Shown: one piece after another, positions 1 through 64,000 of the stretch
Numbering within the stretch: position 1 is the first letter of the stretch
Layout: every line of letters begins with the position of its first letter
Assembly: GCA_964480705.1 (NCBI GenBank)
Contig: CAYZPC010000002.1
Coordinates: 22,254 to 86,253 of the forward strand
Direction of reading: 5' to 3'
DNA: 64,000 nt
Source of the DNA: an uncultured archaeon
Lineage (GTDB): Archaea > Iainarchaeota > Iainarchaeia > Iainarchaeales > VGJJ01
Position numbers and translations under genes: made by a program
Notes under the pieces: generated by a model
Seen by the model: only the letters and a program-made list of their open reading frames with translations
The model's database searches: none
Told to the model about the DNA's origin: nothing

Positions 1-1
1 G

Positions 2-126
2 CGCATGGAACAATTGAGTAAAGATGTTGTTGAAACGAAGGCATTGGCGTTGGCCTTGCAATCTTTGTTGCAGAAAATTTTGGAGACGAATCAGCAATTG
101 TTGTTCGAGATGAAGAACAAGAAGTG
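2..126 (+). CDS. 3' end of an upstream ORF (partial; coiled-coil-like C-terminus), function unknown
   Basis: Open frame from window edge to TGA at 124-126 (...LLQKILETNQQLLFEMKNKK*); no start inside window. Confidence 0.25.
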
Positions 127-127
127 A

Positions 128-634
128 TTGATGATGCCTCAGCCAAAACGCGTGAGAGTTTTTTCAAGAACTCCAACCAATGGAGTGGCAGTGGACAAAG
201 TGATTTATGAAGGCCCTGAAAGAAGAAAAGTTTCCGCGCAAAATGTTTGGTCGGGTCGCCGTTCGGCTAGTGGATGGAGGAAAATGAAATTAAGCGATGT
301 AGAGCGCTATCTTCCTGAGGCGGCAAAACAGCAAGCTGAAAAATCAGCTAAACAAATTAATGAAATTGTTGAAAAGTTGAAAAGCCGACACGGGACAAAC
401 ACTGGTAAAATTACGGGAGAATTAATTAGGAGAGTGGGCCAGAGTAATGTTGCCAAAGATGGAGATATTTTTGTCGGAATTTACGTGGGAAAAGGAGGAG
501 CTGTTCTTGCCAATTCGGCCCCAATGTTTTTTTCAATTGTTTACAATCCATTCATAAATAAGTTTTTTTTTCAAACCACGCGGCGAAGAAATGGTTTTCA
601 CACGGAAGAAATTCACCGCGCGCATGAAGGGTAA
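128..634 (+). CDS. hypothetical protein (168 aa)
   Basis: ORF track; starts ATGATGATG immediately after the preceding stop; no recognisable family motif. Confidence 0.4.
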   Translation: MMMPQPKRVRVFSRTPTNGVAVDKVIYEGPERRKVSAQNVWSGRRSASGWRKMKLSDVERYLPEAAKQQAEKSAKQINEIVEKLKSRHGTNTGKITGELIRRVGQSNVAKDGDIFVGIYVGKGGAVLANSAPMFFSIVYNPFINKFFFQTTRRRNGFHTEEIHRAHEG

Positions 635-1048
635 TTATTTGCTGAACAGTTTTCCCAAACCATCGAGTATTTTGTTGGCGGTGTCGCTCAAGAATATTCC
701 AACATTTTTTTCTTTGGGTTTCCACACAAAGTTTGCGGCATCCGCGTATGATTTTGCTTTCGCGGGAACCATTGCTTCGTTTACTTTTTCCATCGCGGCT
801 TTTCCAACGGAATCATAAAATTTAGCGGGATATTTTCCGGTGACTTTTTCGGCTTCTCCTAATTCTCCGGCGTAAATATCCTTTGTTTTTTTCACCGCGC
901 CCTTAATTCCGCGTGACGTGGAGCGTGCGACGAATGCAAATGAGTACGCGAGCAGAGTGAGTGCGGCGAGAATAATCCAAAACACTTGGCCCGTGTTAAA
1001 TAGGATGAATATGAACACGAGCAAAATGACTAATGTAACGGGGCGCAT
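635..1048 (-). CDS. small membrane protein (2 predicted N-terminal TM helices + soluble Lys-rich domain)
   Basis: ORF track; hydrophobic N-terminus MRPVTLVILLVFIFILF...WIILAALTLLAY. Confidence 0.45.
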   Translation of the reverse strand: MRPVTLVILLVFIFILFNTGQVFWIILAALTLLAYSFAFVARSTSRGIKGAVKKTKDIYAGELGEAEKVTGKYPAKFYDSVGKAAMEKVNEAMVPAKAKSYADAANFVWKPKEKNVGIFLSDTANKILDGLGKLFSK

Positions 1049-1399
1049 TCAATATCCCCCCATTCCACCCATGCCGCCCATTCCTCCGCCGGGTCCACCG
1101 AGTCCTTGCAGCGCGGCCATCATATCAGGGCTCATTCCCCCGGGTTGTTCTTCCGAGGGTTTGACTCCAATGAAGTAGGCAAGTGCGGTGAGTGCGATGG
1201 CAATATACAACACTTCTCCCTGCAGGTCGCTTCCCATGATGAAAAACACGACCCCTGTAACCAGTGTGAGTAAAATTCCCGATACGGAGCGTAAGCTAAT
1301 CAGGAGAAAAATAATGACGGCGAGTGCGGCCCAGAGTATTTGGTATTGCACCGCGAACGCGAGCATGAAAATGGCAACCAAATAGGTGAATGTGTCCAT
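1049..1399 (-). CDS. small membrane protein with C-terminal Gly-Met repeat tail (GGMGGMGGMGGY)
   Basis: ORF track; 3 hydrophobic segments then PGGGMGGMGGMGGY tail. Confidence 0.45.
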   Translation of the reverse strand: MDTFTYLVAIFMLAFAVQYQILWAALAVIIFLLISLRSVSGILLTLVTGVVFFIMGSDLQGEVLYIAIALTALAYFIGVKPSEEQPGGMSPDMMAALQGLGGPGGGMGGMGGMGGY

Positions 1400-1421
1400 G
1401 CGTGCATCTTTTCGTCAACAA

Positions 1422-1667
1422 TTACTTGTCGAACGCTCCAATTTTTTGAAAAATATCCTTTCCGAATGTGGCGAACGCCCACAATCCCACGAGTGCCCAT
1501 ACGAGTTCGGGAAACTGGTAGAATGTCAAAAACATAATCACAATCGCCGTGACGAGTGCGAGCTTTGCACTGCCCACATTTCCTTTAGCCCAGTTGTATA
1601 TCCAAATGAAAATGAAGATAGTCACCGCTAAGTGAATGTTTTCCCACAATGCATTGTAGAGGAGCAT
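1422..1667 (-). CDS. small membrane protein (81 aa, 2 TM)
   Basis: ORF track; highly hydrophobic; weak support. Confidence 0.35.
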   Translation of the reverse strand: MLLYNALWENIHLAVTIFIFIWIYNWAKGNVGSAKLALVTAIVIMFLTFYQFPELVWALVGLWAFATFGKDIFQKIGAFDK

Positions 1668-1765
1668 ACGCAGTATTTCGAACCAGAACCCCTATTTAAG
1701 GGACGCGTTCGCGGGGTGAAATAGTTTGTGCCAAAATAGCCATTCACGCGTTATGGGTTTGCGTA

Positions 1766-3340
1766 TTACTGATCATACACTCGTCCGAGGATTTTTTGCT
1801 GGTGTCTAAACCATGCGTCCTTGGATAGTGCATTTCCCGTGGGAGTGGGGTATTTTCCATTTAGGCAGGCCATGCAGAGCTGCGTGTTTGGCAGACGGAG
1901 CGCGCGAATCAAACCATCCATGCTTTGGTAGCGCAGCGAGTCGGTGCCCAATTCGTTGGAAATGCGCGCGGTTTCTTCATCATTTAGAGTGATGCGCGTG
2001 CGTTCATCGTGTTGGGCAGCGTGTTTGGCAGCGATGAGTTCTCCAAACGTCGTCATGTCAATGCCATAAAAGCACGGGTTGAGAATGGGCGGGCAAGAGA
2101 TGCGTGCGTGCACGCTCAATGCGTTTCCTTCTTCTTTGAGTTTAAGCACGAGTTCGCGCAGGGTGCTTCCTCTCACCACCGAGTCTTCGACTAAAATAAC
2201 ATTTTTTCCATCGATGGCGCTTTTATTTATAGTAAATTTTTCTTTTACTTTGTCCTGCCACTTTCCTCCTTCAATGAATGTTCGTCCAACATACCGGTTG
2301 CGCAGCAGTCCTTCTTTGGCAGGAATTTGGAGTGTGAATGCATACGCGTCCGCGGCGGGTTTGCTCGTGTCGGGGACATTCACCACGACAAAATCGCTTG
2401 CACGGGTTGAGAGTGTTTCCGCGCGCGCCAATTCTTCTCCCAACCTCCAGCGAACATCATACACGTTGCTTCCCTGAATGACGCTTCCGGCGGATGCAAA
2501 ATACACCCATTCGAACATGCAGTGGGAAATGGTTTGCGTCGATGCGGCAAATCGTGAACGAATGAGTTTGTTTTCATGCACGCGAATCATTTCGCCCGGA
2601 TTCATATCTTTGATGCCGCTTTTGACAAAGGGATGGATGGCCACGCTCTCACTCGCGGCGAGGAAAAAATCATCCGTGTCCACGTAAACCAGCGGCTTGA
2701 ATCCGTGTTTGTCGCGCACGACACATAATTCTCCTTTCGCGTTGAGGAAAGTAATATTGTATGCGCCGTCCGCTTGCTGCGCGAGCCCTGCGAAGGCATT
2801 TTCTAATGAGTTGGGGGAGTCCGTTCCAAGATAGTGTGCGATGGTGTGCATCAGCACTTCTGTGTCCGTGTTTGATTTGAAGTGGTAATCTTTTGTTTTC
2901 AAATCCACTCGAATGTCCGGCGCATTCGCCACGTTTCCATTGAATGCAAATGCGAACCATTTCCATAATCGCGAGTGCACGCGTTCATAGGGTTGCGCGT
3001 CCTCACAACCGACGGTGCCACTCGTGGCATAGCGTGTGTGTCCGATTCCAATTCTTCCCGAGTGCGTGTCGAATAATTTTTGGGCTTTTTCTTCATCGCT
3101 GAGTTGAAAAACTTCATTCACGAGGCCGTTGGCTTTGTATGTTTTCAGACGCTCTGATTGAGCGTCATCAAAAATAGTAAATCCCGCAGAGAGTTGTCCG
3201 CGGTGCTGCAACTGAAGGAGCATTTTTTGGAGAAAAAAGAGTGCGCCTCCTTTGGGGTAGTGGGAGAGGTCTTTTTTCAAATACACGGCAGCCACGCCGC
3301 ATTCTTCTTTTGGTTTGTCGGAAAGAATGGGGAGTGCCAT
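1766..3340 (-). CDS. purF: amidophosphoribosyltransferase (glutamine PRPP amidotransferase)
   Basis: N-terminal Cys nucleophile (EECGVAAVY), GIGHTRYATSG class-II GATase motif, PRTase motif VILVEDSVVRGST, C-terminal Cys cluster. Confidence 0.9.
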   Translation of the reverse strand: MALPILSDKPKEECGVAAVYLKKDLSHYPKGGALFFLQKMLLQLQHRGQLSAGFTIFDDAQSERLKTYKANGLVNEVFQLSDEEKAQKLFDTHSGRIGIGHTRYATSGTVGCEDAQPYERVHSRLWKWFAFAFNGNVANAPDIRVDLKTKDYHFKSNTDTEVLMHTIAHYLGTDSPNSLENAFAGLAQQADGAYNITFLNAKGELCVVRDKHGFKPLVYVDTDDFFLAASESVAIHPFVKSGIKDMNPGEMIRVHENKLIRSRFAASTQTISHCMFEWVYFASAGSVIQGSNVYDVRWRLGEELARAETLSTRASDFVVVNVPDTSKPAADAYAFTLQIPAKEGLLRNRYVGRTFIEGGKWQDKVKEKFTINKSAIDGKNVILVEDSVVRGSTLRELVLKLKEEGNALSVHARISCPPILNPCFYGIDMTTFGELIAAKHAAQHDERTRITLNDEETARISNELGTDSLRYQSMDGLIRALRLPNTQLCMACLNGKYPTPTGNALSKDAWFRHQQKILGRVYDQ

Positions 3341-3425
3341 ACCCTATGACAGTCTCGTGGATACTTAATCGTTGCTTCCGCGGTAAAATAAAGTAAAAAA
3401 AAGAGAAATAATGGGAGCGGGGCGA

Positions 3426-4163
3426 TTAGTTTCGTTCGCCGCCGCCGAGTCCGGCCGCTTCTTCTAATCGGTTGCGTCGGCCGCGGAACTCTCTGCGTTT
3501 GCGTTTTTGTCCTTGGTCTTCGGATTCTCCGTCTTTTAACGGATATTCGAATTCTTCCAGGGTTTTAGGAAATGCTTCGTCATTGGGAATGTTTCCCGTG
3601 ACTTTCAAATATTCTTTGGCGAGCAACCAATAGACTAATGCTAATGATTTTCGTCCCTTGTTGTTGATGGGGATGGCAATGTCGATGTTGGCCAACGAGT
3701 TGTTAGTAGAGGCGAGGGCCACGACCACGGCTTTGGCGCGTGCGGCTTCAGCGATGGCTTGGGCATCGGATTCAGGTTCGGTAATGATAACTACTTTCGG
3801 CTGGATGAATTCTTTTCCTTGAGGGTTGGTGAATGTTCCAGGAACGAATCGTCCGGTGAGTGAGAGTGCTCCAATGGCTTTGGCGAATTCTTCCGCGGGT
3901 GTTTTTCCGTACACTTTTCGGGAGACAATCACAATGGATTTGGGTGAATATTTGGACAAAAATTGGGCAACTTGTTTCACGCGTTCGTCAATGACTTGGA
4001 CGTCTAAGACTTTCAATCCGTCTTTGCGCTGCTTGTAAATGTATCGCGCCATGTCTCCTGATTTGAAGCGTGTTCCGATGTGCGCTCCCGTGGTGAGATA
4101 TTTTTCAATCACTGGATTGGTGGCAACCACTTGTTGTGTGTTTTCGTCGGTTTTTTCACTCAT
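3426..4163 (-). CDS. rps2: 30S ribosomal protein uS2, with ~30-aa charged C-terminal tail
   Basis: YLTTGAHIGTRF..., GLKVLDVQ, canonical uS2 core; terminal position of the alpha/L13 operon. Confidence 0.9.
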   Translation of the reverse strand: MSEKTDENTQQVVATNPVIEKYLTTGAHIGTRFKSGDMARYIYKQRKDGLKVLDVQVIDERVKQVAQFLSKYSPKSIVIVSRKVYGKTPAEEFAKAIGALSLTGRFVPGTFTNPQGKEFIQPKVVIITEPESDAQAIAEAARAKAVVVALASTNNSLANIDIAIPINNKGRKSLALVYWLLAKEYLKVTGNIPNDEAFPKTLEEFEYPLKDGESEDQGQKRKRREFRGRRNRLEEAAGLGGGERN

Positions 4164-4187
4164 ATTTTTCCCTCATTTTTTTCTTCG

Positions 4188-4382
4188 TTAAACGTTATAC
4201 TTTAGCACGTCGTCCATGACATCCACGTGTGCGAGGAGCATGCGTCGGCAGCAATAGCGCGTGATTCCCAATGTTTGGAAGATTTCGTCCATTTTTTCCC
4301 CTTTCTTTAATCGATTTTTCATCTCTTCGTAGTGGCCCGCAATGGGTTTTCCGCATGAAAAGCATCGGACAGGGATTATCAT
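4188..4382 (-). CDS. rpoN: DNA-directed RNA polymerase subunit N (Rpo10)
   Basis: MIIPVRCFSCGKPI...YCCRRM zinc-binding signature, 64 aa. Confidence 0.9.
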   Translation of the reverse strand: MIIPVRCFSCGKPIAGHYEEMKNRLKKGEKMDEIFQTLGITRYCCRRMLLAHVDVMDDVLKYNV

Positions 4383-4408
4383 GGTTGTTTTCCTCCGTTT
4401 TCTCCAGG

Positions 4409-4825
4409 TTATCGTTTCGAGTGCTGCTTTCGCTTACGCGCTTTGGGTCCCAAGGGTTTCTTTGGTTCCACGCGCCGGGGGTCATCCACCAACAGCATTC
4501 GATCGTATTCAATGTATCGTTTGCGCAATTTTTCGTCTCCGGTAAATTCGACGAGAGACTTGGCAATAGCCCCGCGCGCAGCGATGGCTTGTGACATGGC
4601 TCCGGATCCGGCAACATTCACAGAGATGTTGACTCCCTGCGCGGCGTCTCCCGCAAGGTGGATGGGTTCCATCATTAATGCTTTCAGTTGAGCGGGCTCA
4701 ATGAGGTTGATGTTGCGTGAGTTAATGCGCACCACTCCTTTTCCCACGCGAATCGTGGCTTGGGCGGTGGCCTCTTTCTTTTTGGCTTTGAATAGGGTTT
4801 GTTTCTTTCGTTTGGCCATAATCAT
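4409..4825 (-). CDS. rps9: 30S ribosomal protein uS9
   Basis: GKGVVRINSRNINLIEP...LVDDPRRVEPKKP...KRKQHSKR uS9 C-terminus. Confidence 0.9.
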   Translation of the reverse strand: MIMAKRKKQTLFKAKKKEATAQATIRVGKGVVRINSRNINLIEPAQLKALMMEPIHLAGDAAQGVNISVNVAGSGAMSQAIAARGAIAKSLVEFTGDEKLRKRYIEYDRMLLVDDPRRVEPKKPLGPKARKRKQHSKR

Positions 4826-5316
4826 TACTCCTTGATCTCATTGTATCCTAATGCGCGGGCGAGGGATAACACGGTAGTAACGCCCTTTGTTTTGGAGTTT
4901 TTGGCTTCTTCGAGTGCTTTGAAGGGTTTTCCTTCTAACACAGCGGGCTTTCCAATATACACTCGCAAGCGGCGCATGGCTTCTACTCCGCGTTCGCGGC
5001 GGTGGGGAACCATTCCTTCAATAATTTCTCGCACGATGCGATCGGGCATTCGTGAGAAGCGGGGTCCTGTTTCAGGGTTTCCGCGTGGGCGTAAATCTAA
5101 GCGTGTCTGCCAAAGTTTTTGGAGAACGACGGGGTTTCCGGTGAACACGGCTTTTTCGGCGTGGGCAATCACAACGGTTTCTCCGAGCAATAATTTTTCA
5201 GCCACGAGACTGGCCATGCGTCCAACGATTAAGTTGTTGGCGTCCACGTAAATGGTTTCGCGCGCAGTCATTTTAGCGGGAGTTGTTTTTTTGGAAGGTT
5301 TTTTGGTCGTTGACAT
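4825..5316 (-). CDS. rpl13: 50S ribosomal protein uL13 (start chosen at internal Met MSTTKK; long ORF extends to 5382)
   Basis: ETIYVDANNLIVGRMASLVAEKLL uL13 motif; MSTTKK ATG directly abuts eL18 stop at 5319. Confidence 0.85.
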   Translation of the reverse strand: MSTTKKPSKKTTPAKMTARETIYVDANNLIVGRMASLVAEKLLLGETVVIAHAEKAVFTGNPVVLQKLWQTRLDLRPRGNPETGPRFSRMPDRIVREIIEGMVPHRRERGVEAMRRLRVYIGKPAVLEGKPFKALEEAKNSKTKGVTTVLSLARALGYNEIKE

Positions 5317-5318
5317 AT

Positions 5319-5687
5319 TTATTTCACCAGAATCATTTTGTTGGCAGGCACGTTGTGCTTGACGAGGTCTTCTAATGTCCATGCTTTTCCTTTCGCTGCT
5401 TCAATTTTTTGTTTAGCGGTTTGGGAAAATGCGAAGGCGGCGATGTGCACGCTGGATGTGATTTCTCCGTTGGATAAAACTTTTCCGGGAACCACGAGGA
5501 CTTTGTCCTTGTAGGTTTCGCTCATCTTGTTTAAGTGTGACACGCTCACTTGAGTCCGTTCACGGGTGGACATTCCCATCATGTCAGAGAGCAAGCGGTA
5601 AACGTCTTGTTTGCTTGACTTTCCATATTTGTCTAATTGCACGACGAGGTCGCGTGTTCGGGTGTTGGTGGGTCCGGTTCGTTTCAT
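5319..5687 (-). CDS. rpl18e: 50S ribosomal protein eL18 (L18e)
   Basis: VLVVPGKVLSNGEI...VHIAAFAFSQTAKQKIEAAKG matches L18e family. Confidence 0.85.
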   Translation of the reverse strand: MKRTGPTNTRTRDLVVQLDKYGKSSKQDVYRLLSDMMGMSTRERTQVSVSHLNKMSETYKDKVLVVPGKVLSNGEITSSVHIAAFAFSQTAKQKIEAAKGKAWTLEDLVKHNVPANKMILVK

Positions 5688-5787
5688 AATGATCAGTTTT
5701 GGCTTTTTGCGTTTTTTTGTTTTTTGTTTTCCCGTTTTTCTTTTTGACTGGGCGATTTTTTGATTGAACTTTTTTTGAAAAAGTTCA

Positions 5788-5871
5788 TGCAGGAGACAGG
5801 ATTCGAACCTGTGAAGGCACTAAGCCACGGGATCTTAAGTCCCGCCCCTTTGACCGCTCGGGAACTCCTGC
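5788..5871 (-). tRNA. tRNA-Leu (anticodon UAA), class II long variable arm, no encoded CCA
   Basis: Minus-strand read GCAGGAG-TT-CCCGAGCGGTCAAAGGG-G-CGGGA-CTTAAGA-TCCCG-[TGGCTTAGTGCCTTC]-ACAGG-TTCGAAT-CCTGT-CTCCTGC-A; 7-bp acceptor, 5-bp anticodon stem, TAA anticodon, G37. Confidence 0.85.
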
Positions 5872-5928
5872 TGCTTTTTAGCAAAAGGGTTGCGATGCGA
5901 TTAAGAAGCCTCCTTTTTTACGCGTTTT

Positions 5929-6720
5929 TTAGAGCCCCTCCTTGATTTGTTCAGTAAATTCATCTGCTTTTTGTGCGATTATTTCGCATGCTTGGTGGAG
6001 GATTTCCTTAGTGGAGAGTGCGCCGGTGGATTCCATCATGAGGATGAATCCGGTGTCGTCGGCATCCACTTGGATGTTTTGGCTTCCTCCGATTTCTTCG
6101 CAGGCACCGCAGAGTGTACAATCCGCTTCTTGCGTGATGGAGAGTTTCTTTCCTTTTGTTTCAATGATTTTGACGGGGCAGCTGGCGACAATTTTTTGCA
6201 TCATTTCGGAGCTGATTTCATCATTAATCGTGAACACGGGCAGTGCTCTAAATCCAATCATGCAGGGTTGGAATTTGGCGTGGTCTTTTCCGGTTCCCAC
6301 CACAGCTTCTCCTTCAATTCGGATGCGTTGGTCGGCTTTAAGTTTTGTCAATGGAATTTTTTTGTCTAACACATCGACAACCGTGTCGTCGAATTTGATT
6401 TCGGAAGAGTAGATGGTTCCCGGTCCGGACACATCAATGGTGAACTTTGCTTTGTCTCCGAGTTTGAATCCTTTTGAATCCATTTTGATGGGGATGAGTC
6501 CCAATCGGTGTCCTAAGAATTCATCGAATAACACGCCATTGTTTTCGTAAATGCCCAATTCTTCTATTGCGAGGACGGGGACTTCGCTCATAGCCGTGCG
6601 TCGGATTGCATTGATGGTGGCGGTGGTCGTGCCTTTAATCAAAATGTGGGCGGTATTGCCCTTGTCTTGAAGCACTTTCACTGCATTTCGAGCCATGTGT
6701 GTTCCTCCTTTTTTCCTCAT
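5929..6720 (-). CDS. rpoD: DNA-directed RNA polymerase subunit D (Rpo3), with C-terminal Cys-rich (Fe-S-like) insertion
   Basis: Position after uS11; ...ILIKGTTTATINAIRR...GLIP...; CTLCGACEE cysteine cluster. Confidence 0.9.
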   Translation of the reverse strand: MRKKGGTHMARNAVKVLQDKGNTAHILIKGTTTATINAIRRTAMSEVPVLAIEELGIYENNGVLFDEFLGHRLGLIPIKMDSKGFKLGDKAKFTIDVSGPGTIYSSEIKFDDTVVDVLDKKIPLTKLKADQRIRIEGEAVVGTGKDHAKFQPCMIGFRALPVFTINDEISSEMMQKIVASCPVKIIETKGKKLSITQEADCTLCGACEEIGGSQNIQVDADDTGFILMMESTGALSTKEILHQACEIIAQKADEFTEQIKEGL

Positions 6721-6760
6721 CTTTTTGATTTTTTGATCAAACTTTTTTCAAAAAAGTTTG

Positions 6761-7156
6761 TTAGACTTTCTTACTCCGATGTTTCTTTTTCTTTCGTGTT
6801 CCATCGTGGGGCGTCGGTGTGACGTTTTCGATAGACACAATGCGAATTCCATTTCGTGTCAGGCTTCGAATCGCGGCTTCGGCACCTTGTCCGGGGTTTC
6901 GCGGTCGAATTCCACCTTTTGCGCGGACGCGGACGTGAACCATGGACACGCCTTTTTCGCGTGCCTTTTGGGCAATCGTTTCGGCGATTTTCATAGCCGC
7001 ATACGGACTTCCTTCTTTGTGTTGTGTTTTTACGACAACTCCACCGGAGCACTTGGCGAGTGTTTCTGCTCCCGTCAAGTCGGTGAGTAACATGATGGTG
7101 TTGTTGTGCGTCGCGAAAATGTGCACCAATCCTACTTTGGTATCTTTGTCAGCCAT
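6761..7156 (-). CDS. rps11: 30S ribosomal protein uS11
   Basis: GLVHIFATHNNTIMLLTDLTG...GSPYAAM uS11 core. Confidence 0.9.
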   Translation of the reverse strand: MADKDTKVGLVHIFATHNNTIMLLTDLTGAETLAKCSGGVVVKTQHKEGSPYAAMKIAETIAQKAREKGVSMVHVRVRAKGGIRPRNPGQGAEAAIRSLTRNGIRIVSIENVTPTPHDGTRKKKKHRSKKV

Positions 7157-7162
7157 GGTGAA

Positions 7163-7816
7163 TCACTTTCCCTCCGCTTGAGCTTCGCGAACAGCTTCGG
7201 CGGCATCGGGGGTTTCAGGGGCTTCGTCGGTTTCTCCGGCGAGTTTTCCTTCAGTTCCTGTTGGCTCGCCTCGCATTTCGGCGAAGTCTTTGGCGATTTG
7301 TTTGGTGTCTTTCAACTGTTGTTGAGGTGTTTTCAGCACCATGGGCTTTCCATGATAGGCAATGCTCGCTTCTTCGTCTTTCGTGACAAAGTAAGAGGGC
7401 ACGGTGACCTTTGTTCCATTCACGGAGATGTGTCCGTGCGTGATGAATTGTCGCGATTGTTTAATCGTGTTCGCGAGATTCTTGCGCCACACAATCGTTT
7501 GCAATCGTCTTTCGAGGAATGATTCTAAACTCAATGAGAGCACGTCTTGGAGCGTGGGCTTTCCGCGCATGACTCCTAATCGTACGAGTGAGTCGAGCAA
7601 TTCTTTTTCTTTTGCCGCGCGGTTTTCCAATGGAATAGCTAACACTTGCTTGGCGTTGCGTCGCTTTCCTCGGACAATGGCTTCCATACTTCGGATTTCG
7701 CGCTTGTTACGCAAACCATATGTCTCGCGGAGCGTCTTTTCAGTCTCTAAGAGCTTCTTATCCCAAGGCTTCTTGGGGGTTCCATATTTTTTTCGTGCGA
7801 ATTTTGGGTCACCCAT
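7163..7816 (-). CDS. rps4: 30S ribosomal protein uS4, with acidic C-terminal tail
   Basis: MGDPKFARKKYGTPKKPWDK..., S4 RNA-binding domain FITHGHISVNG. Confidence 0.9.
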   Translation of the reverse strand: MGDPKFARKKYGTPKKPWDKKLLETEKTLRETYGLRNKREIRSMEAIVRGKRRNAKQVLAIPLENRAAKEKELLDSLVRLGVMRGKPTLQDVLSLSLESFLERRLQTIVWRKNLANTIKQSRQFITHGHISVNGTKVTVPSYFVTKDEEASIAYHGKPMVLKTPQQQLKDTKQIAKDFAEMRGEPTGTEGKLAGETDEAPETPDAAEAVREAQAEGK

Positions 7817-7828
7817 AATTGTTCACCT

Positions 7829-8320
7829 TTACTTTTTGGCCTCTGCTTTGGGGGCAGGCTTTGCTTCGACTTTCTTTTCGACGCCGACTGTCTTTCCTTT
7901 GCTTCGTCCGGCCGTGCGTGTGCGTTGTCCTCGTACCGTGAGTCCGAGCGCGTGGCGCAATCCTTTGTATGATTTGAGTTTCTTCATCGTCTGCAAATCA
8001 TTTCGAATAGCAAAATCGAGATCGTTCATCACCATGTGAGTGGGTTTTCCATCCATGGCTTTGCTTCGGTTAGCCGTCCACGTGGGGAGTCCGTGTTTTT
8101 GGGGCGCGAGCACAATGGCTTCGAGTTGCGCATCCATGTTTTCGGGTAATTGTCCTAAGGGCAAATCGTACGCGATGTGGTGTTCTTTTTGGAATTGGTA
8201 CGCAATCATGCGTGCCATTCGGATTCCCACGCCTTTGATTCCTGTCAAAGCGCGATAGATGGGAATGCTTCCATTCAAGTCTTTGTTGGCAATACGAACA
8301 ATGTATCTTACTTCAGCCAT
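7829..8320 (-). CDS. rps13: 30S ribosomal protein uS13
   Basis: IVRIANKDLNGS...ALTGIKGVGIRMA...GLRHALGLTVRGQRTRT. Confidence 0.9.
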   Translation of the reverse strand: MAEVRYIVRIANKDLNGSIPIYRALTGIKGVGIRMARMIAYQFQKEHHIAYDLPLGQLPENMDAQLEAIVLAPQKHGLPTWTANRSKAMDGKPTHMVMNDLDFAIRNDLQTMKKLKSYKGLRHALGLTVRGQRTRTAGRSKGKTVGVEKKVEAKPAPKAEAKK

Positions 8321-8322
8321 GT

Positions 8323-8556
8323 TTATTCACCCTTTCCTAATGCTTTTGTCAAGTCTGCGCGCGTGTAGCCGCTGGATAATGATACTGTTTCCGTTGTCGG
8401 GAGCAAGTGGTTCACGTTGCATTTTCCTTTTTTAGTGAAGATTCCTTCCACGATTGCAAATCCGTTTTTGGCGTTTTCGACGACGACTACTTTCTTTCCC
8501 GCGTCGCGGCCGGTTGTTTTGTAGCAAACTCTTCCTGTAGTAAAAATGGCTGCCAT
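8323..8556 (-). CDS. rpl14e: 50S ribosomal protein eL14 (L14e, KOW)
   Basis: GRVCYKTTGRDAGKKVVVV...KGKCNVNHLLPT similar to L14e. Confidence 0.8.
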   Translation of the reverse strand: MAAIFTTGRVCYKTTGRDAGKKVVVVENAKNGFAIVEGIFTKKGKCNVNHLLPTTETVSLSSGYTRADLTKALGKGE

Positions 8557-8557
8557 G

Positions 8558-8896
8558 TTATTTCACCTGCTTCTCGATTTGAGCTAAATAGGGTCGAATA
8601 GAAATTTTGGTATCAACCATTTTTTTGACGCCGGCTTTGACTTTAGCCATTTCCACGACGAGCATTCGTTTGCACGTGTTACAAACAATTCCGCCCAACA
8701 TTCCTGTGGGTCTGCGTTGTGATTTTGCTTGTTTGGCCATGCGTGAGCGGTTGGCTCCGTGGGCTACTCCGTGCAGTACGCTTTTGCAGATAGCGCAGCG
8801 GAGTTTCTTGTGTTTCTTTCCTTTAGTCACCATGCGGGTGGCTTTAGCAGTTCGTCGGAAGCCGCGGAGTTTTCGTCGTTCGGATTTATTGGGCAT
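8558..8896 (-). CDS. rpl34e: 50S ribosomal protein eL34 (L34e)
   Basis: Basic N-terminus, zinc-ribbon CAICKS...CNTC. Confidence 0.85.
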   Translation of the reverse strand: MPNKSERRKLRGFRRTAKATRMVTKGKKHKKLRCAICKSVLHGVAHGANRSRMAKQAKSQRRPTGMLGGIVCNTCKRMLVVEMAKVKAGVKKMVDTKISIRPYLAQIEKQVK

Positions 8897-9365
8897 TGTT
8901 CATCGTTCCTTGTTTTTTTTCATTTTTTTCATCATACATGTTCAGCACATGGTTCACAACCATTGAGATGAGGAAACTGCATAGCACGTAGAACCAGAAC
9001 CAATCTCCTTGCGCCCAAACTAAATTGAGCGGAAAAAAGAGGTTGACTTTTGTTCCATTGTATGCGCTTGAAACCAAACCAAATAATGGGAGAAACACCA
9101 CCATGTTGACTATCATCAACTTGGGCATGCTCTTCATTGTTTGCGTGGACAAATCCAACATTTCTTTTTGGACGCGTTCCACTTCATTTTTGTCGGCTTG
9201 GTCTCCTTTTTTCATCAACTCCTTGAATTCTGCGTTTTTGACCTTCATTGCTTTTTGAACGCGGCGCATTTCCTTTCGGTTTCCAAAAACCAATTGGACC
9301 ACTTGTGTAATGACCGCGAATGCCGCGGAAATCAGCACGAGTTGCATGGCCGGATTCTCAAACAT
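8886..9365 (-). CDS. DUF106-family membrane protein (archaeal Oxa1/YidC/EMC3-like insertase homologue)
   Basis: 3 TM segments flanking a charged coiled region; canonical position between secY and eL34 in archaeal genomes. Confidence 0.65.
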   Translation of the reverse strand: MFENPAMQLVLISAAFAVITQVVQLVFGNRKEMRRVQKAMKVKNAEFKELMKKGDQADKNEVERVQKEMLDLSTQTMKSMPKLMIVNMVVFLPLFGLVSSAYNGTKVNLFFPLNLVWAQGDWFWFYVLCSFLISMVVNHVLNMYDEKNEKKQGTMNNAQ

Positions 9366-9485
9366 AGGGGTTTTTGCTGGTCGATTGCTCCTATTTTTAG
9401 ACCCCTTTTTGGGGGTCGTTCCAAGGTAATTCCCTGGGGGAACGTTTTAAAACATTGGGAATTATTCGACCATTTTCCTCCTCTT

Positions 9486-10871
9486 TTATTTCTCTCCGAA
9501 GAATCCCTTCAGCGCGGGGTGCATATCCATGAGTTGCGCCTTGGCTAATTCTTCGTACAATCGGTATACTATTCCACATGCGAGCAAGACTCCGGTTCCA
9601 GAGACCAAGGAGGCCACCGTAATATCGGATAATCCCGCGAGCAGGGCCACGAAAACAGAGCCCAACACGGTGACGTGTGGAATATAGCGGTCGAGGACCT
9701 TTTGCATAATGCGGGGATCGCGTCGGAAGCCGGGAATGCTCATTCCGCTGCGGTCGAGTTGTTCCGACACGGCTTTGCTTCCTTGTCCGCCTAATTCAAT
9801 CCAAAATTTTCCAAAAATAACACACGTGATGATGAGCACGAGCAAATACACGATGGCTTGTGCAATCTCCATGGCAGTGGTGGATGTAATTCCAAGCGTG
9901 AGCAATCCTTCCAGCAGAGAAAAACTTCCTCCCACGCGCGGGGAAGTAGTCATCCATGAAAGCCCGGAGAAGAGTGTATTCACGTACGGAATTCCTGCGG
10001 TGAGTGCTGTCCACAATTGGATGTTGGCAAATAGCGCCGCGGCCAGAATGACAGGCATGTTTGACACGTACAAAAATTTCACAGGGTATCGTCCGCCCGC
10101 GCCGGATTGTCCCATGGCAATGGGAATGTTCACGTGCATTCCTTCCGCAAAAACAACGGCGAGGAAAATCAATATGACAAACAATATTGGAACGAGTCCC
10201 ACAAACGCAGCGTACGCGTTTCCTTCAATGAGGGATTGTCCAATCGTGAAAATTCGTCCTGCGCTTCCGAATGCATCAACCGGTCTAAACACTTGCCAGA
10301 AGAATCCTTGTGCGACTCCTCCTGCAATGAATAATCCAATTCCGCTTCCAATTCCCCATTTTGAAACGAGTTCATCTAAGTAAAGTAAAATGATGGAGCC
10401 TAATGCAATTTGCAAAACGACAAACAAAAACATTCCCGGTGCGGCGGATAAGAATCCTACGCCCGGCAATCCAAATCCTAAGAAGGCAGCTCCTTCAAAG
10501 AATGATAATAGAATCGCGAGCAATTTCTGCGTCGCGGTAAAGCGTGCTTTGTTTTCGGGGATGGATAAATCAAATTGAATGATTCCTCCACCCACGAGCA
10601 ATTGTAACACAATGGATGCAAGCACAATCGGACCAATTCCAACCGTGATGAGCGAACCAATGTCGGATGCGAGAATCGTTTGCAATGCTTCTACTTGCTG
10701 AACCGATTGTCCTGAAAGTCCAATGAGTTCGATTTGTCCCATGATGAAAAATAAGAGCAATGCTAATCCGGAGAATAACATTTTCTGCATCAACGGGGGA
10801 GCAGTGGTAGGTCTACGTACTTCAGGAAGTAATTTTAGAATGGGGTCGAGACGCTCGAAGAACGAAGTCAT
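9486..10871 (-). CDS. secY: preprotein translocase subunit SecY
   Basis: 10-TM protein, 461 aa, downstream of uL15 as in all archaea. Confidence 0.9.
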   Translation of the reverse strand: MTSFFERLDPILKLLPEVRRPTTAPPLMQKMLFSGLALLLFFIMGQIELIGLSGQSVQQVEALQTILASDIGSLITVGIGPIVLASIVLQLLVGGGIIQFDLSIPENKARFTATQKLLAILLSFFEGAAFLGFGLPGVGFLSAAPGMFLFVVLQIALGSIILLYLDELVSKWGIGSGIGLFIAGGVAQGFFWQVFRPVDAFGSAGRIFTIGQSLIEGNAYAAFVGLVPILFVILIFLAVVFAEGMHVNIPIAMGQSGAGGRYPVKFLYVSNMPVILAAALFANIQLWTALTAGIPYVNTLFSGLSWMTTSPRVGGSFSLLEGLLTLGITSTTAMEIAQAIVYLLVLIITCVIFGKFWIELGGQGSKAVSEQLDRSGMSIPGFRRDPRIMQKVLDRYIPHVTVLGSVFVALLAGLSDITVASLVSGTGVLLACGIVYRLYEELAKAQLMDMHPALKGFFGEK

Positions 10872-11359
10872 TCAGCATCTCCTTCCCCAGCGGACGGGTC
10901 TCGGGCTTTCGCCTCGCCGCCGGCTGTTTCAAATTGGTCTGCAATTTCACCATTCGCTTCTTCGATTTTGGTGCGTGCTTTTTCGGTGACGCGGACGTTT
11001 TTCACATACCATTCGCCTTTCACGTCGCCGCTTCCAAGCAGAGTAGAAATTCCAATCTTTGATCCGTCAATGACAATCATTCCATCGTCTTCGACAACTT
11101 TTCCTTGTTTCATCCATTTGTCAATTTGAGTAGAAACTTGTCCCACGTTCACTGCTTTTCCTTTGGGGTGGAACGTGTGCAACGTTGTTTTGATTCCGAA
11201 TGTCATCCAGTATTTGGAGAACTTGTGCTTGTGTGAACCGGCGCGTCCGACACCACCGCGGTTTCCGGAACCTCTCCAGTTCTTCGTGTCTCCGTGTCCA
11301 TGAGTGCGTTCACCCAATTGTTTGTTGGCGCGTCTTCGTTTTCGTACAACCATAAGCAT
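10868..11359 (-). CDS. rpl15: 50S ribosomal protein uL15, acidic C-terminal tail
   Basis: RTHGHGDTKNWRGSGNRGGVGRAGSHKHK uL15/L27a motif. Confidence 0.9.
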   Translation of the reverse strand: MLMVVRKRRRANKQLGERTHGHGDTKNWRGSGNRGGVGRAGSHKHKFSKYWMTFGIKTTLHTFHPKGKAVNVGQVSTQIDKWMKQGKVVEDDGMIVIDGSKIGISTLLGSGDVKGEWYVKNVRVTEKARTKIEEANGEIADQFETAGGEAKARDPSAGEGDAE

Positions 11360-11367
11360 TCATCCTT

Positions 11368-11829
11368 TTACATCATTTTCAACAGTAAAGCGTCAATTCC
11401 ACTCTCGTGAAATCCAAGCGGGCCTTTTAATCCCACTCCTTGCTTGATTCCGATTCGACCAAATCCTTTGGAAGGAGAGTTGAGTCGGAACACAGGCTTG
11501 ATTCCAATTTTTTTCAGAGTGGTTTTTCCTTCCGCGAGTGCTTTGGCCAACGCGGCAATGGAATCCATTTTGTGGCTCTTCAAAAATTCCGTCGTGAGGG
11601 GTTTGTCTCCCTCTAATCGAGCGCGTTTTTCCAAGAGTGTCGTGAGTGTCTGCACGTTCACGGGACCATAGGCAGCGTGGTCTTTCACTTGGTGGAGCAT
11701 TCCATCCACGGATGGATTTTTTTCCACTAACACGCAGTGGTTTTTTCGGTCGAGCTGCAATGTTTGCAGTGCGCTGCGTGTTTCAGGTCGGACATTTTTG
11801 AGTCCTCGAATGCGGACAATGGCGTACAT
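11368..11829 (-). CDS. rpl30: 50S ribosomal protein uL30
   Basis: MYAIVRIRGLKNVRPE... L30/L7 family N-terminus. Confidence 0.9.
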   Translation of the reverse strand: MYAIVRIRGLKNVRPETRSALQTLQLDRKNHCVLVEKNPSVDGMLHQVKDHAAYGPVNVQTLTTLLEKRARLEGDKPLTTEFLKSHKMDSIAALAKALAEGKTTLKKIGIKPVFRLNSPSKGFGRIGIKQGVGLKGPLGFHESGIDALLLKMM

Positions 11830-12728
11830 TACTGGTGTCCCCCTGCGATTTGACTAAATTTGCGCTGCATATCCGGAGACATGCGCACACGGTTCAATTG
11901 TTCAATAGCATTGTAGGCGGCGCGAACATAGTTTAGTTTGGTGTCCGAGCTTCCTTTTGTTTTTCCCCAAACATCGGTGATTCCAGCAAATCGGAAAACG
12001 TCTTGAATTTGTTTTCCAACCACTAAGCCAGTTCCCTGCGGCGCAGGATAGAGTGTGACGCGCACCGAGCCGGCTTTTCCGGTTACTTTAAACGGAACAC
12101 TTCGTGTCGTGTTGGAAAAGTCTTCCCAACTTCCGCTGCCCACTTTCACAGGCATGAGTTTGAGTCGAGCGTCTCGTCCGGCTTTTCGAATGGCGGGAAA
12201 GCGTTCCTTGTCGGAGCCCATTCCTAATCCGATGTATTTTTTTCCGTCTCCCACTAAGACGAATGCGGCAAAGTTGAATTTTCGTCCAGAGGCTCGAACA
12301 TAGGTTGTTTTGCGCGTGTCAATCATTTGCTCTTGCAAATCCGGCACTAACATGTCGATGATTTCGCTTTCGAGGATGGGCAAGTGTCTCGACCACAATT
12401 CTTCCATGGTTTTGACTTCACCTGATTTGACAAGGCGTCCCGCTTCTGTTTTGGGAGTCCAATCGTCAATGACTTGCTGTTGCTCTCGAGATAATGAACC
12501 AGTGGCTGATGCTTCCATTTCTTTCAACTGTTCATCTGTCATGAGTTCTTTTCGAGAGACTTCTCCTCGTCGCGGTCCGCCGCGAGGTGCTCCGCGTGCT
12601 CCGCCGAATCCACCGCGTGCTCCGCCAAATCCGCCGCGTCCGCCTCTTCCTTCGCGAGGAGGTTTTCCGCGTGGAGCAAATCCACCAGGTCGTCCGGATC
12701 GGGGGGGTCGTTTCTTTTCGTCACTCAT
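11829..12728 (-). CDS. rps5: 30S ribosomal protein uS5 with ~75-aa RGG/Arg-Gly-rich N-terminal extension
   Basis: uS5 core (KYIGLGMGSDKERFPAIRKAGRDARLKLMPV; WGKTKGSSDT); N-terminus RGGRGGFGGARGGFGGARGAPRGGPRRG. Confidence 0.9.
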   Translation of the reverse strand: MSDEKKRPPRSGRPGGFAPRGKPPREGRGGRGGFGGARGGFGGARGAPRGGPRRGEVSRKELMTDEQLKEMEASATGSLSREQQQVIDDWTPKTEAGRLVKSGEVKTMEELWSRHLPILESEIIDMLVPDLQEQMIDTRKTTYVRASGRKFNFAAFVLVGDGKKYIGLGMGSDKERFPAIRKAGRDARLKLMPVKVGSGSWEDFSNTTRSVPFKVTGKAGSVRVTLYPAPQGTGLVVGKQIQDVFRFAGITDVWGKTKGSSDTKLNYVRAAYNAIEQLNRVRMSPDMQRKFSQIAGGHQ

Positions 12729-13312
12729 GCTTTAACACGCTCATCAATTGTTTTCTTGGTTGTTTCCACCATGGATGAAAATTTTTCCACGGAGACTTTT
12801 TCTTTCACGTATACTGCAAATTGGCTGCGATTCATTTTAGAAGGCTCCTTTTGCGCATACGCATCCACATGTTTTCCGGCTAATCGTTCAACTTTAGGGA
12901 ATGAAACGGGGTCGGCTTTCACGCTGATTCCTGCATCCACCATTCCTTTGATGGCGGCAAACAATCGTGTGCCGTGAATCGCGGGCTGAATACCTAAATC
13001 CACAATCACGTCGCCGCTCTTTTGTTTGACGGCGAGTTTTTTTCCGGCTAAGTATCCTGTCAAGTATGCGGCAGGAATGTTTCCGCCGTGTCCTTTGTAT
13101 GTGTATTCGGATAATTCTTTCGTGTGGGCTGCAACGACAATCGTGTCGTTTCCTTTTTCGGTTTGCACAAGCTGCACGCTCAAGTTGTTGGTTGACTTTC
13201 GAATCACGGCACGTGTGAGTCCGCCTTTGACGAAGGCCAATCTCTTGGTGTAATTCGTTCGTCCTTCAGCGCGTCGGCGGAAAGGAGTTTGGAATGTGCT
13301 TGTTTTACTCAT
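12725..13312 (-). CDS. rpl18: 50S ribosomal protein uL18
   Basis: FRRRAEGRTNYTKRLAFVKGGLTRAVIRKSTNNLSVQLV uL18/L5e signature. Confidence 0.9.
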   Translation of the reverse strand: MSKTSTFQTPFRRRAEGRTNYTKRLAFVKGGLTRAVIRKSTNNLSVQLVQTEKGNDTIVVAAHTKELSEYTYKGHGGNIPAAYLTGYLAGKKLAVKQKSGDVIVDLGIQPAIHGTRLFAAIKGMVDAGISVKADPVSFPKVERLAGKHVDAYAQKEPSKMNRSQFAVYVKEKVSVEKFSSMVETTKKTIDERVKA

Positions 13313-13746
13313 TTGGTTTCACCTTCCACCGTTTGCAATAAATGTTTCTTTCCGCGGAAATAATTTCCTTTGACGCGGCGATAATATTCGGAATAGGGTC
13401 CTTTCAATTTTCCTTCGGTCTTGAGAGAGCGAAGCGTGGTTCGCAATGCGCGCACGCGATCTTGCCACATTTTCTTGGGCTGTGAACGTGCTTTCTTGCT
13501 TCCGGTTCGTTTTCCTTGTCCTTGTTTTCGGCCCACGCGTTTCTTCGCATGTAAGATGCGTGCCGCTCCGCGGGAGTGACCTTGGTCTTTGCGCTTTCGC
13601 ACAATGCGTTGCGCAACCAGGTTGCGAATGTCGTCTCGCGTCATGGCTTCTAATGCTTTGGTCATCTGTGTCGGGTCCACCCAAATTTTGGTTTCTCCAA
13701 CGCCCATGATTTCGGCAGCCATTCGTTTGATTTTTCGGGGATTCAT
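13309..13746 (-). CDS. rpl19e: 50S ribosomal protein eL19 (L19e)
   Basis: MNPRKIKRMAAEIMGVGETKIWVDPTQ... L19e N-terminus. Confidence 0.9.
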   Translation of the reverse strand: MNPRKIKRMAAEIMGVGETKIWVDPTQMTKALEAMTRDDIRNLVAQRIVRKRKDQGHSRGAARILHAKKRVGRKQGQGKRTGSKKARSQPKKMWQDRVRALRTTLRSLKTEGKLKGPYSEYYRRVKGNYFRGKKHLLQTVEGETK

Positions 13747-13747
13747 G

Positions 13748-14407
13748 TTAGTTCAACACCTGGATTTTTTTCTCATTGGCTATTTTGATGAGTGCAATTT
13801 TCTTTTTGCGTCCAACCGTTCCTGAGATTCGGGCGGCTTCGTGAGGTTTCATCGTGTTGAAATCTCGCGCGGACTGAATCAACACTTCGCGATACCCTGA
13901 CGGATGCATGAAGCGAATCGCTTTGGGTGTGCGGTAGCCGGACTGCACGAGCATTCCGTCGTCTTTGCGCAACAGCATGTCTTCTCCGCGGGGCTTTCGC
14001 CACTTGTCATATTTTGGATTCTTTCGCGTGCGCAAATTCTTCTTTCCGAATCGTCCCCAGAAAACGGGTTTCCATTTTCCGAGCAAATCGTCTTGGTTTT
14101 CTTTAACGTCATCTGTTTTCTTGACTTTTTCTTTTTTGACCCAAGCTGCTTTCGTTCCTTTTTTCTTAGCAGGTTTGTTTCCAGCCGATGTTTTTTCGAC
14201 TTTGGTTTCTTTCGCGCTTGTTGTTTTTTCAGCTTTCTTAGCAGGTTTGGTTTCTGCTTTCGCTTCGTGCGCGTGAGTAACTTCTTTCGCTAAGGGAGGG
14301 TGCGTGTTTGTGTGCGTGTGCGAAACTTCTTTGGCTTGCGCCACAGGCGGATGCTTCGCCGGAGTCACTGTCGTGTTGGATGTGTTCATGTTTTTCTCCG
14401 TGCTCAT
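13748..14407 (-). CDS. rpl32e: 50S ribosomal protein eL32 (L32e) with ~105-aa Lys/Thr/Ala/His-rich N-terminal extension
   Basis: C-terminal 110 aa = L32e (LLRKDDGMLVQSGYRTPKAIRFMHPSGYREVLIQS); N-terminal half low complexity. Confidence 0.85.
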   Translation of the reverse strand: MSTEKNMNTSNTTVTPAKHPPVAQAKEVSHTHTNTHPPLAKEVTHAHEAKAETKPAKKAEKTTSAKETKVEKTSAGNKPAKKKGTKAAWVKKEKVKKTDDVKENQDDLLGKWKPVFWGRFGKKNLRTRKNPKYDKWRKPRGEDMLLRKDDGMLVQSGYRTPKAIRFMHPSGYREVLIQSARDFNTMKPHEAARISGTVGRKKKIALIKIANEKKIQVLN

Positions 14408-14946
14408 GCTGATTCTCCCTTGCTAGTAATGTAAATTCCATCTTGGAAGACGCGCTGGTCTTTCTTCGTATCGCGGGTCGCTTTTTCCATGTTGGCAGCG
14501 GTTTGTGAAACGTCTTCGACGTTGTTTCCCGTTACGGTAATGTCTTTTCCTTTGATTTCGACTTTGGTTTCTTTTCCAACAATCTTGCTTAATCGAGGAT
14601 TTTTTTCTCCTAAATAGTTGGAGACTTCCACGAGGTTTCCTTTGACTTTAATGTTCATGGGGAAGTGCGAGTGGACAACGGATAACTTGTACGTATATCC
14701 TTTTTCCAATCCCTGAATCAAATTTTTCACGTGTGATTCGATGGCGTTGAGAATGGCAAACGTGTGTCTTCGCTCGTTGAGGGGCGTGACTTTGATGTCT
14801 TGTCCGTGGACTTCAATGGTAACTTCGGGCGTGGCGAGTGCTTTGTGCACGGTCTTTCCGCCTTTGGTTAGCGTGAGCGTGCCGTGCTGGAAGCTAATAG
14901 CAATCCCTGCCGGAATGGCAATCGTGGTGTGGGTTGTTTTGGCCAT
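14404..14946 (-). CDS. rpl6: 50S ribosomal protein uL6
   Basis: IAIPAGIAISFQHGTLTLTKGG... two-domain uL6. Confidence 0.9.
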   Translation of the reverse strand: MAKTTHTTIAIPAGIAISFQHGTLTLTKGGKTVHKALATPEVTIEVHGQDIKVTPLNERRHTFAILNAIESHVKNLIQGLEKGYTYKLSVVHSHFPMNIKVKGNLVEVSNYLGEKNPRLSKIVGKETKVEIKGKDITVTGNNVEDVSQTAANMEKATRDTKKDQRVFQDGIYITSKGESA

Positions 14947-14971
14947 AGTGGTATCCTCGTGGGAATGTTTT

Positions 14972-15364
14972 TTAGTAGATGTAGGCGAGCAATCGTCCTC
15001 CGATGGCTTTCTCTTTACTTTCAGCGTGCGTCATCACACCTTGCGAGGTTGAAACAATAATAGTTCCAATGTCTCGCGCGGGTAAGTATCGCATTTCGAA
15101 GCGTTCAAACTCATTCTTTTTCACCGCGTAGCGGGGCTTGATGGCTGAAACGTGGTTGATTTTTCCGAGCAATTCAACTTTGTACATCTTTTTGTGTCGC
15201 TCTGCAACCTCTTCCACATTCGAAATGTATCCTTTTTCCTTCATCACGCGCAAAATTTGTCCCAATAATTTGGAACCGGGTTTAATGATAATGCTTCGTT
15301 TGGAGGCGGTCTCGCTGTTTTGAATGTGCGTCAGCGCATCGGCGATTGGATCGATTTGACTCAT
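14972..15364 (-). CDS. rps8: 30S ribosomal protein uS8
   Basis: DPIADALTHIQNSETASK...MKEKGYI. Confidence 0.9.
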   Translation of the reverse strand: MSQIDPIADALTHIQNSETASKRSIIIKPGSKLLGQILRVMKEKGYISNVEEVAERHKKMYKVELLGKINHVSAIKPRYAVKKNEFERFEMRYLPARDIGTIIVSTSQGVMTHAESKEKAIGGRLLAYIY

Positions 15365-15377
15365 CTTTTTTCCTCCA

Positions 15378-15560
15378 TTAACTGTACTTCTTGAAACCCA
15401 TCATTGGGGCGAATTGTTTGAAGCATCGTCTACACAAGTTGATGCCGTATTTGTGCACCATTCCCTTGTTGTTTCCGCAGTTCTTACAATAGCTATTTCT
15501 TCCTTCCTTGGGGCGCTTTTTTTGTTCAGCTTTCATTTTTGCTTTAGCTTCGTTTATCAT
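15378..15560 (-). CDS. rps14: 30S ribosomal protein uS14 (zinc-binding type)
   Basis: 60 aa, CKNCG...CRRCF zinc ribbon. Confidence 0.9.
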   Translation of the reverse strand: MINEAKAKMKAEQKKRPKEGRNSYCKNCGNNKGMVHKYGINLCRRCFKQFAPMMGFKKYS

Positions 15561-15566
15561 GCACCG

Positions 15567-16112
15567 TCACCCCTGGATTTTCTCCACAATGTTTGTTCCA
15601 AATGTCTCGTGAACGAAGTTCATGGCTTCGTCTTTCGTAATCATGTGTTTCTTTCCAATGCTCGCAGGTCGGACGCGTCGTTTTTTGATGCGGTAGCCAG
15701 GCCGTTCAAGTGTCACAAGGACATCGAATCCGCGAATTCCTAATTTAGGATCGTATTTTGCTCCGGGCAAATCAATGTATTCTTTGATTCCGAATCCAAA
15801 GTTTCCAACCTTGTCGAAGCAGCGCTTCGTGAGCGTGTTTTCTTTGGCTTGCAATGCGGTCTTCAAGAATGCGTGTGCTTTTGTTTTGCGCAGCGTGACT
15901 TTAAGTCCAATGGGCAGTCCTTCTCGGATTCCCCACGTGGGAATTTTCACTTTACAGCGCGTTTGCACAGGTGTCATTCCGGTGAGTTTCTTCATGATGT
16001 CAGAGGCCTTGTTCAAGGGTTCGCCGGTCTGTCCCACACCCATGTTAATGGTGACTTTCTCCACGCGAATGGCGCGCATCGTATTTTTGGTGTTAGTCGT
16101 TGTGGAAGTCAT
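15567..16112 (-). CDS. rpl5: 50S ribosomal protein uL5 (start at internal Met MTSTTTN abutting eS4 stop)
   Basis: MRAIRVEKVTINMGVGQ...GFGIKEYIDLPG uL5 motifs. Confidence 0.9.
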   Translation of the reverse strand: MTSTTTNTKNTMRAIRVEKVTINMGVGQTGEPLNKASDIMKKLTGMTPVQTRCKVKIPTWGIREGLPIGLKVTLRKTKAHAFLKTALQAKENTLTKRCFDKVGNFGFGIKEYIDLPGAKYDPKLGIRGFDVLVTLERPGYRIKKRRVRPASIGKKHMITKDEAMNFVHETFGTNIVEKIQG

Positions 16113-16852
16113 TTGGCTTTCACCCCATTTGTGAGTGTCTTCAACCAATCAGCGGTGTGAGAGTCAATGACCATCACATTCACAGCGGTTGTTTGGAATG
16201 TGGCATTTCCTTCAGAGAGGCTCACGAGTTTGTCGCGCTTCATCGTTCCTTCTAAGATGGATTCGATTTTGGCAACTTCTCCCACGTGAGATCCGCCGGT
16301 AATCAAAACGCGGTTTCCTTTGGCGAAAGATAAGTGTTCGCTGACTTTCGTTCCTTCCACGTTGGTCAAAACCGAATCGCCCACATTGATTTTTCCGTCA
16401 ATTCCGCGGAATGTTTTTCCGTCGTGCGTTTGAATCATGAGTTTGTTTCCTTTGGCGAGTTGTTTTGAAACCACTTTCACAGGTTTTGTTTTGAGTGCGT
16501 TCTCGCTGGCTTCCATCACTTTTAATCGTCCTTTATCATCCAGCACCATTCGGTAGTTCTTTTTCAGACTGGGAATAGTGAGCGTGTCAAATAATCCTAC
16601 GGAGAACTGGTGTGACTTTCGGACTTTTCCATCCACTAAAACAGTTCCTTTCGAAATAATTTGTTTGGCTTCGCGGAGTGTTTTTGCCATGTTCAGCATG
16701 TCGCGCACGATGAATCCTAATGGAACGCTCGTGAGTTGGTTATGCGTGCCGGGCTTCTGTCGAATCGTCCAAACGAATTCTTTTCGTTTGAGGTGGCGAA
16801 TCGTTCCGACGGAGAGTCGCTTTTGCTTGTTTACCGTTCCTTTGCTTGACAT
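16109..16852 (-). CDS. rps4e: 30S ribosomal protein eS4 (S4e)
   Basis: RHLKRKEFVWTIRQKPGTHNQLTSVPLGFIVRD; KOW region. Confidence 0.9.
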   Translation of the reverse strand: MSSKGTVNKQKRLSVGTIRHLKRKEFVWTIRQKPGTHNQLTSVPLGFIVRDMLNMAKTLREAKQIISKGTVLVDGKVRKSHQFSVGLFDTLTIPSLKKNYRMVLDDKGRLKVMEASENALKTKPVKVVSKQLAKGNKLMIQTHDGKTFRGIDGKINVGDSVLTNVEGTKVSEHLSFAKGNRVLITGGSHVGEVAKIESILEGTMKRDKLVSLSEGNATFQTTAVNVMVIDSHTADWLKTLTNGVKAK

Positions 16853-16855
16853 ATT

Positions 16856-17251
16856 TTACTGCTCCTTTCCACCTGTTTTTTTCTCAGCTTTTGCTGGAGT
16901 ACTTGAACTTTTTTTGAATCGTTTTTTGTCTTTCGCATCTACTGCGGTAATCATAATGTTGCTCGGTCGGAATGCGAGGAAGGCTTCTTTTCCATCCGTC
17001 TTTTTGCGCATCACGCCTTGAATGTAAACTTTGTTTCGCTTTCGGTCCACTTGGTTGACGTTTCCTGTTTTTCCAACGTAGTCTCCGCGCATGACTTTAA
17101 CGGTGTCTCCCACTCTCAAGGGGATGGAGCGCACCGCGTATTTCGTGCGGAGGTCCTTTGACAAGTGTGCAGCCATGTTGCTTCCTTGCAGTCGCAAGTC
17201 TGCTTCATACACGGCCTTGCGTTGCTTTCCGGGGTTAATCGTTCCATTCAT
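16856..17251 (-). CDS. rpl24: 50S ribosomal protein uL24
   Basis: VRSIPLRVGDTVKVMRGDYVGKTGNV KOW motif. Confidence 0.9.
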   Translation of the reverse strand: MNGTINPGKQRKAVYEADLRLQGSNMAAHLSKDLRTKYAVRSIPLRVGDTVKVMRGDYVGKTGNVNQVDRKRNKVYIQGVMRKKTDGKEAFLAFRPSNIMITAVDAKDKKRFKKSSSTPAKAEKKTGGKEQ

Positions 17252-17262
17252 ACACGTTCACC

Positions 17263-17661
17263 TTACACGACTCCGGCGGAAATTCCTGCAATCTTAGGAA
17301 AACGCTCGGCGACTTCTTTGGCAATGACTCCTTTCACTTCGGATGCTTTGGGCAATCCTTTTTCATCAACCAAAACAACGGCGTTGTCTTCGAATTTGAT
17401 GCGTGTTCCGTCCGGTCGCTTGTATTCTTTCTTCACGCGCACAATAACAGCTCGTTCAACTTTTGAGCGGATTTGAGGCTTTCCTGTTTTCACCACAATG
17501 TTCACCATGTCGCAGATTCCTGCTTTAGGCTGCATTCGCTTTCGAGCGGTGTGGCGGAACACAGAGATAATTTCCACAATCTTCGCACCTGAGTTGTCGG
17601 CGCAGAAGCATCGTGATTTTTTCGTGAGTCCTTTTACAGGAGAGGCACTAATGGCTTTCAT
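17263..17661 (-). CDS. rpl14: 50S ribosomal protein uL14
   Basis: CADNSGAKIVEIISV...VIVRVKKEYKRPDGTRIKFEDNAVVLV. Confidence 0.9.
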   Translation of the reverse strand: MKAISASPVKGLTKKSRCFCADNSGAKIVEIISVFRHTARKRMQPKAGICDMVNIVVKTGKPQIRSKVERAVIVRVKKEYKRPDGTRIKFEDNAVVLVDEKGLPKASEVKGVIAKEVAERFPKIAGISAGVV

Positions 17662-18038
17662 GCGGATTCCTCCAGGTGTGTTTTTTCTTCTTTAGTCTTC
17701 GTGTGCTTGACGGCTTCATTCATTTCTTCGTGCGTTGCTTCCAAGCGCGCGCGTCCGACGATTTCAGTCACAATGAATGCTTTGGTCTTGCTGATCTTGC
17801 GTGTCTCGCCAATTTTAACGATGTCATTTTCCTTCGCGTTGATGGTTTCAGGATTGTGCGCGTGTACTTTTGAGCGGACTTTCTTGTATCGTTCGAACTT
17901 CGGAATGTACACGACGATTTCGCGCAGCACGGTAACCATTTTGGGTGTTTTGGCACTAACGACTTTTCCAACAAATTCGTTTCCGCGAACGGGATACTCA
18001 GTTTGAGCTTTTTGAGCGTGTTTGGCTGTCTTAGGCAT
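17658..18038 (-). CDS. rps17: 30S ribosomal protein uS17
   Basis: FVGKVVSAKTPKMVTV...YKKVRSKVHAHNP...NDIVKIGETRKISKTKAF. Confidence 0.9.
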   Translation of the reverse strand: MPKTAKHAQKAQTEYPVRGNEFVGKVVSAKTPKMVTVLREIVVYIPKFERYKKVRSKVHAHNPETINAKENDIVKIGETRKISKTKAFIVTEIVGRARLEATHEEMNEAVKHTKTKEEKTHLEESA

Positions 18039-18330
18039 AGTGCTTTCCCCCGTTCTTTAATCGTTCAATCGGATTTCCCACTAATTCGTGTCCTTCGATT
18101 TCAACGATTTCTCCATCTAAGTCAAAGGCGAACGTGCTTTCGTTCTTGGGCAGTTTTTTTTCCGTGTTATTCATATCAATCACAATTGTTCGCTGTGTTT
18201 CGTCAACCATTTTTCCAAACAATCCTTTCTTGCTCGCGTCCACACTCTCAACGACTTTCACGTTCAGTCCGATGAGCTCGTGAATGGGAAGCACTTTCCC
18301 GGTGAGCGTGTAGTGGTTTGTTTTAATCAT
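18031..18330 (-). CDS. rnp1: RNase P protein component Rpp29 (Pop4 homologue)
   Basis: 99 aa between SUI1 and uS17 as in archaeal S10/spc clusters; GLNVKVVES...GKMVDETQRTIVIDMN pattern. Confidence 0.75.
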   Translation of the reverse strand: MIKTNHYTLTGKVLPIHELIGLNVKVVESVDASKKGLFGKMVDETQRTIVIDMNNTEKKLPKNESTFAFDLDGEIVEIEGHELVGNPIERLKNGGKHYA

Positions 18331-18622
18331 GGATTGAGTTCTCCTTGAAGCCTTCTTGGATGAGGATTTTTTTCACTTCTTTTTTGTGGTTTCCCTGCAA
18401 CTCGATGCGGCTTCCTTCCATGGTTCCGCCGCACGCAAGTTTGCTTTTCAACGTTTTTGCCACTTCTTTCGCAATGGATTCTTCCAGACCTTCCACGATG
18501 GTAATATATTTTTTGAATCGTCTCTGTTCTGTTCGAATCGTAATTTTTTGACTTTCCTTGGCGATTTGTCCGCAAACACAAATGTTTTTGGGCAATCCGC
18601 ACGTGGCGCATACCGTTTCCAT
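18323..18622 (-). CDS. translation initiation factor SUI1 (aSUI1/eIF1)
   Basis: CGLPKNICVCG...ITIRTEQRRFKKYITIVEGL...GGT.EG..IELQG SUI1 pattern; canonical position between uL29 and Rpp29. Confidence 0.8.
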   Translation of the reverse strand: METVCATCGLPKNICVCGQIAKESQKITIRTEQRRFKKYITIVEGLEESIAKEVAKTLKSKLACGGTMEGSRIELQGNHKKEVKKILIQEGFKENSIHD

Positions 18623-18624
18623 CC

Positions 18625-18894
18625 TTAGTGTTTCACCTCTCCTTTTTTGGCTGATTTATTTTTTGAAGAAACTGATTTGACAGCGTTCTTTTTCGCAGCC
18701 ATATCTTTCTCTTTCATAATGGTAAAGATTCGCGCGACTTGCTTGCGCAATCCTTTTGCTTTTCCGGGATTTTCCGGTCGTGTATTCGTTGACTTGGTTG
18801 CTTTCTCGCGTGCGAGCTCGTTCTTCAAGTCAGTAAGTTTGATGGTCAATTCCGACACACCCATGTTTCGAATTTCGGTCAGCTTCTTATTCAT
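18625..18894 (-). CDS. rpl29: 50S ribosomal protein uL29, Lys-rich C-terminal tail
   Basis: IRNMGVSELTIKLTDLKNELAREKA uL29 helix. Confidence 0.85.
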   Translation of the reverse strand: MNKKLTEIRNMGVSELTIKLTDLKNELAREKATKSTNTRPENPGKAKGLRKQVARIFTIMKEKDMAAKKNAVKSVSSKNKSAKKGEVKH

Positions 18895-19718
18895 GCGGCA
18901 TGACCTCCTTCCGTTTTGGTTGTTTCAGTGGTTGATTTTTCATCTGCTTTTTTAGCGTGCTTTTCTTTCTTCGCCGCTTTTTTGGTTTCTGTTTTTACTT
19001 CGGTCTTTTCAGCCGCTGTTTCTTCGGCTTTGGCTTCGGTAATCACTGCTGAAACCGCTTCTGTTTTCACTACGGCTGCATCGGTTGCGCTGGCAACAGG
19101 TGTAGGGTTTTTGCGCTCGCGCAAAACTTGTTTAACATCCACTTTGTCCGGGAAGAAAACGCCCGGTCGAATAATGCGAACCGTCACACCAATCGCACCC
19201 ACTTTAGGGTACGTTGTAACCTTGGCTTCGTCAACCAATTTAGTTTGGTCTCCGACTTTCTTCATGTATCCTTTGATGAAGCGCACTTGTTTCTTTCGTC
19301 CGCCTTTTCCAGCGAGCTTTCCGGAGAGAATGACTTCCATTCCTTGTGCGCCCGCGCGTTCAATGTCTTGAACCGTGCGGAATGCCACGCTTCTCCAGGC
19401 GAATCCGCGTTCAATCATGTTCTTCATTTTGTCGCAAACCGATTTGGCGTCCAAGTCAGGTGTAGTAATTTCTTTAATCTCGAGTTGGGGGTTGTCCACT
19501 CCATACACTTTGGAAATGGTTTCCGTGAGTGTGCGAATGTTTTGTCCGCCTTTTCCGATGGCTAATCCAGGTCGTGAAACGTTGACAATGATTCGTGTTA
19601 CAAGAGGTGTTTTCACCATGTCGAATCCAGTGAATCCGGCTCGGCCGAGTTCCTTTTTCAAGTACTGGTGCAATTGGACTTTTTTGAGTCCTTGTTTGAC
19701 GAACATTTTTTCAATCAT
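18891..19718 (-). CDS. rps3: 30S ribosomal protein uS3 with ~70-aa Lys/Glu/Thr/Ala-rich C-terminal tail
   Basis: KH domain ...VSRPGLAIGKGGQNIRTL...; C-terminal S3 domain; tail TEAVSAVITEAKAEETAAEKTEVKTETKKAAKKEKHAKK. Confidence 0.9.
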   Translation of the reverse strand: MIEKMFVKQGLKKVQLHQYLKKELGRAGFTGFDMVKTPLVTRIIVNVSRPGLAIGKGGQNIRTLTETISKVYGVDNPQLEIKEITTPDLDAKSVCDKMKNMIERGFAWRSVAFRTVQDIERAGAQGMEVILSGKLAGKGGRKKQVRFIKGYMKKVGDQTKLVDEAKVTTYPKVGAIGVTVRIIRPGVFFPDKVDVKQVLRERKNPTPVASATDAAVVKTEAVSAVITEAKAEETAAEKTEVKTETKKAAKKEKHAKKADEKSTTETTKTEGGHAA

Positions 19719-20201
19719 TTATCGCACCTCTCGGACAATAATTTCAATGTGCGTGCTCTTGGCTTTGCGCGCTTTTCCATTAATTCTTCCTTGCGCCTGG
19801 TTTCGGATGCGCTGGAATCCGACTGATGCGGTCGCGTGCACAATTTGCAATTTTTTAACATCCAATCCTTTTACATCCGCGTTAGCTCGAACGGAGTTCA
19901 ACAAGTTCAACCACACTTTACATGTGCGCTGAGGATATCGTCCTGCTTTCGTTCCTAATGTGGCTTGTCCTTTTCGGTGGGGGACTTTCTTGTGATATGT
20001 TCGCAAGGGCAAATATGTTTTTTGCTCGGCCACATCGTTCAAGAATTTCTCGCTCGCGTCCAACATTTTTCCTTTGAGGATGCGGGAGATTTCTAAACTA
20101 TATTTCACACTCGCCGGCTGGTTAGTCGAAATGGCTCGGGCCATGTGTTCAGCATCGAACGTTCCAACATAGTTGTAGTTTGTTTTGACCATCGTATTCA
20201 C
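19719..20201 (-). CDS. rpl22: 50S ribosomal protein uL22
   Basis: ...ARAISTNQPASVKYSLEISR... uL22 fold; position between uS19 and uS3. Confidence 0.9.
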   Translation of the reverse strand: MNTMVKTNYNYVGTFDAEHMARAISTNQPASVKYSLEISRILKGKMLDASEKFLNDVAEQKTYLPLRTYHKKVPHRKGQATLGTKAGRYPQRTCKVWLNLLNSVRANADVKGLDVKKLQIVHATASVGFQRIRNQAQGRINGKARKAKSTHIEIIVREVR

Positions 20202-20205
20202 GTCC

Positions 20206-20613
20206 TTACTTCGCTGTCACCGCAGACGAACTCTTTGTACTTCCAATTCCAGCTTTTCCGTGTTTGACTTGCTTTCGTGTCAAAACGTATTCTCCTAGAA
20301 CGTGTCCCAGCATCTCGGGCTGGATTTCCACGGGTTCGAATGAATTTCCTTTGTACACGGCCATCTTCAATCCCACCATTTGGGGGATGATGACGAAGTC
20401 TCGCGAGTGCGTCTTGATTGCCTTCGTGTTGGGGGGCAATTTGGCACCTTTGTATTGGGCGAATGCTTCCTGAACTTTTTCGAGCGTAGGCTTGTCGAGT
20501 CCGCGCACAATGCTTCGGCGGGCGCGCGAGTTTGTCAATTTGGCAAAATCGGCCAGCGTAAGCTGTTGCAATTCGTTGAGCGTCTTTCCCATGTAGGTAA
20601 ATTCTTTCGCCAT
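20206..20613 (-). CDS. rps19: 30S ribosomal protein uS19
   Basis: ...GHVLGEYVLTRK..HGKAGIG uS19 C-terminal signature. Confidence 0.9.
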   Translation of the reverse strand: MAKEFTYMGKTLNELQQLTLADFAKLTNSRARRSIVRGLDKPTLEKVQEAFAQYKGAKLPPNTKAIKTHSRDFVIIPQMVGLKMAVYKGNSFEPVEIQPEMLGHVLGEYVLTRKQVKHGKAGIGSTKSSSAVTAK

Positions 20614-20628
20614 ACGTTTTCGTCTCCG

Positions 20629-21354
20629 CTAGTTCTTCTTTCTCCGTCCAGTTCTCGATGAAGCAATCGCTCCAACCTTTCGTCCAGCCGGTGCTCCGCG
20701 AGCCGTTGACTTGGACTTTCCGGGATGGTGCTGTGATCCACCAAACGGATGAGAGTTGGGGTTCATGGCAACACCGCGCACAATGGAGTGTCTCTTCTTG
20801 CGCGCTTTCATCGCGTGGTGTTTCTTTCCAGCTTTAATGAAAGGCTTTTCGACGCGTGCGCCGCAGGAAACGCTTCCAATTGTGGCGCGTGCATCCGGGT
20901 GAACACGAATGGTTTTCGTGCTGGGAAGTTTGATGAGAACGTTGTTGGCTTCTTTCGTGACAACAAGTCCAAACACTCCGCTTCCGCGAACGAGTTTTCC
21001 ACCATCACCGGGTCGAACTTCCACGTTGAAAACGGGTGCTCCTTCCGGGATGTATTTTACAGGTAAAATGTTTCCGATTTTGACTTCGGCTGTTTTTCCC
21101 ATTTCAATGGTTTGTCCAACAGCTAATCCTTCCGCGGCAACATTGTATGTTTTGCGGTTGTCTTCGAGTTGAATGTGCGCAAGCACGGCTGTCTTCGTGG
21201 GGTCGTCCACAATGTCAATGACTTGTCCTAATACTTTTCCTTCGCGCTGAATAGGAGAGTAGGGCACGTAATGCAAATCCACGACTCCATTTTGACTCGC
21301 TTGAAAGCGGTTGGAGCCTTTTCCTCGGCGCTGGTGAATGAGTCGCTTACCCAT
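20629..21354 (-). CDS. rpl2: 50S ribosomal protein uL2
   Basis: MGKRLIHQRRGKGS...; ...MNPNSHPFGGSQHHPGKSKS uL2 C-terminus. Confidence 0.9.
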   Translation of the reverse strand: MGKRLIHQRRGKGSNRFQASQNGVVDLHYVPYSPIQREGKVLGQVIDIVDDPTKTAVLAHIQLEDNRKTYNVAAEGLAVGQTIEMGKTAEVKIGNILPVKYIPEGAPVFNVEVRPGDGGKLVRGSGVFGLVVTKEANNVLIKLPSTKTIRVHPDARATIGSVSCGARVEKPFIKAGKKHHAMKARKKRHSIVRGVAMNPNSHPFGGSQHHPGKSKSTARGAPAGRKVGAIASSRTGRRKKN

Positions 21355-21355
21355 A

Positions 21356-21757
21356 TTAGATCACTCCCAATTTCGCCGCGAGTTCTTCGGCTTTGAATTT
21401 CTTATTGAGTTTAACAGTAACTTTCTTTCGTCCTTTCATGTCATTCACGACATTCACTTTGTCCACTTTAACGTGGTAGACTTTTTCCACGAGTTTTTTG
21501 ATGTCCGTTTTCGTGGCTTTTTCAGTTGCAATAAAGGAGAGTTTGTTTTCTTTTTCGATGGCGGTAATAGCTTTTTCCGTCATGAGAGGATATTGAATTA
21601 ATCCAAAGTCAGCTAATTCCATGGCAAATCCTTTCGTGGATTTAGCAGGGGCTTTCTCTTCTTTCTTCGCGGTTGCTTTTTCGTCCGCGACTTTGGTCTT
21701 AGCCTTTTCTTCTAATTTCGCTTCTTGCGCGTTGGCAGCGAATGCTTTTTCAGCCAT
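21356..21757 (-). CDS. rpl23: 50S ribosomal protein uL23 with ~45-aa Lys/Ala-rich N-terminal extension
   Basis: ...IQYPLMTEKAITAIEKENKLSFIATEKATKTDIKKLVEKVYHVKVDKVNV. Confidence 0.85.
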   Translation of the reverse strand: MAEKAFAANAQEAKLEEKAKTKVADEKATAKKEEKAPAKSTKGFAMELADFGLIQYPLMTEKAITAIEKENKLSFIATEKATKTDIKKLVEKVYHVKVDKVNVVNDMKGRKKVTVKLNKKFKAEELAAKLGVI

Positions 21758-22563
21758 TATTGACCACCCTTCTTCGCGAGTGCGTGCACTGCTGATTCGG
21801 TCCAGATGGTTAAGCGTCCGGCCAATGCACCGGGAGCTAAGTGTTCGGCGTTCAAGCTTTGAACTTGCACCACTTCAACACCCGGCAAGTTTCGTCCGGC
21901 TTTGTAAACGGGCTTTGTTCCGTCGGTGACAATCAATAATGATTTTTTCATTCGGAATCGCATTCCGCGGTTTTTGTTTTTTCCCGCGCGCGTGCGTTTA
22001 CTGTCTTTGGCTTTTTCCACATCTTTCACAACGTGCAAAGCAGTTAATGCTTTGACAATATCTTTTGTCTTCGCTGTGTTTTCAAACGTGGCGTCCACAA
22101 TCAAAGGGAAGACTTTGTCATCAAATGTGTGTCCGCGTGCTTTGACAATTTTGGCGTTCACGGATGCAGCAATCGCAGAGGCAATGGCTTTCTTTCGTTC
22201 TTTCACATTGATGCGTTCTTCGGTAACCGTTTCAACTTTCGGACCGTGCGCGCGAGGTCCGCCTACGGCTTGAGGGACGGAAGCAACTTTTCCGTATAAG
22301 ATTCCGCGCTTGTTTCGCAAACGGGGCAAGCGGGCGTGTCCAACGTTAATTGTTTTGTGCATCGTGGGCTTTCCGCGGACACCGATGTATTCCGCAGTGT
22401 TCATGCGTCCGGCACCGCGTTTGTGTCCAAAAGGTTGGACGCGCGTGGATTGCACGGCAAGCACGGCTCGCTTGATGAGTGTAGGATCATAATGCGTAGT
22501 GAAAATGGTCGGGAGTTGAATGTCTTTGACTTTGACACCATCTCGAGAGAAAACGGCAGGCAT
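21757..22563 (-). CDS. rpl4: 50S ribosomal protein uL4 (start at internal Met; TAATG overlap with uL3 stop)
   Basis: MPAVFSRDGVKV...; uL4/L1e family; long ORF to 22641 overlaps uL3 C-terminus. Confidence 0.85.
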   Translation of the reverse strand: MPAVFSRDGVKVKDIQLPTIFTTHYDPTLIKRAVLAVQSTRVQPFGHKRGAGRMNTAEYIGVRGKPTMHKTINVGHARLPRLRNKRGILYGKVASVPQAVGGPRAHGPKVETVTEERINVKERKKAIASAIAASVNAKIVKARGHTFDDKVFPLIVDATFENTAKTKDIVKALTALHVVKDVEKAKDSKRTRAGKNKNRGMRFRMKKSLLIVTDGTKPVYKAGRNLPGVEVVQVQSLNAEHLAPGALAGRLTIWTESAVHALAKKGGQ

Positions 22564-23600
22564 TACAATGCACCTCCCGTCGTTGAAACATATTTCACGG
22601 GACCAATCTTGTAGTGGTTTGAAGGGTCGGGTCGAATACATTCGCGCATTCCCACGAGTCGCTTTACTGGACCCGGAATGCTTCCCACGAGGAGAATGAA
22701 TTCGTTGTTGACGTTTCCATAATGTTCGAATCCTGATTTAGGATTGAGTTTGGTGGCGTCGTTGCTAATCTTGAGAATGTGTTTGTTGAATTCGGTTCGA
22801 TTGTGATATCCTAATTGTCCGGGTCGTGCAACCGAGAACTGAACCGTTCGCGGGTTGAGCGGGGAAATACTTCCAACCGTTCGGATGTATTTTGCTTTAG
22901 GTCGGAATGTCTTAATTCCAAATCGTGCAATCACACCACCCATTCCAAATCCGCGCGTCACGGCTTTGACATCAATGGATTGGCTGTCTTTGAAAACTTC
23001 AGACACTGCAATGGTTTGTCCGAATTTTTGTTTGGCAAATGCGAGTTGTTCTTCAACCGTTCCGGATAATGCGACTTCTGCAATCTCGGCTTTTTTGGAA
23101 CCGAAAGAGGTTTTTTCCGGGTGCGTGTGTACGAGCAAGCGGATTTGGTCAATCTTTCCTTTCATTTCTTCTAATTTTTCAAATGTCAATGCGTGCTTGT
23201 CAACTTTAGAATGAGAAGCGTTCTTCTTGTGAGTAGATTTTGTTTTGAAATTTTTTAATTTTTTGAGAACAGGCTTTTCGAGTTTGTCTACGCTCAATTC
23301 ACCCATCACGTGCAAACCATATGCGTCGTGATTGTATGCGCGCACACCAAATACTTGTACAGGGGGGCATTCGATAACGGTGGTGGGGATTTGCATATCT
23401 TGCTTATCCATTTTTCCGCCGGCGTGCAACGATTGGGCGACTAAGTGGACCATTCCCACTTTGTATCCAAAAAAATTCAAGGGTTTCGAGGGGCCTTTCA
23501 GTTCGGGGAATGAGTTGAAGGAAGGCGTCTGCTTGTAAGCTCGCTTCCGGGGTCTGTGCATCAGACTTCCCTTACGGGGATTGTGTCGCGCGCGAACCAT
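22563..23600 (-). CDS. rpl3: 50S ribosomal protein uL3 (ATG at 23600; ORF track extends to a non-ATG codon at 23636)
   Basis: MVRARHNPRKGSLMHRPRKRA N-terminus typical of archaeal uL3; GAGGA 8 nt upstream of 23600. Confidence 0.85.
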   Translation of the reverse strand: MVRARHNPRKGSLMHRPRKRAYKQTPSFNSFPELKGPSKPLNFFGYKVGMVHLVAQSLHAGGKMDKQDMQIPTTVIECPPVQVFGVRAYNHDAYGLHVMGELSVDKLEKPVLKKLKNFKTKSTHKKNASHSKVDKHALTFEKLEEMKGKIDQIRLLVHTHPEKTSFGSKKAEIAEVALSGTVEEQLAFAKQKFGQTIAVSEVFKDSQSIDVKAVTRGFGMGGVIARFGIKTFRPKAKYIRTVGSISPLNPRTVQFSVARPGQLGYHNRTEFNKHILKISNDATKLNPKSGFEHYGNVNNEFILLVGSIPGPVKRLVGMRECIRPDPSNHYKIGPVKYVSTTGGAL

Positions 23601-23765
23601 GTTTTTTTCCTCGTGTGTTTGGCTTAAACGAGGCAAAAATGCGTCAGAAAAAGGGTATTTTTCTTCAGCAGTTACCGAACCTTTTTGAGAAAAAGGCTCA
23701 TTGAAAATGAACCTCTTCCAATCCGGCAGTTTGCCTCTATTCTAATCAAAATCCCTTGGGAAAGC

Positions 23766-23773
23766 TATATAAA
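23766..23773 (-). promoter_or_regulatory. candidate archaeal TATA box (TTTATATA on minus strand) upstream of the uL3...uS2 gene run
   Basis: Sequence only; ~165 nt upstream of uL3 ATG, implying a long leader; no BRE verified. Confidence 0.2.
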
Positions 23774-23833
23774 CAAACCGCCCGCGCGGCCGTTCATAAA
23801 ACACCCCCAATGGTCAATTTACCTTATTTTACT

Positions 23834-25807
23834 CTATTTTTGGCTTTTGGGGAGCCAAATTTCATCCATTTCATCAATGGGTGACTTTTCAGACCCCCTC
23901 ATTATGTAGTTTTCAGGGGCGTCATTAGATGCGTGTTGGGAAACGTACCAGAGGCCGATAACAGCCAATAACACGAGGATGCCCAACCAAAATCCCCCGC
24001 CCTGAACAACAAATCCAGTAATGGCGTTGGCAGCTGCAACAATCGGAATCTCATTCGTGGGTGCCGCACTCCCTTGGGAGGAAGGTGCAACGTTTTCCAA
24101 TTGAATCGTGTGCGTGTTGGTGTAACCGGCACTGATTACCTGCACGATTGCAATGCTTTTTCCCGCAAACATTTCAGCAGGAATGTACACGAGTGGCGTG
24201 TCTAATCCCGTGAGTTGAATTGTTTTTGAAAATGTTTGCGTTCCCGGTTTTGCAATCACATTCAGTGTGACTTCCTGCGTGAATGTGGATTTATTTTCTA
24301 ATTGCAATGCGAATTCGCGCGCACCATACAAGTTGAGCAGTGCGGGCGCGTTCACCAATTGCACCGGCGCATCATCCAATCCTGAAAACAACACGACACT
24401 TGTTTGGTCGGGTACCGTGCATCCTTGCAAATTTGTTTTGATAGTAATAATTTGTTCCGCATTGGTGTTTGAAACAAAAAGTGTTTGCAATTTCACCGTG
24501 TCGGCGGGAATAATTATTTTGGATGGAGAAATAGTTCCGCTCGTGCTTGAAATATACAGTGTTGCATCATATGCGAGAGGGTTGTTGAACAGCACATCAA
24601 TGCTTTTTTCTCCGCGCAGCACCGTAATGGGTTTCAATCCCGCATAAAATGAATTGCAGGATGCATTTTCCGTTCCAATGAAGCGGTATTCAAATCGTTT
24701 GGCATTCACGAGGCAGCTTCCTCCGTCCGTGAAGTGTCCTTTTACCGTGAGGAATGCATTTGCATCGAATGTTCCTGCATTGGAATATCCAATCGCGTCA
24801 AATGCAATTTCTTCCGAGGATTGTGATTCAACTTTCACAGGATTTGAAACCGGCTCGAATGCTACTTGGTAATTCTTATCTGCAAACGTGTATTCGTCCA
24901 CGTAAAAATGCTGGTCGGCATTATTGATGAGTGAGAACGTGTGTGAAGTTGTTTCGCCGGCACGCACGGAGACAAATGGAATGTTCACATTCAATTCAGT
25001 GCACACACCTGTTTGCACACCCGTGTCTTCTACCGTCACATCAAATGTTTCAGAGATGTCAGAGAATGAACAATCATATCCATTTTCAAATTCTCCGCGA
25101 ATTTCTACAAACACAGGATTTGTTTCATCGTCCGACACGCCTCGCGCGTCAATTTCAATCGTGTATGAATTCGTTCGGTTATTTTGAAGATTTTTTTCAA
25201 AATCAGAATCGGAAAAAGGAGGTTCCGCAGCGGCAGTGAATGAATCGCCGTCATCAAATACATCAAATCCTTGCAGAGTAAAATCATTGGAGGAATTGTT
25301 TGTCACGCGAACCGTGTGCAAAATAGTATCGTTTTCATTCAACGTCACATCATCGGCTTCAATTTGAATGAGTGAGCAAACATCGTCGCCGTCTTGAATA
25401 GTTACGTTCACCGTGAATGTTAAATCGGAAAATTCACAATCATCATTGTCTTCAAATTCTCCGCGGAGTTGAATGCGAAACGTTTCTTGTCGGTCGCCGT
25501 TTACATCGACGGTGTCGTAGCGCAGACGCAAGTCTTCGGATTCATCTTCGTTGATTTGATCCGGAAAATCATCCACGCTGATATCCAAAAAGGGACTTGA
25601 CTCTTGGACGCGCACGTCGTCTAATTCAAAGTCATCATTTCCATTGTTTTCAATGTCAAATGTAATCAAGCGGTTGTCGCGGTCTTCTGCAAACGTAACC
25701 GAAAGAGGAGAAATATCAATATCATTACACGAACTCGCAGCATAGCTCAATGAGAGCATACTGCCGAACATCAGGAGCAAAATTCCAAAGCGAAGGGCGT
25801 GAAGCAT
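23834..25807 (-). CDS. acidic repeat-containing cell-surface protein (signal peptide, three ~120-aa Cys-pair repeats, C-terminal TM anchor + cytoplasmic tail)
   Basis: N-terminus MLHALRFGILLLMFGSMLSLSYA; recurring (L/I)RGEFE(D/N)..DC.FSD motif; C-terminal GGGFWLGILVLLAVIGLWYV then 40-aa tail; very D/E/N rich. Confidence 0.6.
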   Translation of the reverse strand: MLHALRFGILLLMFGSMLSLSYAASSCNDIDISPLSVTFAEDRDNRLITFDIENNGNDDFELDDVRVQESSPFLDISVDDFPDQINEDESEDLRLRYDTVDVNGDRQETFRIQLRGEFEDNDDCEFSDLTFTVNVTIQDGDDVCSLIQIEADDVTLNENDTILHTVRVTNNSSNDFTLQGFDVFDDGDSFTAAAEPPFSDSDFEKNLQNNRTNSYTIEIDARGVSDDETNPVFVEIRGEFENGYDCSFSDISETFDVTVEDTGVQTGVCTELNVNIPFVSVRAGETTSHTFSLINNADQHFYVDEYTFADKNYQVAFEPVSNPVKVESQSSEEIAFDAIGYSNAGTFDANAFLTVKGHFTDGGSCLVNAKRFEYRFIGTENASCNSFYAGLKPITVLRGEKSIDVLFNNPLAYDATLYISSTSGTISPSKIIIPADTVKLQTLFVSNTNAEQIITIKTNLQGCTVPDQTSVVLFSGLDDAPVQLVNAPALLNLYGAREFALQLENKSTFTQEVTLNVIAKPGTQTFSKTIQLTGLDTPLVYIPAEMFAGKSIAIVQVISAGYTNTHTIQLENVAPSSQGSAAPTNEIPIVAAANAITGFVVQGGGFWLGILVLLAVIGLWYVSQHASNDAPENYIMRGSEKSPIDEMDEIWLPKSQK

Positions 25808-25917
25808 GTATATAATATCACCCAGAACCATTAAATAAGAATACTTTTCCCGTGAATGAGTGAAGAATTAAACGAGGGAATAACGGCCATTAACGAAGTG
25901 TTTGAACGAACCCGCCC

Positions 25918-27801
25918 TTACTGCGGATGACCATCTTCTTCCATCATTTGCTTCAACCGACGCAAAATCTCTTGTTTTTCGTCATTTGTCGGTGTTTTGG
26001 AAGTTTGTGGGGCGGTGGTTAGTGCTCCTTCCAATTGGGAGGATTGTCGCTGAAGGGTGTTTTTGAGCTCGCTGGGGATTCCCACATCATTGTCTTTTTC
26101 TTCTTGGGCTTTACGGTGTTCTTTTTCTTTCTGGGATAAATAGTCCAAATCCGAGGCAGATAGTCCTTCCACATCCTCGAAGGGCAAACTCTCCAGCGCT
26201 TCTTCTTCACTAATTTCCTGCTCCATCGCCGATTCCATTCCACTTGAATGCGCGGGCGCCGAGGGGGCGGTGTAGGCATCAGCGTCTTCGACTTTCAATT
26301 CTTCATCAATAGACGCGCGTATTTTTTTCTCAGGTAAAACAGGTCGAGCCGCAGTATCTATGGTTGCAATTGAATTTTCGCGCGAGTGAGATGAATCATC
26401 AGTTGAGTGTGTTCCAAATGGTTGTTTCCACGGCATGGCATCACTCACGGAAGATGAAGGCGATTGTGCTTGGGGAGTGGTGCGTGCCACCCAGGGCGGA
26501 ACATAGGGTGCTGATTTCGCAGCAGGAGATGGTGCGGACACTCGTGTAGGAATGGTTGCGGGTGAGGGAGTTGAAATGATTGGATTTTTTTCTGCAGTTG
26601 GCAATGGTGTGTTTACGCGCGGCGCGGGAGTAAATTCTTTTTTGGTTTCGATTGGCTCGCGCGCAGTATTCATGGGCAACGGAGCAGTAGGGTAAATGGA
26701 TTTTTTTTCGTGAATGACCGCAGGCACGGGCTGAGTAAGCGCAGGCACATTTGTTTTTTCGCGTGCGATAGTTGCAATGTCAACTCGCGCAATGGAGGGA
26801 GGTGTTTGAGTAGTTTTCACGGGCGAAATGTCAGATGTTTTTTCACTTAATGGAGAAACGGTGCTCGCGGCTCGTGGAATAGGTGCGATGGGAGCAATGG
26901 GTTCTATGCTCGCGCGCGCGTTGGCAACAGCAGGGTTGCGTGCAGCCGCGGCATAAGGTGATGGAGCAGTTGATTTAATCGGGCTGGGCGAGACAGCAGG
27001 TGCAGTGGGAGGAGTTTGTTTTTCTCCAAATATTTTTTTCCAAAAAGATTGTTTGGGTGCAGATGATTTTGCTGCGAGCGTTGGCGTAGGAGATGGTTGC
27101 GCAGGCAGTCGTTGTGCGGGCGCAGGTGTTTGAGTGAGCATGCGTGCGGTTGGAATCGTTCGTTCTCCTGGAGGTAGAATGGGAGTCACGCGCGGCGCAG
27201 GGGAAGATGGGGGTGCGGCCTGTCGTGGAGAGGAAATGGGTGGAGCGAGTGGTTTGTTGGATGGAAGGGGTGTTGATGAAACGGGCGGCGCGCGCGGGGG
27301 AGCAGCGGCTTGTGCAGCAGTGGGAGATGGTTTGGGCAGGGTGGCAAGTCCGCGCTGAATGTAGGGCGGGTAAGGCATGTTGGAATAATAGTGTGGAACG
27401 CGCGGCGCGGGAGGCGCAGGTGATGAAGTTGTTGGTGTGGATGCGGGAGTGCGATTGGGTGCTTGTGGCAAGGACGGTGAAGCAAATGCTGATTTGGATG
27501 TTGTCGGATATACATTTTTGAGCGGCGCAGTGGGCGAGGGGCGAGAAGTGGTTGCGAGGTGAGTGTCCATTATTTCATCCAGTTGCTGCCGCATCGCTGC
27601 CTGTGCTTGCGTGCTGGCAACGGTAGGTTGAGTGCTTTGTAATGGAACTTTTTCTACGCGCGGTTTTCCAAACACGGCTAGAGAAATTTTTTTAGCAAAT
27701 CCTGGAGTGAAATCGTTTCGGGGCAATTCGCCGAGGCGTTGTTTCTCTCTTCTTTTTTGGAGAAACTCATTGATTTCATCCACTTCTTCTTGGGCGGGCA
27801 T
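25918..27801 (-). CDS. proline/alanine/serine/threonine-rich low-complexity protein (627 aa), charged N-terminal 50 aa, acidic C-terminal ~120 aa; no signal peptide
   Basis: 1.9-kb uninterrupted frame; PAP/APP/SPT repeats throughout; all competing ORFs in the region are short. Confidence 0.55.
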   Translation of the reverse strand: MPAQEEVDEINEFLQKRREKQRLGELPRNDFTPGFAKKISLAVFGKPRVEKVPLQSTQPTVASTQAQAAMRQQLDEIMDTHLATTSRPSPTAPLKNVYPTTSKSAFASPSLPQAPNRTPASTPTTSSPAPPAPRVPHYYSNMPYPPYIQRGLATLPKPSPTAAQAAAPPRAPPVSSTPLPSNKPLAPPISSPRQAAPPSSPAPRVTPILPPGERTIPTARMLTQTPAPAQRLPAQPSPTPTLAAKSSAPKQSFWKKIFGEKQTPPTAPAVSPSPIKSTAPSPYAAAARNPAVANARASIEPIAPIAPIPRAASTVSPLSEKTSDISPVKTTQTPPSIARVDIATIAREKTNVPALTQPVPAVIHEKKSIYPTAPLPMNTAREPIETKKEFTPAPRVNTPLPTAEKNPIISTPSPATIPTRVSAPSPAAKSAPYVPPWVARTTPQAQSPSSSVSDAMPWKQPFGTHSTDDSSHSRENSIATIDTAARPVLPEKKIRASIDEELKVEDADAYTAPSAPAHSSGMESAMEQEISEEEALESLPFEDVEGLSASDLDYLSQKEKEHRKAQEEKDNDVGIPSELKNTLQRQSSQLEGALTTAPQTSKTPTNDEKQEILRRLKQMMEEDGHPQ

Positions 27802-27890
27802 GCGCCAAAAGACCGAGTTTGAGAATAAAAAAGAACTGTTTAAACGTGAAAAAAAGTGTAGGAAAAAGGTTTCCCTTTTTCCTTAGGTAT

Positions 27891-28691
27891 TTACTGTTTT
27901 CGTCCGCGCCAGGCAAATATGCCAAACACAAGGAGCACGAGCAGTCCTAACCAGGGTAGGTTGGCGCCGGTGAATAGTCCTGTGAGTGATGCAGTGGTTG
28001 CCGCGGGGGCGGGAGCAAATACTTCTTCTGGAACACTTCTTCCATCGGCCTGTCCAATGATGAGGGGATTAGGACCCGTTTCGGTTAGTTCGATGGGAAT
28101 AGGATTAGTCACGAGTGTCCCTGCGCTTGGATTGCTCGGCTTCACCGGGCCCACGACCCATAATGGGTTGAATGAAAAGAGCGGGGTGAATTCTTCTTCC
28201 GGAGAATTTTCTTCGGGTTGAATTGGGGGCTCGGGCTGCGGCTGGCAGAATACCGTATCGGCTGCTAAGCATGGATCAATGGGGCATCCGATAGTGTCAC
28301 TGACAGTACATGGTGCAGGAGATGGAGGCACGGGTCCGACGGGCACACACCCGCCAGGAACAGTGCACGGGTCATTATTTCCGGTCGAAACTATTTTGGG
28401 AGTGCGGTGTTTTCGTCCCGACTCTGCCGGAACTATTTCTACCGCGTCAACAGCAGAATCATTTATCGAATTAATTTTACTTTCATTTTGTTTTTCATCT
28501 ACGGTTTCATTTTCATTTATTTTTTCAGTTGAGTTTGTTGTTTCACTCGCGTCAGAAGAATTAGTTTCCGAAGGTGTTGCTTCGTTTTCTGCTGACGAGG
28601 AAGTAGCGTCGCTGGTCACTTCTTGCGCGTGAACAGTGGAGAATAGTGTCGCCATCACAAGTAATAGAATTACAAATGTTATTTGTCTCAT
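27891..28691 (-). CDS. secreted Ser/Thr/Pro-rich protein with Cys-Pro cluster and C-terminal TM anchor ending in RGRKQ
   Basis: Start at MRQITFVILLLVMATLFSTVHA (GGAGGT 7 nt upstream); C-terminus LPWLGLLVLLVFGIFAWRGRKQ resembles archaeosortase-type sorting signals. Confidence 0.55.
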   Translation of the reverse strand: MRQITFVILLLVMATLFSTVHAQEVTSDATSSSAENEATPSETNSSDASETTNSTEKINENETVDEKQNESKINSINDSAVDAVEIVPAESGRKHRTPKIVSTGNNDPCTVPGGCVPVGPVPPSPAPCTVSDTIGCPIDPCLAADTVFCQPQPEPPIQPEENSPEEEFTPLFSFNPLWVVGPVKPSNPSAGTLVTNPIPIELTETGPNPLIIGQADGRSVPEEVFAPAPAATTASLTGLFTGANLPWLGLLVLLVFGIFAWRGRKQ

Positions 28692-28778
28692 GCAATTACC
28701 TCCAGTAATATACCGAGTGTGCGTCAATACCTGTTTTAATGAATCGGAAAAATGGTCGTATTAAGTGCGTTAACTCGC

Positions 28779-29723
28779 TTACCATTTTCCTCCGGCTCCA
28801 CCGCCGCCACTCATTCCTCCGCCGAAGCCTCCGCCTCCTCCTCCAAATCCGCCCGTTCCTCCAAACCCACCTCTGCCAAATCCTCCGAATCCAGTTCCAG
28901 ATGTTGCGGCGGCAGCCAAACTGGTTACGAGAGGATGTCCTGTGATGACAAAATAGAGAAAAATAAGCGCCACGGCGGTGAGACCGTAGAATGTTCCAAA
29001 TAGAAAAAGAGTAACAAAACCAATGAAGCCCGTCATCCATATTCCCATGAAGAAAAGCAAAAAGGCGTTAGGGATAATGAGCGCACGCGGCAGGGATTTT
29101 TTTTGAATTGTTTGATAGATGCGAAACAGCGCGGCGAAAAATAAAATAATCACTGCAAAAATAAGTGTGAAACCCAATCCGAATAATTCACTATTTTCAA
29201 ACGGGTCTGTTTCCTCATACTTTGACACCACGCTCGGATCATTTCGAATGTATGATTCCGCTTCACTCACTACCGCATTAATTCCATTCCCGTATTCTCC
29301 TGCACGAAAATTCGGAACCAAAATCTCTCGGCCCATTCGGCCTAACACAATGTCGGGCAACGTTCCTTCCAAACCATACCCTGTTTGAAAAAAATATTCG
29401 CGGTCATTTAGTGAAACGAGAATCAGCAGTCCATTATCCACGTCCGCTTGTCCAATTTTCCATGTGTCAAATACGCGTCCGGCGTAGAGAGAAACATCTT
29501 CCCCCTCCAGTGAGGGAATGGTAAGCACGGCAATCTCCACACTCGTATCTGTTTCTAATTGCTGCAAGCGTTGCTCGAGCGCGCTTTCGTATTCTCGCAA
29601 TATTCCCGCGTCATCGCGCACAAAACCATCCGGAGATGGAACATCGAGCGCGTGCACGCTGGATAATGTAAAAAGTGAAATGAAAATAAAAAAAAGAATA
29701 AGGGGAATGTTTTTCACAAACAT
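28779..29723 (-). CDS. TPM-domain (TLP18.3/Psb32/MOLO-1; YgcG-like) membrane protein with Gly-rich C-terminal tail
   Basis: Signal/TM, DDAGIL...LEQRL..L......IAVLT..SL TPM motif, 4 TM helices, tail GFGGFGRGGFGGTGGFGGGGGGFGGG. Confidence 0.75.
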   Translation of the reverse strand: MFVKNIPLILFFIFISLFTLSSVHALDVPSPDGFVRDDAGILREYESALEQRLQQLETDTSVEIAVLTIPSLEGEDVSLYAGRVFDTWKIGQADVDNGLLILVSLNDREYFFQTGYGLEGTLPDIVLGRMGREILVPNFRAGEYGNGINAVVSEAESYIRNDPSVVSKYEETDPFENSELFGLGFTLIFAVIILFFAALFRIYQTIQKKSLPRALIIPNAFLLFFMGIWMTGFIGFVTLFLFGTFYGLTAVALIFLYFVITGHPLVTSLAAAATSGTGFGGFGRGGFGGTGGFGGGGGGFGGGMSGGGGAGGKW

Positions 29724-29729
29724 TCCTCC

Positions 29730-30323
29730 TTACGAAAAGTCGCTTGGAACCGTTGGAACGGTGCTCGCTCCTTCATCTGATTTGAAGAAGGGTTTGGGCG
29801 CATTTCCACCTACAAAAATACTATTGGGAATGAGAGAAATGTAGATGTTGTATTCTCCCACCGTCTCGTTGTAGCGTGTGCGTTCCGTGCTGATGCGATT
29901 TTCCGTTCCTTCTAATTGCACCATCAAATCTTGAAACGCGGCAGTGGCTTTCAACTCGGGATAATTTTCCGTAATCACGAGCAATTTTGAAAGTGTTGAC
30001 TCAAATTGATTCGCCGTGTTGATTCGGTCATTCACATTTGTTTGTGTTTGCCACTGCGAGCGCAATGCTGTTAATTCAGTAAGCGTATCTTGCTCAAATC
30101 CTGCAACGCCTTTTACTGTGTTCACTAAATTTGGAATTAAATCGAAGCGTCGTTGATATTGTACTTCTACATTTGCCCATGCCCCGTTCACTTGTTGTTC
30201 GCGGATGGTTTCTCCATTGTATATTCCTACAACCCACATTCCAAGAATGAGTACGATAACAATTCCCGCGGCCAATGGTGCCCAGGATGGTAGTTGATTA
30301 TTTTTTTCAGCCATGATTAACAC
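29730..30323 (-). CDS. lemA: LemA-family membrane protein
   Basis: N-terminal TM then ...QYQRRFDLIPNLVNTVKGVAGFEQDTL...LRSQW LemA signature; 6-bp gap to TPM gene. Confidence 0.8.
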   Translation of the reverse strand: MLIMAEKNNQLPSWAPLAAGIVIVLILGMWVVGIYNGETIREQQVNGAWANVEVQYQRRFDLIPNLVNTVKGVAGFEQDTLTELTALRSQWQTQTNVNDRINTANQFESTLSKLLVITENYPELKATAAFQDLMVQLEGTENRISTERTRYNETVGEYNIYISLIPNSIFVGGNAPKPFFKSDEGASTVPTVPSDFS

Positions 30324-30437
30324 CCCTTACAGTAGCACTGTGTTTTCAGTGTTAAAAAATGGCGGGGTAAAATGCGATAAAAAGAGTGAAAAAAAAGATA
30401 AGGATGGGCTTTCGCCCATTCCTTGTTTTATTTTAAT

Positions 30438-30809
30438 TTAATGACCGGAGGCCATATTCCACACGGCTTTGATTCCCACAATTACTGCGGCGGGAGCCAT
30501 GAGGCTGGCGATGTTGGCGAAGATGCTTCCGAGCATGCTTCCAACCGTCGGGATGAGAGCCCAATTAACGCTTCCTGCTACGAGCAATGCGACCACTGCC
30601 ACTAAGAAGGATGTAATTTCTTTGTCGCTAATATTGAGCAATCCGATGATGATTCCCAAAATGACGAAGACTAATGGCAAGGTACTGGCAAATCCGCCAA
30701 AGACACCTGAACCCAAGAGTCCGATAATGATGGCCAACACCACTCCGATGATGAAAGCCCAAGAACCGTATTTTTGATCGATCATGGTTGAGACACCTCC
30801 TCGTGTCAA
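30438..30809 (-). CDS. small polytopic membrane protein (123 aa, ~4 TM)
   Basis: ORF track; hydrophobic, Gly/Ile/Leu-rich. Confidence 0.45.
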   Translation of the reverse strand: MTRGGVSTMIDQKYGSWAFIIGVVLAIIIGLLGSGVFGGFASTLPLVFVILGIIIGLLNISDKEITSFLVAVVALLVAGSVNWALIPTVGSMLGSIFANIASLMAPAAVIVGIKAVWNMASGH

Positions 30810-30974
30810 ACTAAACTAACCCTGCAAGTGATGGTTTAAAAGAAAAACGTCAAACGCACAACTATTGTTCGGCGATGGGCGTAATTATGTGGTTAGTTAA
30901 TGATGCAAAAAAATGTAAATATTCGAAGAAGACGATAAAAAAAATAGTTAAAAAAAATTAGAATAAAATCGACT

Positions 30975-31286
30975 TCACTTGTCTTTGAAATCGATTTTGA
31001 TTTGAACATCTTCGGGAATGTCAATTCGCATTACTCGGCGTAACGTACGATCGTCTGATTCGACATCGATCATTCGCTTGTGCACGCGCATCTGCCATCG
31101 CTCATATGTTTCTGTTCCACCGCCACAAGGTGACTTGCGCGTGGGGATGAGCAATTTTTTCGTGGGCAAGGGGATAACACCCGAGTGTTTTACTCCGGTT
31201 TTATCCGCAACGTCCACAATTTTTCCGCAGATGTCGGACAAGGTGTCGTAGCTCGGGCTTGTTAATGTGATTCGGGCTTTTTGCAT
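30975..31286 (-). CDS. rps10: 30S ribosomal protein uS10
   Basis: KARITLTSPSYDTLSDICGKIVDVADKTGVKHSGVIPLPTK... Confidence 0.9.
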   Translation of the reverse strand: MQKARITLTSPSYDTLSDICGKIVDVADKTGVKHSGVIPLPTKKLLIPTRKSPCGGGTETYERWQMRVHKRMIDVESDDRTLRRVMRIDIPEDVQIKIDFKDK

Positions 31287-31323
31287 ATCAGTTTCACCTT
31301 GTTCCGTTTTTCATCCAAAGAAA

Positions 31324-32592
31324 TTATTCGCGGGGCGTGACCTTCAACACGACTCCCGCTGCGACTGTTTGTCCCATGTCTCGAACAGCAAATCGTCCGA
31401 GCGAGGGGAAGAGTTTGAATTCTTCAACCACCAAAGGCTTCTGCGGAATGATTTTCACTAACGCAGCGTCTCCGGCTTTCAAGAACTTGGGGTTCTCTTC
31501 TTGCACGGCACCCGTCTTCGGGTCCATTCGCTTCTTCAATTCTGCTAATGTGCAGGACATCTGAGCGGTGTGCATGTGGAACACAGGCGTGTATCCCACA
31601 GGGATGGCTGTCGGATGGTTCAACACGACAATTTGGGCTTCGAAGTCTTTCGCAACCATAGGGGGGTGTGTTTGGTGTCCAACCACATCTCCGCGGTTAC
31701 AATCCTTTCGTTCCAATCCACGCACGTTGAATCCGATGTTGTCACCGGGAAGTGCTTGCGGTAATTGTTCGTGGTGGGCTTCAAGAGACTTGACTTCTCC
31801 GACTGCCTTTGAGGGCATGAAGATAATCTTGTCGTTGGGCTTGATGATTCCCGTTTCTACTCGTCCAACAGGCACTGTTCCAACTCCCTTAATGGAGTAG
31901 ACATCCTGAATGGGCAAGCGCAAGGGCTTGTCGGTAGGCAATTTTGGAGCGGACAATGAATCCAATCGTTCTAACAACGTGGGACCGGTGTACCAGGGCA
32001 TGTTGGTGCTTTTCTTAGCAACATTATCTCCCATCCACGCGGACACGGGGACGACTAAGAATTGTTCGTCGCGGAATCCGGCCATCTTTACAAGTTTGGT
32101 GGCTTCTTCTTTCACGCGTTTGAAGTCTTCTTCTTTGTATCCCATTTCATCCATCTTGTTGATGGCAACGGTGAGTTGTTTGATTCCCATCACGTTGGCC
32201 AAGAAAGCGTGTTCCTTGGTTTGCATCTGAGGACCGTCTTTACACGAGATAACCAAAACAGCGGCATCTGCTTGAGATGTTCCTGTAATCATGTTCTTGA
32301 CGAAGTCTCTGTGTCCAGGCGCGTCAATAATCGTGAAGTTGTTGTTCTTTCCAGCAAATTTCTTGTAGGAAACGTCAATCGTAACTCCGCGTTCGCGTTC
32401 TTCTTTCAAATTATCCATGACGTAAGCGAAGGCAAATGAACCTTTTCCTCGGGCATCGGCTTCTTCCTTAATTTTGCGGTATTCGTTTTCCGCTAATGCT
32501 CCTGAATCGTACAGGAATCGTCCAACTAATGTGGATTTACCATGGTCGACGTGACCAATGAAAATTAAATTGATATGGGGCTTTTCTGCCAT
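31324..32592 (-). CDS. tuf: translation elongation factor 1-alpha (aEF-1A)
   Basis: [18 protein letters not shown] GTPase motifs; 422 aa. Confidence 0.95.
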
Positions 32593-32740
32593 TTTTTATT
32601 CCTCCAGAACCTTTTTGTTGTTTGCAACCAACACTAAAGGGGAATTGCCACCCTTTCCGGCGCGGTATAAAACAAAAACCCCGGGCAACCATTTAAATAG
32701 GTAATGGGCGCAAAACGCGCAAAAGACCTTCCAAAGAAGG

Positions 32741-34237
32741 TTAGGGAGCCAATTTAGTAAATGTCACGGGCACCCGTACGAGGTTTCGGCGCAAGCCCCA
32801 CCCGCCCGGGTTGTGATTGTCTTGGTTCTGCATCCAGTACAAATACACCGTGTCATTGGCCGTTTCAAAATTTCGGCTCGTGGAATCGTGGTCGATGATA
32901 GATGGATATGCTTCTTGGTCGATGCTCAATGCTTGCTGGGCGAGTGTGGGGTTGTCGCACGGCGGCCATCCTAAAACGGTTTCACGCAACAAGTGGGGTT
33001 TGCTCCACGTGATCAAATCACTAGACAGAATATACCAGAATCCGCACGTCAAAACCCCTGCGTCATTGTTCAACGTAGCTGCGCCCACGATCATGTACCG
33101 TTGCAAATACGTGTTGTACGTCAAGCTTCCATTCAGCGAACCATTTTTGGGCAGCACCACGGGAGTACAGAATAAATCCTGCGGATTTGCCGGTTCATTC
33201 GGATACGGATTAGTAAGTGGAATCGAAAAACTTTCTCCATTCCAAAATTTCCAGGAGGAAGGATCGCTCAAATTATTCGTGCGCATCACACACGCCACAT
33301 CATCTCCTCCTTTTGGATTAGACAAGCGCCGCACCATCGCGTAATAGAATCCATCTTCTCGTTTCACAATGGTGGAGGGTTCCATGTACCCGTACGGCGC
33401 GGGTCGGTCAAATTTTTGCAAGCGCTGATTGTAATTTCCCGAGTTCGCATCCCACTGCAGAGGGAGGATGGCCACCAAATGGTTGGGGCTGGTAGGTTGA
33501 GTAAACGTGTGTCCGCCGTCCGTTGAGCGCGCGTAGGAAATAAAATTATACCAGCATCGGTTGCTCGGATCGGTAACACCAGGCAGGCACAATGGAGAGT
33601 AGGGGTCGTGATACTCGTTGTGCACGAGCGCATGAATGGTTTTTCCATCTTCCGTGTATGTGGGACCGACCCACTCTTGATGGTCAAATGTTTCAACCGG
33701 CCATTTATCTCCGCTGCGCAGCACGGGTGTGCAGTCTCGGTGCAAATCATTGAAAGTAGTGCCGTACATCCAATAATTATCCGGCGCGTTTCCTGATGCG
33801 AGAACTAATTCTCCGAGATGATTGCGAAAGGGATGCGCCACCATGTCGGGCAAATCCATTTGAGCGCACGCATCTTCTTGATAATCAAAAACCGTTTCTT
33901 CGCTACCGAGGGTGAGCGTGAGTGGAACATCCGCAGCTTCTTCTGGAGTAATCACACGGCAGTCTGCGGCGCATAATATTTCATTTTCAATTCCTTCGCA
34001 CACACCATCTCCGCACACGGGAACGGGTGGAGAAACACACGTTTGAATAGTAGCAGGTTTGTTCACGGTTGTTCCGCAGGCATTGGCATCCGAGCATGCG
34101 CGTGTTTGAGAATTATTTTCGCAGGTTGACCAATCGTTACACGACCAATTTTCCGTACATGATTCCGGCGGCGTCACGCATCCGGAAATAAAAATGAGTA
34201 AAATGAATGAAAAAAATAGAATGGGGCGCGGGAACAT
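32741..34237 (-). CDS. secreted Cys-rich protein with an Asp-box (BNR-like SxDxGxTF) motif, possibly a beta-propeller glycosidase-like fold; probable lipoprotein
   Basis: Start at MFPRPILFFSFILLIFISGC (upstream 70 codons of the track ORF overlap EF-2); 12 Cys in first 80 mature residues; YARSTDGGHTF; many Trp. Confidence 0.5.
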   Translation of the reverse strand: MFPRPILFFSFILLIFISGCVTPPESCTENWSCNDWSTCENNSQTRACSDANACGTTVNKPATIQTCVSPPVPVCGDGVCEGIENEILCAADCRVITPEEAADVPLTLTLGSEETVFDYQEDACAQMDLPDMVAHPFRNHLGELVLASGNAPDNYWMYGTTFNDLHRDCTPVLRSGDKWPVETFDHQEWVGPTYTEDGKTIHALVHNEYHDPYSPLCLPGVTDPSNRCWYNFISYARSTDGGHTFTQPTSPNHLVAILPLQWDANSGNYNQRLQKFDRPAPYGYMEPSTIVKREDGFYYAMVRRLSNPKGGDDVACVMRTNNLSDPSSWKFWNGESFSIPLTNPYPNEPANPQDLFCTPVVLPKNGSLNGSLTYNTYLQRYMIVGAATLNNDAGVLTCGFWYILSSDLITWSKPHLLRETVLGWPPCDNPTLAQQALSIDQEAYPSIIDHDSTSRNFETANDTVYLYWMQNQDNHNPGGWGLRRNLVRVPVTFTKLAP

Positions 34238-34274
34238 GAGTGTTCCACGCGCTCCCTGATTATTAATGCTTGCT

Positions 34275-36467
34275 TTATTCGAGGAAGAAATGATACGCCT
34301 TGACTTCGGGGTCCATTCCTTTTCGCTTTCGCACTTCTTCAACCGTTTTGCGCTGCAATTCAGGAGGCAAAATTTCATATCCGTGATATTCAGCTGTCCA
34401 AATAACACGTCCTTGTGCCGCACCACGAATGGCTTGAGAGAATCCAATTAATTCTTTCACGGGCGCGAGTCCAATAATAATCGTCGCGTCTCCTTCGTTT
34501 TTGATTTCAGTGATTTGCGTGCGTCGCTGCTGCAATTCTTTACTCACGGCACCCATGTATTCTTCAGGGGTGGTGATTGTGAGCAATTGTTTTGGTTCTT
34601 GCAACACTGCTTTGGCCGCGAGCATACACGCGAAAATCGTGCGTGACACCACTGGAATAATTTGCGAGGGACCGCGATGGATAGCGTCTTCGTGGAGTTT
34701 TGCATCCACTAATGTGACCTTCACGCCGTGGACTTCTTCCTTGGCAAGAGGGCCGCCGTGCATAGCTTCTTGGAATCCCTGAATCACGAGTTCGCGGATT
34801 TCGTGCAAGGCTTGAATTCCTTTGGTTCCATCCACGAGCAAATTGTAGTTTTCAATCGCCCATACTTTTTTGGATTCGTCAATGTCGATTCCCGCATTCT
34901 GGAATTTTTCAATCCATTCTTTGTCTTTCAACTTGACTTTTCCTTGAACTTTGTTTTCAATTAACTTGTTTTGAATTTCGGCAGGAATGGGTTCAACCAT
35001 CATCAACAATTTGTTGTGCTTGTTGGGAGACTTTCCTTCCAATTCGGGAGAAGTTCCTGTGATGGTTTCGTGATACACCACAATCGGCGGAGACACGGTA
35101 ATTCCAACGCCGTGTGTTTTCTCAATACGGTATTGGTTGATTTCCAAGTGCAATTCTCCCATTCCCGAAAGTAAATGTTCTCCGGTTGTTTGGTTGATGC
35201 TTGCTCGAAGGTTAGGGTCTTCTTTCGTGAGCTGTCGAATCACTTCAATCAACTTAGGCAAGTCCTTTGTTTGCTTGGCTTCGATTGAAACCGTAATAAC
35301 CGGTTCAACGTTTGTTTTGAATGATTCAAATTCGCGCATTTCTTCTTCAGCAACGGTTTGTCCAGCGTATGCTTCGCGCAAACCCACAATCGCTCCAATG
35401 GAGCCGGCAGGAATGGCTTCTACTTCCACGAATTCGGGCCCCATGTACACTCCCACGCGGTTAATCTGAGCTTCTTTTTGCGACCCAACGAGTTTCACTT
35501 TCACTCCTTTTTTGAGTGTTCCAGAGTACACGCGTCCAGTGGCAATGTCTCCCGCGTGCGGGTCTACTGAAACATCGGTAACCATCATGGCAACGGGACC
35601 ATTTTGGTTGCATGCAATCATGGACTTTCCAACTTCACTTTCTTGTTCGCCTGTCCAAATAACGGGTGTGCGGTATTTTTGTGCTTCCGTGGGGTTGGGC
35701 AAATGTTTGACGACCATTTCAAAGATGGTGTCTTCGAGCGGTGATTTTTGTGCCAATTCTTTTTGCTTGTCTGTTTTCATTAAATCGTACACTTGTTTGA
35801 AATTAATTCCCGTGCGTGCCATGGAGGTGATGGACACAGCCCAGTGGTTGTATGCACTACCAAAGCAAACGCTTCCATTTCCGGGATTGACTTGCCATAA
35901 TTCTTCTTTTCCGGCGGGGGCGTTTTTTCGAATGAGATTGTTAACTTGTGTGATTGTTTTCACGAAGCGTTTTTGCATTTCGGCTTCATCCACTTGCAAT
36001 TCGTTGATGAGTCGGTCCACTTTGTTGATGAACAAGGTGGGTTTGACATTTTCGCGCAATGCTTGTCGAATAACGGTTTCGGTTTGAGGCATGACTCCTT
36101 CAACCGAGTCCACGACCAGAATGACTCCGTCCACGGCTCGCATGGCTCGGATAACTTCTCCACCGAAGTCCACGTGTCCGGGCGTGTCAATTAAGTTGAG
36201 CAAATATTGTTTTCCGTGCACCGTGGGAACAAGTGAGATGTTTGCCGCGTTGATGGTGATTCCGCGTTCTTGTTCTTGATCTTCAAAATCCATGAACTGC
36301 TGCTTTCCAGCGAGTTCTTTGTTGATGAGTCCGGCAGCCGCGATGAGGTTGTCAGAGAGAGTTGTCTTACCGTGATCGATGTGGGCAACGATTCCTAAGT
36401 TTCGGACATCTTGCTGTCCACCCATCAGTTTTTGTGCGGCTGCGGCCATTTCTTCTTTTCGACCCAT
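34275..36467 (-). CDS. fusA: translation elongation factor 2 (aEF-2)
   Basis: AHIDHGKTTL, DTPGHVDF GTPase motifs; domain IV loop DAIHRGPSQIIP. Confidence 0.95.
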   Translation of the reverse strand: MGRKEEMAAAAQKLMGGQQDVRNLGIVAHIDHGKTTLSDNLIAAAGLINKELAGKQQFMDFEDQEQERGITINAANISLVPTVHGKQYLLNLIDTPGHVDFGGEVIRAMRAVDGVILVVDSVEGVMPQTETVIRQALRENVKPTLFINKVDRLINELQVDEAEMQKRFVKTITQVNNLIRKNAPAGKEELWQVNPGNGSVCFGSAYNHWAVSITSMARTGINFKQVYDLMKTDKQKELAQKSPLEDTIFEMVVKHLPNPTEAQKYRTPVIWTGEQESEVGKSMIACNQNGPVAMMVTDVSVDPHAGDIATGRVYSGTLKKGVKVKLVGSQKEAQINRVGVYMGPEFVEVEAIPAGSIGAIVGLREAYAGQTVAEEEMREFESFKTNVEPVITVSIEAKQTKDLPKLIEVIRQLTKEDPNLRASINQTTGEHLLSGMGELHLEINQYRIEKTHGVGITVSPPIVVYHETITGTSPELEGKSPNKHNKLLMMVEPIPAEIQNKLIENKVQGKVKLKDKEWIEKFQNAGIDIDESKKVWAIENYNLLVDGTKGIQALHEIRELVIQGFQEAMHGGPLAKEEVHGVKVTLVDAKLHEDAIHRGPSQIIPVVSRTIFACMLAAKAVLQEPKQLLTITTPEEYMGAVSKELQQRRTQITEIKNEGDATIIIGLAPVKELIGFSQAIRGAAQGRVIWTAEYHGYEILPPELQRKTVEEVRKRKGMDPEVKAYHFFLE

Positions 36468-36679
36468 CGTAAATCACATCTCCAATCTTGAAACAAGTTT
36501 CCCCAAAAGGGGGGTTCAATACTCTAAAAGCCCGGAAGAACGTTTTTAAACGCGTGGCCAAGCCTGGCGAAAAAAACAAAATACTCCAAAACGCTGGCGT
36601 GTTTATCGCGCAGCCATTTGGTTAAGCTTTGCTCGCAAAGGTTGTCGCGAAGCCTTTTGATTAAACTTTTTCTAAAAGT

Positions 36680-37294
36680 TTATCGTGAGGCGAGTGCGAT
36701 TCGCTCAACTTCATTGCGGCGTTTGATGGACATCGCGTTGTTGTCGTCTTTCGCGGCTTGAACAAGTTCTTTGGCCAATGCTTCGGCGGCAGAGGTGTTG
36801 TTGTTGAAGCTTCCGTAGAATCCGGCGAGTGCAATGTTTTTCACACTTTCATCGACGCGTTTCATGGGTGCCACATCCACGGCTTGAGAGTAAGCGACTC
36901 CGCCTTTCTTCAATCGTGTAATGTCTTCGCGAGGGGCAGCGTTTTCGACTGCGCGCACGAGAATTTGTACCGGATTTTCTTTCGTTTGAGCGTGAACAAT
37001 ATCAAAAGCATCTTCTACAATGCGCATGGCTTGTAATTTTTTTCCGCAGCTTCCTCGACCGCGAATATATTTTCCGGAGAGTTTGCGTTTTCCTTGACCG
37101 GAGCGCATAATCTTGTTGACTAAACGTTCAACAATGTTGATTTTTTCTTTTCCAAATGCGCGTGTGGCACCTTTTCCGAATGTGTGGGGAACAATTTTAG
37201 GATTGAGAGCGATTTGTCGGACGAGTGTCTGGTCCTTCATCGTGATTCCGGTCACTTCCCATTTTCCAAAAACTTTTGTTTCCATGATTTTCAC
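36680..37294 (-). CDS. rps7: 30S ribosomal protein uS7
   Basis: ...ERLVNKIMRSGQGKRKLSGKYIRG... uS7 family. Confidence 0.9.
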   Translation of the reverse strand: MKIMETKVFGKWEVTGITMKDQTLVRQIALNPKIVPHTFGKGATRAFGKEKINIVERLVNKIMRSGQGKRKLSGKYIRGRGSCGKKLQAMRIVEDAFDIVHAQTKENPVQILVRAVENAAPREDITRLKKGGVAYSQAVDVAPMKRVDESVKNIALAGFYGSFNNNTSAAEALAKELVQAAKDDNNAMSIKRRNEVERIALASR

Positions 37295-37305
37295 ACTCTC
37301 AACAA

Positions 37306-37734
37306 TTATCGTTTAACCTTCTCTTTCTTACCCGTGCGGAGCATTTCTAATGATTGTCCGTTCACATGAGTAACGCGGTATTTGACTCCCCACTGCGAAC
37401 CGTATGGTCCACCTTGAGATCCGCCAATTCCTTCAATAATAACTTCATCGTGTTCATCCACAAACTTGATGGCACCATCGCGGGGGCAGAATGCGGTGAC
37501 TTGTTTTCCGTTCTTGATAAGCTGTACACGTACGCACTTCATGATACCTGAGTGCGGCTGCTTTTGGGTGACTCCCCGTTTTTCTAACACAATGGCTTTT
37601 GCTTGGGGCGCGCCTTCTAAGGGGTCGTGCTTCTCGCGCAATCGTAGAACGCGGCGTTTGTGGTACGGATCTTTCATCCGCCATTTGGCGCGTTTGTCTT
37701 CCAATTGTCGTGCTGCAAATTCACCTAGAGCCAT
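37306..37734 (-). CDS. rps12: 30S ribosomal protein uS12
   Basis: ...[42 protein letters not shown]... Confidence 0.9.
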
Positions 37735-37788
37735 TTTTGTTCACCAGATTAGAGTAATCGTCTCTCCGAAGTCTTTTAAATGCTTCAA

Positions 37789-38169
37789 TTAGACGCGTTT
37801 CTTTCTCCCTTTTTTTGTTGCTTCCGCAACTGCTTCGGATGCCTGTTGATGAACGGCATCTCCTAATTGTAACACTTTACTTTTTCCTTCATCCAAAACT
37901 AAGAGCGTGGAAATAACATAGGGTTTTCCACACACGTTTCCCAATTCCAAACCGTTTCCGGCGAATTTGTATACAGGAACATTGGCCAATGAAGCAATGT
38001 GAGCCATTTCTTCTAAATCAAGCGTGGGAGCGTTTTGCGTGACAACCAATAATTGTCCGTCGCCGTGTTTGAGGGAGTGGAGACTCTCCTTTCCACCAAA
38101 TAACACTTTTCCCGTGTCAACCGCACGGCGAATTTCTTTTCCTGCTTCGGCATGATCCATACTCCACAC
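37789..38169 (-). CDS. rpl30e: 50S ribosomal protein eL30 (L30e, L7Ae-fold)
   Basis: ...IRRAVDTGKVLFGGKES...VVTQNAP...VPVYKFAGNGLELGNVCGKPYVISTLLV; canonical position after rpoA''. Confidence 0.8.
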   Translation of the reverse strand: MWSMDHAEAGKEIRRAVDTGKVLFGGKESLHSLKHGDGQLLVVTQNAPTLDLEEMAHIASLANVPVYKFAGNGLELGNVCGKPYVISTLLVLDEGKSKVLQLGDAVHQQASEAVAEATKKGRKKRV

Positions 38170-38324
38170 CCCTCCTTGGGCACGTGTTTCTCATGGATTA
38201 AATGAGATTCTATACCTCAAACCCCTAGGAAAGGCATTTAAATCCGCTTCCCAGAGCCTGAAAGTAGCGGGCTCCTGAATGGCAGGCGCCCTCCACTTCT
38301 ACTCTATTATGGTTAATGACGAGT

Positions 38325-39536
<1,212 letters not shown>

Positions 39537-39540
39537 TCAC

Positions 39541-42174
39541 CTAATTTTTCTTTTCCTTGGTTGATTTGCGCTGCATATTTCGAATAATTTCATCCATGTT
39601 GGCAAAGTTTCCGCCACTCGTGCGTGCGGGGAAGACACCGTCTTCTCCGTAGCGGAATTGTACAACGTCCTTGTTGGCGGTTCGAACGGTTTCATCGTTC
39701 GCCACGTGCAAGTCCTTCAAGGAATTTGCCAGTCTTCGGTATAAGTATCCCGAAACCTTGGTGGCAACACCCGTGTCCACTTCACCTTGACGTCCACCCA
39801 TGGAGTGCATGAAGTATTCCGTGGGGTTCATTCCCTGTAGGAAGTTCGATGAAACGAATCCTCCAGCGCGGGGAGCGAGGTCGTTCTTCTCGTTCAATGC
39901 AATTAAGCGGCCCGTAAATCCTTTTTTGGGTCGTCCTGTTCGCACAGAGATTTGTCCCCAGAATCCGGACATGTTGGTCACATTCAGCATGCTTCCGCGT
40001 CCTCCGGAAACAATAATGGGCATCGTGTCCAGAGTGGGTCGTTTGGTGTCGAAGAGTTTTTTGAGTTTGTATTCTCCGAGCTTGGATTGTACTTTTGCTT
40101 TTGTTTTTCCACCTAAGCGGACCATCATGAGTTCGAAACTCTCTACCACTGTGCGTCCGGGAATCGGTTCGAGTTTTCCAGCAGCGAATTTCTCTGCCAA
40201 CTCGGTTCCTTCGCGGATTTCTTCTTCTAATGCTTCTTTTCGCACCGCATCCAATTCAGGAGTGTTTTCGAATTCCGCAATGCTAATCGTCAATCCTTTC
40301 GTTGTTAAGAGTTCGTGCGTCACGTGGGCCATGCGCGAATAGTATTGTTCCAATTCGTGCGCGGTGTAGTTTCGCAGAATACTTTCAACAAGGGCAGAAG
40401 ATGAATCAACGGTTCCTTGGATGAGTTTTCCGTCTTCAATTTTGACTTCCGACTCTTTGTACAGTGCTTCGTTTCCTTCGCGGGGAAGCTTGGCGACTTT
40501 CAATTGTCGCGCGGTGTTGTTCGAGTATTCTACGTTCAACTTCGCGGGCAATGCGTGCGAGTAGATGAGTTTTCCGGAGTATTTTTTTCCGCGATCGGGT
40601 TCGGGAAGCTCAGTAACACCCATGTTGTACAAATAGTGCATGGCTTCTTCTTTTGTGAATTCGGTCTGGTCCATCGTTAAGATGAATAATCCCGTCATGT
40701 CATCTTCTTGTCCGCCAATAACCGGCTGTCCGTGTCGGGGGGAGATAACTTGGTTTTCCACAAACATGAGTTCGCGCGCTTCGGAAATTCCTTCCTGTGT
40801 TTGCGGAACGTGCAAGTTCATTTCATCACCATCGAAGTCAGCGTTGTAGGGCTTACAAACCATCGGGTTCATTCGGATGGCCTTGTTGGGCACGACTTTG
40901 ACTTCGTGGGCAAGCATGGACAATCGATGCAGTGAGGGTTGTCGGTTGAACAACACGATGTCTCCGTCTTGGAGGACGCGTTCAACTTTGCTTCCCACTT
41001 CTAATTCGTCCGTGACTTCTTTTTTGTTGAGTTCGGTGACTTTCTTTCGCAATCCATTTGGTTTGGTCACGTACACAACCTTCTCACCCTTCTTGATGAG
41101 TTTCTTCATTTCTTCCATGTTCCATTCCGTCACGTGTTCGGGAACCGTGAGGTTGTTGGCAATGGGTTCGGGCACTCCCACTTGGTTAATGGACAAGTAG
41201 GGGTCTGGGATAATCGTTGATCGTGCCGCGTAATTGACTCGCTTTCCGGTCAAATTGTATCGGAAACGACCTTTCTTTCCTTTCAATCGCTGCAATAATG
41301 TTCGCAGGGAGCGTCCGGATCGGTGCTTGGCAGGAGGAACTCCTGCGGTGTCGTTGTCGAAGTACGTGGTGATGTGATACTGCAACAAGTCCCACAAGTC
41401 TTCAATGATGAGTTGCGGTGCACCAGCGTCAATGTTGTCTTTCAATCGCAAGTTAATGCGAATCACATCAACTAACTTGTGCGTCAAATCATCTTCGGAT
41501 TTGATTCCCGATTCCAATGTAATGGAGGGGCGAATCGTGATGGGGGGAACCTGCAACACGGTGAGAATGAACCATTCGGGTCGAAGTCGCGTGAGATCGT
41601 ATCCGAATAATTTCAAATCTTCTTCGGCAATTTTCTCCACCCATTCTCGGATTTGAGAGGGGTAGATTCGGTCCTTGTCTAAATAGAAGTTGGTGGGTTT
41701 GTCCAACAAAACTTCTGCGCGTGCCGCTCCGCAGTGGGGGCATTTGCGTTTGGTTTTGGTTTTTTTGACCAACAATTTGACGGCTTCTTCTTTGTCTAAT
41801 CGTTCGATGGATTTTTTGAAATCTTCAAGCGATTCGTCTTTCAGCGCGATTTTTCCGCATTCTTGACACGTTGCTTGTAGCAATTCTTCTAATTTGTTAG
41901 TAAATTTAGGGTGGGCAACCGGTCGCACGAGTTCGAGCGAGCCGAAGTGTCCGGGGCACTGCTTCATTTTTTGTCCGCAGGTTTTACAACGTAAAGAAGG
42001 GTTAATCACTCCCAAGTGCGGGTCCATGAGTCCGCCTTCCATGGGGTAACCATCTTTATCGTAGGTCTCTGGACTCTTGATTTCAATCGCAGACATTTTT
42101 CGCACGTTTTCCGGAGAAAGGACGCCGAATTCAATCAATTGGATTTTTTTCAACAACATGTTTGTTCCCTCCAT
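39541..42174 (-). CDS. rpoA1: DNA-directed RNA polymerase subunit A' (Rpo1N)
   Basis: Zn-finger CKTCGQKMKQCPGHFG; NADFDGDEMN catalytic motif. Confidence 0.95.
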   Translation of the reverse strand: MEGTNMLLKKIQLIEFGVLSPENVRKMSAIEIKSPETYDKDGYPMEGGLMDPHLGVINPSLRCKTCGQKMKQCPGHFGSLELVRPVAHPKFTNKLEELLQATCQECGKIALKDESLEDFKKSIERLDKEEAVKLLVKKTKTKRKCPHCGAARAEVLLDKPTNFYLDKDRIYPSQIREWVEKIAEEDLKLFGYDLTRLRPEWFILTVLQVPPITIRPSITLESGIKSEDDLTHKLVDVIRINLRLKDNIDAGAPQLIIEDLWDLLQYHITTYFDNDTAGVPPAKHRSGRSLRTLLQRLKGKKGRFRYNLTGKRVNYAARSTIIPDPYLSINQVGVPEPIANNLTVPEHVTEWNMEEMKKLIKKGEKVVYVTKPNGLRKKVTELNKKEVTDELEVGSKVERVLQDGDIVLFNRQPSLHRLSMLAHEVKVVPNKAIRMNPMVCKPYNADFDGDEMNLHVPQTQEGISEARELMFVENQVISPRHGQPVIGGQEDDMTGLFILTMDQTEFTKEEAMHYLYNMGVTELPEPDRGKKYSGKLIYSHALPAKLNVEYSNNTARQLKVAKLPREGNEALYKESEVKIEDGKLIQGTVDSSSALVESILRNYTAHELEQYYSRMAHVTHELLTTKGLTISIAEFENTPELDAVRKEALEEEIREGTELAEKFAAGKLEPIPGRTVVESFELMMVRLGGKTKAKVQSKLGEYKLKKLFDTKRPTLDTMPIIVSGGRGSMLNVTNMSGFWGQISVRTGRPKKGFTGRLIALNEKNDLAPRAGGFVSSNFLQGMNPTEYFMHSMGGRQGEVDTGVATKVSGYLYRRLANSLKDLHVANDETVRTANKDVVQFRYGEDGVFPARTSGGNFANMDEIIRNMQRKSTKEKKN

Positions 42175-42180
42175 TTCTCC

Positions 42181-44028
42181 TTATGCGCGGTCCATCAATT
42201 TCATTTTTGGATAAATTCCCAATGCTTTCAATTCGTCGAGCAAGAGTTTGAATCCGTATGACATTTGCACCGGGTACACGCTCGTACTCTCACACATGGG
42301 GCAGTATCTCTTCTTTCGGATTTGGTCATTCACGGCAATGACTCCGCAGTTATCACAAACGAGTTCGGTGACTTTGTCCGAATCATCAATGAACTTTTCC
42401 TGCAACAGCATGGCAGCACCGTGTCCAACCAAGGTTTCTCCTTCCATTTCTCCGAAACGGAGTCCGCCTTCCTTTTCTTTTCCTTCCGTAGGCTGGCGCG
42501 TGAGGATTTGCACCGGTCCGCGGGAGCGTGCTTGAAGCTTGTGCGCAACCATGTGGAATAATCGACGATAGGCAATGACACCCGTGTAGATTTCTCCTTC
42601 AATTTTCTTTCCAGTTCGTCCGTCGTAGAAGGCTTCTTTTCCATCGGAGCGGAAACCGAAGTGTTCCAAAATTTTCTTCGATTCTTCAACGGGATCCTCG
42701 TTAAACGGTGTTCCATCAATTGTTTTTCCGCCCAATGCAGCGGCTTTTCCGGTGAGCATTTCGAGCATGTGTCCAATGGTCATTCGCGTAGGAATGGCGT
42801 GCGGGTTCAGCATCAAGTCGGGTCGCACACCGCTTTCGGTGAAAGGCATGTCTTCTTCGGGAATGATTGCTCCCAATACTCCTTTTTGTCCGTGTTTGGA
42901 GGCAAATTTGTCGCCCGGTTCTGGCGTCATGCATGAGCGGACTTTCACTTTAGCAATGCGTGCACCCGATGTTCCTTCGGTTAAAATAACGCGGTCAACA
43001 ACTCCAGGCTTTCCTTTTCGGGGAAAGAGCGAGGCTTCGCGTCGTTTTTCTTGAATGACACCAAATTCGGTGATTTCTTCTAAGAATCGCGGCGGGGATG
43101 TTTTTCCAATAATCACGTCTTTGTCGGAGACCGATGTTTCCAACTCGGCCAAGCCATCAATTCCTAATTTTTTGTAGGGTTCTTCACCTAAATGTCCTAC
43201 CGCGTCTTCGGCGGGGATTTCAAATTTATCCACTTGTCCGCCGGGGTAGCGTGTTTCTTCGCTTTCGTAATTGCGGAAATAGGCAGCGCGTCCGAGTCCT
43301 CGGTCAACAGCGCCTTTGTTCAACACCACTGAGTCTAAAACGTTGAATCCCATGTAGGGCATGATGGCCACGACAAAGTTCTGAATCATCGGCCGTTGAT
43401 CGGTGTTCAAAAAATCCAGTGTTTTAGTTCGCACGAGTTCGCGCTGAGGATAATACAGCAAATAGGATTCGGTGTCCGTGCGCAAATTATAGTTGGCGGA
43501 GGGAATTCCCAATGCTTGTTTGAACACTTTGGCACCATGCAATGTTTTTCCAGCCAAGTTGTGTTCCAAAAAGGGAATCATGGATGAAATGACAGAGAAA
43601 ATTCCCATGGGGTTGATTTCCAAATGCGTTGTTTTGGGAGTAATGTCTTCTTCGCGGAGTGCGACTTGGGCGGTTTCTTCTTCTTCCGCATCCAAGTATT
43701 CAATATATCCCTGGTTGACTAAATCATTCCACGTGAGTTTGCCGTCTTTGATTTGTTTAATAGTTTCTTTTGTCACGCGGGGCTTTCCGCTCTCAACCAC
43801 GATAACGGGTCGCTGCACGCGTCCGGAGTCTGTGTTCACGTACAATTCAAAGTTGTCTTCGTGCAGGGCGATGTTGACATGCGCATCAATTTTTCCTGTG
43901 CGGCGCTTGTTCACCAAGTCTTTGGTCAACTTGTGAATGTCTTTATGGAAACCCACGAGTTTTCCATTCACGAACACTTTTCCTTCTTGTGCAGCCATGT
44001 TTTTTTCACCCCGTCCCTTTTTCTCCAA
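42181..44028 (-). CDS. rpoB1: DNA-directed RNA polymerase subunit B' (Rpo2C, C-terminal half of split RpoB)
   Basis: ...KFASKHGQKGV...; C-terminal Zn motif CDNCG...CPMCES. Confidence 0.9.
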   Translation of the reverse strand: MEKKGRGEKNMAAQEGKVFVNGKLVGFHKDIHKLTKDLVNKRRTGKIDAHVNIALHEDNFELYVNTDSGRVQRPVIVVESGKPRVTKETIKQIKDGKLTWNDLVNQGYIEYLDAEEEETAQVALREEDITPKTTHLEINPMGIFSVISSMIPFLEHNLAGKTLHGAKVFKQALGIPSANYNLRTDTESYLLYYPQRELVRTKTLDFLNTDQRPMIQNFVVAIMPYMGFNVLDSVVLNKGAVDRGLGRAAYFRNYESEETRYPGGQVDKFEIPAEDAVGHLGEEPYKKLGIDGLAELETSVSDKDVIIGKTSPPRFLEEITEFGVIQEKRREASLFPRKGKPGVVDRVILTEGTSGARIAKVKVRSCMTPEPGDKFASKHGQKGVLGAIIPEEDMPFTESGVRPDLMLNPHAIPTRMTIGHMLEMLTGKAAALGGKTIDGTPFNEDPVEESKKILEHFGFRSDGKEAFYDGRTGKKIEGEIYTGVIAYRRLFHMVAHKLQARSRGPVQILTRQPTEGKEKEGGLRFGEMEGETLVGHGAAMLLQEKFIDDSDKVTELVCDNCGVIAVNDQIRKKRYCPMCESTSVYPVQMSYGFKLLLDELKALGIYPKMKLMDRA

Positions 44029-44030
44029 CC

Positions 44031-45506
44031 TTACTTCAAATACACGTCCATTCCTTTCAGCAATTTTTCAACTGGTTCAGGATTCACATCCTGTGTAACT
44101 TCCGAGAACAATCCCAAATTCTTCACCAAACCACATTGGGGTCCGTCCGGCGTTTCAATACAGCAAAGTCTTCCCCAGTGCGTTCCGTGAACATCACGCG
44201 CTTCATACAGTTCGCGGTTTTTGTTCAACGGAGATTTAACTTTTCGGAATTCCGTGAGGGGTCCCAAATAGTTCACGCGGTCCATGAAGCGTGAAACACC
44301 TGTTGAGCGGCCAATCCAGTTTCCGGTGCTCATTCCGAACAGAATACGTTCAGTCACGGCGCCGGGGCGAACAACCGTTGAAATGTTTAATTTTCGTCTT
44401 CGTGTGACGGTTCGGTCGATTTGGAATGTCAAATCTTTAATGAAATATTTGAATGAATGTCGGAACAAATGTTCCATGAGTTTTCCCGATAATTCGAGTC
44501 GCTTGTTGGCGTAATGATCCTTGTCATCTTGTCCGCGCAATCCGTTGGCTCGTTCAATGGCACGTGTGGCCATGGTGGAGAGGAAGTATGCTTTCGCGCG
44601 GCGGTCATCTTTCTTGTCTCCGATGTGCGGGAGCAAGAATGCGTCGATGACTTCTTGCGCTCGTCGGAGGCGATAATCAATAACTTGTCCCGGCGCCACA
44701 TATTTACCGATTCGATCCAAGGCTTCTTCTTCATCTTTCACGTCCATGGCTTCCATGTTGATGATGACATCATTCATGATCTCATTGAGAGATGGGAATG
44801 CTTCGAGAATTTCTTTTTCGGTTTTGAGTCCTAATGCTTTCAACAGCACAAACAATCGCAGCTTGCGCGGAGAGGCTGGAAAACTGACGCTCAACAAACC
44901 ATCTTTAGCGCGTGTAACACGTACACGTCCTTTGAATGCACCTTTGGTGGAGATAACTTCGGCGCTTGTTTTGTCATCCGCTGATTCGGTGATGAGAATT
45001 CGGTCCGAGGAGAGAACTTCCTGCGCAGTCAATGCTTTTTCGCTTCCATTGATGACGAAGTATCCGCCGAAGTCCATGGGGTCTTCTCCCATTGAGATTA
45101 ATTCCTCAGCTGTTTTTCCTTGCAGGTGGCACAATTTTGATTTCAACATCACGGGCAGTTCGCCGATGTATGTTTTCTTCACGTCTTGTTCAACATCGCG
45201 TCGTAACAAGCGCATGGTGAGGAACAACGGTGCCGAGTATGTTCGGTTTCGCATGCGTGCTTCCATGGGATAAAAATCATTTCGCGGAGAACCATCGGCT
45301 TCCACGATGCGCGGTTTCAACACTTCAATGTCTTCGAGTTCAATTCGAACTTCTTCAATTTTCGGCGTAATGGTTTTGTTTTCGTGAATAATTTCAGTAA
45401 GTTTGTCATCTACAAATTGATTGTAGGAGTTGATGTTCATCTGCGCGAAGTTGCGAGACTTAAACCAGCTTTCTACGAGTGCGTATTGATCCCAACCTTG
45501 CGCCAT
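44031..45506 (-). CDS. rpoB2: DNA-directed RNA polymerase subunit B'' (Rpo2N, N-terminal half of split RpoB)
   Basis: 491 aa N-terminal RpoB domains; immediately upstream of B'. Confidence 0.9.
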   Translation of the reverse strand: MAQGWDQYALVESWFKSRNFAQMNINSYNQFVDDKLTEIIHENKTITPKIEEVRIELEDIEVLKPRIVEADGSPRNDFYPMEARMRNRTYSAPLFLTMRLLRRDVEQDVKKTYIGELPVMLKSKLCHLQGKTAEELISMGEDPMDFGGYFVINGSEKALTAQEVLSSDRILITESADDKTSAEVISTKGAFKGRVRVTRAKDGLLSVSFPASPRKLRLFVLLKALGLKTEKEILEAFPSLNEIMNDVIINMEAMDVKDEEEALDRIGKYVAPGQVIDYRLRRAQEVIDAFLLPHIGDKKDDRRAKAYFLSTMATRAIERANGLRGQDDKDHYANKRLELSGKLMEHLFRHSFKYFIKDLTFQIDRTVTRRRKLNISTVVRPGAVTERILFGMSTGNWIGRSTGVSRFMDRVNYLGPLTEFRKVKSPLNKNRELYEARDVHGTHWGRLCCIETPDGPQCGLVKNLGLFSEVTQDVNPEPVEKLLKGMDVYLK

Positions 45507-45737
45507 TTACACCACTCTCCGATAGTATAATGTTTCTCCCGCCACGGGGGAGTTTCGAGTAATGCGAATAATGTCTCCCACTTTCGCACCAAGTTCTTGC
45601 GACATGGGATCTTCTTGTGAAATTTGAGGAAGTTTGTCTACGTCAATTCCAAATTGTAAAAAAAGTTTTTGCGTTTCATCTGCAGAAAGAATTTCGTGTT
45701 TAGGAACTAAATGGTGTTCAGATAGTGACTTCAGCAT
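45507..45737 (-). CDS. rpoH: DNA-directed RNA polymerase subunit H (Rpo5)
   Basis: 76 aa; HHLVPKHEILSADE...GDIIRITRNSPVAGETLYYRRVV. Confidence 0.85.
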   Translation of the reverse strand: MLKSLSEHHLVPKHEILSADETQKLFLQFGIDVDKLPQISQEDPMSQELGAKVGDIIRITRNSPVAGETLYYRRVV

Positions 45738-45887
45738 GTCCCCTCAGCTCCGTTTTTTTAGTACAGCGCTTGGAAAAAAAGGGACCGGTATTTCACGGAC
45801 TTTAAAACGATGAATCGTTCCCCACGTTAAACGTTAACCCAAACCGCTGCACAATCCTCAAAGGATACTCAAAGGTCCCAAGAAACC

Positions 45888-45895
45888 CTTATAAA
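45888..45895 (-). promoter_or_regulatory. candidate TATA box (CTTTATAAGG on minus strand) upstream of rpoH, putative start of the rpo/translation super-operon
   Basis: Sequence only; ~150 nt upstream of rpoH ATG. Confidence 0.25.
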
Positions 45896-45989
45896 GTTGT
45901 TCGTGTGCTGGAAAAAAATAGGTTAAAATGGGCAAAAATGACCCAAAATGAGGGTTTTAGAGGACGTTATGCTATGAGAAAAAGTTCTT

Positions 45990-46241
45990 TTAGCGTTTTT
46001 TCTTCTTCTTTTTCCGGGAAGACGGGCTCTTTGGGCTCCGCGCAATCATGTCCTCATGCACTTCCTTCATGGGGTTAGCGAAGAGTCCATAGAAAATAAT
46101 GGCCAGCAGGAGAACGAGCAGCCCCCACGTGCGATGGGTTTCCACGAGAAGCAGTGCAACGGCGAGCACGAGCAGGATGGCGACTCCAAAGAGGTATTGT
46201 TTCATACACCGCTCGTGTTTCCCGGAGTTAAAAAAACCCAA
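45990..46241 (-). CDS. small membrane protein (83 aa, 2 TM, poly-Lys C-terminus)
   Basis: ORF track; hydrophobic core; ends SRKKKKKKR. Confidence 0.35.
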   Translation of the reverse strand: MGFFNSGKHERCMKQYLFGVAILLVLAVALLLVETHRTWGLLVLLLAIIFYGLFANPMKEVHEDMIARSPKSPSSRKKKKKKR

Positions 46242-46342
46242 GCATGTGAAAAATCGCCCATATTCAACCGGCGAAAGCGCGTAATTCTAACGAATTTTTT
46301 GGCGAACAAAGCGTTGCACGAGCCCGAAATCAAGGATAAGGT

Positions 46343-46350
46343 ATTTATAG
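46343..46350 (+). promoter_or_regulatory. candidate TATA box (ATTTATAG) centred ~25 nt upstream of the GT2 ATG (leaderless-type promoter)
   Basis: Sequence aaggtATTTATAGgcgaattgggtccattccgccATG; spacing typical of archaeal leaderless transcripts. Confidence 0.35.
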
Positions 46351-46371
46351 GCGAATTGGGTCCATTCCGCC

Positions 46372-47367
46372 ATGAAAACCGCTCCCAGTACGTCCCAAAA
46401 CGAAATCGTTGTCCTAATGCCGGCACGCAACGAGTCGCGAAACATTCCGTCGGCACTCTACGCAGTCAATTCCTCTCAGAATGTGGATGGTTCCATTCAC
46501 ACGATTGTGGGCGCGAACGCATGCACCGACAACACGGTAGAAGTGCTGGAAACCCTTAAGCTTAAACAAAAAAATTTGGATTATGTGGTGGAGAGCGTTC
46601 CAGGAAAACCGCGTGCATTAAACGCATTAATTGATCGCGCGGAAAAAACGAGAAAAATGAGCGGAGACGATGTGGTTTTATTTTTGGATGCCAATGCCCA
46701 CGTGCAGGATTCCACTATTTCAGACTTGACGGTGATGTTGAAGCAAAACAAAAACCTCAACGCTGTCACTGCAAATGATGTAAGCCCCGTTCCTGCGAGC
46801 GGTTCAGTGTTGGAACACTTGTTGTTTGGCGTGAGTGAAATTTCATTATCATCGTTGGCATTGCGCGATCGAAAAGCATCGTGTATGGCGGTTCGCGCCA
46901 AAGCAGTGCGCGGAGTACGCTTCCCCGAGAATGTAATGGCGGATGATTTGTGGTTGCAAATGTATTTGGGCATTGACACCGTGGACACGCACCCCACCGC
47001 CGCAGTTACTGTGCAAGCCCCTCGAACATTTTTCCGCTTTGCCGAAGCACGAGTGAAACACATGATGGGATTGTATCAGCTTGAAGAATTTTTTTCTCCA
47101 CAACATGTTCGAGAAAATTTTCCCACGGGAACACACGAGCACGCAGAAGCATTGCTGCGCGACGGTGAGTTGCAGGATGAGTTTGTGAAACTTCCCGGAA
47201 TTTATCAAGCCGCCACTCTGCTCGCCATGCCCTTGCATGCCGCATTCAAAGTAGCCGCATGGGTGGGATATCGAATGTCTCCTCAGATGAAGAATCATTC
47301 AAAGCCCATTCCTCAAATGACTGAAGCGCGTTCACGCGCCAAGTCTAGACGCCCCGCGCACGCATAA
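46372..47367 (+). CDS. family-2 glycosyltransferase (possible carotenoid/isoprenoid glycosyltransferase given context)
   Basis: N-terminal VVLMPARNESRNI...; DxD-like region FLDANAHV; GT-A fold pattern. Confidence 0.75.
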   Translation: MKTAPSTSQNEIVVLMPARNESRNIPSALYAVNSSQNVDGSIHTIVGANACTDNTVEVLETLKLKQKNLDYVVESVPGKPRALNALIDRAEKTRKMSGDDVVLFLDANAHVQDSTISDLTVMLKQNKNLNAVTANDVSPVPASGSVLEHLLFGVSEISLSSLALRDRKASCMAVRAKAVRGVRFPENVMADDLWLQMYLGIDTVDTHPTAAVTVQAPRTFFRFAEARVKHMMGLYQLEEFFSPQHVRENFPTGTHEHAEALLRDGELQDEFVKLPGIYQAATLLAMPLHAAFKVAAWVGYRMSPQMKNHSKPIPQMTEARSRAKSRRPAHA

Positions 47368-47421
47368 TTATCACGCGTCGCGTGTGCGCAGGCTAATATA
47401 CTTTTTTTCATTCATACACGT

Positions 47422-47745
47422 ATGAGTTTCACATACGCACTCTATTTGCTTTTCGCCCTCGCGGGGACGCTTGCATTTATGCGTGTGTTTACTATTTCAT
47501 TCACCACAAAGCAAATGAAAGCCATTTTATTTTCGCTGCTGGCAACGATGATTGTTTTCACCGCGTGGGATATGTGGGCCGTGGAACAAAAACACTGGTC
47601 ATTTGGTCTGCAGCACACGCTGAACATTTTGATTGGCAATCAACCCCTTGAAGAAATAGCATTTTTTCTCGTGATTCCATTTTTTGGAATCGTTTTGTGG
47701 GAGATGATGGGGAAATTCACCCAAACGAGGGCGAAAACAAAATGA
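47422..47745 (+). CDS. lycopene cyclase domain protein, subunit 1 of heterodimeric cyclase (CrtYc-like)
   Basis: ~100-aa 3-TM protein with conserved PLEEIAFFLVIPF (P.EE..FF) motif. Confidence 0.7.
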   Translation: MSFTYALYLLFALAGTLAFMRVFTISFTTKQMKAILFSLLATMIVFTAWDMWAVEQKHWSFGLQHTLNILIGNQPLEEIAFFLVIPFFGIVLWEMMGKFTQTRAKTK

Positions 47746-48035
47746 TGCAATACACACTCGCGGTTTCCATTGGATTTTTTCTCGTAATGGCACTTGACCG
47801 CGCGCTGCGCACGAATATTATTCGACTCACCCCCCAATTAGTGTTCACTACTCTAATTTTCCTCACATTTCAGCTTATTTTTGATAATTATTTTACCGCG
47901 CTAGGGATTTGGGTGTTCAATCCAAGCGAAACGCTTGGAATTTTTGTTCCATTCATTCCAATAGAAAATTTATTTTTCGGAATTGAAATGCTTTGGTTTA
48001 CACTAATTCTTTTTGAATGGTCGCAGAGGAAATGA
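47742..48035 (+). CDS. lycopene cyclase domain protein, subunit 2 (CrtYd-like); ATGA start/stop overlap with subunit 1
   Basis: 3-TM protein with PIENLFFGIEMLWF motif; track ORF begins earlier at 47697 in the same frame. Confidence 0.7.
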   Translation: MMQYTLAVSIGFFLVMALDRALRTNIIRLTPQLVFTTLIFLTFQLIFDNYFTALGIWVFNPSETLGIFVPFIPIENLFFGIEMLWFTLILFEWSQRK

Positions 48036-48568
48036 GAATGTGGAAAAAAATTCGCCGCAAGTGGGGCCGCGCCCTTTTTTTGAAAAATATTAATAAGCTC
48101 ACGCAGCGAATTGAACGCAATTATGCTGAGTTAGAACACATCTACGAACCATTAGGTGACATTGAAAATATGTTTGCGCTGAATAAAAAAATTGGCGCAG
48201 ACATACAGCAGATTGAGCACGAAAAACTGAAACGTAAAAAGGGATGGCGCGGCCTGATTCGCGCGGCGTGGGCATGGAGGGCCTATCGCGATTTGCGCGA
48301 ACAAAAATTTATCAAAAGCACCAGTTCAGAACAATACATCAAAGCTCGCGATGCATTGATTCGGATTGATTTATTGGAGCTGGGCCTGAAGAAAGAAATT
48401 CTCTCCGATAGAGAGGCATCTGAATTGTTTGTGCTTCGCCGTCAAAAAAAGAATTTTGAGAAGGCAGTTGCTAATTATCAAAAAGCGGTTGTGCTGGCAG
48501 CTGCGCGAAAAGAAAGGAAGTCTATTTCTTCGCGAAAATCTTCTCCGCACACGTCCGGGCAGAAATAA
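48017..48568 (+). CDS. hypothetical basic alpha-helical protein (183 aa)
   Basis: ORF track only; overlaps CrtYd by 19 bp and the convergent crtI 3' end by 47 bp. Confidence 0.3.
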   Translation: MVAEEMRMWKKIRRKWGRALFLKNINKLTQRIERNYAELEHIYEPLGDIENMFALNKKIGADIQQIEHEKLKRKKGWRGLIRAAWAWRAYRDLREQKFIKSTSSEQYIKARDALIRIDLLELGLKKEILSDREASELFVLRRQKKNFEKAVANYQKAVVLAAARKERKSISSRKSSPHTSGQK

Positions 48569-50072
48569 GCACCATGGGCATTCCTCCCCCTGGATGGGTG
48601 CTCGCACCCACAAAATACAAATGGTTGAATTCTTCGCTTTTTTGAGAGGGTCGGAAAACGCTGCTCTGCATGAATGTGGGAGAAAGTCCAAACGTCGCGC
48701 CGAAATTCATTCCGCTCAGCGCTTCCCACTCATTTGGAGTGAGCATTTCCTGCATGCGGATGTGTTTTTTCAAATTAGTGAGACCATTTTTTTCAAGTTG
48801 CGCAATGATTTTTTCTGCAAACTCTTTTTTTATTGAATTCCAATCGATGGGATGTCCATTTTTGGGATCGTTGGAGGGAACGGGAACGAGCACATACAGC
48901 AAATGCTTTCCCTTCGGGGCTAATGTTGAGTTGGTGCGCGAGGGCACGTTCACATAAATGCTTGGACTTGTTGAGAGTACTTTTTGTTCGAATAATTCGT
49001 GGAAGTTTTTCAAAAAATCCTCGCAGAAAAACACATTGTGATGCAGCAGCTGCGGGTAATCCGTGTCCACTCCCAGATAGAGCATGAATGCCGAGCACGT
49101 GTATTCGAGTTTTTTTAATTTTTCATCGGAATATTTTTTCCGAGATGTAGCGTGAATCAATTTTGAATACGTGGCCGGCAAATCCACATCGGACACTATT
49201 TTTTCCGCGCGAATAACTTCATTTGTATCGAGGCGAATTCCCGTTGCGGTGTTATTTTCAATCACAATCTCGGAAACATTTTTTCCATAATGGATTTTTA
49301 CTCCTAATTCGAGCGCGAGTTTTTCTATTTCGCTCACAATGGAGTATATTCCATTTTGGGGGTACCACACGCCCTGCGCTAATTCCACGTAGGGGACAAT
49401 GGTGTATGTTGCCGGCGTTAAGAGTGGGCTTTGTCCTAAGTACATGCTCTGAAAGCTGAATGCGAGTTTTATTTTTGGATTCGTAAAAAAGGTTGACATG
49501 TGGTCCCACATCGAGTGGAAGCCGTCCGCGTGTAAGAATGATAAAAATTTTCCCGAGAGGACGATATCCCAAATGGATGTGGGGGATTGGGCGATGAAAT
49601 TGGAGTAAACGTTTTCATACACCTCGTATTCGTGTTCGAGAAAGCGCAAAAACCCTCGCGCATCTTCAGGAGAAACGCGTTTTATTTCGCGGAGCATTTC
49701 GGGAAGATTCGAACTTACATCTAAGTGTTGTGCGTCCCAAAAATGCAAGCGGTACGATGGGGTGAGCAGGTTGATGGGCAGCACATCCTGCATTTTTTTT
49801 CCGCAGTAAGCAAATAACTCTTCAAATTCTCCCGGCATGAGGAGGAAAGTCGGTCCCAAATCAATGGTGTATCCTTTTACCTTTCGCTGCGCCGCTCTTC
49901 CCCCGGGAAAAGCGTTTTTTTCGTATATTTCCACGCGCTTACCCTGTTTAGCGAGGCGGCATGCGAGGGCAAGCCCCCCGAGTCCGGCGCCAATAATGAT
50001 GATTTCAGGCTCCCCTGCCGGAGAAGAGTGGAGTGTTTTGGCTCGTGTGCGGGAAGAAGATGGGGCTGCCAT
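48522..50072 (-). CDS. crtI: phytoene desaturase family FAD oxidoreductase (CrtI-like)
   Basis: IIIIGAGLGGLALACRLAKQGKRVEIYEKNAFPGGRA dinucleotide fold; ~500-aa CrtI length; downstream of crtB. Confidence 0.85.
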   Translation of the reverse strand: MAAPSSSRTRAKTLHSSPAGEPEIIIIGAGLGGLALACRLAKQGKRVEIYEKNAFPGGRAAQRKVKGYTIDLGPTFLLMPGEFEELFAYCGKKMQDVLPINLLTPSYRLHFWDAQHLDVSSNLPEMLREIKRVSPEDARGFLRFLEHEYEVYENVYSNFIAQSPTSIWDIVLSGKFLSFLHADGFHSMWDHMSTFFTNPKIKLAFSFQSMYLGQSPLLTPATYTIVPYVELAQGVWYPQNGIYSIVSEIEKLALELGVKIHYGKNVSEIVIENNTATGIRLDTNEVIRAEKIVSDVDLPATYSKLIHATSRKKYSDEKLKKLEYTCSAFMLYLGVDTDYPQLLHHNVFFCEDFLKNFHELFEQKVLSTSPSIYVNVPSRTNSTLAPKGKHLLYVLVPVPSNDPKNGHPIDWNSIKKEFAEKIIAQLEKNGLTNLKKHIRMQEMLTPNEWEALSGMNFGATFGLSPTFMQSSVFRPSQKSEEFNHLYFVGASTHPGGGMPMVLISARTCAEKIFAKK

Positions 50073-50093
50073 ACTGAAATATACTTTTGCACC

Positions 50094-50978
50094 CTATTTT
50101 GTTTTAATGTGCGCGGAAAGCGCTGTTTTTTCGGCGTGCAATAATTCTTTTTTTCGTTCATCTGAAACGTAAACGCGTTCCGTGTACACATCGTAGTTTC
50201 TTTTTTCTATCTCATTCAGTATTTCACGGTAGAATACGAGGCTGAGGCGCATTCCTAATTGTGCTTCGCGCGGAAGGTGTGCAATTCCTTCTTCGGAGCG
50301 CGTGTAATAGTCCCGCGCCCGCGTGATTTGATAATGCATCATTTTTCGAAAGGCGTCATTTTGTTCGCGCGATGCAATTTGGGAGTGAGTGTAATTGAAT
50401 TGTTTCAACTCGTCCTGGGGCAAATATACTCTTCCTGCATCGTGGTCTTCTTTTACGTCGCGCAGAATATTAGTGAGTTGCATCGCCACACCTAATTCAA
50501 TTGCATGTTCTAATGCGGAATGCGGCGCGCGGAGGACGTATGCCATGAGCAATCCGGGGATTGCTGCGGCAGAGAAGCAGTATTCGTATAGTTCGTCAAA
50601 ATTTTCATATGATTTTTTGTCTAAATCTTTTTCCAACCCATCCATTAGGCGGAAACCCCATTCGCGTGGAATAGCATACTGTCTGCACGTCTGCACAAAC
50701 GCATGCAAAATAGGGTCGGGGGAGGTTTCATTCTCCCACGCCAGAGTGAGATTGTTTCTCCACTCATTCAATCGAAGTTTTTTTTCCGCGAGCGATAAAT
50801 TTCCATCCACGATTTGATCAGTAACACGGCAAAAACCATAGGTTGCGTACGCGGCTAAGCGTTCTTTTTCAGGCAGATGCTCGGCAGCAAGGGAAAAACT
50901 AGTGGCGTGTTTTCGGCAAAGTTTTTCGGAATGAGAAAAATCAATGGCGGAAGTGTCCATTGTATTGGAAAGGCTCAT
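50094..50978 (-). CDS. crtB: phytoene synthase (squalene/phytoene synthase family)
   Basis: YCFSAAAIPG and QLTNILRDVKEDHDAGRVYLP motifs. Confidence 0.85.
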   Translation of the reverse strand: MSLSNTMDTSAIDFSHSEKLCRKHATSFSLAAEHLPEKERLAAYATYGFCRVTDQIVDGNLSLAEKKLRLNEWRNNLTLAWENETSPDPILHAFVQTCRQYAIPREWGFRLMDGLEKDLDKKSYENFDELYEYCFSAAAIPGLLMAYVLRAPHSALEHAIELGVAMQLTNILRDVKEDHDAGRVYLPQDELKQFNYTHSQIASREQNDAFRKMMHYQITRARDYYTRSEEGIAHLPREAQLGMRLSLVFYREILNEIEKRNYDVYTERVYVSDERKKELLHAEKTALSAHIKTK

Positions 50979-51053
50979 TGATACTATGTGGGTTTTTGAT
51001 TTAATAAAAGTGCTCTCGCACGCGCGAGAAGATGCGTGAATTAGAATGGGGAA

Positions 51054-52253
51054 TTACCACCCGTAATGGGCAGCGCGCGAGTATCCGAATGCGAGGAATG
51101 CATCCACCACGCCTTTTTGGTATAAGTCATAGTTGTGCGAGAGCACGTTGAATCCGACTTTTGCTTTATCCACGGCAGTCAGGTTGGATAATTCTTGAGG
51201 CATTAAGTGTCCAATGCGGTTTAACTCGTCTTCGGTAAAATTGTAGAGCGCATTTTTTCCTTTGATTATTTTTCCATAGGAGGGGAATTCATTGCGCCAC
51301 TTTTTTTCATACGTTGACAAAAAAGTTTTTGAAAAATTGGAATGAGTGAATGCGTCTTTTGCTACTTCCGCAGCCATGCGTCCGCTGACTAATCCTAATT
51401 GGGTTCCCCCTTCAAATAGTGGAGAAGTGAATCCCGCCGCATCGCCAATCAAAATGATTCCATCTCCCACCGTGTTTTGCACGGGTCCCGATGAGGGAAT
51501 GGGTCCGCCGAATGTTTTCACTATTTTTTTGTTTTGCCAATTCATTTCTTTCACGAATTGGTCCAAATACATTTTTGCTTTGGTGATATCAGTAGTCACA
51601 AGCCCCACATTGGCTCGCCCATCATTTTTGGGAATCATCCACAAATAGCCATGGGGAGAGAGTCGAGGCCACAAATAAAAGTCTAAATAATTTTCATGTG
51701 GAATATCAAGCATTTCATATTGGATTCCTGTCGTGACACTAAAGCGTGGGTTCATGTTAAGCATGCGGTTGGCCACTCCCGCGGCGCCGGAAGCGTCGAT
51801 AACCATGCGTGCGCGCACCATTCCTTGAGATGTTTGAATCTCCCACACATCATTTGTTCGGGCTAAACTGGTTACGCGCGTGGATAATGATAAGTGTGTG
51901 CCCGCATTCTGTGCCTCGTTTGAAAGCCATTTTTCAAACGCGTGTTTCTCTAAAACATATCCGGCTTCAGTTAATTTCACTTTGTGCGAGTCGGGAAAAA
52001 TAACATTGACTCCTTTGACCGGAAGGGCGATGACTTCTTTGGGAAATTTCATGTTGATGCGAACTTCAGCCATTTCACTTAAGCATTCCCCGCAGTGCAC
52101 CGGGTCTCCCACGCTGGCGTGTTCTTCAAGAATTACTGTCTTGAGCCCCATTTTAGACGCATGAATCGCCGCACTTCCCCCAGCGGGGCCTGCACCAATG
52201 ATGGCAATATCATACAGTGTCTGCGTGTCTAAGGTCATAGTATCATCGGCCAT
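51054..52253 (-). CDS. geranylgeranyl reductase family FAD-dependent oxidoreductase
   Basis: YDIAIIGAGPAGGSAA, HCGECLS motif characteristic of archaeal GGR. Confidence 0.8.
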   Translation of the reverse strand: MADDTMTLDTQTLYDIAIIGAGPAGGSAAIHASKMGLKTVILEEHASVGDPVHCGECLSEMAEVRINMKFPKEVIALPVKGVNVIFPDSHKVKLTEAGYVLEKHAFEKWLSNEAQNAGTHLSLSTRVTSLARTNDVWEIQTSQGMVRARMVIDASGAAGVANRMLNMNPRFSVTTGIQYEMLDIPHENYLDFYLWPRLSPHGYLWMIPKNDGRANVGLVTTDITKAKMYLDQFVKEMNWQNKKIVKTFGGPIPSSGPVQNTVGDGIILIGDAAGFTSPLFEGGTQLGLVSGRMAAEVAKDAFTHSNFSKTFLSTYEKKWRNEFPSYGKIIKGKNALYNFTEDELNRIGHLMPQELSNLTAVDKAKVGFNVLSHNYDLYQKGVVDAFLAFGYSRAAHYGW

Positions 52254-52292
52254 AAAAAAGAATTAAAAGGCACCCGAGTAAGGGGGGCAGGA

Positions 52293-52904
52293 TTAGTGTC
52301 CTGCGGCCTTTCGTCCTTCCATGAGGCGCATGTTCTGAACAAACGTCTCGGGGTTTTTCCAATTAAGATTTTTCATGAAGGCTTCAATGTAGTCTTTGCG
52401 TTTCGTTCCATAATCCAAAAAGTACGCGTGTTCATACACGTCGAGTATGAGAACAGGAGAGCAAGACCAAATTCCACCGTGGTTGTGCACGTCCGCAATG
52501 TAGTTGTGTAACTTCATGTCTTCCCAATCGAATGCGAGCACAACCCATCCGCGTGCGCATAATCCCAATGCCTTAAACTCGGCTTCCCATTTTTCATAGG
52601 AACCAAAATCTTGCTCAATCATATGAAGCAAATCCCCTGCTGGTTTTCCACCGTTTCCACCCATCGCGGCAAAATATCCTTCGTGCAAGCGCACCCCATT
52701 CACGGCAAATCCTTCTTCAAGTTTGAGTTCGCGCAAATCGGAGTGTGTTCCATTGGCTTTCGTCAAATCCACTGTTTTCAATTTTTCGCGGATTTCATCT
52801 GTTTTTTTCACGTACCCCACGTACAACACGTCGTGGTGCTCGGCCAATTGTTTTTCGGTTAGACCATTGAGGGCTTTGTAGGTTAAGGGTTTGGGTTCGG
52901 TCAT
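52293..52904 (-). CDS. sod: Fe/Mn superoxide dismutase (start at internal Met MTEPKPL)
   Basis: ...LDVYEHAYFLDY signature; upstream 110 codons of the track ORF overlap the methyltransferase gene. Confidence 0.85.
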   Translation of the reverse strand: MTEPKPLTYKALNGLTEKQLAEHHDVLYVGYVKKTDEIREKLKTVDLTKANGTHSDLRELKLEEGFAVNGVRLHEGYFAAMGGNGGKPAGDLLHMIEQDFGSYEKWEAEFKALGLCARGWVVLAFDWEDMKLHNYIADVHNHGGIWSCSPVLILDVYEHAYFLDYGTKRKDYIEAFMKNLNWKNPETFVQNMRLMEGRKAAGH

Positions 52905-52974
52905 GAGAATCACTCCTATCGTGAACGATATGTAACATTCGTTAATCAAAATGGCTTTAAACGACACCTCGTGT

Positions 52975-53634
52975 TTAGCGGGGGCGCATAAAAAGCACCA
53001 CGTATCCAGCCGAAAGCGGTTGGGCGTGCGTGCGCAGCGCAGGGGAGGTCGTTTCTGCCACGGGAACCTTTTCCACGAGGACGCGGCACCCCTCAAGAGA
53101 CGAAAGGGTGGAGAGTTTTTCCAAATACGCTTCTTCAACGCGGGACATTTCTCCCTCAAACGCATGCGTTCCGTGTGCGTCGCGGAAACGAATCCATAGG
53201 TAGGCACGCCCCCCGGGGGCGAGAGCGTGAGCAATGCGCGGCAATAGAGTGGAAAAGTTTCCTATTTCATGCAGGGCGCGAAAACTAACTATAATATCGC
53301 ACTCCCTCGACAGTGGAACCGTGTGCACATCCCCCTGAATGAATTCATCCAGCATGCGAGAGTCTTCGAGCGGGAGCAAGTCCACCCCTACCGTATGCAC
53401 TAAACTGCTCACGTGTTGCTTGACTTCGTGCAGCGCTTGTCCATTTCCGCAGCCAATGTCCAATATTCGACACGACCCTTTTTGGCGAATATATTCGGCC
53501 GCCATTTTTTCCAGAGGAGTGTTTTCTCCGAGGTTTTGCAGAAAGGTGTTGTATTGTTTTAGCGTCTGGTCGCGGAGAATGACTCCTTGCGCGTACCGTT
53601 CGCGGTATTTTTGGGCAGTATTTTCGAATGTCAT
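52975..53634 (-). CDS. class I SAM-dependent methyltransferase (start at internal Met MTFENT)
   Basis: ILDIGCGNGQAL motif I; post-I acidic residue VGVDL. Confidence 0.7.
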   Translation of the reverse strand: MTFENTAQKYRERYAQGVILRDQTLKQYNTFLQNLGENTPLEKMAAEYIRQKGSCRILDIGCGNGQALHEVKQHVSSLVHTVGVDLLPLEDSRMLDEFIQGDVHTVPLSRECDIIVSFRALHEIGNFSTLLPRIAHALAPGGRAYLWIRFRDAHGTHAFEGEMSRVEEAYLEKLSTLSSLEGCRVLVEKVPVAETTSPALRTHAQPLSAGYVVLFMRPR

Positions 53635-53662
53635 GAGTGTCCTACTGAATTGAAACGAATCA

Positions 53663-54091
53663 TTATTGCAGTGCGCGCTGCTGTTCGGATATTTTTTCTT
53701 TAAGTTGTGAAATGGGAATGCGTCCGGACTTTCCCGATAATTCATCGTGATAATACAATATGGTTGGTTCGTCAAATTGCCAGCATAATAATATTTCTCT
53801 ATTTTCAAATGTGGAATAAAAATCCACTAACCCTTGGGTGACGTCTTTTACATAGCACCCCAATCGAGTGAGTGCTTCCAACTCCGCAAAATATTTGAAT
53901 GATAATTCATGATAGCGTTTGTTGATGTTGATTGCCAAAAGGTGAGCCTGCCAGTCGAATGTGTCGGCGTGCACTTTCACTCCCGACAGTGCGGAGAGTT
54001 CATCGTGAATAGACATGAGCTTCTCCAAGTGTAACTTCACTTTGGGAAGCAGCCGCTCGGCTTCGTGCAATGTAAAATACCGGTGAGCCAT
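53663..54091 (-). CDS. conserved hypothetical protein (DUF2203-like)
   Basis: N-terminus MAHRYFTLHEAERLLPKVK resembles DUF2203 proteins; assignment from memory only. Confidence 0.4.
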   Translation of the reverse strand: MAHRYFTLHEAERLLPKVKLHLEKLMSIHDELSALSGVKVHADTFDWQAHLLAININKRYHELSFKYFAELEALTRLGCYVKDVTQGLVDFYSTFENREILLCWQFDEPTILYYHDELSGKSGRIPISQLKEKISEQQRALQ

Positions 54092-54129
54092 TCTCGTATT
54101 CGTTTTCTTTTCTTTTTAAGAGTGTCCGC

Positions 54130-55647
54130 TCATCGTGCGAATTTTTGCACACGCGCGCGGATTTTCTTGTACGCGGTGCGTGCCTGAATGGTTTGTGCAA
54201 GTTTTTCATCCGTTTTTTGCGGTCGTGTGAGATTTTCAGGGCGCATTATTTTTTCTATTTCAGTCGGGGTCAGAAGTCCTTCGGCTCGAATGATTTTTTC
54301 TACACTCACATGATTAGCCATGGCCTTTTTCACCATGAATGCGACCACATCATATCCTAAGTATGGATTCAGTGCAGTAGCGGTGGAGACGCTTTGTTGC
54401 AGCAGCATGTTCATGCGCGGCGTGGGGCGAATTTTTTTCAAACATTTTTCGCGGAACATTTTCAATCCGTTTGTTAAAAGTTCTTGCGACTCAAACAAGT
54501 TGCTTCCCATCACGGGCGTCATGACATTCAATTCAAGCTGCGTTGCCTCGCAGCTCAAACGGATGGTTTCATGATTTCCCTGCACGTGCAACGCGATCAT
54601 TTTCATTGCTTCTAAAATACTTGGGTTGATTTTTCCCGGCATGATGCTGCTTCCCGGTTCCACTTCCGGCAAGTGAATTTCTCCTATTCCAGCATACGGG
54701 TCTGAACCCAGGAGTATCCAGTCATTCATCCAAATCAGTAAGTCGCTCGCAAGTGTTGAGAGTGCATCCGAGTAGCGTTGAAACACACTCATGTGGCTCG
54801 TGTGATACATTTTTCGGTGCGAGGGGTAGAATGGAATGCCCGTCTCGCTGCGCAAGCGTTTAACCACTGCCACATCATACCCTGGTTCAGCGGTTATGCC
54901 CGTTCCGACTGCCGTCCCCCCAAGTGAGAGTTCGTGCATTTTTTCCTTGGTGGAGCGGATGCTCTGCCAGTCCTCGCGGAGGGATTGGGCGTACACGTAC
55001 AATTCTTGTCCAAATGTCACAGGCACGGCTGTTTGCAAGTGAGTGCGCCCTGTTTTGCTGGTGGTGCGGTAGTGGTGAGAAAGTTCCTCCGCGGCGTGAA
55101 TTGTTTCCATGAGTTCTTTTTCCAAGTGCGCAGAATACGATAATGTCGTGAGGCGAAGCGCCGTGGGAATGACATCATTAGTGGACTGCGCCATATTCAC
55201 ATGAATGTTTGGATGTATGCGCGCGTATTTTCCTTTGCGTTCTCCCAGCATTTCGAGCGCGCGATTGGCGATGATTTCATTCATCATCATGTTCAACGGT
55301 GTTCCCGCGCCGGCTTGAAACACATCTAAGTCAAACAGCTCATCAAATTTTCCGCGTTGAACTTCCTGTGCCGCGCGCACAATGGCATTTCCTTCTTTTG
55401 GTGGTAGTCTGCCCGCGTGCACATGTTCTTGCGCGGCAACCTGTTTCAATAATGCTAATCCATGATAGAAAGAGATGGGAAACCGTCTTGTTGAAAGTGA
55501 AAAGTTTTCATGAGCACGTGCGGAGAATATTCCTGTGTATGAATTAGCGGGAATGATTTTGGTGCCAATGGAATCTTGTTCGTGCCGCACTGTTTTGGAT
55601 GTGCGTCGTTTAGCGTGAGTGGGCATGTGTTTTTCTCCATTTTTCAT
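54130..55647 (-). CDS. class II fumarate hydratase / aspartate ammonia-lyase family enzyme (fumarase favoured by context)
   Basis: GSSIMPGKINPSILEA signature loop; ...GTAVGTGITAEPGYD...; 4-bp ATGA overlap with sdhB stop. Confidence 0.8.
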   Translation of the reverse strand: MKNGEKHMPTHAKRRTSKTVRHEQDSIGTKIIPANSYTGIFSARAHENFSLSTRRFPISFYHGLALLKQVAAQEHVHAGRLPPKEGNAIVRAAQEVQRGKFDELFDLDVFQAGAGTPLNMMMNEIIANRALEMLGERKGKYARIHPNIHVNMAQSTNDVIPTALRLTTLSYSAHLEKELMETIHAAEELSHHYRTTSKTGRTHLQTAVPVTFGQELYVYAQSLREDWQSIRSTKEKMHELSLGGTAVGTGITAEPGYDVAVVKRLRSETGIPFYPSHRKMYHTSHMSVFQRYSDALSTLASDLLIWMNDWILLGSDPYAGIGEIHLPEVEPGSSIMPGKINPSILEAMKMIALHVQGNHETIRLSCEATQLELNVMTPVMGSNLFESQELLTNGLKMFREKCLKKIRPTPRMNMLLQQSVSTATALNPYLGYDVVAFMVKKAMANHVSVEKIIRAEGLLTPTEIEKIMRPENLTRPQKTDEKLAQTIQARTAYKKIRARVQKFAR

Positions 55648-56486
55648 GTTCTTCTTCGTTTAGGAGAGTTTTTCTCTTTTTGAAGGGCGCTCATTTCACG
55701 AATGCGGTCTCCAGGGGCAATGTTCCGGGGGCACCAATTGGCCTTTTCCAAGGAATAGTGCACGGGGAGCATGGTCGAGTACCCTTCCACGCGTCGAGTA
55801 TCCCCATCCCGCATGTCAAACGTGTAGCGGTAGGCCTTTACCCACGCGGCCGGCCCTATCTCTCCGGCGTTTTTTCCATTCGTTTGAACAGAAGAAACAT
55901 TGGCATTGCAGAGTCCGCAGAGGATGCACTCCTGCGTCCGTGAGAGTTTTTTGACGTCATTTACTCCCATTTTGTGGTGTCTTCGCTCATCGTGTTTGCG
56001 CGGCACCACCCAGGGTTTGATTCGCAGTAATTCATCGAAGAATGGTTTTTCATCCACCACCAAATCTTTTATCACGCGCTCCACGTCTAAGGGTTCAATC
56101 CGCAGCGTGCGCGCGTGCGTGTCCATAGCATCGGAGACTTGTGTCACGCACCCCAATACGGGTTTTCCATTCACTTTTACTCCGCATGAACCGCATCCCC
56201 CGTAGCCGCAGCTTCCTCGAAAGGTCAAGCTTCCATCCTGCGTGTGTTTGATGCGCGTGAGTAAATCCAACACGCTTTCTCCTGGGTTTGCGTGGAGCGC
56301 ATATTCGTGGGTGCGCGGGTAGAAGTCCATTTCGGGATTGAATCGCGTCACGCGAACGTGCATAAGTGAATGTGTTTCCGTACGAATAGTGGCCGCGCGC
56401 GTGGATGCGCGTGTTTTCTTTTTTCGCACTATCTTTCGAGTCGCTTTTTTCGATTTTGAAGAGGATGAGCGTGTTTTTTTGGCCAT
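55644..56486 (-). CDS. sdhB: succinate dehydrogenase/fumarate reductase iron-sulfur subunit, atypical (8 Cys only), basic N-terminal extension
   Basis: [2Fe-2S] CGYGGCGSCGV...C and CILCGLC...WCP; canonical [3Fe-4S] ligand positions are V and absent. Confidence 0.8.
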   Translation of the reverse strand: MAKKTRSSSSKSKKATRKIVRKKKTRASTRAATIRTETHSLMHVRVTRFNPEMDFYPRTHEYALHANPGESVLDLLTRIKHTQDGSLTFRGSCGYGGCGSCGVKVNGKPVLGCVTQVSDAMDTHARTLRIEPLDVERVIKDLVVDEKPFFDELLRIKPWVVPRKHDERRHHKMGVNDVKKLSRTQECILCGLCNANVSSVQTNGKNAGEIGPAAWVKAYRYTFDMRDGDTRRVEGYSTMLPVHYSLEKANWCPRNIAPGDRIREMSALQKEKNSPKRRRT

Positions 56487-56487
56487 A

Positions 56488-58200
56488 CTAGTAGTGCCTC
56501 GCCTCAGGAGAATATCCTTTGATGATAACAGGTTTGTAATTCAGCTGAACATTTTCCCCGTGTTGAGTGGCGAGCGTGTGTTTCAGCCATTTTTGATCAT
56601 TGCGCGTAGGATAGTCTGTTCGCGCGTGGCTGCCTCTTGTTTCCGTTCGCGCAAGTGCGCTCGCGAGAATGGATTGGGAAAATGTCACGAGGTTTTGGCA
56701 TTCGAGTGCGGCGATTAAGTCCGTGTTGAATGTGTGTGAGGTGTCTTCGGCACGAATAGCACGTGCTGGCGTGTGGAGTTTTTTCCACGCGTTCATGGCG
56801 CGAGTCAAACTTGCTTTGTTTCGATACACGCCGCAGTCATTCATCATCACGCGCTGGAGTTTCTCTTGAATAATGTGGCTTTTTTCTCCCCGTTGCGCGG
56901 TGAGAATGGTTTGAATCCGTTCGCGGGCTTTTTCAACATGTTCGGTTGAAATGGGTGCGTGGTTTTTTCCGTGTTCGCGCACGTATGCAGCCATTTGCTG
57001 TCCGGCGATGCGTCCGAATACTAATGTTTCAAGCAGAGAGTTTCCTCCCAGGCGGTTGGCGCCGTGCACGCTCGCGCAGGCCACTTCTCCTGCGGCAAAT
57101 AATCCATGCAGGGGAGTGTTGTGCGCGTCAGTAGTTACACGTGTGTGAATGTCCGTGGGCACGCCCCCCATACTATAGTGAGCAGTGGGTACCACAGGGA
57201 TGAGTTCGCGCACGCAGTCTATTCCGAGTTGTTCGTGCACTGTTTTTCGTATTTCGGGGATTTTTTCCATAATGGTTTTTTCTCCCAAATGTCGAACGTC
57301 CAAGTACACGTGGTCTTTTTTTTCTCCCGCGCCTCTTCCTTGGAGTATTTCAGTGGCAATGGCGCGCGCAATCACGTCGCGTGAGGCAAGTTCCATTTTT
57401 TGCGGAGCATATTTTTGCATGAATCGTTCATTTTTTCCATTGAGCAAAAAGGCTCCTTCTCCGCGCGAGGCTTCACTCACAAGAAATCCTTTTCCATACA
57501 TCCCACTCGGATGAAACTGGACCATTTCCATATCTTCTAATGGCAATCCCGCGTTATACGCGAGTACGAGTCCGTCTCCCGTGCAGATTCGCGCATTTGA
57601 AGTAGTGGAGAATGCTCTCCCATATCCTCCCGTCGCTAGCAGCGTGGCGTGGGCGCGTGCCACCAGTAGTTTTCCTTTTTCCATGTCCCACAACACCGCG
57701 CCCTTGCACGCGTTGTTTTCAATGATGAGAGAAAGCGCGTAATATTCTGGATACACCGTCGGGTGTGCTTTCAGGAGTTGGTCATACGTCGTGTGCAAGA
57801 GCATGTGCCCCGTGCGGTCGGACGCATAGCATGTGCGTGCCACACTTTGTCCGCCGAATGGGCGTTGGGCAATTTCTCCTTTGGTTGTGCGTGAAAAAAC
57901 CACTCCCCAGGATTCCATTTCGCGTATTCGCGCGGGGGCGTCTTTGCATAATAGTTCAACCGCATCCTGGTCTGCGAGAAAATCGCTCCCATACACGGTG
58001 TCGCGGAAGTGGGCTTTCCAGTCATCATCTGCAGAGAGTGCGGCATTAATCCCTCCCGCGGCGGCTACCGAGTGTGAACGCACGGGATGAACTTTGGAAA
58101 TGATTCCCACATCCATGTTTTGGTTGCGCGCTTCAATCGCCGCGCGTTGTCCCGCGAGTCCGGCGCCAATGATGAGCACATCGTGTGTGAGTTGGGACAT
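56488..58200 (-). CDS. sdhA: succinate dehydrogenase/fumarate reductase flavoprotein subunit
   Basis: LIIGAGLAGQRAA; RSHSVAAAGGINAA (covalent-FAD His); FHPSG; LGGNSLLE. Confidence 0.9.
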   Translation of the reverse strand: MSQLTHDVLIIGAGLAGQRAAIEARNQNMDVGIISKVHPVRSHSVAAAGGINAALSADDDWKAHFRDTVYGSDFLADQDAVELLCKDAPARIREMESWGVVFSRTTKGEIAQRPFGGQSVARTCYASDRTGHMLLHTTYDQLLKAHPTVYPEYYALSLIIENNACKGAVLWDMEKGKLLVARAHATLLATGGYGRAFSTTSNARICTGDGLVLAYNAGLPLEDMEMVQFHPSGMYGKGFLVSEASRGEGAFLLNGKNERFMQKYAPQKMELASRDVIARAIATEILQGRGAGEKKDHVYLDVRHLGEKTIMEKIPEIRKTVHEQLGIDCVRELIPVVPTAHYSMGGVPTDIHTRVTTDAHNTPLHGLFAAGEVACASVHGANRLGGNSLLETLVFGRIAGQQMAAYVREHGKNHAPISTEHVEKARERIQTILTAQRGEKSHIIQEKLQRVMMNDCGVYRNKASLTRAMNAWKKLHTPARAIRAEDTSHTFNTDLIAALECQNLVTFSQSILASALARTETRGSHARTDYPTRNDQKWLKHTLATQHGENVQLNYKPVIIKGYSPEARHY

Positions 58201-58237
58201 ATGGGAAACAAAATTGGGGCCAATTTAAGGGTGATGG

Positions 58238-59377
58238 CTATTGCACGGAATGATAGAGTCGCAGCCATTCGGTGGCAATGGCTTTTTTGCTGTAGTGCTT
58301 GACCCATTTTCGCGCATTCGTGGAGAGTTTTTTCCGAAGTTTGGCGTCTTTTATTATTTTTTCTATTTTTTCAGCGCAGTCTTCCACGTTGTTTGTTTCA
58401 AATAGCAGGCCGCGCTCATTTTTTCCCAATGCAACCGGAATCGCGCGCGCATTTGCTCCAACGACACTCAAGCCGGCAGCCATGGCTTCTAACACATACA
58501 ATCCCTGCGTCTCCATGGGAGAGGGCGCAATGAGAATATGGTTTTGTTTCACCGCGCGTGCCAATTCTTTTCCGCGCTTGGGTCCTAAAAAGTGCACGAT
58601 TGTTTCAATTCCTAATTCGCGCGCCGTGTGTTTTAACGAATCTTCCGCGGGGCCCGAACCAATAATGTTCAATTCCACATTCGAATATTTTTTTCGCAAT
58701 AAAAAAAGCGCTTCCAGCGCCACATCAATTCGTTTCTCAAAACTCACGCGGCCAAAATAACACAACTTAATTTTCTTTCCCCATGCGGCGTTTTTTCCGC
58801 GGGAAAATTGTTCATAATCAATTGCATTGGTGAGCACGTGCACGTTTTTGAATCCGTGTTGGTGAAGCTCATCCGCCAATACGTTTGTTGGCGTCGTGAT
58901 GACATCGCATCGCTTGTAGAAATGTTGCGTGTACACCCACGTGAGTTTTTTCATGATGGGATTGTTTTTGATTTTGGGAATAGGAACATATTCTAAAAAT
59001 TCGGACACGAGCGTGTGAAAGGTTCCCACCACAGGTATTTTTTTTCGCCGAGCATATTGAATTCCTTTCTCCGCCACAAAAAAGGGGGTGTGCACGTGAA
59101 CAATGTCCGCGTGAAAGTCATTGAATGCTTTTTTCGCAGAAGGTGGAATGAGATAGGCCATCAAATAATCCGTGTACGTGGGAAGCGGTTCCGCAGGCAG
59201 CCAAACAATGCGCGTGTTTTTGAGTTGGGGCTCGGGTCCCGGAAATTTTTTGGGTTTAGGAGTGAAAATAATGAAGTGATGTCCCTGCTCCGAGAGCTGG
59301 CTCACCGTGTTGAGGATACTTGTCGTGACACCATTGATTTGCGGCCAGAAAGAATCCGTGAAAATGGCAATGCGCAT
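58238..59377 (-). CDS. family-4 glycosyltransferase
   Basis: MRIAIFTDSFWPQINGV N-terminus; C-terminal GT-B nucleotide-sugar domain ...PSPMETQGLYVLEAMAAGLSVV. Confidence 0.8.
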   Translation of the reverse strand: MRIAIFTDSFWPQINGVTTSILNTVSQLSEQGHHFIIFTPKPKKFPGPEPQLKNTRIVWLPAEPLPTYTDYLMAYLIPPSAKKAFNDFHADIVHVHTPFFVAEKGIQYARRKKIPVVGTFHTLVSEFLEYVPIPKIKNNPIMKKLTWVYTQHFYKRCDVITTPTNVLADELHQHGFKNVHVLTNAIDYEQFSRGKNAAWGKKIKLCYFGRVSFEKRIDVALEALFLLRKKYSNVELNIIGSGPAEDSLKHTARELGIETIVHFLGPKRGKELARAVKQNHILIAPSPMETQGLYVLEAMAAGLSVVGANARAIPVALGKNERGLLFETNNVEDCAEKIEKIIKDAKLRKKLSTNARKWVKHYSKKAIATEWLRLYHSVQ

Positions 59378-59413
59378 GCAGTTTTCATCCCATTCGGGCT
59401 TTTTAATGCGCGG

Positions 59414-60181
59414 TTAGTCCCGCACATCCTCGTATTTTCGTGCCGCTTTCCCCGTGAGGTGGTAGCGCACCCCATTCATGAGGTGAAATCCCACGTATTT
59501 CATGTATCCCCACTTTTTTACGCGGCGTGCGGAAACGTAGTGCTTCAAGTGCGTGTGATAGTGGAGCTTCCCATGTTGCGCGGCGCGCTTTCCCAAATCC
59601 AAATCCTCGCATGTAATATACCGCGTGTCAAACCCTCCAATTGTTTCAAACACATCGCGGCGAATCGCTAAGTTTGAACCAATGGGGTTGTGCATTTTCA
59701 GCACACTCATCAAGCGCAAAAATTTTGGCATGAAGAAGGTGGAAATCCACTGTTCGTTTTCAGACACATCCGAGTAAAACACCGGGCCGTATAGCAGGGC
59801 AATGTCTGCGTTTTTTTCAAATGTGTCGTGGATTTTTTGCACCCAATCTTTGGGAGCGCGCGAATCGGCATCCGTGAATGCGATTATTTTTCCTTTTGCA
59901 ACGCGTGCACCGGCTTGTCGTTCGAATGCAATGCTGCGTTTTTTTTCAATCACTATTTTGTCGGCAAATGGTTTGGCGAGTTTTACGGTGTTGTCTTCCG
60001 AGTTTCCATCCGCGAGAATAATTTCATAGTTTCCAGAAAATTCTTGGTCGCGCAGCGCACGCAAACATCCCTCAATGTTTTTTTCTTCATTGAGCGTGCA
60101 GACAACAATGGAAACATCCATTTTTTTTGCGAGAGGCATAATCCAACCACTCGTGAATGGAATTAAAACCCTCTGGAACAA
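59414..60181 (-). CDS. family-2 glycosyltransferase (true start probably at MPLAKK or MDVSIVV, 60139 or 60121)
   Basis: VSIVVCTLNEEKNI...ILADGNSEDNT...FTDADS GT-A motifs. Confidence 0.75.
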   Translation of the reverse strand: MFQRVLIPFTSGWIMPLAKKMDVSIVVCTLNEEKNIEGCLRALRDQEFSGNYEIILADGNSEDNTVKLAKPFADKIVIEKKRSIAFERQAGARVAKGKIIAFTDADSRAPKDWVQKIHDTFEKNADIALLYGPVFYSDVSENEQWISTFFMPKFLRLMSVLKMHNPIGSNLAIRRDVFETIGGFDTRYITCEDLDLGKRAAQHGKLHYHTHLKHYVSARRVKKWGYMKYVGFHLMNGVRYHLTGKAARKYEDVRD

Positions 60182-60207
60182 ATCCCAAAGAATAGTGATG
60201 CTCGCGC

Positions 60208-61473
60208 TTACGCGAGCAGGACTTTCAAGTAGAACATGGGCGAGATGAAGGACTTGCGTGCTTCTTCATTCACGAGCATTCCACTAATCGTGTCGCGGAT
60301 TTCTTTGCTGCGAGAGGCTTTTCCAATGACCATGTTCAGCAACCACTTGTGTCGGCCCATCTTTTGGAGCAAGTACGAGGTGTGCAACTCGGGTCCAATT
60401 TCTTTCCACAATCGCTCATCATACTGTGCCATATGCTCGAGTGAGAAATTGTTTGTTTTGAATGCTTCATCGATGATTTCCGAAACGTATTTTCCGGATG
60501 TCATGGCGTTTCCCACTCCTTCTCCGGAGAACGGGTCAACCAATGAAGCGGCATCTCCCACCAAAAACCATCCTTTGCCATGTAATTTGCGCTTGAATGA
60601 TCCAAAGGGAAGAGTCCATCCTTTAACATCCGTGAGTTTCGTGGCGTTTTTGAATCGCTCTTTGAACAAAGGGTGTTCTACAATCACGCGCTCGGTTTCG
60701 GCAACCAAGTTTACGCCTTTCTTTTGTCGGTCGGTGGAGACCATTCCTAATCCAACGTTGGCTTTTCCATTTTCGAGTGGAAAAATCCAAAAGTATCCAG
60801 GCATAACAGAGTCAATGAAATGAATTTCAATATTGGGGGACATGCCGGTGATGCCTTGATAGTACACGCGCGTCGCCATGCACAAATGGTCATCGGGAAT
60901 TTTTTCGGCACCCACTTTATTGGCAACAAGTGATGTTGCACCATCGGCTCCAATCACAAACTTGGCGCGGAATTCATGGGCTTCTTTTGTTTTCATGTCC
61001 GTGGCTTTTACGCCTACTACCGTATCGCCTTCCCAAATCAGGTCGTTCACTGTGTATTCTTCTCGCGCGTCCACCATTTTTTTGGTGTGAGAGAACAAAA
61101 AATTATCAAAAACAATTCTTCGGCAAACATATCCGCGTGCTTTTGTTTTTCCTTCGCCGTCTTTCACGGGGAACGGAATTTCGAGCATTTTTCCTTCGGG
61201 TGAAGAGAAAACGAGTCCAAATACTTTGGCCGTGTCTAAGTCTTCCATCTCGTGTTCGATGCCGAGTTCTTTCAGCATTCCCACACTCTTTCCGGAAATG
61301 GCGTCTCCGCAAATCTTATCGCGGGGGTATTTTGCCTTATCCAAAAGCAGGACATTGTATCCTTTTTTGTGCAAAAACATCGCGGTGGAGTTTCCGCCCG
61401 GGCCCCCTCCGACGACGATGACATCATATGTGTTAGAGTCTTTGGCTGTGGAGGTGGCATTTGGTGCAGTCAT
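60208..61473 (-). CDS. geranylgeranyl reductase family FAD-dependent oxidoreductase (second paralogue)
   Basis: YDVIVVGGGPGGNSTA; KICGDAISG motif; ~420 aa. Confidence 0.8.
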   Translation of the reverse strand: MTAPNATSTAKDSNTYDVIVVGGGPGGNSTAMFLHKKGYNVLLLDKAKYPRDKICGDAISGKSVGMLKELGIEHEMEDLDTAKVFGLVFSSPEGKMLEIPFPVKDGEGKTKARGYVCRRIVFDNFLFSHTKKMVDAREEYTVNDLIWEGDTVVGVKATDMKTKEAHEFRAKFVIGADGATSLVANKVGAEKIPDDHLCMATRVYYQGITGMSPNIEIHFIDSVMPGYFWIFPLENGKANVGLGMVSTDRQKKGVNLVAETERVIVEHPLFKERFKNATKLTDVKGWTLPFGSFKRKLHGKGWFLVGDAASLVDPFSGEGVGNAMTSGKYVSEIIDEAFKTNNFSLEHMAQYDERLWKEIGPELHTSYLLQKMGRHKWLLNMVIGKASRSKEIRDTISGMLVNEEARKSFISPMFYLKVLLA

Positions 61474-61553
61474 AGGAGAAATGCACCCTGGAAAAGAGAT
61501 TTAAAGCGTGGGGGTAGAGCGGCGAAAACGGCGTGAATTATACGAAATGAGGG

Positions 61554-62915
61554 CTACTTAGCCTTCAACTCATGCACTTTGGCGTTCATCACGGCTTCCA
61601 AGTCCTTGAGTTGGCGGATTTGTCCCATGGTGGTGACGAATGTGATGGAAACGCCCTTTTTTCCCTTTCGAGCGGTTCGTCCGATGCGGTGGACATAGGT
61701 TTCATTTTCTTCCGGGAAGTCAAAATTAATCACGTGCGTAATGTCTTCGATGTGAATTCCCCGCGCAGCGATGTTGGTTGCGAGCAATAGAGAATATTTT
61801 CCCTCTTCGAAGTCCGCTAGGTTTCGTTGGCGTTGTACTTGTGACAAGTCTCCATGTATTTCTCCCACGCGGATTCCATTGTGATGCAATTGTCGCGCCA
61901 ACCAATCAACGGTTCGTTTTGTCGAGCAGAAAACAATTCCTTTGGTGATGTTAAAATGCTGAATTAATCCAAGCAGCATTGTCACGCGTTCGCGCGGGTC
62001 CACGTTCAAATAATATTGAGTGATTCCCTCTACTGTTAGAGTGTCCTCGCTCAAGTTGATTTCTTTGTAATCGTGCAAATATTTTTTGGCGAGCGATTTA
62101 ATTTCGGGCGGCATGGTGGCGGAGAACAATAGTGCTTGTCTCTCGTACGGCAATTGAGAGAAAATGGTTTCAATATCGTCTTTGAAACCCATGTCGAGCA
62201 TTTTGTCGGCTTCATCTAACACGGCAAAACGAACATGAGACAAATCCAATGTTCCTCGGCGCATGAAATCCATGAGTCTTCCGGGCGTTCCCACAATAAT
62301 TCCCGGTCCGGCGTGCAATCCTTCGGCTTGCATGTTCATGCTCGCTCCACCAAACACGGCGAGCACTCTAGTGTGCGTGTGTTTTCCAATGTTTTCTAAT
62401 TCATCCCTCACTTGCAGGGCGAGTTCGCGCGTGGGAACCACAATGAGTGCTTGGGGTTTGCGTATGGTTGCATTGACGTGTGTGAAAAGGGGAATTCCAA
62501 ATGCAGCTGTTTTTCCCGTGCCTGTTTTGGCTTGTCCTAACACATTTCGTCCGCTTAAAATATGGGGAATCGTTTCCGCTTGAATGGGAGTAGGATAAAT
62601 GTAGTTGAGTTCACGCAGTCCCTGTTGCACAGCTGGAGGGAGGTTCATGTCGGAAAAGCGCATGCCGCTTTCATGCGGGGCAGGAGAGTGGGAATGCGTG
62701 GGCGAATGAGAAGTGTTTTCGTGCGTTTGCACACTGGAAACGGGCGCGCGAGCCGGTGTTGCGTGCGGAGGAGAAGGTGTTTTTGTTTCCGCATGTGAAA
62801 TAGAAGGAATTTCTCCCGTGTGGGGTTGGGCGAGTGGAATTTTGCTCGTGGAGCGTTTTTGGGTTTTGGCCGTTTTTCCTTTGACGGCTTTGGGGGGTTT
62901 GGAGGCCTTGCTCAT
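61554..62915 (-). CDS. DEAD-box ATP-dependent RNA helicase with ~80-aa low-complexity N-terminal extension
   Basis: Q-motif, AKTGTGKT, PTRELA, VLDEAD, SAT, HRIGRTAR. Confidence 0.9.
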   Translation of the reverse strand: MSKASKPPKAVKGKTAKTQKRSTSKIPLAQPHTGEIPSISHAETKTPSPPHATPARAPVSSVQTHENTSHSPTHSHSPAPHESGMRFSDMNLPPAVQQGLRELNYIYPTPIQAETIPHILSGRNVLGQAKTGTGKTAAFGIPLFTHVNATIRKPQALIVVPTRELALQVRDELENIGKHTHTRVLAVFGGASMNMQAEGLHAGPGIIVGTPGRLMDFMRRGTLDLSHVRFAVLDEADKMLDMGFKDDIETIFSQLPYERQALLFSATMPPEIKSLAKKYLHDYKEINLSEDTLTVEGITQYYLNVDPRERVTMLLGLIQHFNITKGIVFCSTKRTVDWLARQLHHNGIRVGEIHGDLSQVQRQRNLADFEEGKYSLLLATNIAARGIHIEDITHVINFDFPEENETYVHRIGRTARKGKKGVSITFVTTMGQIRQLKDLEAVMNAKVHELKAK

Positions 62916-62961
62916 ATGATATCATCCATAGAGAAGAGAACATAAAGGCATGGTCTGCCCC

Positions 62962-63780
62962 TCACCTTTTTTTGGAATGTTTTTTACGCGAGGGAATGGT
63001 CTTTTTCCTCAGCGAAGAGACGTTTGAACGGGTTTTTTTCGTTTGGGTGCGAGAGGGTTTGGTGCGAATGCGTGCAGGGGATGCTTTGCGTGCGCGGGTT
63101 TTCGTTTTCTCTTTCGGCAAAAGGTACGCAGGGGTAATGTGGTGCTGTGCCGAGCGGAGCAGGTGCACAAAATCCTCTACCGGCAATGCCCCCGTAACAG
63201 GGAGGTGATTGATGAGGTAGGTGGGCACGCCCCTCACTCCATTGAGTTTGGCCACGCGCGTGAATTCTTCTACTTGCGCATGATTTTTTTCATCTTGAAT
63301 GAATAAAAGAAATTTTTCGACATCAAAATTAAGTTTGAGGGCGATGCGACGCAGCACGGCGAAAGATGAAATGTCCATCGTGTGTTCAAATGCGTGTGCG
63401 AACATTTCATCCATGTATTGTTCTTCTTTTTTTTCGTGTTGAGCGTACAAAAATCCAATGAGTGCGCGCTTGGAACTTGCTTCATATTTGGGAGGAAAAA
63501 TGAGTATGTTTTCTTTTTCCGCGAGGGGCGTCAGTTGTGCGTACACGTGATGCACATTCTCATGTCCAATTATTTTTTCTTTTTCCACGCGATGGTTTTG
63601 GTTATGCGCGTATAATTCAAACGGCACCCAGGTTATTTTGGTAGGAATGCGTGCGCGCTTCACCGCGTGTTTAATTCGCGCACGTGCGAGATACGACCAC
63701 GGGCACATGAAATCAAAGTAGGCAGTGATGTGCACCGGGTGTGCGTTTGCGTGTGGAGCGGGCATGCTACTCAAAATCAA
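62962..63780 (-). CDS. DsbA/FrnE-like thioredoxin-fold protein with CPWS (single-Cys) motif and basic C-terminal tail
   Basis: ITAYFDFMCPWSYLA near N-terminus; ~200-aa thioredoxin-like body; C-terminal 60 aa Lys/Arg/Thr/Ser-rich. Confidence 0.6.
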   Translation of the reverse strand: MILSSMPAPHANAHPVHITAYFDFMCPWSYLARARIKHAVKRARIPTKITWVPFELYAHNQNHRVEKEKIIGHENVHHVYAQLTPLAEKENILIFPPKYEASSKRALIGFLYAQHEKKEEQYMDEMFAHAFEHTMDISSFAVLRRIALKLNFDVEKFLLFIQDEKNHAQVEEFTRVAKLNGVRGVPTYLINHLPVTGALPVEDFVHLLRSAQHHITPAYLLPKEKTKTRARKASPARIRTKPSRTQTKKTRSNVSSLRKKTIPSRKKHSKKR

Positions 63781-63861
63781 AGGGTGTTTTTAAGGCCGAG
63801 CAACAGCAACTTATGTATAATACAACGTGTCTTTTTCTTTCCTTACGCGCGTTCCCACTTC

Positions 63862-64000
63862 ATGAAAATAAGTCGCATTCCTTCACACCTGCGTCCGCGT
63901 GAGCGCGCGTGGAGTGTGGGCGTGCAAAACCTTTCGGATGTTGAATTAGTCGCCATTATTTTGCGCTCGGGAAAGAAGGGACGCAGTGCAGTAGAGCAGG
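63862..64000 (+). CDS. RadC-like (UPF0758/JAMM) protein, N-terminal fragment continuing past window end
   Basis: MKISRIPSHLRPRERAWSVGVQNLSDVELVAIILRSGKKGRSAVEQ resembles RadC HhH N-terminus; not in ORF track because no stop in window. Confidence 0.45.
   Translation, partial: MKISRIPSHLRPRERAWSVGVQNLSDVELVAIILRSGKKGRSAVEQ

Follow-up and report, generated by a model that had tools for sequence, protein, structure and literature searches.

A five-gene block in Candidatus Diapherotrites (Iainarchaeota), a small DPANN archaeon, is probably a native and vertically inherited C40 carotenoid module, as judged from sequence. In this module the CrtYc and CrtYd proteins would form a heterodimeric cyclase, and a carotenoid role for the attached glycosyltransferase, GT2, is unproven. 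The block is located in a 64-kb stretch of DNA (the window), and it represents a known system in a new taxonomic occurrence.

The plus strand displays GT2 (46372–47367, 331 aa), crtYc (47422–47745, 107 aa) and crtYd (47742–48035, 97 aa). The minus strand has crtB (50094–50978, 294 aa), the first gene of a predicted unit, then crtI (48522–50072, 516 aa), which converge on the crtYd side. A first-pass annotation had described this convergent layout, and all five open reading frames are found at the positions and on the strands it gave. Its gene identities are also right, and the five products match their families above the cut-offs. The block is placed beside the rpoH-rpoB operon, and is adjoined by genes for Fe/Mn superoxide dismutase, succinate dehydrogenase and fumarase, i.e. 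an aerobic context.

CrtYc, the N-type half, scores 32.4 bits with PF18916 (cut-off 27) and 56.8 with TIGR03462 (cut-off 39.4). CrtYd, the C-type half, scores 38.5 and 47.4 bits against the same cut-offs, thus both cyclase sequences pass both HMMs. By profile comparison CrtYc aligns with the N-domain of fused cyclases, and CrtYd corresponds to the C-domain. The two genes overlap by the sequence ATGA at positions 47742–47745, which bears out the description of the cyclase as split and translationally coupled. Because of this overlap CrtYd is taken to be the 97 aa chain that starts at ATG 47742 and not the 112 aa open reading frame with a GTG start; gene calls on public contigs of identical sequence concur. 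About three hydrophobic segments are seen in the hydropathy profile of CrtYc, which is kept in every relative examined except L011. A P.EE..FF motif had been ascribed to both halves and is present in CrtYc (NQPLEEIAFF), but CrtYd has IPIENLFF, i.e. P.EN.FF, where PxEN replaces the usual PxED. PxEN is found in 7 of 7 DPANN CrtYd sequences, whereas all 55 fused C-domains and both actinobacterial CrtYd proteins have PxED. The Asn for Asp replacement could signify an altered or weakened cyclase activity.

In a neighbor-joining tree, which is based on short alignments and few named taxa as are the other trees here, DPANN CrtYc sequences form a clade (63%) and group with bacterial split CrtYc, whose named members are Actinobacteria, and apart from the fused N-domains (71% bootstrap). 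Haloarchaeal and Sulfolobus sequences were not among the matches and so were left out of the fused-cyclase comparison set; within this set the nesting of CrtYc in an archaeal fused clade was checked, and the bacterial split grouping was found instead. The term "bacterial-style" is thus a fair label for the split cyclase.

The five-gene block is found beside rpoH/rpoB in at least five diverged Diapherotrites/Iainarchaeum relatives. The block sequences on contigs L008, L009/L013, L018 and L025 display 51–64% identity in GT2 and 54–62% in CrtI, and the block is unbroken in L018, whose flanks differ. The arrangement is far beyond chance, since it recurs in relatives down to 51–53% GT2 identity. 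GC content of GT2, crtYc, crtI and crtB is 0.43–0.50 and GC3 is 0.45–0.52, which resembles the housekeeping genes; the rpo, elongation factor and sdh genes show a GC3 of 0.48–0.55. Outside of the Diapherotrites, the nearest relatives of CrtI and CrtYc/CrtYd are in Micrarchaeota, another DPANN phylum. Three Micrarchaeota-type genomes (L014, L019 and L020) have crtI-crtYc-crtYd with a convergent crtB, split cyclases and no GT2. The synteny, the native composition and these split-cyclase modules suggest that the module is old and has been vertically inherited within DPANN. With the composition native and the synteny conserved, a recent transfer is not indicated; a transfer between bacteria and archaea, if any, would be ancient.

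These data argue against the proposal of the first-pass annotation that this archaeon obtained by horizontal transfer a bacterial pathway, of the actinobacterial type, that makes a cyclic carotenoid and glycosylates it, with GT2 as the carotenoid glycosyltransferase. We consider this proposal unlikely, although the CrtYc grouping above is in its favor and the CrtB, CrtI and CrtYcd proteins of Actinobacteria, Archaea and Bacteroidetes form one lineage, which suggests an old horizontal transfer (PMC2889829). GT2 is co-oriented with crtYc and 54 bp upstream of it, and this adjacency is kept in the at least five diverged lineages, even with other flanks. Carotenoid clusters can also contain a GT2, e.g. 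in Chloroflexi (locus L021). However, no gene for a hydroxylase, hydratase or oxidase that would make an acceptor was detected by family scans of the 64-kb window, whereas L021 has a CruF-like gene and an acyltransferase. The alignment of GT2 with the L021 enzyme (hhalign 51.6) spans 136 N-terminal columns only, and the shared region is the generic nucleotide-binding half. An upstream GT2 had been read as a sign of glycosylated-carotenoid operons, but neither the three Micrarchaeota-type modules nor the actinobacterial clusters with split cyclases that were sampled have this GT2. In addition the relative L011 keeps GT2 with all family-invariant residues, yet crtB and both cyclases are missing.

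GT2 matches PF13641 (37.5 bits, cut-off 27) and PF00535 (27.9 bits, cut-off 23.3). A word-seeded search gave 25 homologues with identities of 51% or more, none of them from outside Diapherotrites and unnamed archaea. An exhaustive profile search put the family at 584 bits, followed by matches with 138 and 131 bits. By sequence GT2 forms an isolated, Diapherotrites-specific clade, whose nearest relative has 30% identity over 236 aa and is on an archaeal contig without crt genes, which also counts against a carotenoid role. The AlphaFold2 model (pLDDT 80) displays a GT-A fold, with the archaeal mannosyltransferase PcManGT (6yv7) as best fold match (TM 0.53); there is no clear transmembrane helix (maximum Kyte-Doolittle hydropathy 1.41). 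GT2 would thus be a GT-A enzyme peculiar to Diapherotrites, with a conserved promoter-like box to itself. This TATA-like box, GGTATTTATAGG, is at positions 46340–46351 (plus strand), about 25 nt 5′ of the start codon, and is a putative archaeal promoter; the window, L009 and L011 share the sequence GATAAGGTATTTATAGGC 5′ of GT2 without any change, and TTTATA has only five occurrences in the 64-kb window. The GT2-crtYc spacer (47368–47421, plus strand, 54 bp) contains TAATATA and a T7 run as well as a short inverted repeat. The L008 and L009 spacers have T-runs too, but TAATATA is not conserved. The linkage of GT2 to the crt block is real, and as it survives the flank rearrangement in L018, some functional tie with the block is suggested. 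On present evidence a function as carotenoid glycosyltransferase is the less likely one.

In the native C40 module, crtB and crtI would be one minus-strand unit, for which a separate TATA-like box, TTTTATTAAA, is found about 25 nt 5′ of crtB. CrtB would condense two GGPP to phytoene. A supply of this GGPP by the archaeal lipid pathway would account for the lack of crtE in the cluster; no GGPP synthase gene was located. CrtI would desaturate phytoene to lycopene. CrtYc and CrtYd, as small integral-membrane half-cyclases, would then act as a heterodimer to give gamma- and/or beta-carotene. Most likely the pigment would protect the membrane of an oxygen-exposed cell, as an antioxidant or against light, with a further possible role as retinal precursor. 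That the module mainly supplies beta-carotene for retinal, with a Blh/Brp-type dioxygenase encoded elsewhere feeding a rhodopsin, is improbable. A minimal three-step module without tailoring genes suits a precursor role, and haloarchaea and some protists make retinal by a standard route of CrtB-CrtI-CrtYc/d plus Blh (PMC10016063), but no Blh or opsin gene is present in the 64-kb window or in the flanks examined in relatives.

CrtI is a flavoprotein of the phytoene desaturase family (TIGR02734, 470.8 bits, cut-off 238; also PF01593). Its homologues show identities of 54–97% in Diapherotrites/Iainarchaeum, about 40% in Micrarchaeota and 37–41% in Chloroflexota and others. In the CrtI tree the Diapherotrites clade has 100% support and the nearest named relatives are Micrarchaeota. 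CrtB is an SQS_PSY enzyme of the phytoene synthase type (PF00494, 245 bits, cut-off 26), which is under all NCBIfam equivalog cut-offs, e.g. HpnD, the best score (214, cut-off 279), and cyanobacterial CrtB (206, cut-off 550). A CrtM/CrtN-like synthase and desaturase making a C30 diapocarotenoid, with GT2 in the part of CrtQ, the GT2 of staphyloxanthin synthesis, is very unlikely. Among the neighbors of CrtI in its tree are one protein from a heliobacterium and one from Dehalococcoidia annotated as dehydrosqualene desaturase, which gives C30 chemistry a slight probability. The best PDB matches of CrtB are CrtM-type enzymes, but this ranking is biased, as the PDB has hardly any genuine CrtB. Both cyclase subunits are conserved, and the substrates of such subunits are psi-ends of C40/C50 carotenoids; nor is there a CrtP-type oxidase to provide a carboxyl acceptor. 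At the CrtM-Phe26 position the CrtB of the window has Ala, a small residue as in C40-capable enzymes, and all DPANN CrtB sequences have Ala or Ser, whereas the C30 synthases in the PDB (8is6, 5iys and 2zco) have Phe; the substitution F26A in CrtM is known to be size-enlarging (PMC4510654).

It is least credible that the cluster is a decaying remnant without current function, as the losses in L011 and the unusual PxEN motif of CrtYd might hint, since the window and the at least five diverged lineages have all open reading frames intact, the motifs are kept at 48–57% identity and PxEN is common to two phyla.

Three neighboring open reading frames were analyzed. An open reading frame of 183 aa (orf183, 48017–48568, plus strand), omitted from the first-pass annotation, occupies the space from crtYd to the crtI 3′ end, and overlaps these by 19 bp and 47 bp, respectively. 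The translated product is basic, helical and soluble, and has no match in Pfam, NCBIfam or PHROG. It is gene-called on L001–L003 and L008; its similarity to the L008 open reading frame in this slot is weak (29% over 107 aa, E-value 5e-4), and the slot varies among relatives, as it is missing in L009, L013, L018 and L025. A 71 aa open reading frame (from ATG; 45990–46205, minus strand), divergent from GT2, encodes a small protein with two transmembrane segments and a Lys-rich tail; it is called on all related contigs (30–41% identity by tblastn) and family scans gave no match. The geranylgeranyl reductase family flavoprotein (51054–52253, minus strand, 399 aa; PF22578; TIGR02032, 201.5 bits, cut-off 158.8) is 75–80% identical in relatives. 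Its gene is not next to crtB in L018, and it probably functions in archaeal lipid saturation, outside of the core module. It is not a second cyclase; its PF05834 match represents the shared FAD fold.

Compared with carotenoid GT2 enzymes of the CruC/CrtQ type, as in Chloroflexi L021, GT2 is likewise a GT-A enzyme beside a PF18916 cyclase and near crtI/crtB; unlike L021, the window has neither a CruF-like Caroten_synth hydratase nor the acyltransferase. The CrtYc/CrtYd pairs of Actinobacteria (Brevibacterium and Mycobacterium; also Myxococcus) are similarly encoded by two neighboring genes that overlap, with about 100 aa and one PF18916/TIGR03462 domain each, the N-type subunit with PxEE first, and are clustered with crtI and crtB. 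However the identity is just 33–39% over part of CrtYc only, and actinobacterial CrtYd has PxED where PxEN is found here. The host here is an archaeon, the cluster has no crtE, idi or CarH-type regulator, and crtB-crtI converge on the cyclase genes, whereas they are co-linear in Actinobacteria. The cyclase family is known in Archaea (PMC2889829), and fused CrtY (Halobacterium salinarum and Sulfolobus solfataricus) and Bacteroidetes CrtYcd share the domain family, domain order and pathway position; they differ in that there are two polypeptides here, and the fused N-domains of the comparison set are across the 71% bipartition. The Micrarchaeota modules (public MAGs GCA_026414185.1 and GCA_964577555.1, and isolate SKW29) have crtI co-linear with the cyclases and are without GT2 and the rpoH neighborhood, but they are the closest named relatives (CrtI about 40%, CrtYc/CrtYd about 48–54% in the best segments) and display the same split, tightly packed cyclases with PxEE and PxEN.

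The open reading frame map matches the arrangement proposed in the first-pass annotation, in which crtB and crtI on the minus strand converge on a plus-strand unit of GT2 and two cyclase open reading frames. The complete order is rpoH, a small membrane open reading frame (minus strand), GT2-crtYc-crtYd (plus strand) and crtI-crtB-GGR-SOD-methyltransferase-DUF2203 (minus strand), where GGR is a geranylgeranyl reductase family flavoprotein and SOD a superoxide dismutase.

crtYc (47422–47745, plus strand) encodes a 107 aa sequence that scores 32.4 bits with PF18916 (cut-off 27) and 56.8 bits with TIGR03462 (cut-off 39.4). crtYd (47742–48035, plus strand) scores 38.5 and 47.4 bits with the same models. 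As both halves are above the curated cut-offs, the cyclase assignment is not overturned by a failure of these models. The crtYd start is the ATG at 47742, in an ATGA (47742–47745) that it shares with the stop codon of crtYc, and the same gene calls are found on identical public contigs. Each subunit displays one lycopene-cyclase domain, and the two genes are separate and adjacent, the N-type preceding the C-type. By domain-wise profile scoring, CrtYc is the counterpart of the N-domain of fused cyclases and CrtYd that of the C-domain, and both genes are genomically associated with crtB and crtI. A fused archaeal CrtY is excluded by a stop codon, which lies between the two halves both in the window and in each of the ten DPANN loci examined. 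Split cyclases are the rule in two DPANN phyla, which corrects the common expectation of a fused CrtY-type cyclase in archaea. CrtYc and CrtYd are predicted to form a heterodimeric lycopene cyclase.

A P.EE motif had been ascribed to both cyclase halves. It is present in CrtYc (NQPLEEIAFF), whereas CrtYd displays PxEN instead (IPIENLFF). PxEE is found in 53 of 54 N-domains. PxED is found in every one of the 55 fused C-domains that carry a PxEx motif and also in both actinobacterial CrtYd sequences (2/2); the actinobacterial loci L015 and L016 have a GC content too high for simple open reading frame reading, and their cyclase motifs alone were used. All seven DPANN CrtYd sequences examined have PxEN, i.e. 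those of the window, the Diapherotrites/Iainarchaeum loci L008, L009 and L018, and the Micrarchaeota-type loci L014, L019 and L020. The Glu residue is kept and Asp is replaced by Asn. This variant could be informative on the mechanism of the cyclase. A search of the literature for the PLEE motif gave no match.

A concatenated profile of the cyclase halves finds the Diapherotrites halves and one Micrarchaeota half (41% identity). Further matches are distant only, with at most 45% identity over parts of the sequence, and only a few of them bear organism names. They are of the fused two-domain type (~225–235 aa; named examples are from Bacteroidetes and Thermoplasmatota) or of the split type (~115–130 aa; the actinobacteria Nigerium, Micropruina, Pilimelia and Intrasporangium). 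The three Micrarchaeota-type loci were obtained by scanning GTDB species genomes and by CrtI-anchored look-ups; in each of them crtI-crtYc-crtYd are co-linear, crtB is convergent and no GT2 is present.

Neighbor-joining trees of these sequences are crude; they include few named taxa, the CrtYc-domain tree uses ~100 columns, and haloarchaeal and Sulfolobus CrtY are absent from the set. In the CrtI tree the Diapherotrites form a clade (100%), which a 71% bipartition joins to a group that includes Micrarchaeota sequences. In the CrtYc-domain tree Diapherotrites and Micrarchaeota group together at 63%, and a bipartition of 71% separates the DPANN and bacterial split CrtYc from the fused N-domains. 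Thus, on this crude tree, the DPANN sequences do not nest inside fused archaeal cyclases, and "bacterial-style split", the term used in the first-pass annotation, is a fair description since DPANN CrtYc sides with bacterial split CrtYc.

The five-gene block is well conserved among relatives of the source organism. The window itself is archaeal and carries rpoH, a split rpoB, rpoA, EF-2, EF-1alpha and ribosomal protein operons, nearly all of them minus-strand genes. Subunit B of RNA polymerase consists of two parts, B″ (491 aa) and B′ (615 aa), with rpoH ahead of them (42181–45506, minus strand). Named homologues of GT2 and CrtI are from "Candidatus Diapherotrites archaeon" or "Candidatus Iainarchaeum archaeon", which places the source organism among the DPANN archaea. 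The gene order of the window is kept in L008 (GCA_030688545.1; GT2 identity 53%), in L009/L012 (GCA_964427715.1; 64%), in L013 from an uncultured archaeon (64%) and in L025, a Logan contig (53%). In nearly all relatives the block is directly upstream of the rpoH-rpoB operon. The 1.05 Mb Iainarchaeum genome CP064981.1 (L018) has the whole five-gene block with both flanks different. A reduced version is found in L011 (GCA_043803765.1, positions 8001–11944), which has GT2, an intact 510 aa crtI and GGR in the same order but is without crtB (a 182-bp gap) and both cyclase genes (a 50-bp gap), so that crtI is an orphan beside GT2.

Horizontal transfer of the pathway into this archaeon had been proposed. 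As a recent event this is contradicted by the native composition and the conserved synteny: GC and GC3 of the crt genes are within the range of the neighboring housekeeping genes, with the exception of the short hydrophobic crtYd. The crt block is ancestral to the sampled Diapherotrites. An ancient inter-domain transfer is possible, these data giving neither its direction nor its date.

crtI (48522–50072, minus strand) encodes a 516 aa protein which passes TIGR02734 with 470.8 bits (cut-off 238.1), matches PF13450 and PF01593 and has an N-terminal FAD-binding fold. Its identity to Diapherotrites/Iainarchaeum sequences is 54–97%, to those of Micrarchaeota ~40%, and to proteins of Chloroflexota, Dehalococcoidia, Heliophilum and Saccharimonadales 37–41%. 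An affinity of CrtI to Actinobacteria or Halobacteria was not seen, neither group being among the best 120 matches.

crtB (50094–50978, minus strand) encodes a 294 aa SQS_PSY family protein (PF00494, 245 bits), with the fold and the Asp-rich motifs of that family. It is below all NCBIfam equivalog cut-offs: the three CrtB models give 206 bits (the cyanobacterial CrtB model; cut-off 550), 170 (500) and 132 (480), and HpnD gives 214 (279). The divergence of the protein is too great for any equivalog. The top PDB matches are CrtM-type enzymes, which would suggest a C30 product; genuine CrtB is hardly represented in the PDB. The residue aligned to CrtM Phe26 bears on this question. It is Ala in four Diapherotrites/Iainarchaeum CrtB sequences and Ser in three of Micrarchaeota type, and alignments show Phe in the C30 synthases 8is6, 5iys and wild-type 2zco. 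F26A in CrtM is a known size-enlarging substitution (PMC4510654). The small residue together with the conserved cyclase pair favors a predicted C40 route from GGPP to phytoene, lycopene and gamma/beta-carotene.

GT2 (46372–47367, plus strand) encodes a 331 aa protein that exceeds the cut-offs of both PF13641 (37.5 bits) and PF00535 (27.9 bits). The AlphaFold2 model (pLDDT 80) has a GT-A fold whose C-terminal region is helical, and the protein has no clear transmembrane segment. In fold searches the model is closest to GT2 structures, namely PcManGT, an N-glycan mannosyltransferase of archaea (TM 0.53), and hyaluronan synthase, and a PDB sequence search again gives PcManGT (26 bits). A word-seeded search gave 25 matches, all at least 51% identical. 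A profile search run exhaustively over 1.84 billion representatives reduces the family to a single one at 584 bits, and the next matches are at 138 and 131 bits, so that the family is an isolated clade. The one close outgroup protein with a usable contig, P0166, has 30% identity over 236 aa and the common signatures ANACTDNT, GKPxALNAL and FPENVxxDLW. Its archaeal contig has RNase Z-like and LonB-like genes on either side and no crt genes. These properties suggest that GT2 is a lineage-specific, probably membrane-peripheral glycosyltransferase, a reading that does not account for its linkage to the crt block.

The position of GT2 upstream of the cyclase genes had been taken to indicate a glycosylated carotenoid. 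The linkage in Diapherotrites is strong, with GT2 adjoining crt genes in at least five lineages, and a role in the pathway is conceivable, although the evidence other than linkage points away from a carotenoid glycosyltransferase. No enzyme of the CruF, CrtC, CrtZ or CrtP type, which would provide a hydroxyl or carboxyl acceptor, is found in the window or around any of six related loci, and to our knowledge carotenes have no glycosyl acceptor. GT2 of L011 keeps all family-invariant residues although crtB and both cyclases are gone. Neither the Micrarchaeota modules nor the actinobacterial split-cyclase clusters have a GT2; among the latter, L022 and L023 have the order crtE-crtI-crtB-crtYc-crtYd-desaturase and L024 is similar. 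A contrast to the window is the Chloroflexi locus L021 (GCA_012729765.1, positions 3755–10489), found via CrtI, which is a carotenoid cluster of the glycoside-ester type. Here a 278 aa fused cyclase, a CruF-like Caroten_synth protein, a PlsY-like acyltransferase, a GT2 and DUF6992 are beside, and divergent from, crtI-crtB. Profile comparison of GT2 with the GT2 of this cluster, which was the carotenoid-cluster reference used, aligns 136 N-terminal columns with generic similarity and gives no full-length match. The NCBIfam matches of GT2 include no carotenoid glycosyltransferase model, only sub-threshold PgaC, HpnB and others. A CruC-like enzyme is thus not supported by the N-terminal similarity, the NCBIfam scores or the generic GT2 matches in PDB sequence and fold.

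Very improbably, GT2 and the PxEN CrtYd could act together in an undescribed chemistry, for instance one where water would quench the cyclase carbocation, the end group would be hydroxylated and GT2 would glycosylate it. If true, this would give a new archaeal carotenoid glycoside formed without a canonical hydroxylase or hydratase. Returning to GT2 as a lineage-specific glycosyltransferase, a TATA-like box (GATAAGGTATTTATAGGC) is found ~25 nt upstream of its ATG in the window, L009 and L011, and there are T-runs in the GT2-crtYc spacer. Box and T-runs are compatible with separate or attenuated transcription; the T-run and TATA-like spacer signals are too little conserved to settle the operon structure.

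The space between crtYd and crtI is filled by orf183 (48017–48568, plus strand), an open reading frame of 183 aa that overlaps the ends of both genes. The predicted protein is basic, helical and soluble, and has no match in Pfam, NCBIfam or PHROGs. It is fast-evolving, with weak similarity (29% identity) to an open reading frame in the same slot of L008; it is present in some relatives and missing from L009, L013, L018 and L025. orf183 could be an accessory gene under rapid evolution, or else an over-called open reading frame. GGR, which is beside crtB, was considered as a second cyclase of the CrtY/CrtL type and rejected: it passes TIGR02032, and its match to PF05834 reflects the shared FAD flavoprotein fold.

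Several other loci of the window were observed. A GT4, a second GT2 (255 aa; PF13506/Glyco_transf_21) and a second GGR-like flavoprotein (421 aa) are together at 58238–61473 (minus strand), 7–10 kb from the crt block, and may constitute another group of lipid- or glycan-related genes. At 28779–30323 (minus strand), between the translation-factor and ribosomal operons, a LemA family protein precedes a TPM-domain protein; the two are often paired as a membrane module. At 25918–27801 (minus strand) there is a 627 aa low-complexity protein rich in Pro, Ala, Ser and Thr with no Pfam match; this gene accounts for a GC-skew spike of 0.29 at 26–28 kb. The adjacent 665 aa open reading frame (23834–25831) has only a sub-threshold Ig-like match.

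The analyses above show what the genes are, how the domains correspond and where the module occurs; the scheme that follows, from substrates and products to the enzyme complex and its physiology, is inferred. CrtB and CrtI, driven by a TATA-like box of their own, would convert GGPP of the archaeal lipid pathway to lycopene. CrtYc and CrtYd, which the ATGA overlap would keep at a fixed ratio, would form a membrane heterodimer that cyclizes one or both ends of lycopene. The carotene may shield the membrane of an oxygen-exposed cell; alternatively, it may supply retinal synthesis through genes elsewhere. A search of the window showed no GGPP synthase, UbiA-type elongase, Blh, opsin, CrtZ or CruF. 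Genes for SOD, succinate dehydrogenase and fumarase adjoin the crt block. At 52293–58200 (minus strand) are an Fe/Mn superoxide dismutase, a class-II fumarase and succinate dehydrogenase/fumarate reductase (a Fer2_3 protein and a flavoprotein). The usual picture of DPANN archaea is one of reduced metabolism, and these neighbors suggest an oxygen-exposed metabolism that is unusual against this stereotype. Together with the carotenoid module they point to a life exposed to oxygen or light.

Iainarchaeota (Diapherotrites) and Micrarchaeota, both DPANN phyla, share a conserved and complete CrtB-CrtI-CrtYc/Yd module, and this gene content indicates that the two lineages may produce their own pigment. 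Literature searches on carotenoids, lycopene cyclase or phytoene in Diapherotrites, Iainarchaeum or DPANN gave no description of this module in Diapherotrites or Micrarchaeota, and in a recent reconstruction carotenoid pathways are inferred to be largely absent from the ancestors of several other DPANN lineages (PMC13195033).

The system is of a known kind. CrtB, CrtI and CrtYcd of Actinobacteria, Archaea and Bacteroidetes are regarded as one lineage, ascribed to old horizontal transfer, and CrtYcd is known both as two proteins and as one (PMC2889829; PMC10016063). Public MAGs already contain the genes described here, with a machine annotation as lycopene cyclase domain proteins. What the present analysis adds is a wider taxonomic range that takes in two DPANN phyla, a correction of the fused-cyclase rule, the PxEN variant of CrtYd and the orphan GT2.

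Follow-up and report, generated by a model that had tools for sequence, protein, structure and literature searches.

A two-cluster complex II-family enzyme of Iainarchaeota with no adjacent anchor genes and a probable quinone-independent function

Main finding

Through in silico analysis of a 64-kb stretch of DNA (hereafter the window) from an Iainarchaeota genome (Diapherotrites, DPANN), belonging to an archaeon described as tiny, a gene cluster has been identified that encodes a complex II-family flavoprotein (SdhA), an iron-sulfur subunit (SdhB) which has lost the ligands of the [3Fe-4S] cluster, and a lyase of the class-II fumarase/aspartase family. The ligand loss is conserved throughout the family and no anchor genes adjoin the cluster. 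SdhAB is probably a soluble, cytoplasmic enzyme that makes no use of quinone; the preferred explanation, given a probability of about one half, is a fumarate reductase with a non-quinone protein partner. No description of a cytoplasmic, quinone-independent complex II with two clusters was found in the literature searched.

Organization of the locus

The genes are located on the minus strand, successively sdhA, sdhB and the lyase gene:

56488..58200, minus strand: sdhA, flavoprotein subunit (570 aa), succinate dehydrogenase/fumarate reductase family
56484..56490, minus strand: sdhA/sdhB junction, TAG stop of sdhA, 1 nt, ATG of sdhB
55644..56486, minus strand: sdhB, 280-aa iron-sulfur subunit with two cluster-binding sites only
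55644..55647, minus strand: sdhB/lyase junction, ATGA, a 4-bp stop/start overlap
54130..55647, minus strand: lyase gene, class-II fumarase/aspartase superfamily, 505 aa from the first ATG or 498 aa from M8

The operon proposed in the initial annotation is borne out by the three open reading frames at these positions and by their Pfam and NCBIfam identities. The 4-bp overlap had also been described correctly, whereas the junction sequences place 1 bp between sdhA and sdhB, not the 2 bp claimed. The ATGA overlap, also present in L003, L006, L007 and L009, suggests translational coupling of sdhB and the lyase gene.

The flavoprotein subunit

SdhA matches the Pfam domains FAD_binding_2 (1.7e-113) and Succ_DH_flav_C (5e-40) and scores 746 bits on TIGR01812, the SdhA/FrdA model (cutoff 567), 686 bits on TIGR01816 "sdhA_forward", slightly below the cutoff of 727, 375 bits on the nadB model and 170 bits on that of flavocytochrome c. 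Among PDB sequences, SdhA chains are the best matches (490-510 bits), followed by FrdA (403 bits, E. coli) and L-aspartate oxidase (213 bits). This greater closeness to succinate dehydrogenases than to E. coli FrdA counts against a fumarate-reductase reading. The alignment shows that SdhA retains the catalytic residues H242, E255, R286, H354 and R399 (E. coli numbering) and has Ser in place of T254. The covalent-FAD histidine has been located by translation and alignment:

58057..58074, minus strand: HSVAAA motif of SdhA, in which His43 is the covalent-FAD histidine

Ala48 aligns with Q50 of E. coli SdhA and E49 of FrdA; Ala occupies this position in 9/9 Iainarchaeota SdhA proteins, Q or E in 18/18 other sequences compared. 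In the SdhA tree the closest canonical relatives are L021 (Methanosarcinales), where archaeal sdhAB is followed by a CCG protein, and L038 (Methanomassiliicoccales), which suggests an origin from sdhAB enzymes of the CCG-linked type.

The iron-sulfur subunit and its missing cluster

Fer2_3 is the sole Pfam match of SdhB, with no Fer4-type domain matched in the Pfam search; on TIGR00384 (dhsB) the protein scores 171 bits (cutoff 88). The following elements have been recognized from the translation and alignments, including the alignments A1 (for the extension) and A2 (consensus, for the second ferredoxin motif):

56367..56486, minus strand: N-terminal extension of ~40 aa, rich in Lys/Arg/Ser/Thr
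56148..56210, minus strand: [2Fe-2S] motif C93-x4-C98-x2-C101-x11-C113, translation CGYGGCGSCGVKVNGKPVLGC
55896..55928, minus strand: first ferredoxin motif C187-I-L-C190-G-L-C193-N-A-N-V197, translation CILCGLCNANV
55728..55763, minus strand: remnant of the second ferredoxin motif, V242-HYSLE-K248-ANW-C252-P253

SdhB contains eight cysteines, the number counted initially, four for [2Fe-2S] and four for [4Fe-4S]. C93, C98, C101 and C113 align with E. coli C55, C60, D63 and C75; the motif is kept in 21/21 Iainarchaeota SdhB proteins and its four cysteines are invariant columns of A2. The [4Fe-4S] ligands are C187, C190 and C193, completed by C252 (E. coli C216). The [3Fe-4S] positions were set by an HMMER alignment to E. 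coli SdhB (1NEK_B) and two MAFFT alignments, all of which agree with the earlier manual alignment (CNANV; VHYSLEKANW) that the three ligands are replaced: instead of three further cysteines, V197, V242 and K248 stand at the positions of C159, C206 and C212. The W164/CPSFWW part of the anchor- and quinone-facing surface is missing, while the equivalent of His207 is retained. The N-terminal extension is present, at varying length, in all Iainarchaeota orthologues and absent from canonical and bacterial 3Fe-4S-less SdhB; its residues 1-26 have an AF2 pLDDT <50. Similar basic tails are carried by other proteins of the window.

Conservation among Iainarchaeota

The loss reported for one sequence recurs, by alignment, in 20/20 orthologous Iainarchaeota loci with an SdhB identity of 37-99%, taken from ~15 species genomes of a GTDB-based collection and additional contigs; the complete genome CP064981.1 is among these sources. 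The replacing residues are V/A/T/S for C159, V/I/P for C206 and K/N/L/D/Q/S/A for C212; two of the three positions are variable and the substitutes are rated unable to ligate iron. Alignment A2 (24 sequences) holds 36 invariant columns and covers the new, highly conserved segment PVHYSLEKAN. Such conservation points to an enzyme under constraint. The catalytic residues and FAD histidine of SdhA are kept throughout the Iainarchaeota set except in L005, which carries R399G and has lost T254; further damage comprises frameshifted sdhA in L002/L017 and C152G of SdhB in L001/L013. Some copies thus look damaged, which makes the system dispensable for some members of the group.

The loci are syntenic across >15 kb, so that genes adjoining one another within the group says little about a functional link. 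An Fe/Mn superoxide dismutase (SOD) gene lies three genes downstream of the cluster in all loci reaching that far (L014 and L016 end earlier). Together with carotenoid genes and the O2-stable class-II lyase it belongs to the lifestyle markers of the neighbourhood, a set which would also fit an aerotolerant, succinate-oxidising cell.

Search for anchors and partners

A motif and transmembrane (TM) scan of the 73 ORFs of the window revealed no SdhC/D, CCG/HdrD, CxxCH or CxxCxxCxxxCP proteins. The small unannotated membrane ORFs 635-1048 and 1049-1399, ~53 kb off, have 2-3 predicted TM helices, and the Pfam scan gave no SdhC/D match for the small membrane ORFs of the window. In a separate scan of loci, an SdhC/D-like or CCG ORF is adjacent in 0/27 with 3Fe-4S-less SdhB, compared with 12/20 canonical loci retrieved alongside them. 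The cluster had been called anchor-less, and these counts agree, with anchor genes neither adjoining it nor found elsewhere in the window. Neither the window nor the conserved neighbourhood revealed an electron partner.

The same ligands have been lost in a group of bacteria, Chloroflexota among them. Neighbours in the loci of this group include Flavin_Reduct (flavin reductase), a downstream ETF domain and, upstream, the alpha subunit of a CoA ligase fused to Fer4; MmgE/PrpD and CoA-ester genes also lie beside them. We infer a soluble, non-quinone partner of SdhAB, a view that is strengthened, by analogy, by these neighbours.

The lyase

The lyase matches Lyase_1 and FumaraseC_C in Pfam and possesses the SS-loop GSSIMPGKINP, T187/H188 and QSTND. 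It is equidistant (36-40% identity) from E. coli FumC, E. coli AspA and Bacillus AspB, and its equivalog scores tie (aspA 407, fumC 404 bits, each below cutoff). QSTND and GAGT are aspartase-like motifs, and the nearest DPANN lyases carry the NCBI name "aspartate ammonia-lyase". This name is non-discriminating, because genuine E. coli FumC, too, passes the cutoff of NF008909, the model behind it (545 against 510 bits). The lyase falls in a third clade, made up mostly of DPANN members, apart from fumarases and aspartases; the Asp of THLQDA is T or A in the core Iainarchaeota lyases. The gene is missing from three lineages (L002/L017, L005 and L015).

The enzyme probably makes or uses fumarate, its other substrate being malate or aspartate, between which sequence alone does not decide. 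Gene context favours the fumarase role: in L020, the most divergent Iainarchaeum, an inserted malic enzyme gene separates sdhB from that of the lyase, and a class-I fumarase, non-homologous to the lyase, directly follows sdhB in the bacterial analogue L046. The initial name "fumarase" is therefore right as to family and preferred by context, but is not established by the tied scores.

Proposed function and alternative explanations

SdhA would be an ordinary flavoprotein, with covalently bound FAD, that interconverts fumarate and succinate. The electron wire of SdhB would be shortened to FAD, [2Fe-2S] and [4Fe-4S], ending there, with the distal [3Fe-4S] gone. In complex II, [4Fe-4S] is the centre of low potential within the wire and is bridged to quinone by [3Fe-4S], without which the distance from [4Fe-4S] to the quinone site exceeds efficient tunnelling. 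As both [3Fe-4S] and the W164 (CPSFWW) surface are gone, the low-potential [4Fe-4S] would be the terminal centre and would have a soluble protein, for example ferredoxin or an ETF- or flavin-reductase-type flavoprotein, as its partner in electron exchange. Such a terminal cluster suits electron input from low-potential donors. The co-translated lyase would connect fumarate with malate (most likely) or aspartate. Most likely, SdhAB would serve a fermentative cell as an electron sink in the cytoplasm by reducing fumarate to succinate, for example in malate/fumarate dismutation with malic enzyme, one branch leading from malate through fumarate to succinate and the other from malate to pyruvate, CO2 and NAD(P)H. 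Malic enzymes mostly decarboxylate, and are also compatible with catabolism of succinate to pyruvate. Most DPANN genomes are without electron-transport chains and are predicted to belong to fermenters (PMC6349945).

Fumarate reduction is preferred as most likely, and succinate dehydrogenation is less so. In the oxidative direction, a soluble two-cluster SdhAB would convert succinate from a host or the environment to fumarate, the lyase (as fumarase) would form malate, and malic enzyme pyruvate, with electrons passing to a soluble acceptor or, wastefully, to O2. This explanation is rather unlikely, yet deserves consideration, since SdhA resembles SQR flavoproteins more closely than it does E. 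coli FrdA and approaches the "sdhA_forward" cutoff, L020 encodes a malic enzyme of a type that normally decarboxylates malate, and the SOD gene accompanies all loci reaching that far; isolated SdhAB is known to leak electrons to O2. However, no acceptor has been identified, the SOD linkage may be mere general synteny, and a terminal [4Fe-4S] of low potential, with no downhill [3Fe-4S] step, would be an unfavourable acceptor for electrons from succinate (~+30 mV). Other substrates are improbable, be it L-aspartate/iminoaspartate, for which SdhA would act like NadB and the lyase would be an aspartase, or a substituted succinate, which the PrpD-linked bacterial analogues may use. The aspartase-like motifs and naming of the lyases and the MmgE/PrpD and CoA-ester neighbours speak for them, whereas the naming model also takes FumC, the nadB model gives SdhA 375 bits and the SdhA/FrdA model 746, the FAD histidine, which L-aspartate oxidase does not have, is kept, and class-I fumarase (L046) and malic enzyme (L020) occur in equivalent contexts.

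That SdhAB is a membrane-bound succinate:quinone or quinol:fumarate oxidoreductase with anchor genes elsewhere seems very improbable: the search covered 64 kb of the genome and two membrane ORFs without SdhC/D match were seen, but all ligands of the quinone-proximal cluster and the W164 part are lost (His207 equivalent kept), adjacent anchors are as rare as counted above (0/27 against 12/20), and respiratory chains are absent from most DPANN genomes (PMC6349945). It is equally hard to regard the system as a decaying complex II relic of a reduced genome with no present function. Sporadic damage in SdhA (L005), sdhA (L002/L017) and SdhB (L001/L013) and the loss of the lyase in three lineages would fit decay; both ORFs are nevertheless intact in most of the 20 loci despite SdhB identities down to 37% (range 37-99%), the remaining eight cysteines, the SdhA catalytic residues and the segment replacing the second ferredoxin motif are conserved in most loci, and the same architecture is found again in unrelated bacteria.

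Comparison with known systems

Compared to complex II of types A-F (E. coli SdhCDAB, 1NEK; FrdABCD, 1KF6), SdhA is homologous, including the covalent-FAD histidine and the catalytic residues (T254 to Ser), and SdhB is homologous in the [2Fe-2S] N-domain and the [4Fe-4S] site. In contrast to these enzymes, the Iainarchaeota form has no third cluster, W164/CPSFWW, nearby anchor genes or Fer4 Pfam match, the His207 equivalent being kept. The CCG context of L021, among the nearest canonical relatives in the SdhA tree, is shared with the "non-classical" type E SdhABEF (Sulfolobus and related archaea) and MFR (Campylobacterota), whose anchor is the CCG-domain SdhE. Type E SdhB keeps the third cluster, turned to [4Fe-4S] by an extra Cys. 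The type E enzyme requires the CCG subunit SdhE (PMC2754724), whereas here both the third cluster and a CCG protein are absent.

Single-subunit enzymes such as Shewanella flavocytochrome c3, yeast Osm1/Frd1 and Klebsiella NADH:fumarate reductase, and likewise NadB, have no SdhB-type iron-sulfur subunit and bind FAD non-covalently. Soluble fumarate reductases of this kind and L-aspartate oxidase NadB belong to the same flavoprotein superfamily and do not react with quinone (PMC10238741); their models score far lower here (flavocytochrome c 170, nadB 375 and SdhA/FrdA 746 bits). Thiol:fumarate reductase TfrAB of methanogens is likewise archaeal, with two subunits of SdhA- and SdhB-like modules, and is a soluble, quinone-independent fumarate reductase (PMC11459464, PMC12329440). 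However, TfrB (~490 aa) oxidises thiols with an HdrD-like CCG domain that is fused to it, and SdhB here has 280 aa and no CCG motif. On the Tfr models the scores stay far under the cutoffs (TfrA 524 bits, cutoff 718; TfrB 110, cutoff 385). Hydrogenobacter thermophilus has a soluble, five-subunit fumarate reductase that depends on NADH (Miura et al. 2008, as cited in PMC13147460). This enzyme is SdhA-type and cytoplasmic with a soluble donor in place of quinol, as proposed here, and differs in three extra subunits for NADH input, genes for which are not present here.

The lyase shares the full fold, the SS-loop GSSIMPGKxNP, T187/H188 and the (S/T)ND motif with FumC and AspA/AspB, but is 36-40% identical to each, falls under both equivalog cutoffs and represents a third, mostly DPANN clade.

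Organization and surroundings of the operon

The first two genes of the operon encode members of the SdhA and SdhB families, and sdhAB is tightly coupled to a fumarate lyase gene. The three genes are as follows:

58200-56488, minus strand, sdhA (570 aa)
56486-55644, minus strand, sdhB (280 aa)
55647-54130, minus strand, class-II lyase gene (505 aa)

The tight packing described in the initial annotation was confirmed. The stop codon of sdhA (TAG) is followed by one base and then by the ATG of sdhB, giving a gap of 1 bp instead of the 2 bp annotated, and the overlap of sdhB with the lyase gene has been found as ATGA. The block is flanked by a GT4 glycosyltransferase (upstream) and a DUF2203 protein (downstream), and the window also carries a ribosomal-protein/SecY block, EF-1alpha, EF-2, RNA polymerase subunits and one tRNA-Leu.

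The DUF2203 protein (window 53663-54091, 142 aa, 92 bits) adjoins the sdhAB-lyase block in 20/20 Iainarchaeota loci. A role as partner or assembly factor was weighed and dropped: the protein contains no redox motif, it is encoded on the other strand in L020 (the most divergent Iainarchaeum locus), and synteny extends over the whole region, so that no evidence ties it to sdhAB. Just downstream, window 47422-53234 encodes a carotenoid set (phytoene synthase, phytoene desaturase, split lycopene cyclase and a geranylgeranyl reductase-like protein) together with an Fe/Mn superoxide dismutase. The dismutase and the geranylgeranyl reductase-like gene form a syntenic core in the Iainarchaeota loci reaching that far; phytoene genes were undetected in L002/L017, L019 (the complete genome) and L020. 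Such aerotolerance and pigment functions are unexpected in a DPANN genome. A cysteine-free ORF of 627 aa without a Pfam match is located at window 25918-27801, and the 2-kb bin containing it has the strongest GC skew of the window (+0.29). Two further features were seen in related loci: a HicA/HicB toxin-antitoxin pair that separates sdhB from the lyase gene in CP064981.1 (L019, 8729-9176) and is encoded on the other strand, and, about 1 kb downstream of the L020 lyase gene, an ORF (12247-12933) with a signal/TM-like N-terminus, whose C-terminal end ...YHCALHPFMQG resembles a cupredoxin copper site and makes it a candidate only.

The flavoprotein subunit

SdhA is a full-length SdhA/FrdA flavoprotein (TIGR01812, 746 bits; cutoff 567) with the architecture FAD_binding_2 + Succ_DH_flav_C (Pfam, 380 and 137 bits). 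The histidine for 8-alpha-N3-histidyl FAD is present in RSH43SVAA, and covalent attachment is predicted. The catalytic residues H242, R286, H354 and R399 (E. coli SdhA numbering) are kept within the motifs FHPSG, ASRD, AHYSM and GANRLGG. With the exception of one locus (L005), the Iainarchaeota SdhA proteins retain the FAD histidine, H242, E255, R286, H354 and R399, and carry Ser at T254. Judged by its residues, the subunit is catalytically intact.

Beside the FAD histidine, Ala48 (window 58057-58059) occupies the position of E. coli SdhA Q50 / FrdA E49, a residue reported to tune the bias between SQR and QFR activity. Ala was found there in 9/9 Iainarchaeota SdhA, and Q or E in all 18 others compared.

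Iron-sulfur ligands of SdhB

SdhB scores above the general SdhB/FrdB model (TIGR00384, 171 bits vs 88). Its only Pfam match is Fer2_3 (98.5 bits); the Fer4 families, matched by canonical SdhB, give none. The protein possesses exactly eight cysteines. Four of them, C93, C98, C101 and C113, are the [2Fe-2S] ligands of a plant-ferredoxin-like N-terminal domain, and the others, C187, C190, C193 and C252 (followed by P253), correspond to the [4Fe-4S] ligands C149, C152, C155 and C216 of E. coli. At the positions of the E. coli [3Fe-4S] ligands C159, C206 and C212 stand V197, V242 and K248. The assignment is the same by direct translation, by HMMER against E. coli SdhB (1NEK_B) and in two MAFFT alignments made independently. 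The cysteine count, the ligand assignment and the hand alignment of the initial annotation, in which the three [3Fe-4S] ligands were replaced within CNANV and VHYSLEKANW, are thereby reproduced, and no alignment to E. coli SdhB placed three further Cys at these positions. SdhB thus has sites for a [2Fe-2S] and a [4Fe-4S] cluster only.

The three [3Fe-4S] cysteines, or the four of a type E [4Fe-4S] cluster, are absent from the window SdhB and from 20/20 Iainarchaeota loci, whereas the canonical loci kept the [3Fe-4S] cysteines in 20/20. In the Iainarchaeota these positions are occupied by A/V/T/S, V/I/P and K/N/L/D/Q/S/A, respectively. W164 and the CPSFWW quinone-site region are also missing from SdhB, while the equivalent of E. 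coli H207, beside the C206 position, is kept within the new motif PVHYSLEKAN.

An AlphaFold2 model of SdhB, built on 24 aligned sequences, had low confidence (mean pLDDT 66.7, pTM 0.44, cluster loops <50), and Foldseek retrieved only SdhB/FrdB chains with it, at TM ~0.3, so that nothing was gained beyond family membership. Both ends of SdhB carry Lys/Arg-rich, probably disordered tails (window 56367-56486 and 55644-55680). Similar tails occur at the C-terminus of the lyase (54130-54220), the N-terminus of a DEAD-box helicase (62830-62915) and the C-terminus of a DsbA-like protein (62962-63050); basic tails on non-ribosomal proteins look like a habit of the lineage, not a feature specific to SdhB.

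Absence of membrane anchors near sdhAB

No ORF of the 64-kb window contains CCG, CxxCH or CxxCxxCxxxCP motifs, and none of its small membrane ORFs gave an SdhC/D-type Pfam match. As a control, the same-strand neighbourhood of sdhAB was scanned in every fetched locus. SdhC/D-like small multi-TM ORFs or two-CCG proteins lie beside sdhAB in 12/20 canonical loci, compared to 0/27 loci lacking the [3Fe-4S] ligands, where the sole flagged ORF is an ABC permease. The hypergeometric probability of this contrast is about 2e-6; the Iainarchaeota loci are non-independent, and a fairer count is one archaeal lineage and five or six bacterial contexts. The earlier claim that no anchor genes are adjacent to the operon therefore holds for the window and extends to the related loci.

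Distribution in Iainarchaeota

A database search returned about 35 close SdhB homologues (45-99% identity); canonical SdhB comes next, after a sharp drop in score from 251 to 147 bits. With one genome scanned per species, the gene is present in about 15 genomes labelled 'Candidatus Iainarchaeum' or 'uncultured archaeon', among them the complete 1.05-Mb genome CP064981.1, and in one labelled Thaumarchaeota (L015). Across the 20 loci the other eight SdhB cysteines are kept, except for C152 in L001/L013, and 36 columns are invariant over 24 sequences. At the level of sequence, the Iainarchaeota sdhAB are functional genes under constraint.

In some relatives the system looks damaged. The SdhB of L001/L013 carries C152G, the SdhA of L005 (5703-7418) carries R399G and T254P, and the sdhA of L002/L017 (L002 6303-8026) is frameshifted near residue 100, which may be an assembly error. 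The lyase gene is missing from L005, L002/L017 and L015. Joint decay of sdhA and loss of the lyase, suggested by L005 and L002, was considered and set aside, as the C-terminus of SdhA is intact in L015 and the L002 frameshift is possibly an artefact.

The lyase

The third gene had been annotated as a fumarase. All catalytic elements of the aspartase/fumarase family are found in its product: the SS-loop Ser, K324, N326, T187 and H188 are present in GSSIMPGKINP and GRTHLQ, which aspartases share and which are thus non-discriminating. Identity is alike (36-40%) to E. coli FumC, E. coli AspA and Bacillus AspB, and the PDB matches are aspartases at 341-324 bits and FumC at 317. The lyase falls under the equivalog cutoffs of both FumC (TIGR00979, 404 vs 665 bits; E. 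coli FumC control 846) and aspartase (TIGR00839, 407 vs 681 bits), and reaches 492 bits on the subfamily model NF008909 (cutoff 510). Sequence does not decide between malate and aspartate as the substrate.

DPANN relatives of the enzyme are named 'aspartate ammonia-lyase' at NCBI. This name was rejected for the lyase and carries no weight, since the 'aspartate ammonia-lyase' model NF008909 (PRK12273) also accepts genuine E. coli FumC, at 545 bits, above its own cutoff of 510; such labels on DPANN lyases may be unreliable.

In two cases gene context hints at a fumarase role. In L020 the sdhB and lyase genes have a malic enzyme gene between them, and in the bacterial locus L046 a non-homologous class-I fumarase directly follows sdhB, in the same place as the lyase. 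The initial assignment accordingly stands as a fumarase/aspartase-family lyase with a full catalytic set and a suggestive context, while FumC is not singled out by sequence.

In the core Iainarchaeota lyases the Asp of THLQDA is changed to Thr or Ala; this Asp is kept in the compared FumC, AspA and AspB and in other DPANN-clade lyases. The L020 lyase retains it and has QSSND in place of QSTND.

Bacterial counterparts and evolutionary origin

The same three [3Fe-4S] cysteines are missing from a set of bacterial SdhB, 216-241 aa long, that is encoded in Chloroflexota and on unassigned metagenome contigs. When 1.84 billion cluster representatives were searched with a profile, 13 of the 150 best clusters were of this kind and the remaining 137 were mostly canonical SdhB. 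The bacterial loci analysed were L023, L031, L043, L046, L048 and the P0049 contig, and among them an anchor was never found beside sdhAB. The neighbours are soluble: they include a flavin reductase with an MFS transporter, an ETF-domain protein downstream with a succinyl-CoA-ligase-like alpha subunit with fused Fer4 upstream, and genes of the MmgE/PrpD dehydratase family. Some of these analogues may act on substituted succinates.

In a neighbour-joining tree of full-length SdhB the archaeal and bacterial groups lacking the third cluster were joined in 97/100 bootstraps. The support differs by part: 99/100 for the C-terminal domain of SdhB, 5/100 for its N-domain and 0/100 for SdhA. A single origin is unsafe, the joining signal coming from the C-terminal domain only; convergence or domain exchange is more likely. 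As the tree signal is confined to this domain, the two groups are taken as probable convergent losses.

The Iainarchaeota SdhA clusters with those of archaeal sdhAB loci. Among these is L021 (Methanosarcinales), with a CCG protein encoded next after sdhAB, and the grouping suggests descent from a type-E-like enzyme. Given the duplicated 2x[4Fe-4S] ferredoxin fold, the lone Cys-Pro left over from its second motif argues that the two-cluster state is derived and not primordial.

Proposed function

The distal cluster of complex II is the gateway to the quinone or anchor. Without the [3Fe-4S] relay the [4Fe-4S] cluster would, from established complex II structure and function, be too distant from any quinone site, so that a soluble partner would be needed and would meet the enzyme at the [4Fe-4S] cluster as terminal centre. 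Electrons could enter from a ferredoxin or flavoprotein through this cluster and reduce fumarate, which would be the more natural direction, because within the wire the [4Fe-4S] cluster is the centre of low potential. Together with malic enzyme and fumarase, such a fumarate reductase would let the cell use C4-dicarboxylates in redox balance, succinate serving as the electron sink. The Iainarchaeota belong to the DPANN archaea, whose genomes are mostly without respiratory chains (PMC6349945), and the host cell is probably fermentative. The main rival is the reverse direction, from succinate through fumarate and malate to pyruvate. The SQR-like sequence of SdhA and the aerotolerance genes near the operon speak for it, and the low potential of the [4Fe-4S] cluster makes fumarate reduction the more natural of the two.

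Fumarate reduction is part of the overall reading, to which we give a probability of roughly 0.4. According to it, the anchorless two-cluster SdhAB (FAD, [2Fe-2S], [4Fe-4S]) is a distinct class of complex II that we have not found described, passing electrons between fumarate/succinate and a soluble protein that docks at the [4Fe-4S] cluster; it would have arisen at least twice, in Iainarchaeota and in bacteria such as Chloroflexota, the quinone-proximal cluster being lost convergently after the anchor, and would serve DPANN cells as a cytoplasmic fumarate sink. From the interpretation first offered for the operon, the ligand loss and the absence of nearby anchors are retained; the fumarase substrate, the electron partner and the succinate-fumarate-malate channel are putative.

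If this is true, trimming of the wire can turn the catalytic dimer of complex II into a soluble redox enzyme, and may have done so more than once. The two-cluster form would be a simple system for electron exchange between a low-potential [4Fe-4S] cluster and protein partners, and the Iainarchaeota would gain a concrete, testable redox-balancing reaction. Karavaeva and Sousa reportedly proposed in 2023 that a soluble SdhAB module came first and gave rise to complex II as anchors were attached to it repeatedly, and the two-cluster SdhAB bears on this proposal. There is also a warning for annotation: the iron-sulfur subunit is named 'succinate dehydrogenase / fumarate reductase iron-sulfur subunit' at JGI and only '2Fe-2S iron-sulfur cluster-binding protein' at NCBI, and pathway tools may tally such genes as respiratory complex II.

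Comparison with known systems

To our knowledge, every characterised SdhB/FrdB, and also TfrB, has three iron-sulfur clusters. In the literature searched, no description of an SdhB without the [3Fe-4S] cluster was found, though an earlier one may exist; nor did it contain anything specific on fumarate metabolism in Iainarchaeota/Diapherotrites. Compared to complex II types A-F, two defining features are missing here, the third cluster and, in the window and locus scans, the anchor. In its working the enzyme is likened to the soluble archaeal thiol:fumarate reductase TfrAB, of which it is no member: TfrB has a C-terminal HdrD-like CCG domain, whereas the window SdhB has no CCG motif, and the scores on the TfrAB equivalog models are too low (NF004898, 110 vs 385 bits; NF004900, 524 vs 718). 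Nor does the enzyme belong with the Hydrogenobacter NADH-fumarate reductase, whose working would be similar: the extra subunits of that reductase are not encoded in the window operon.
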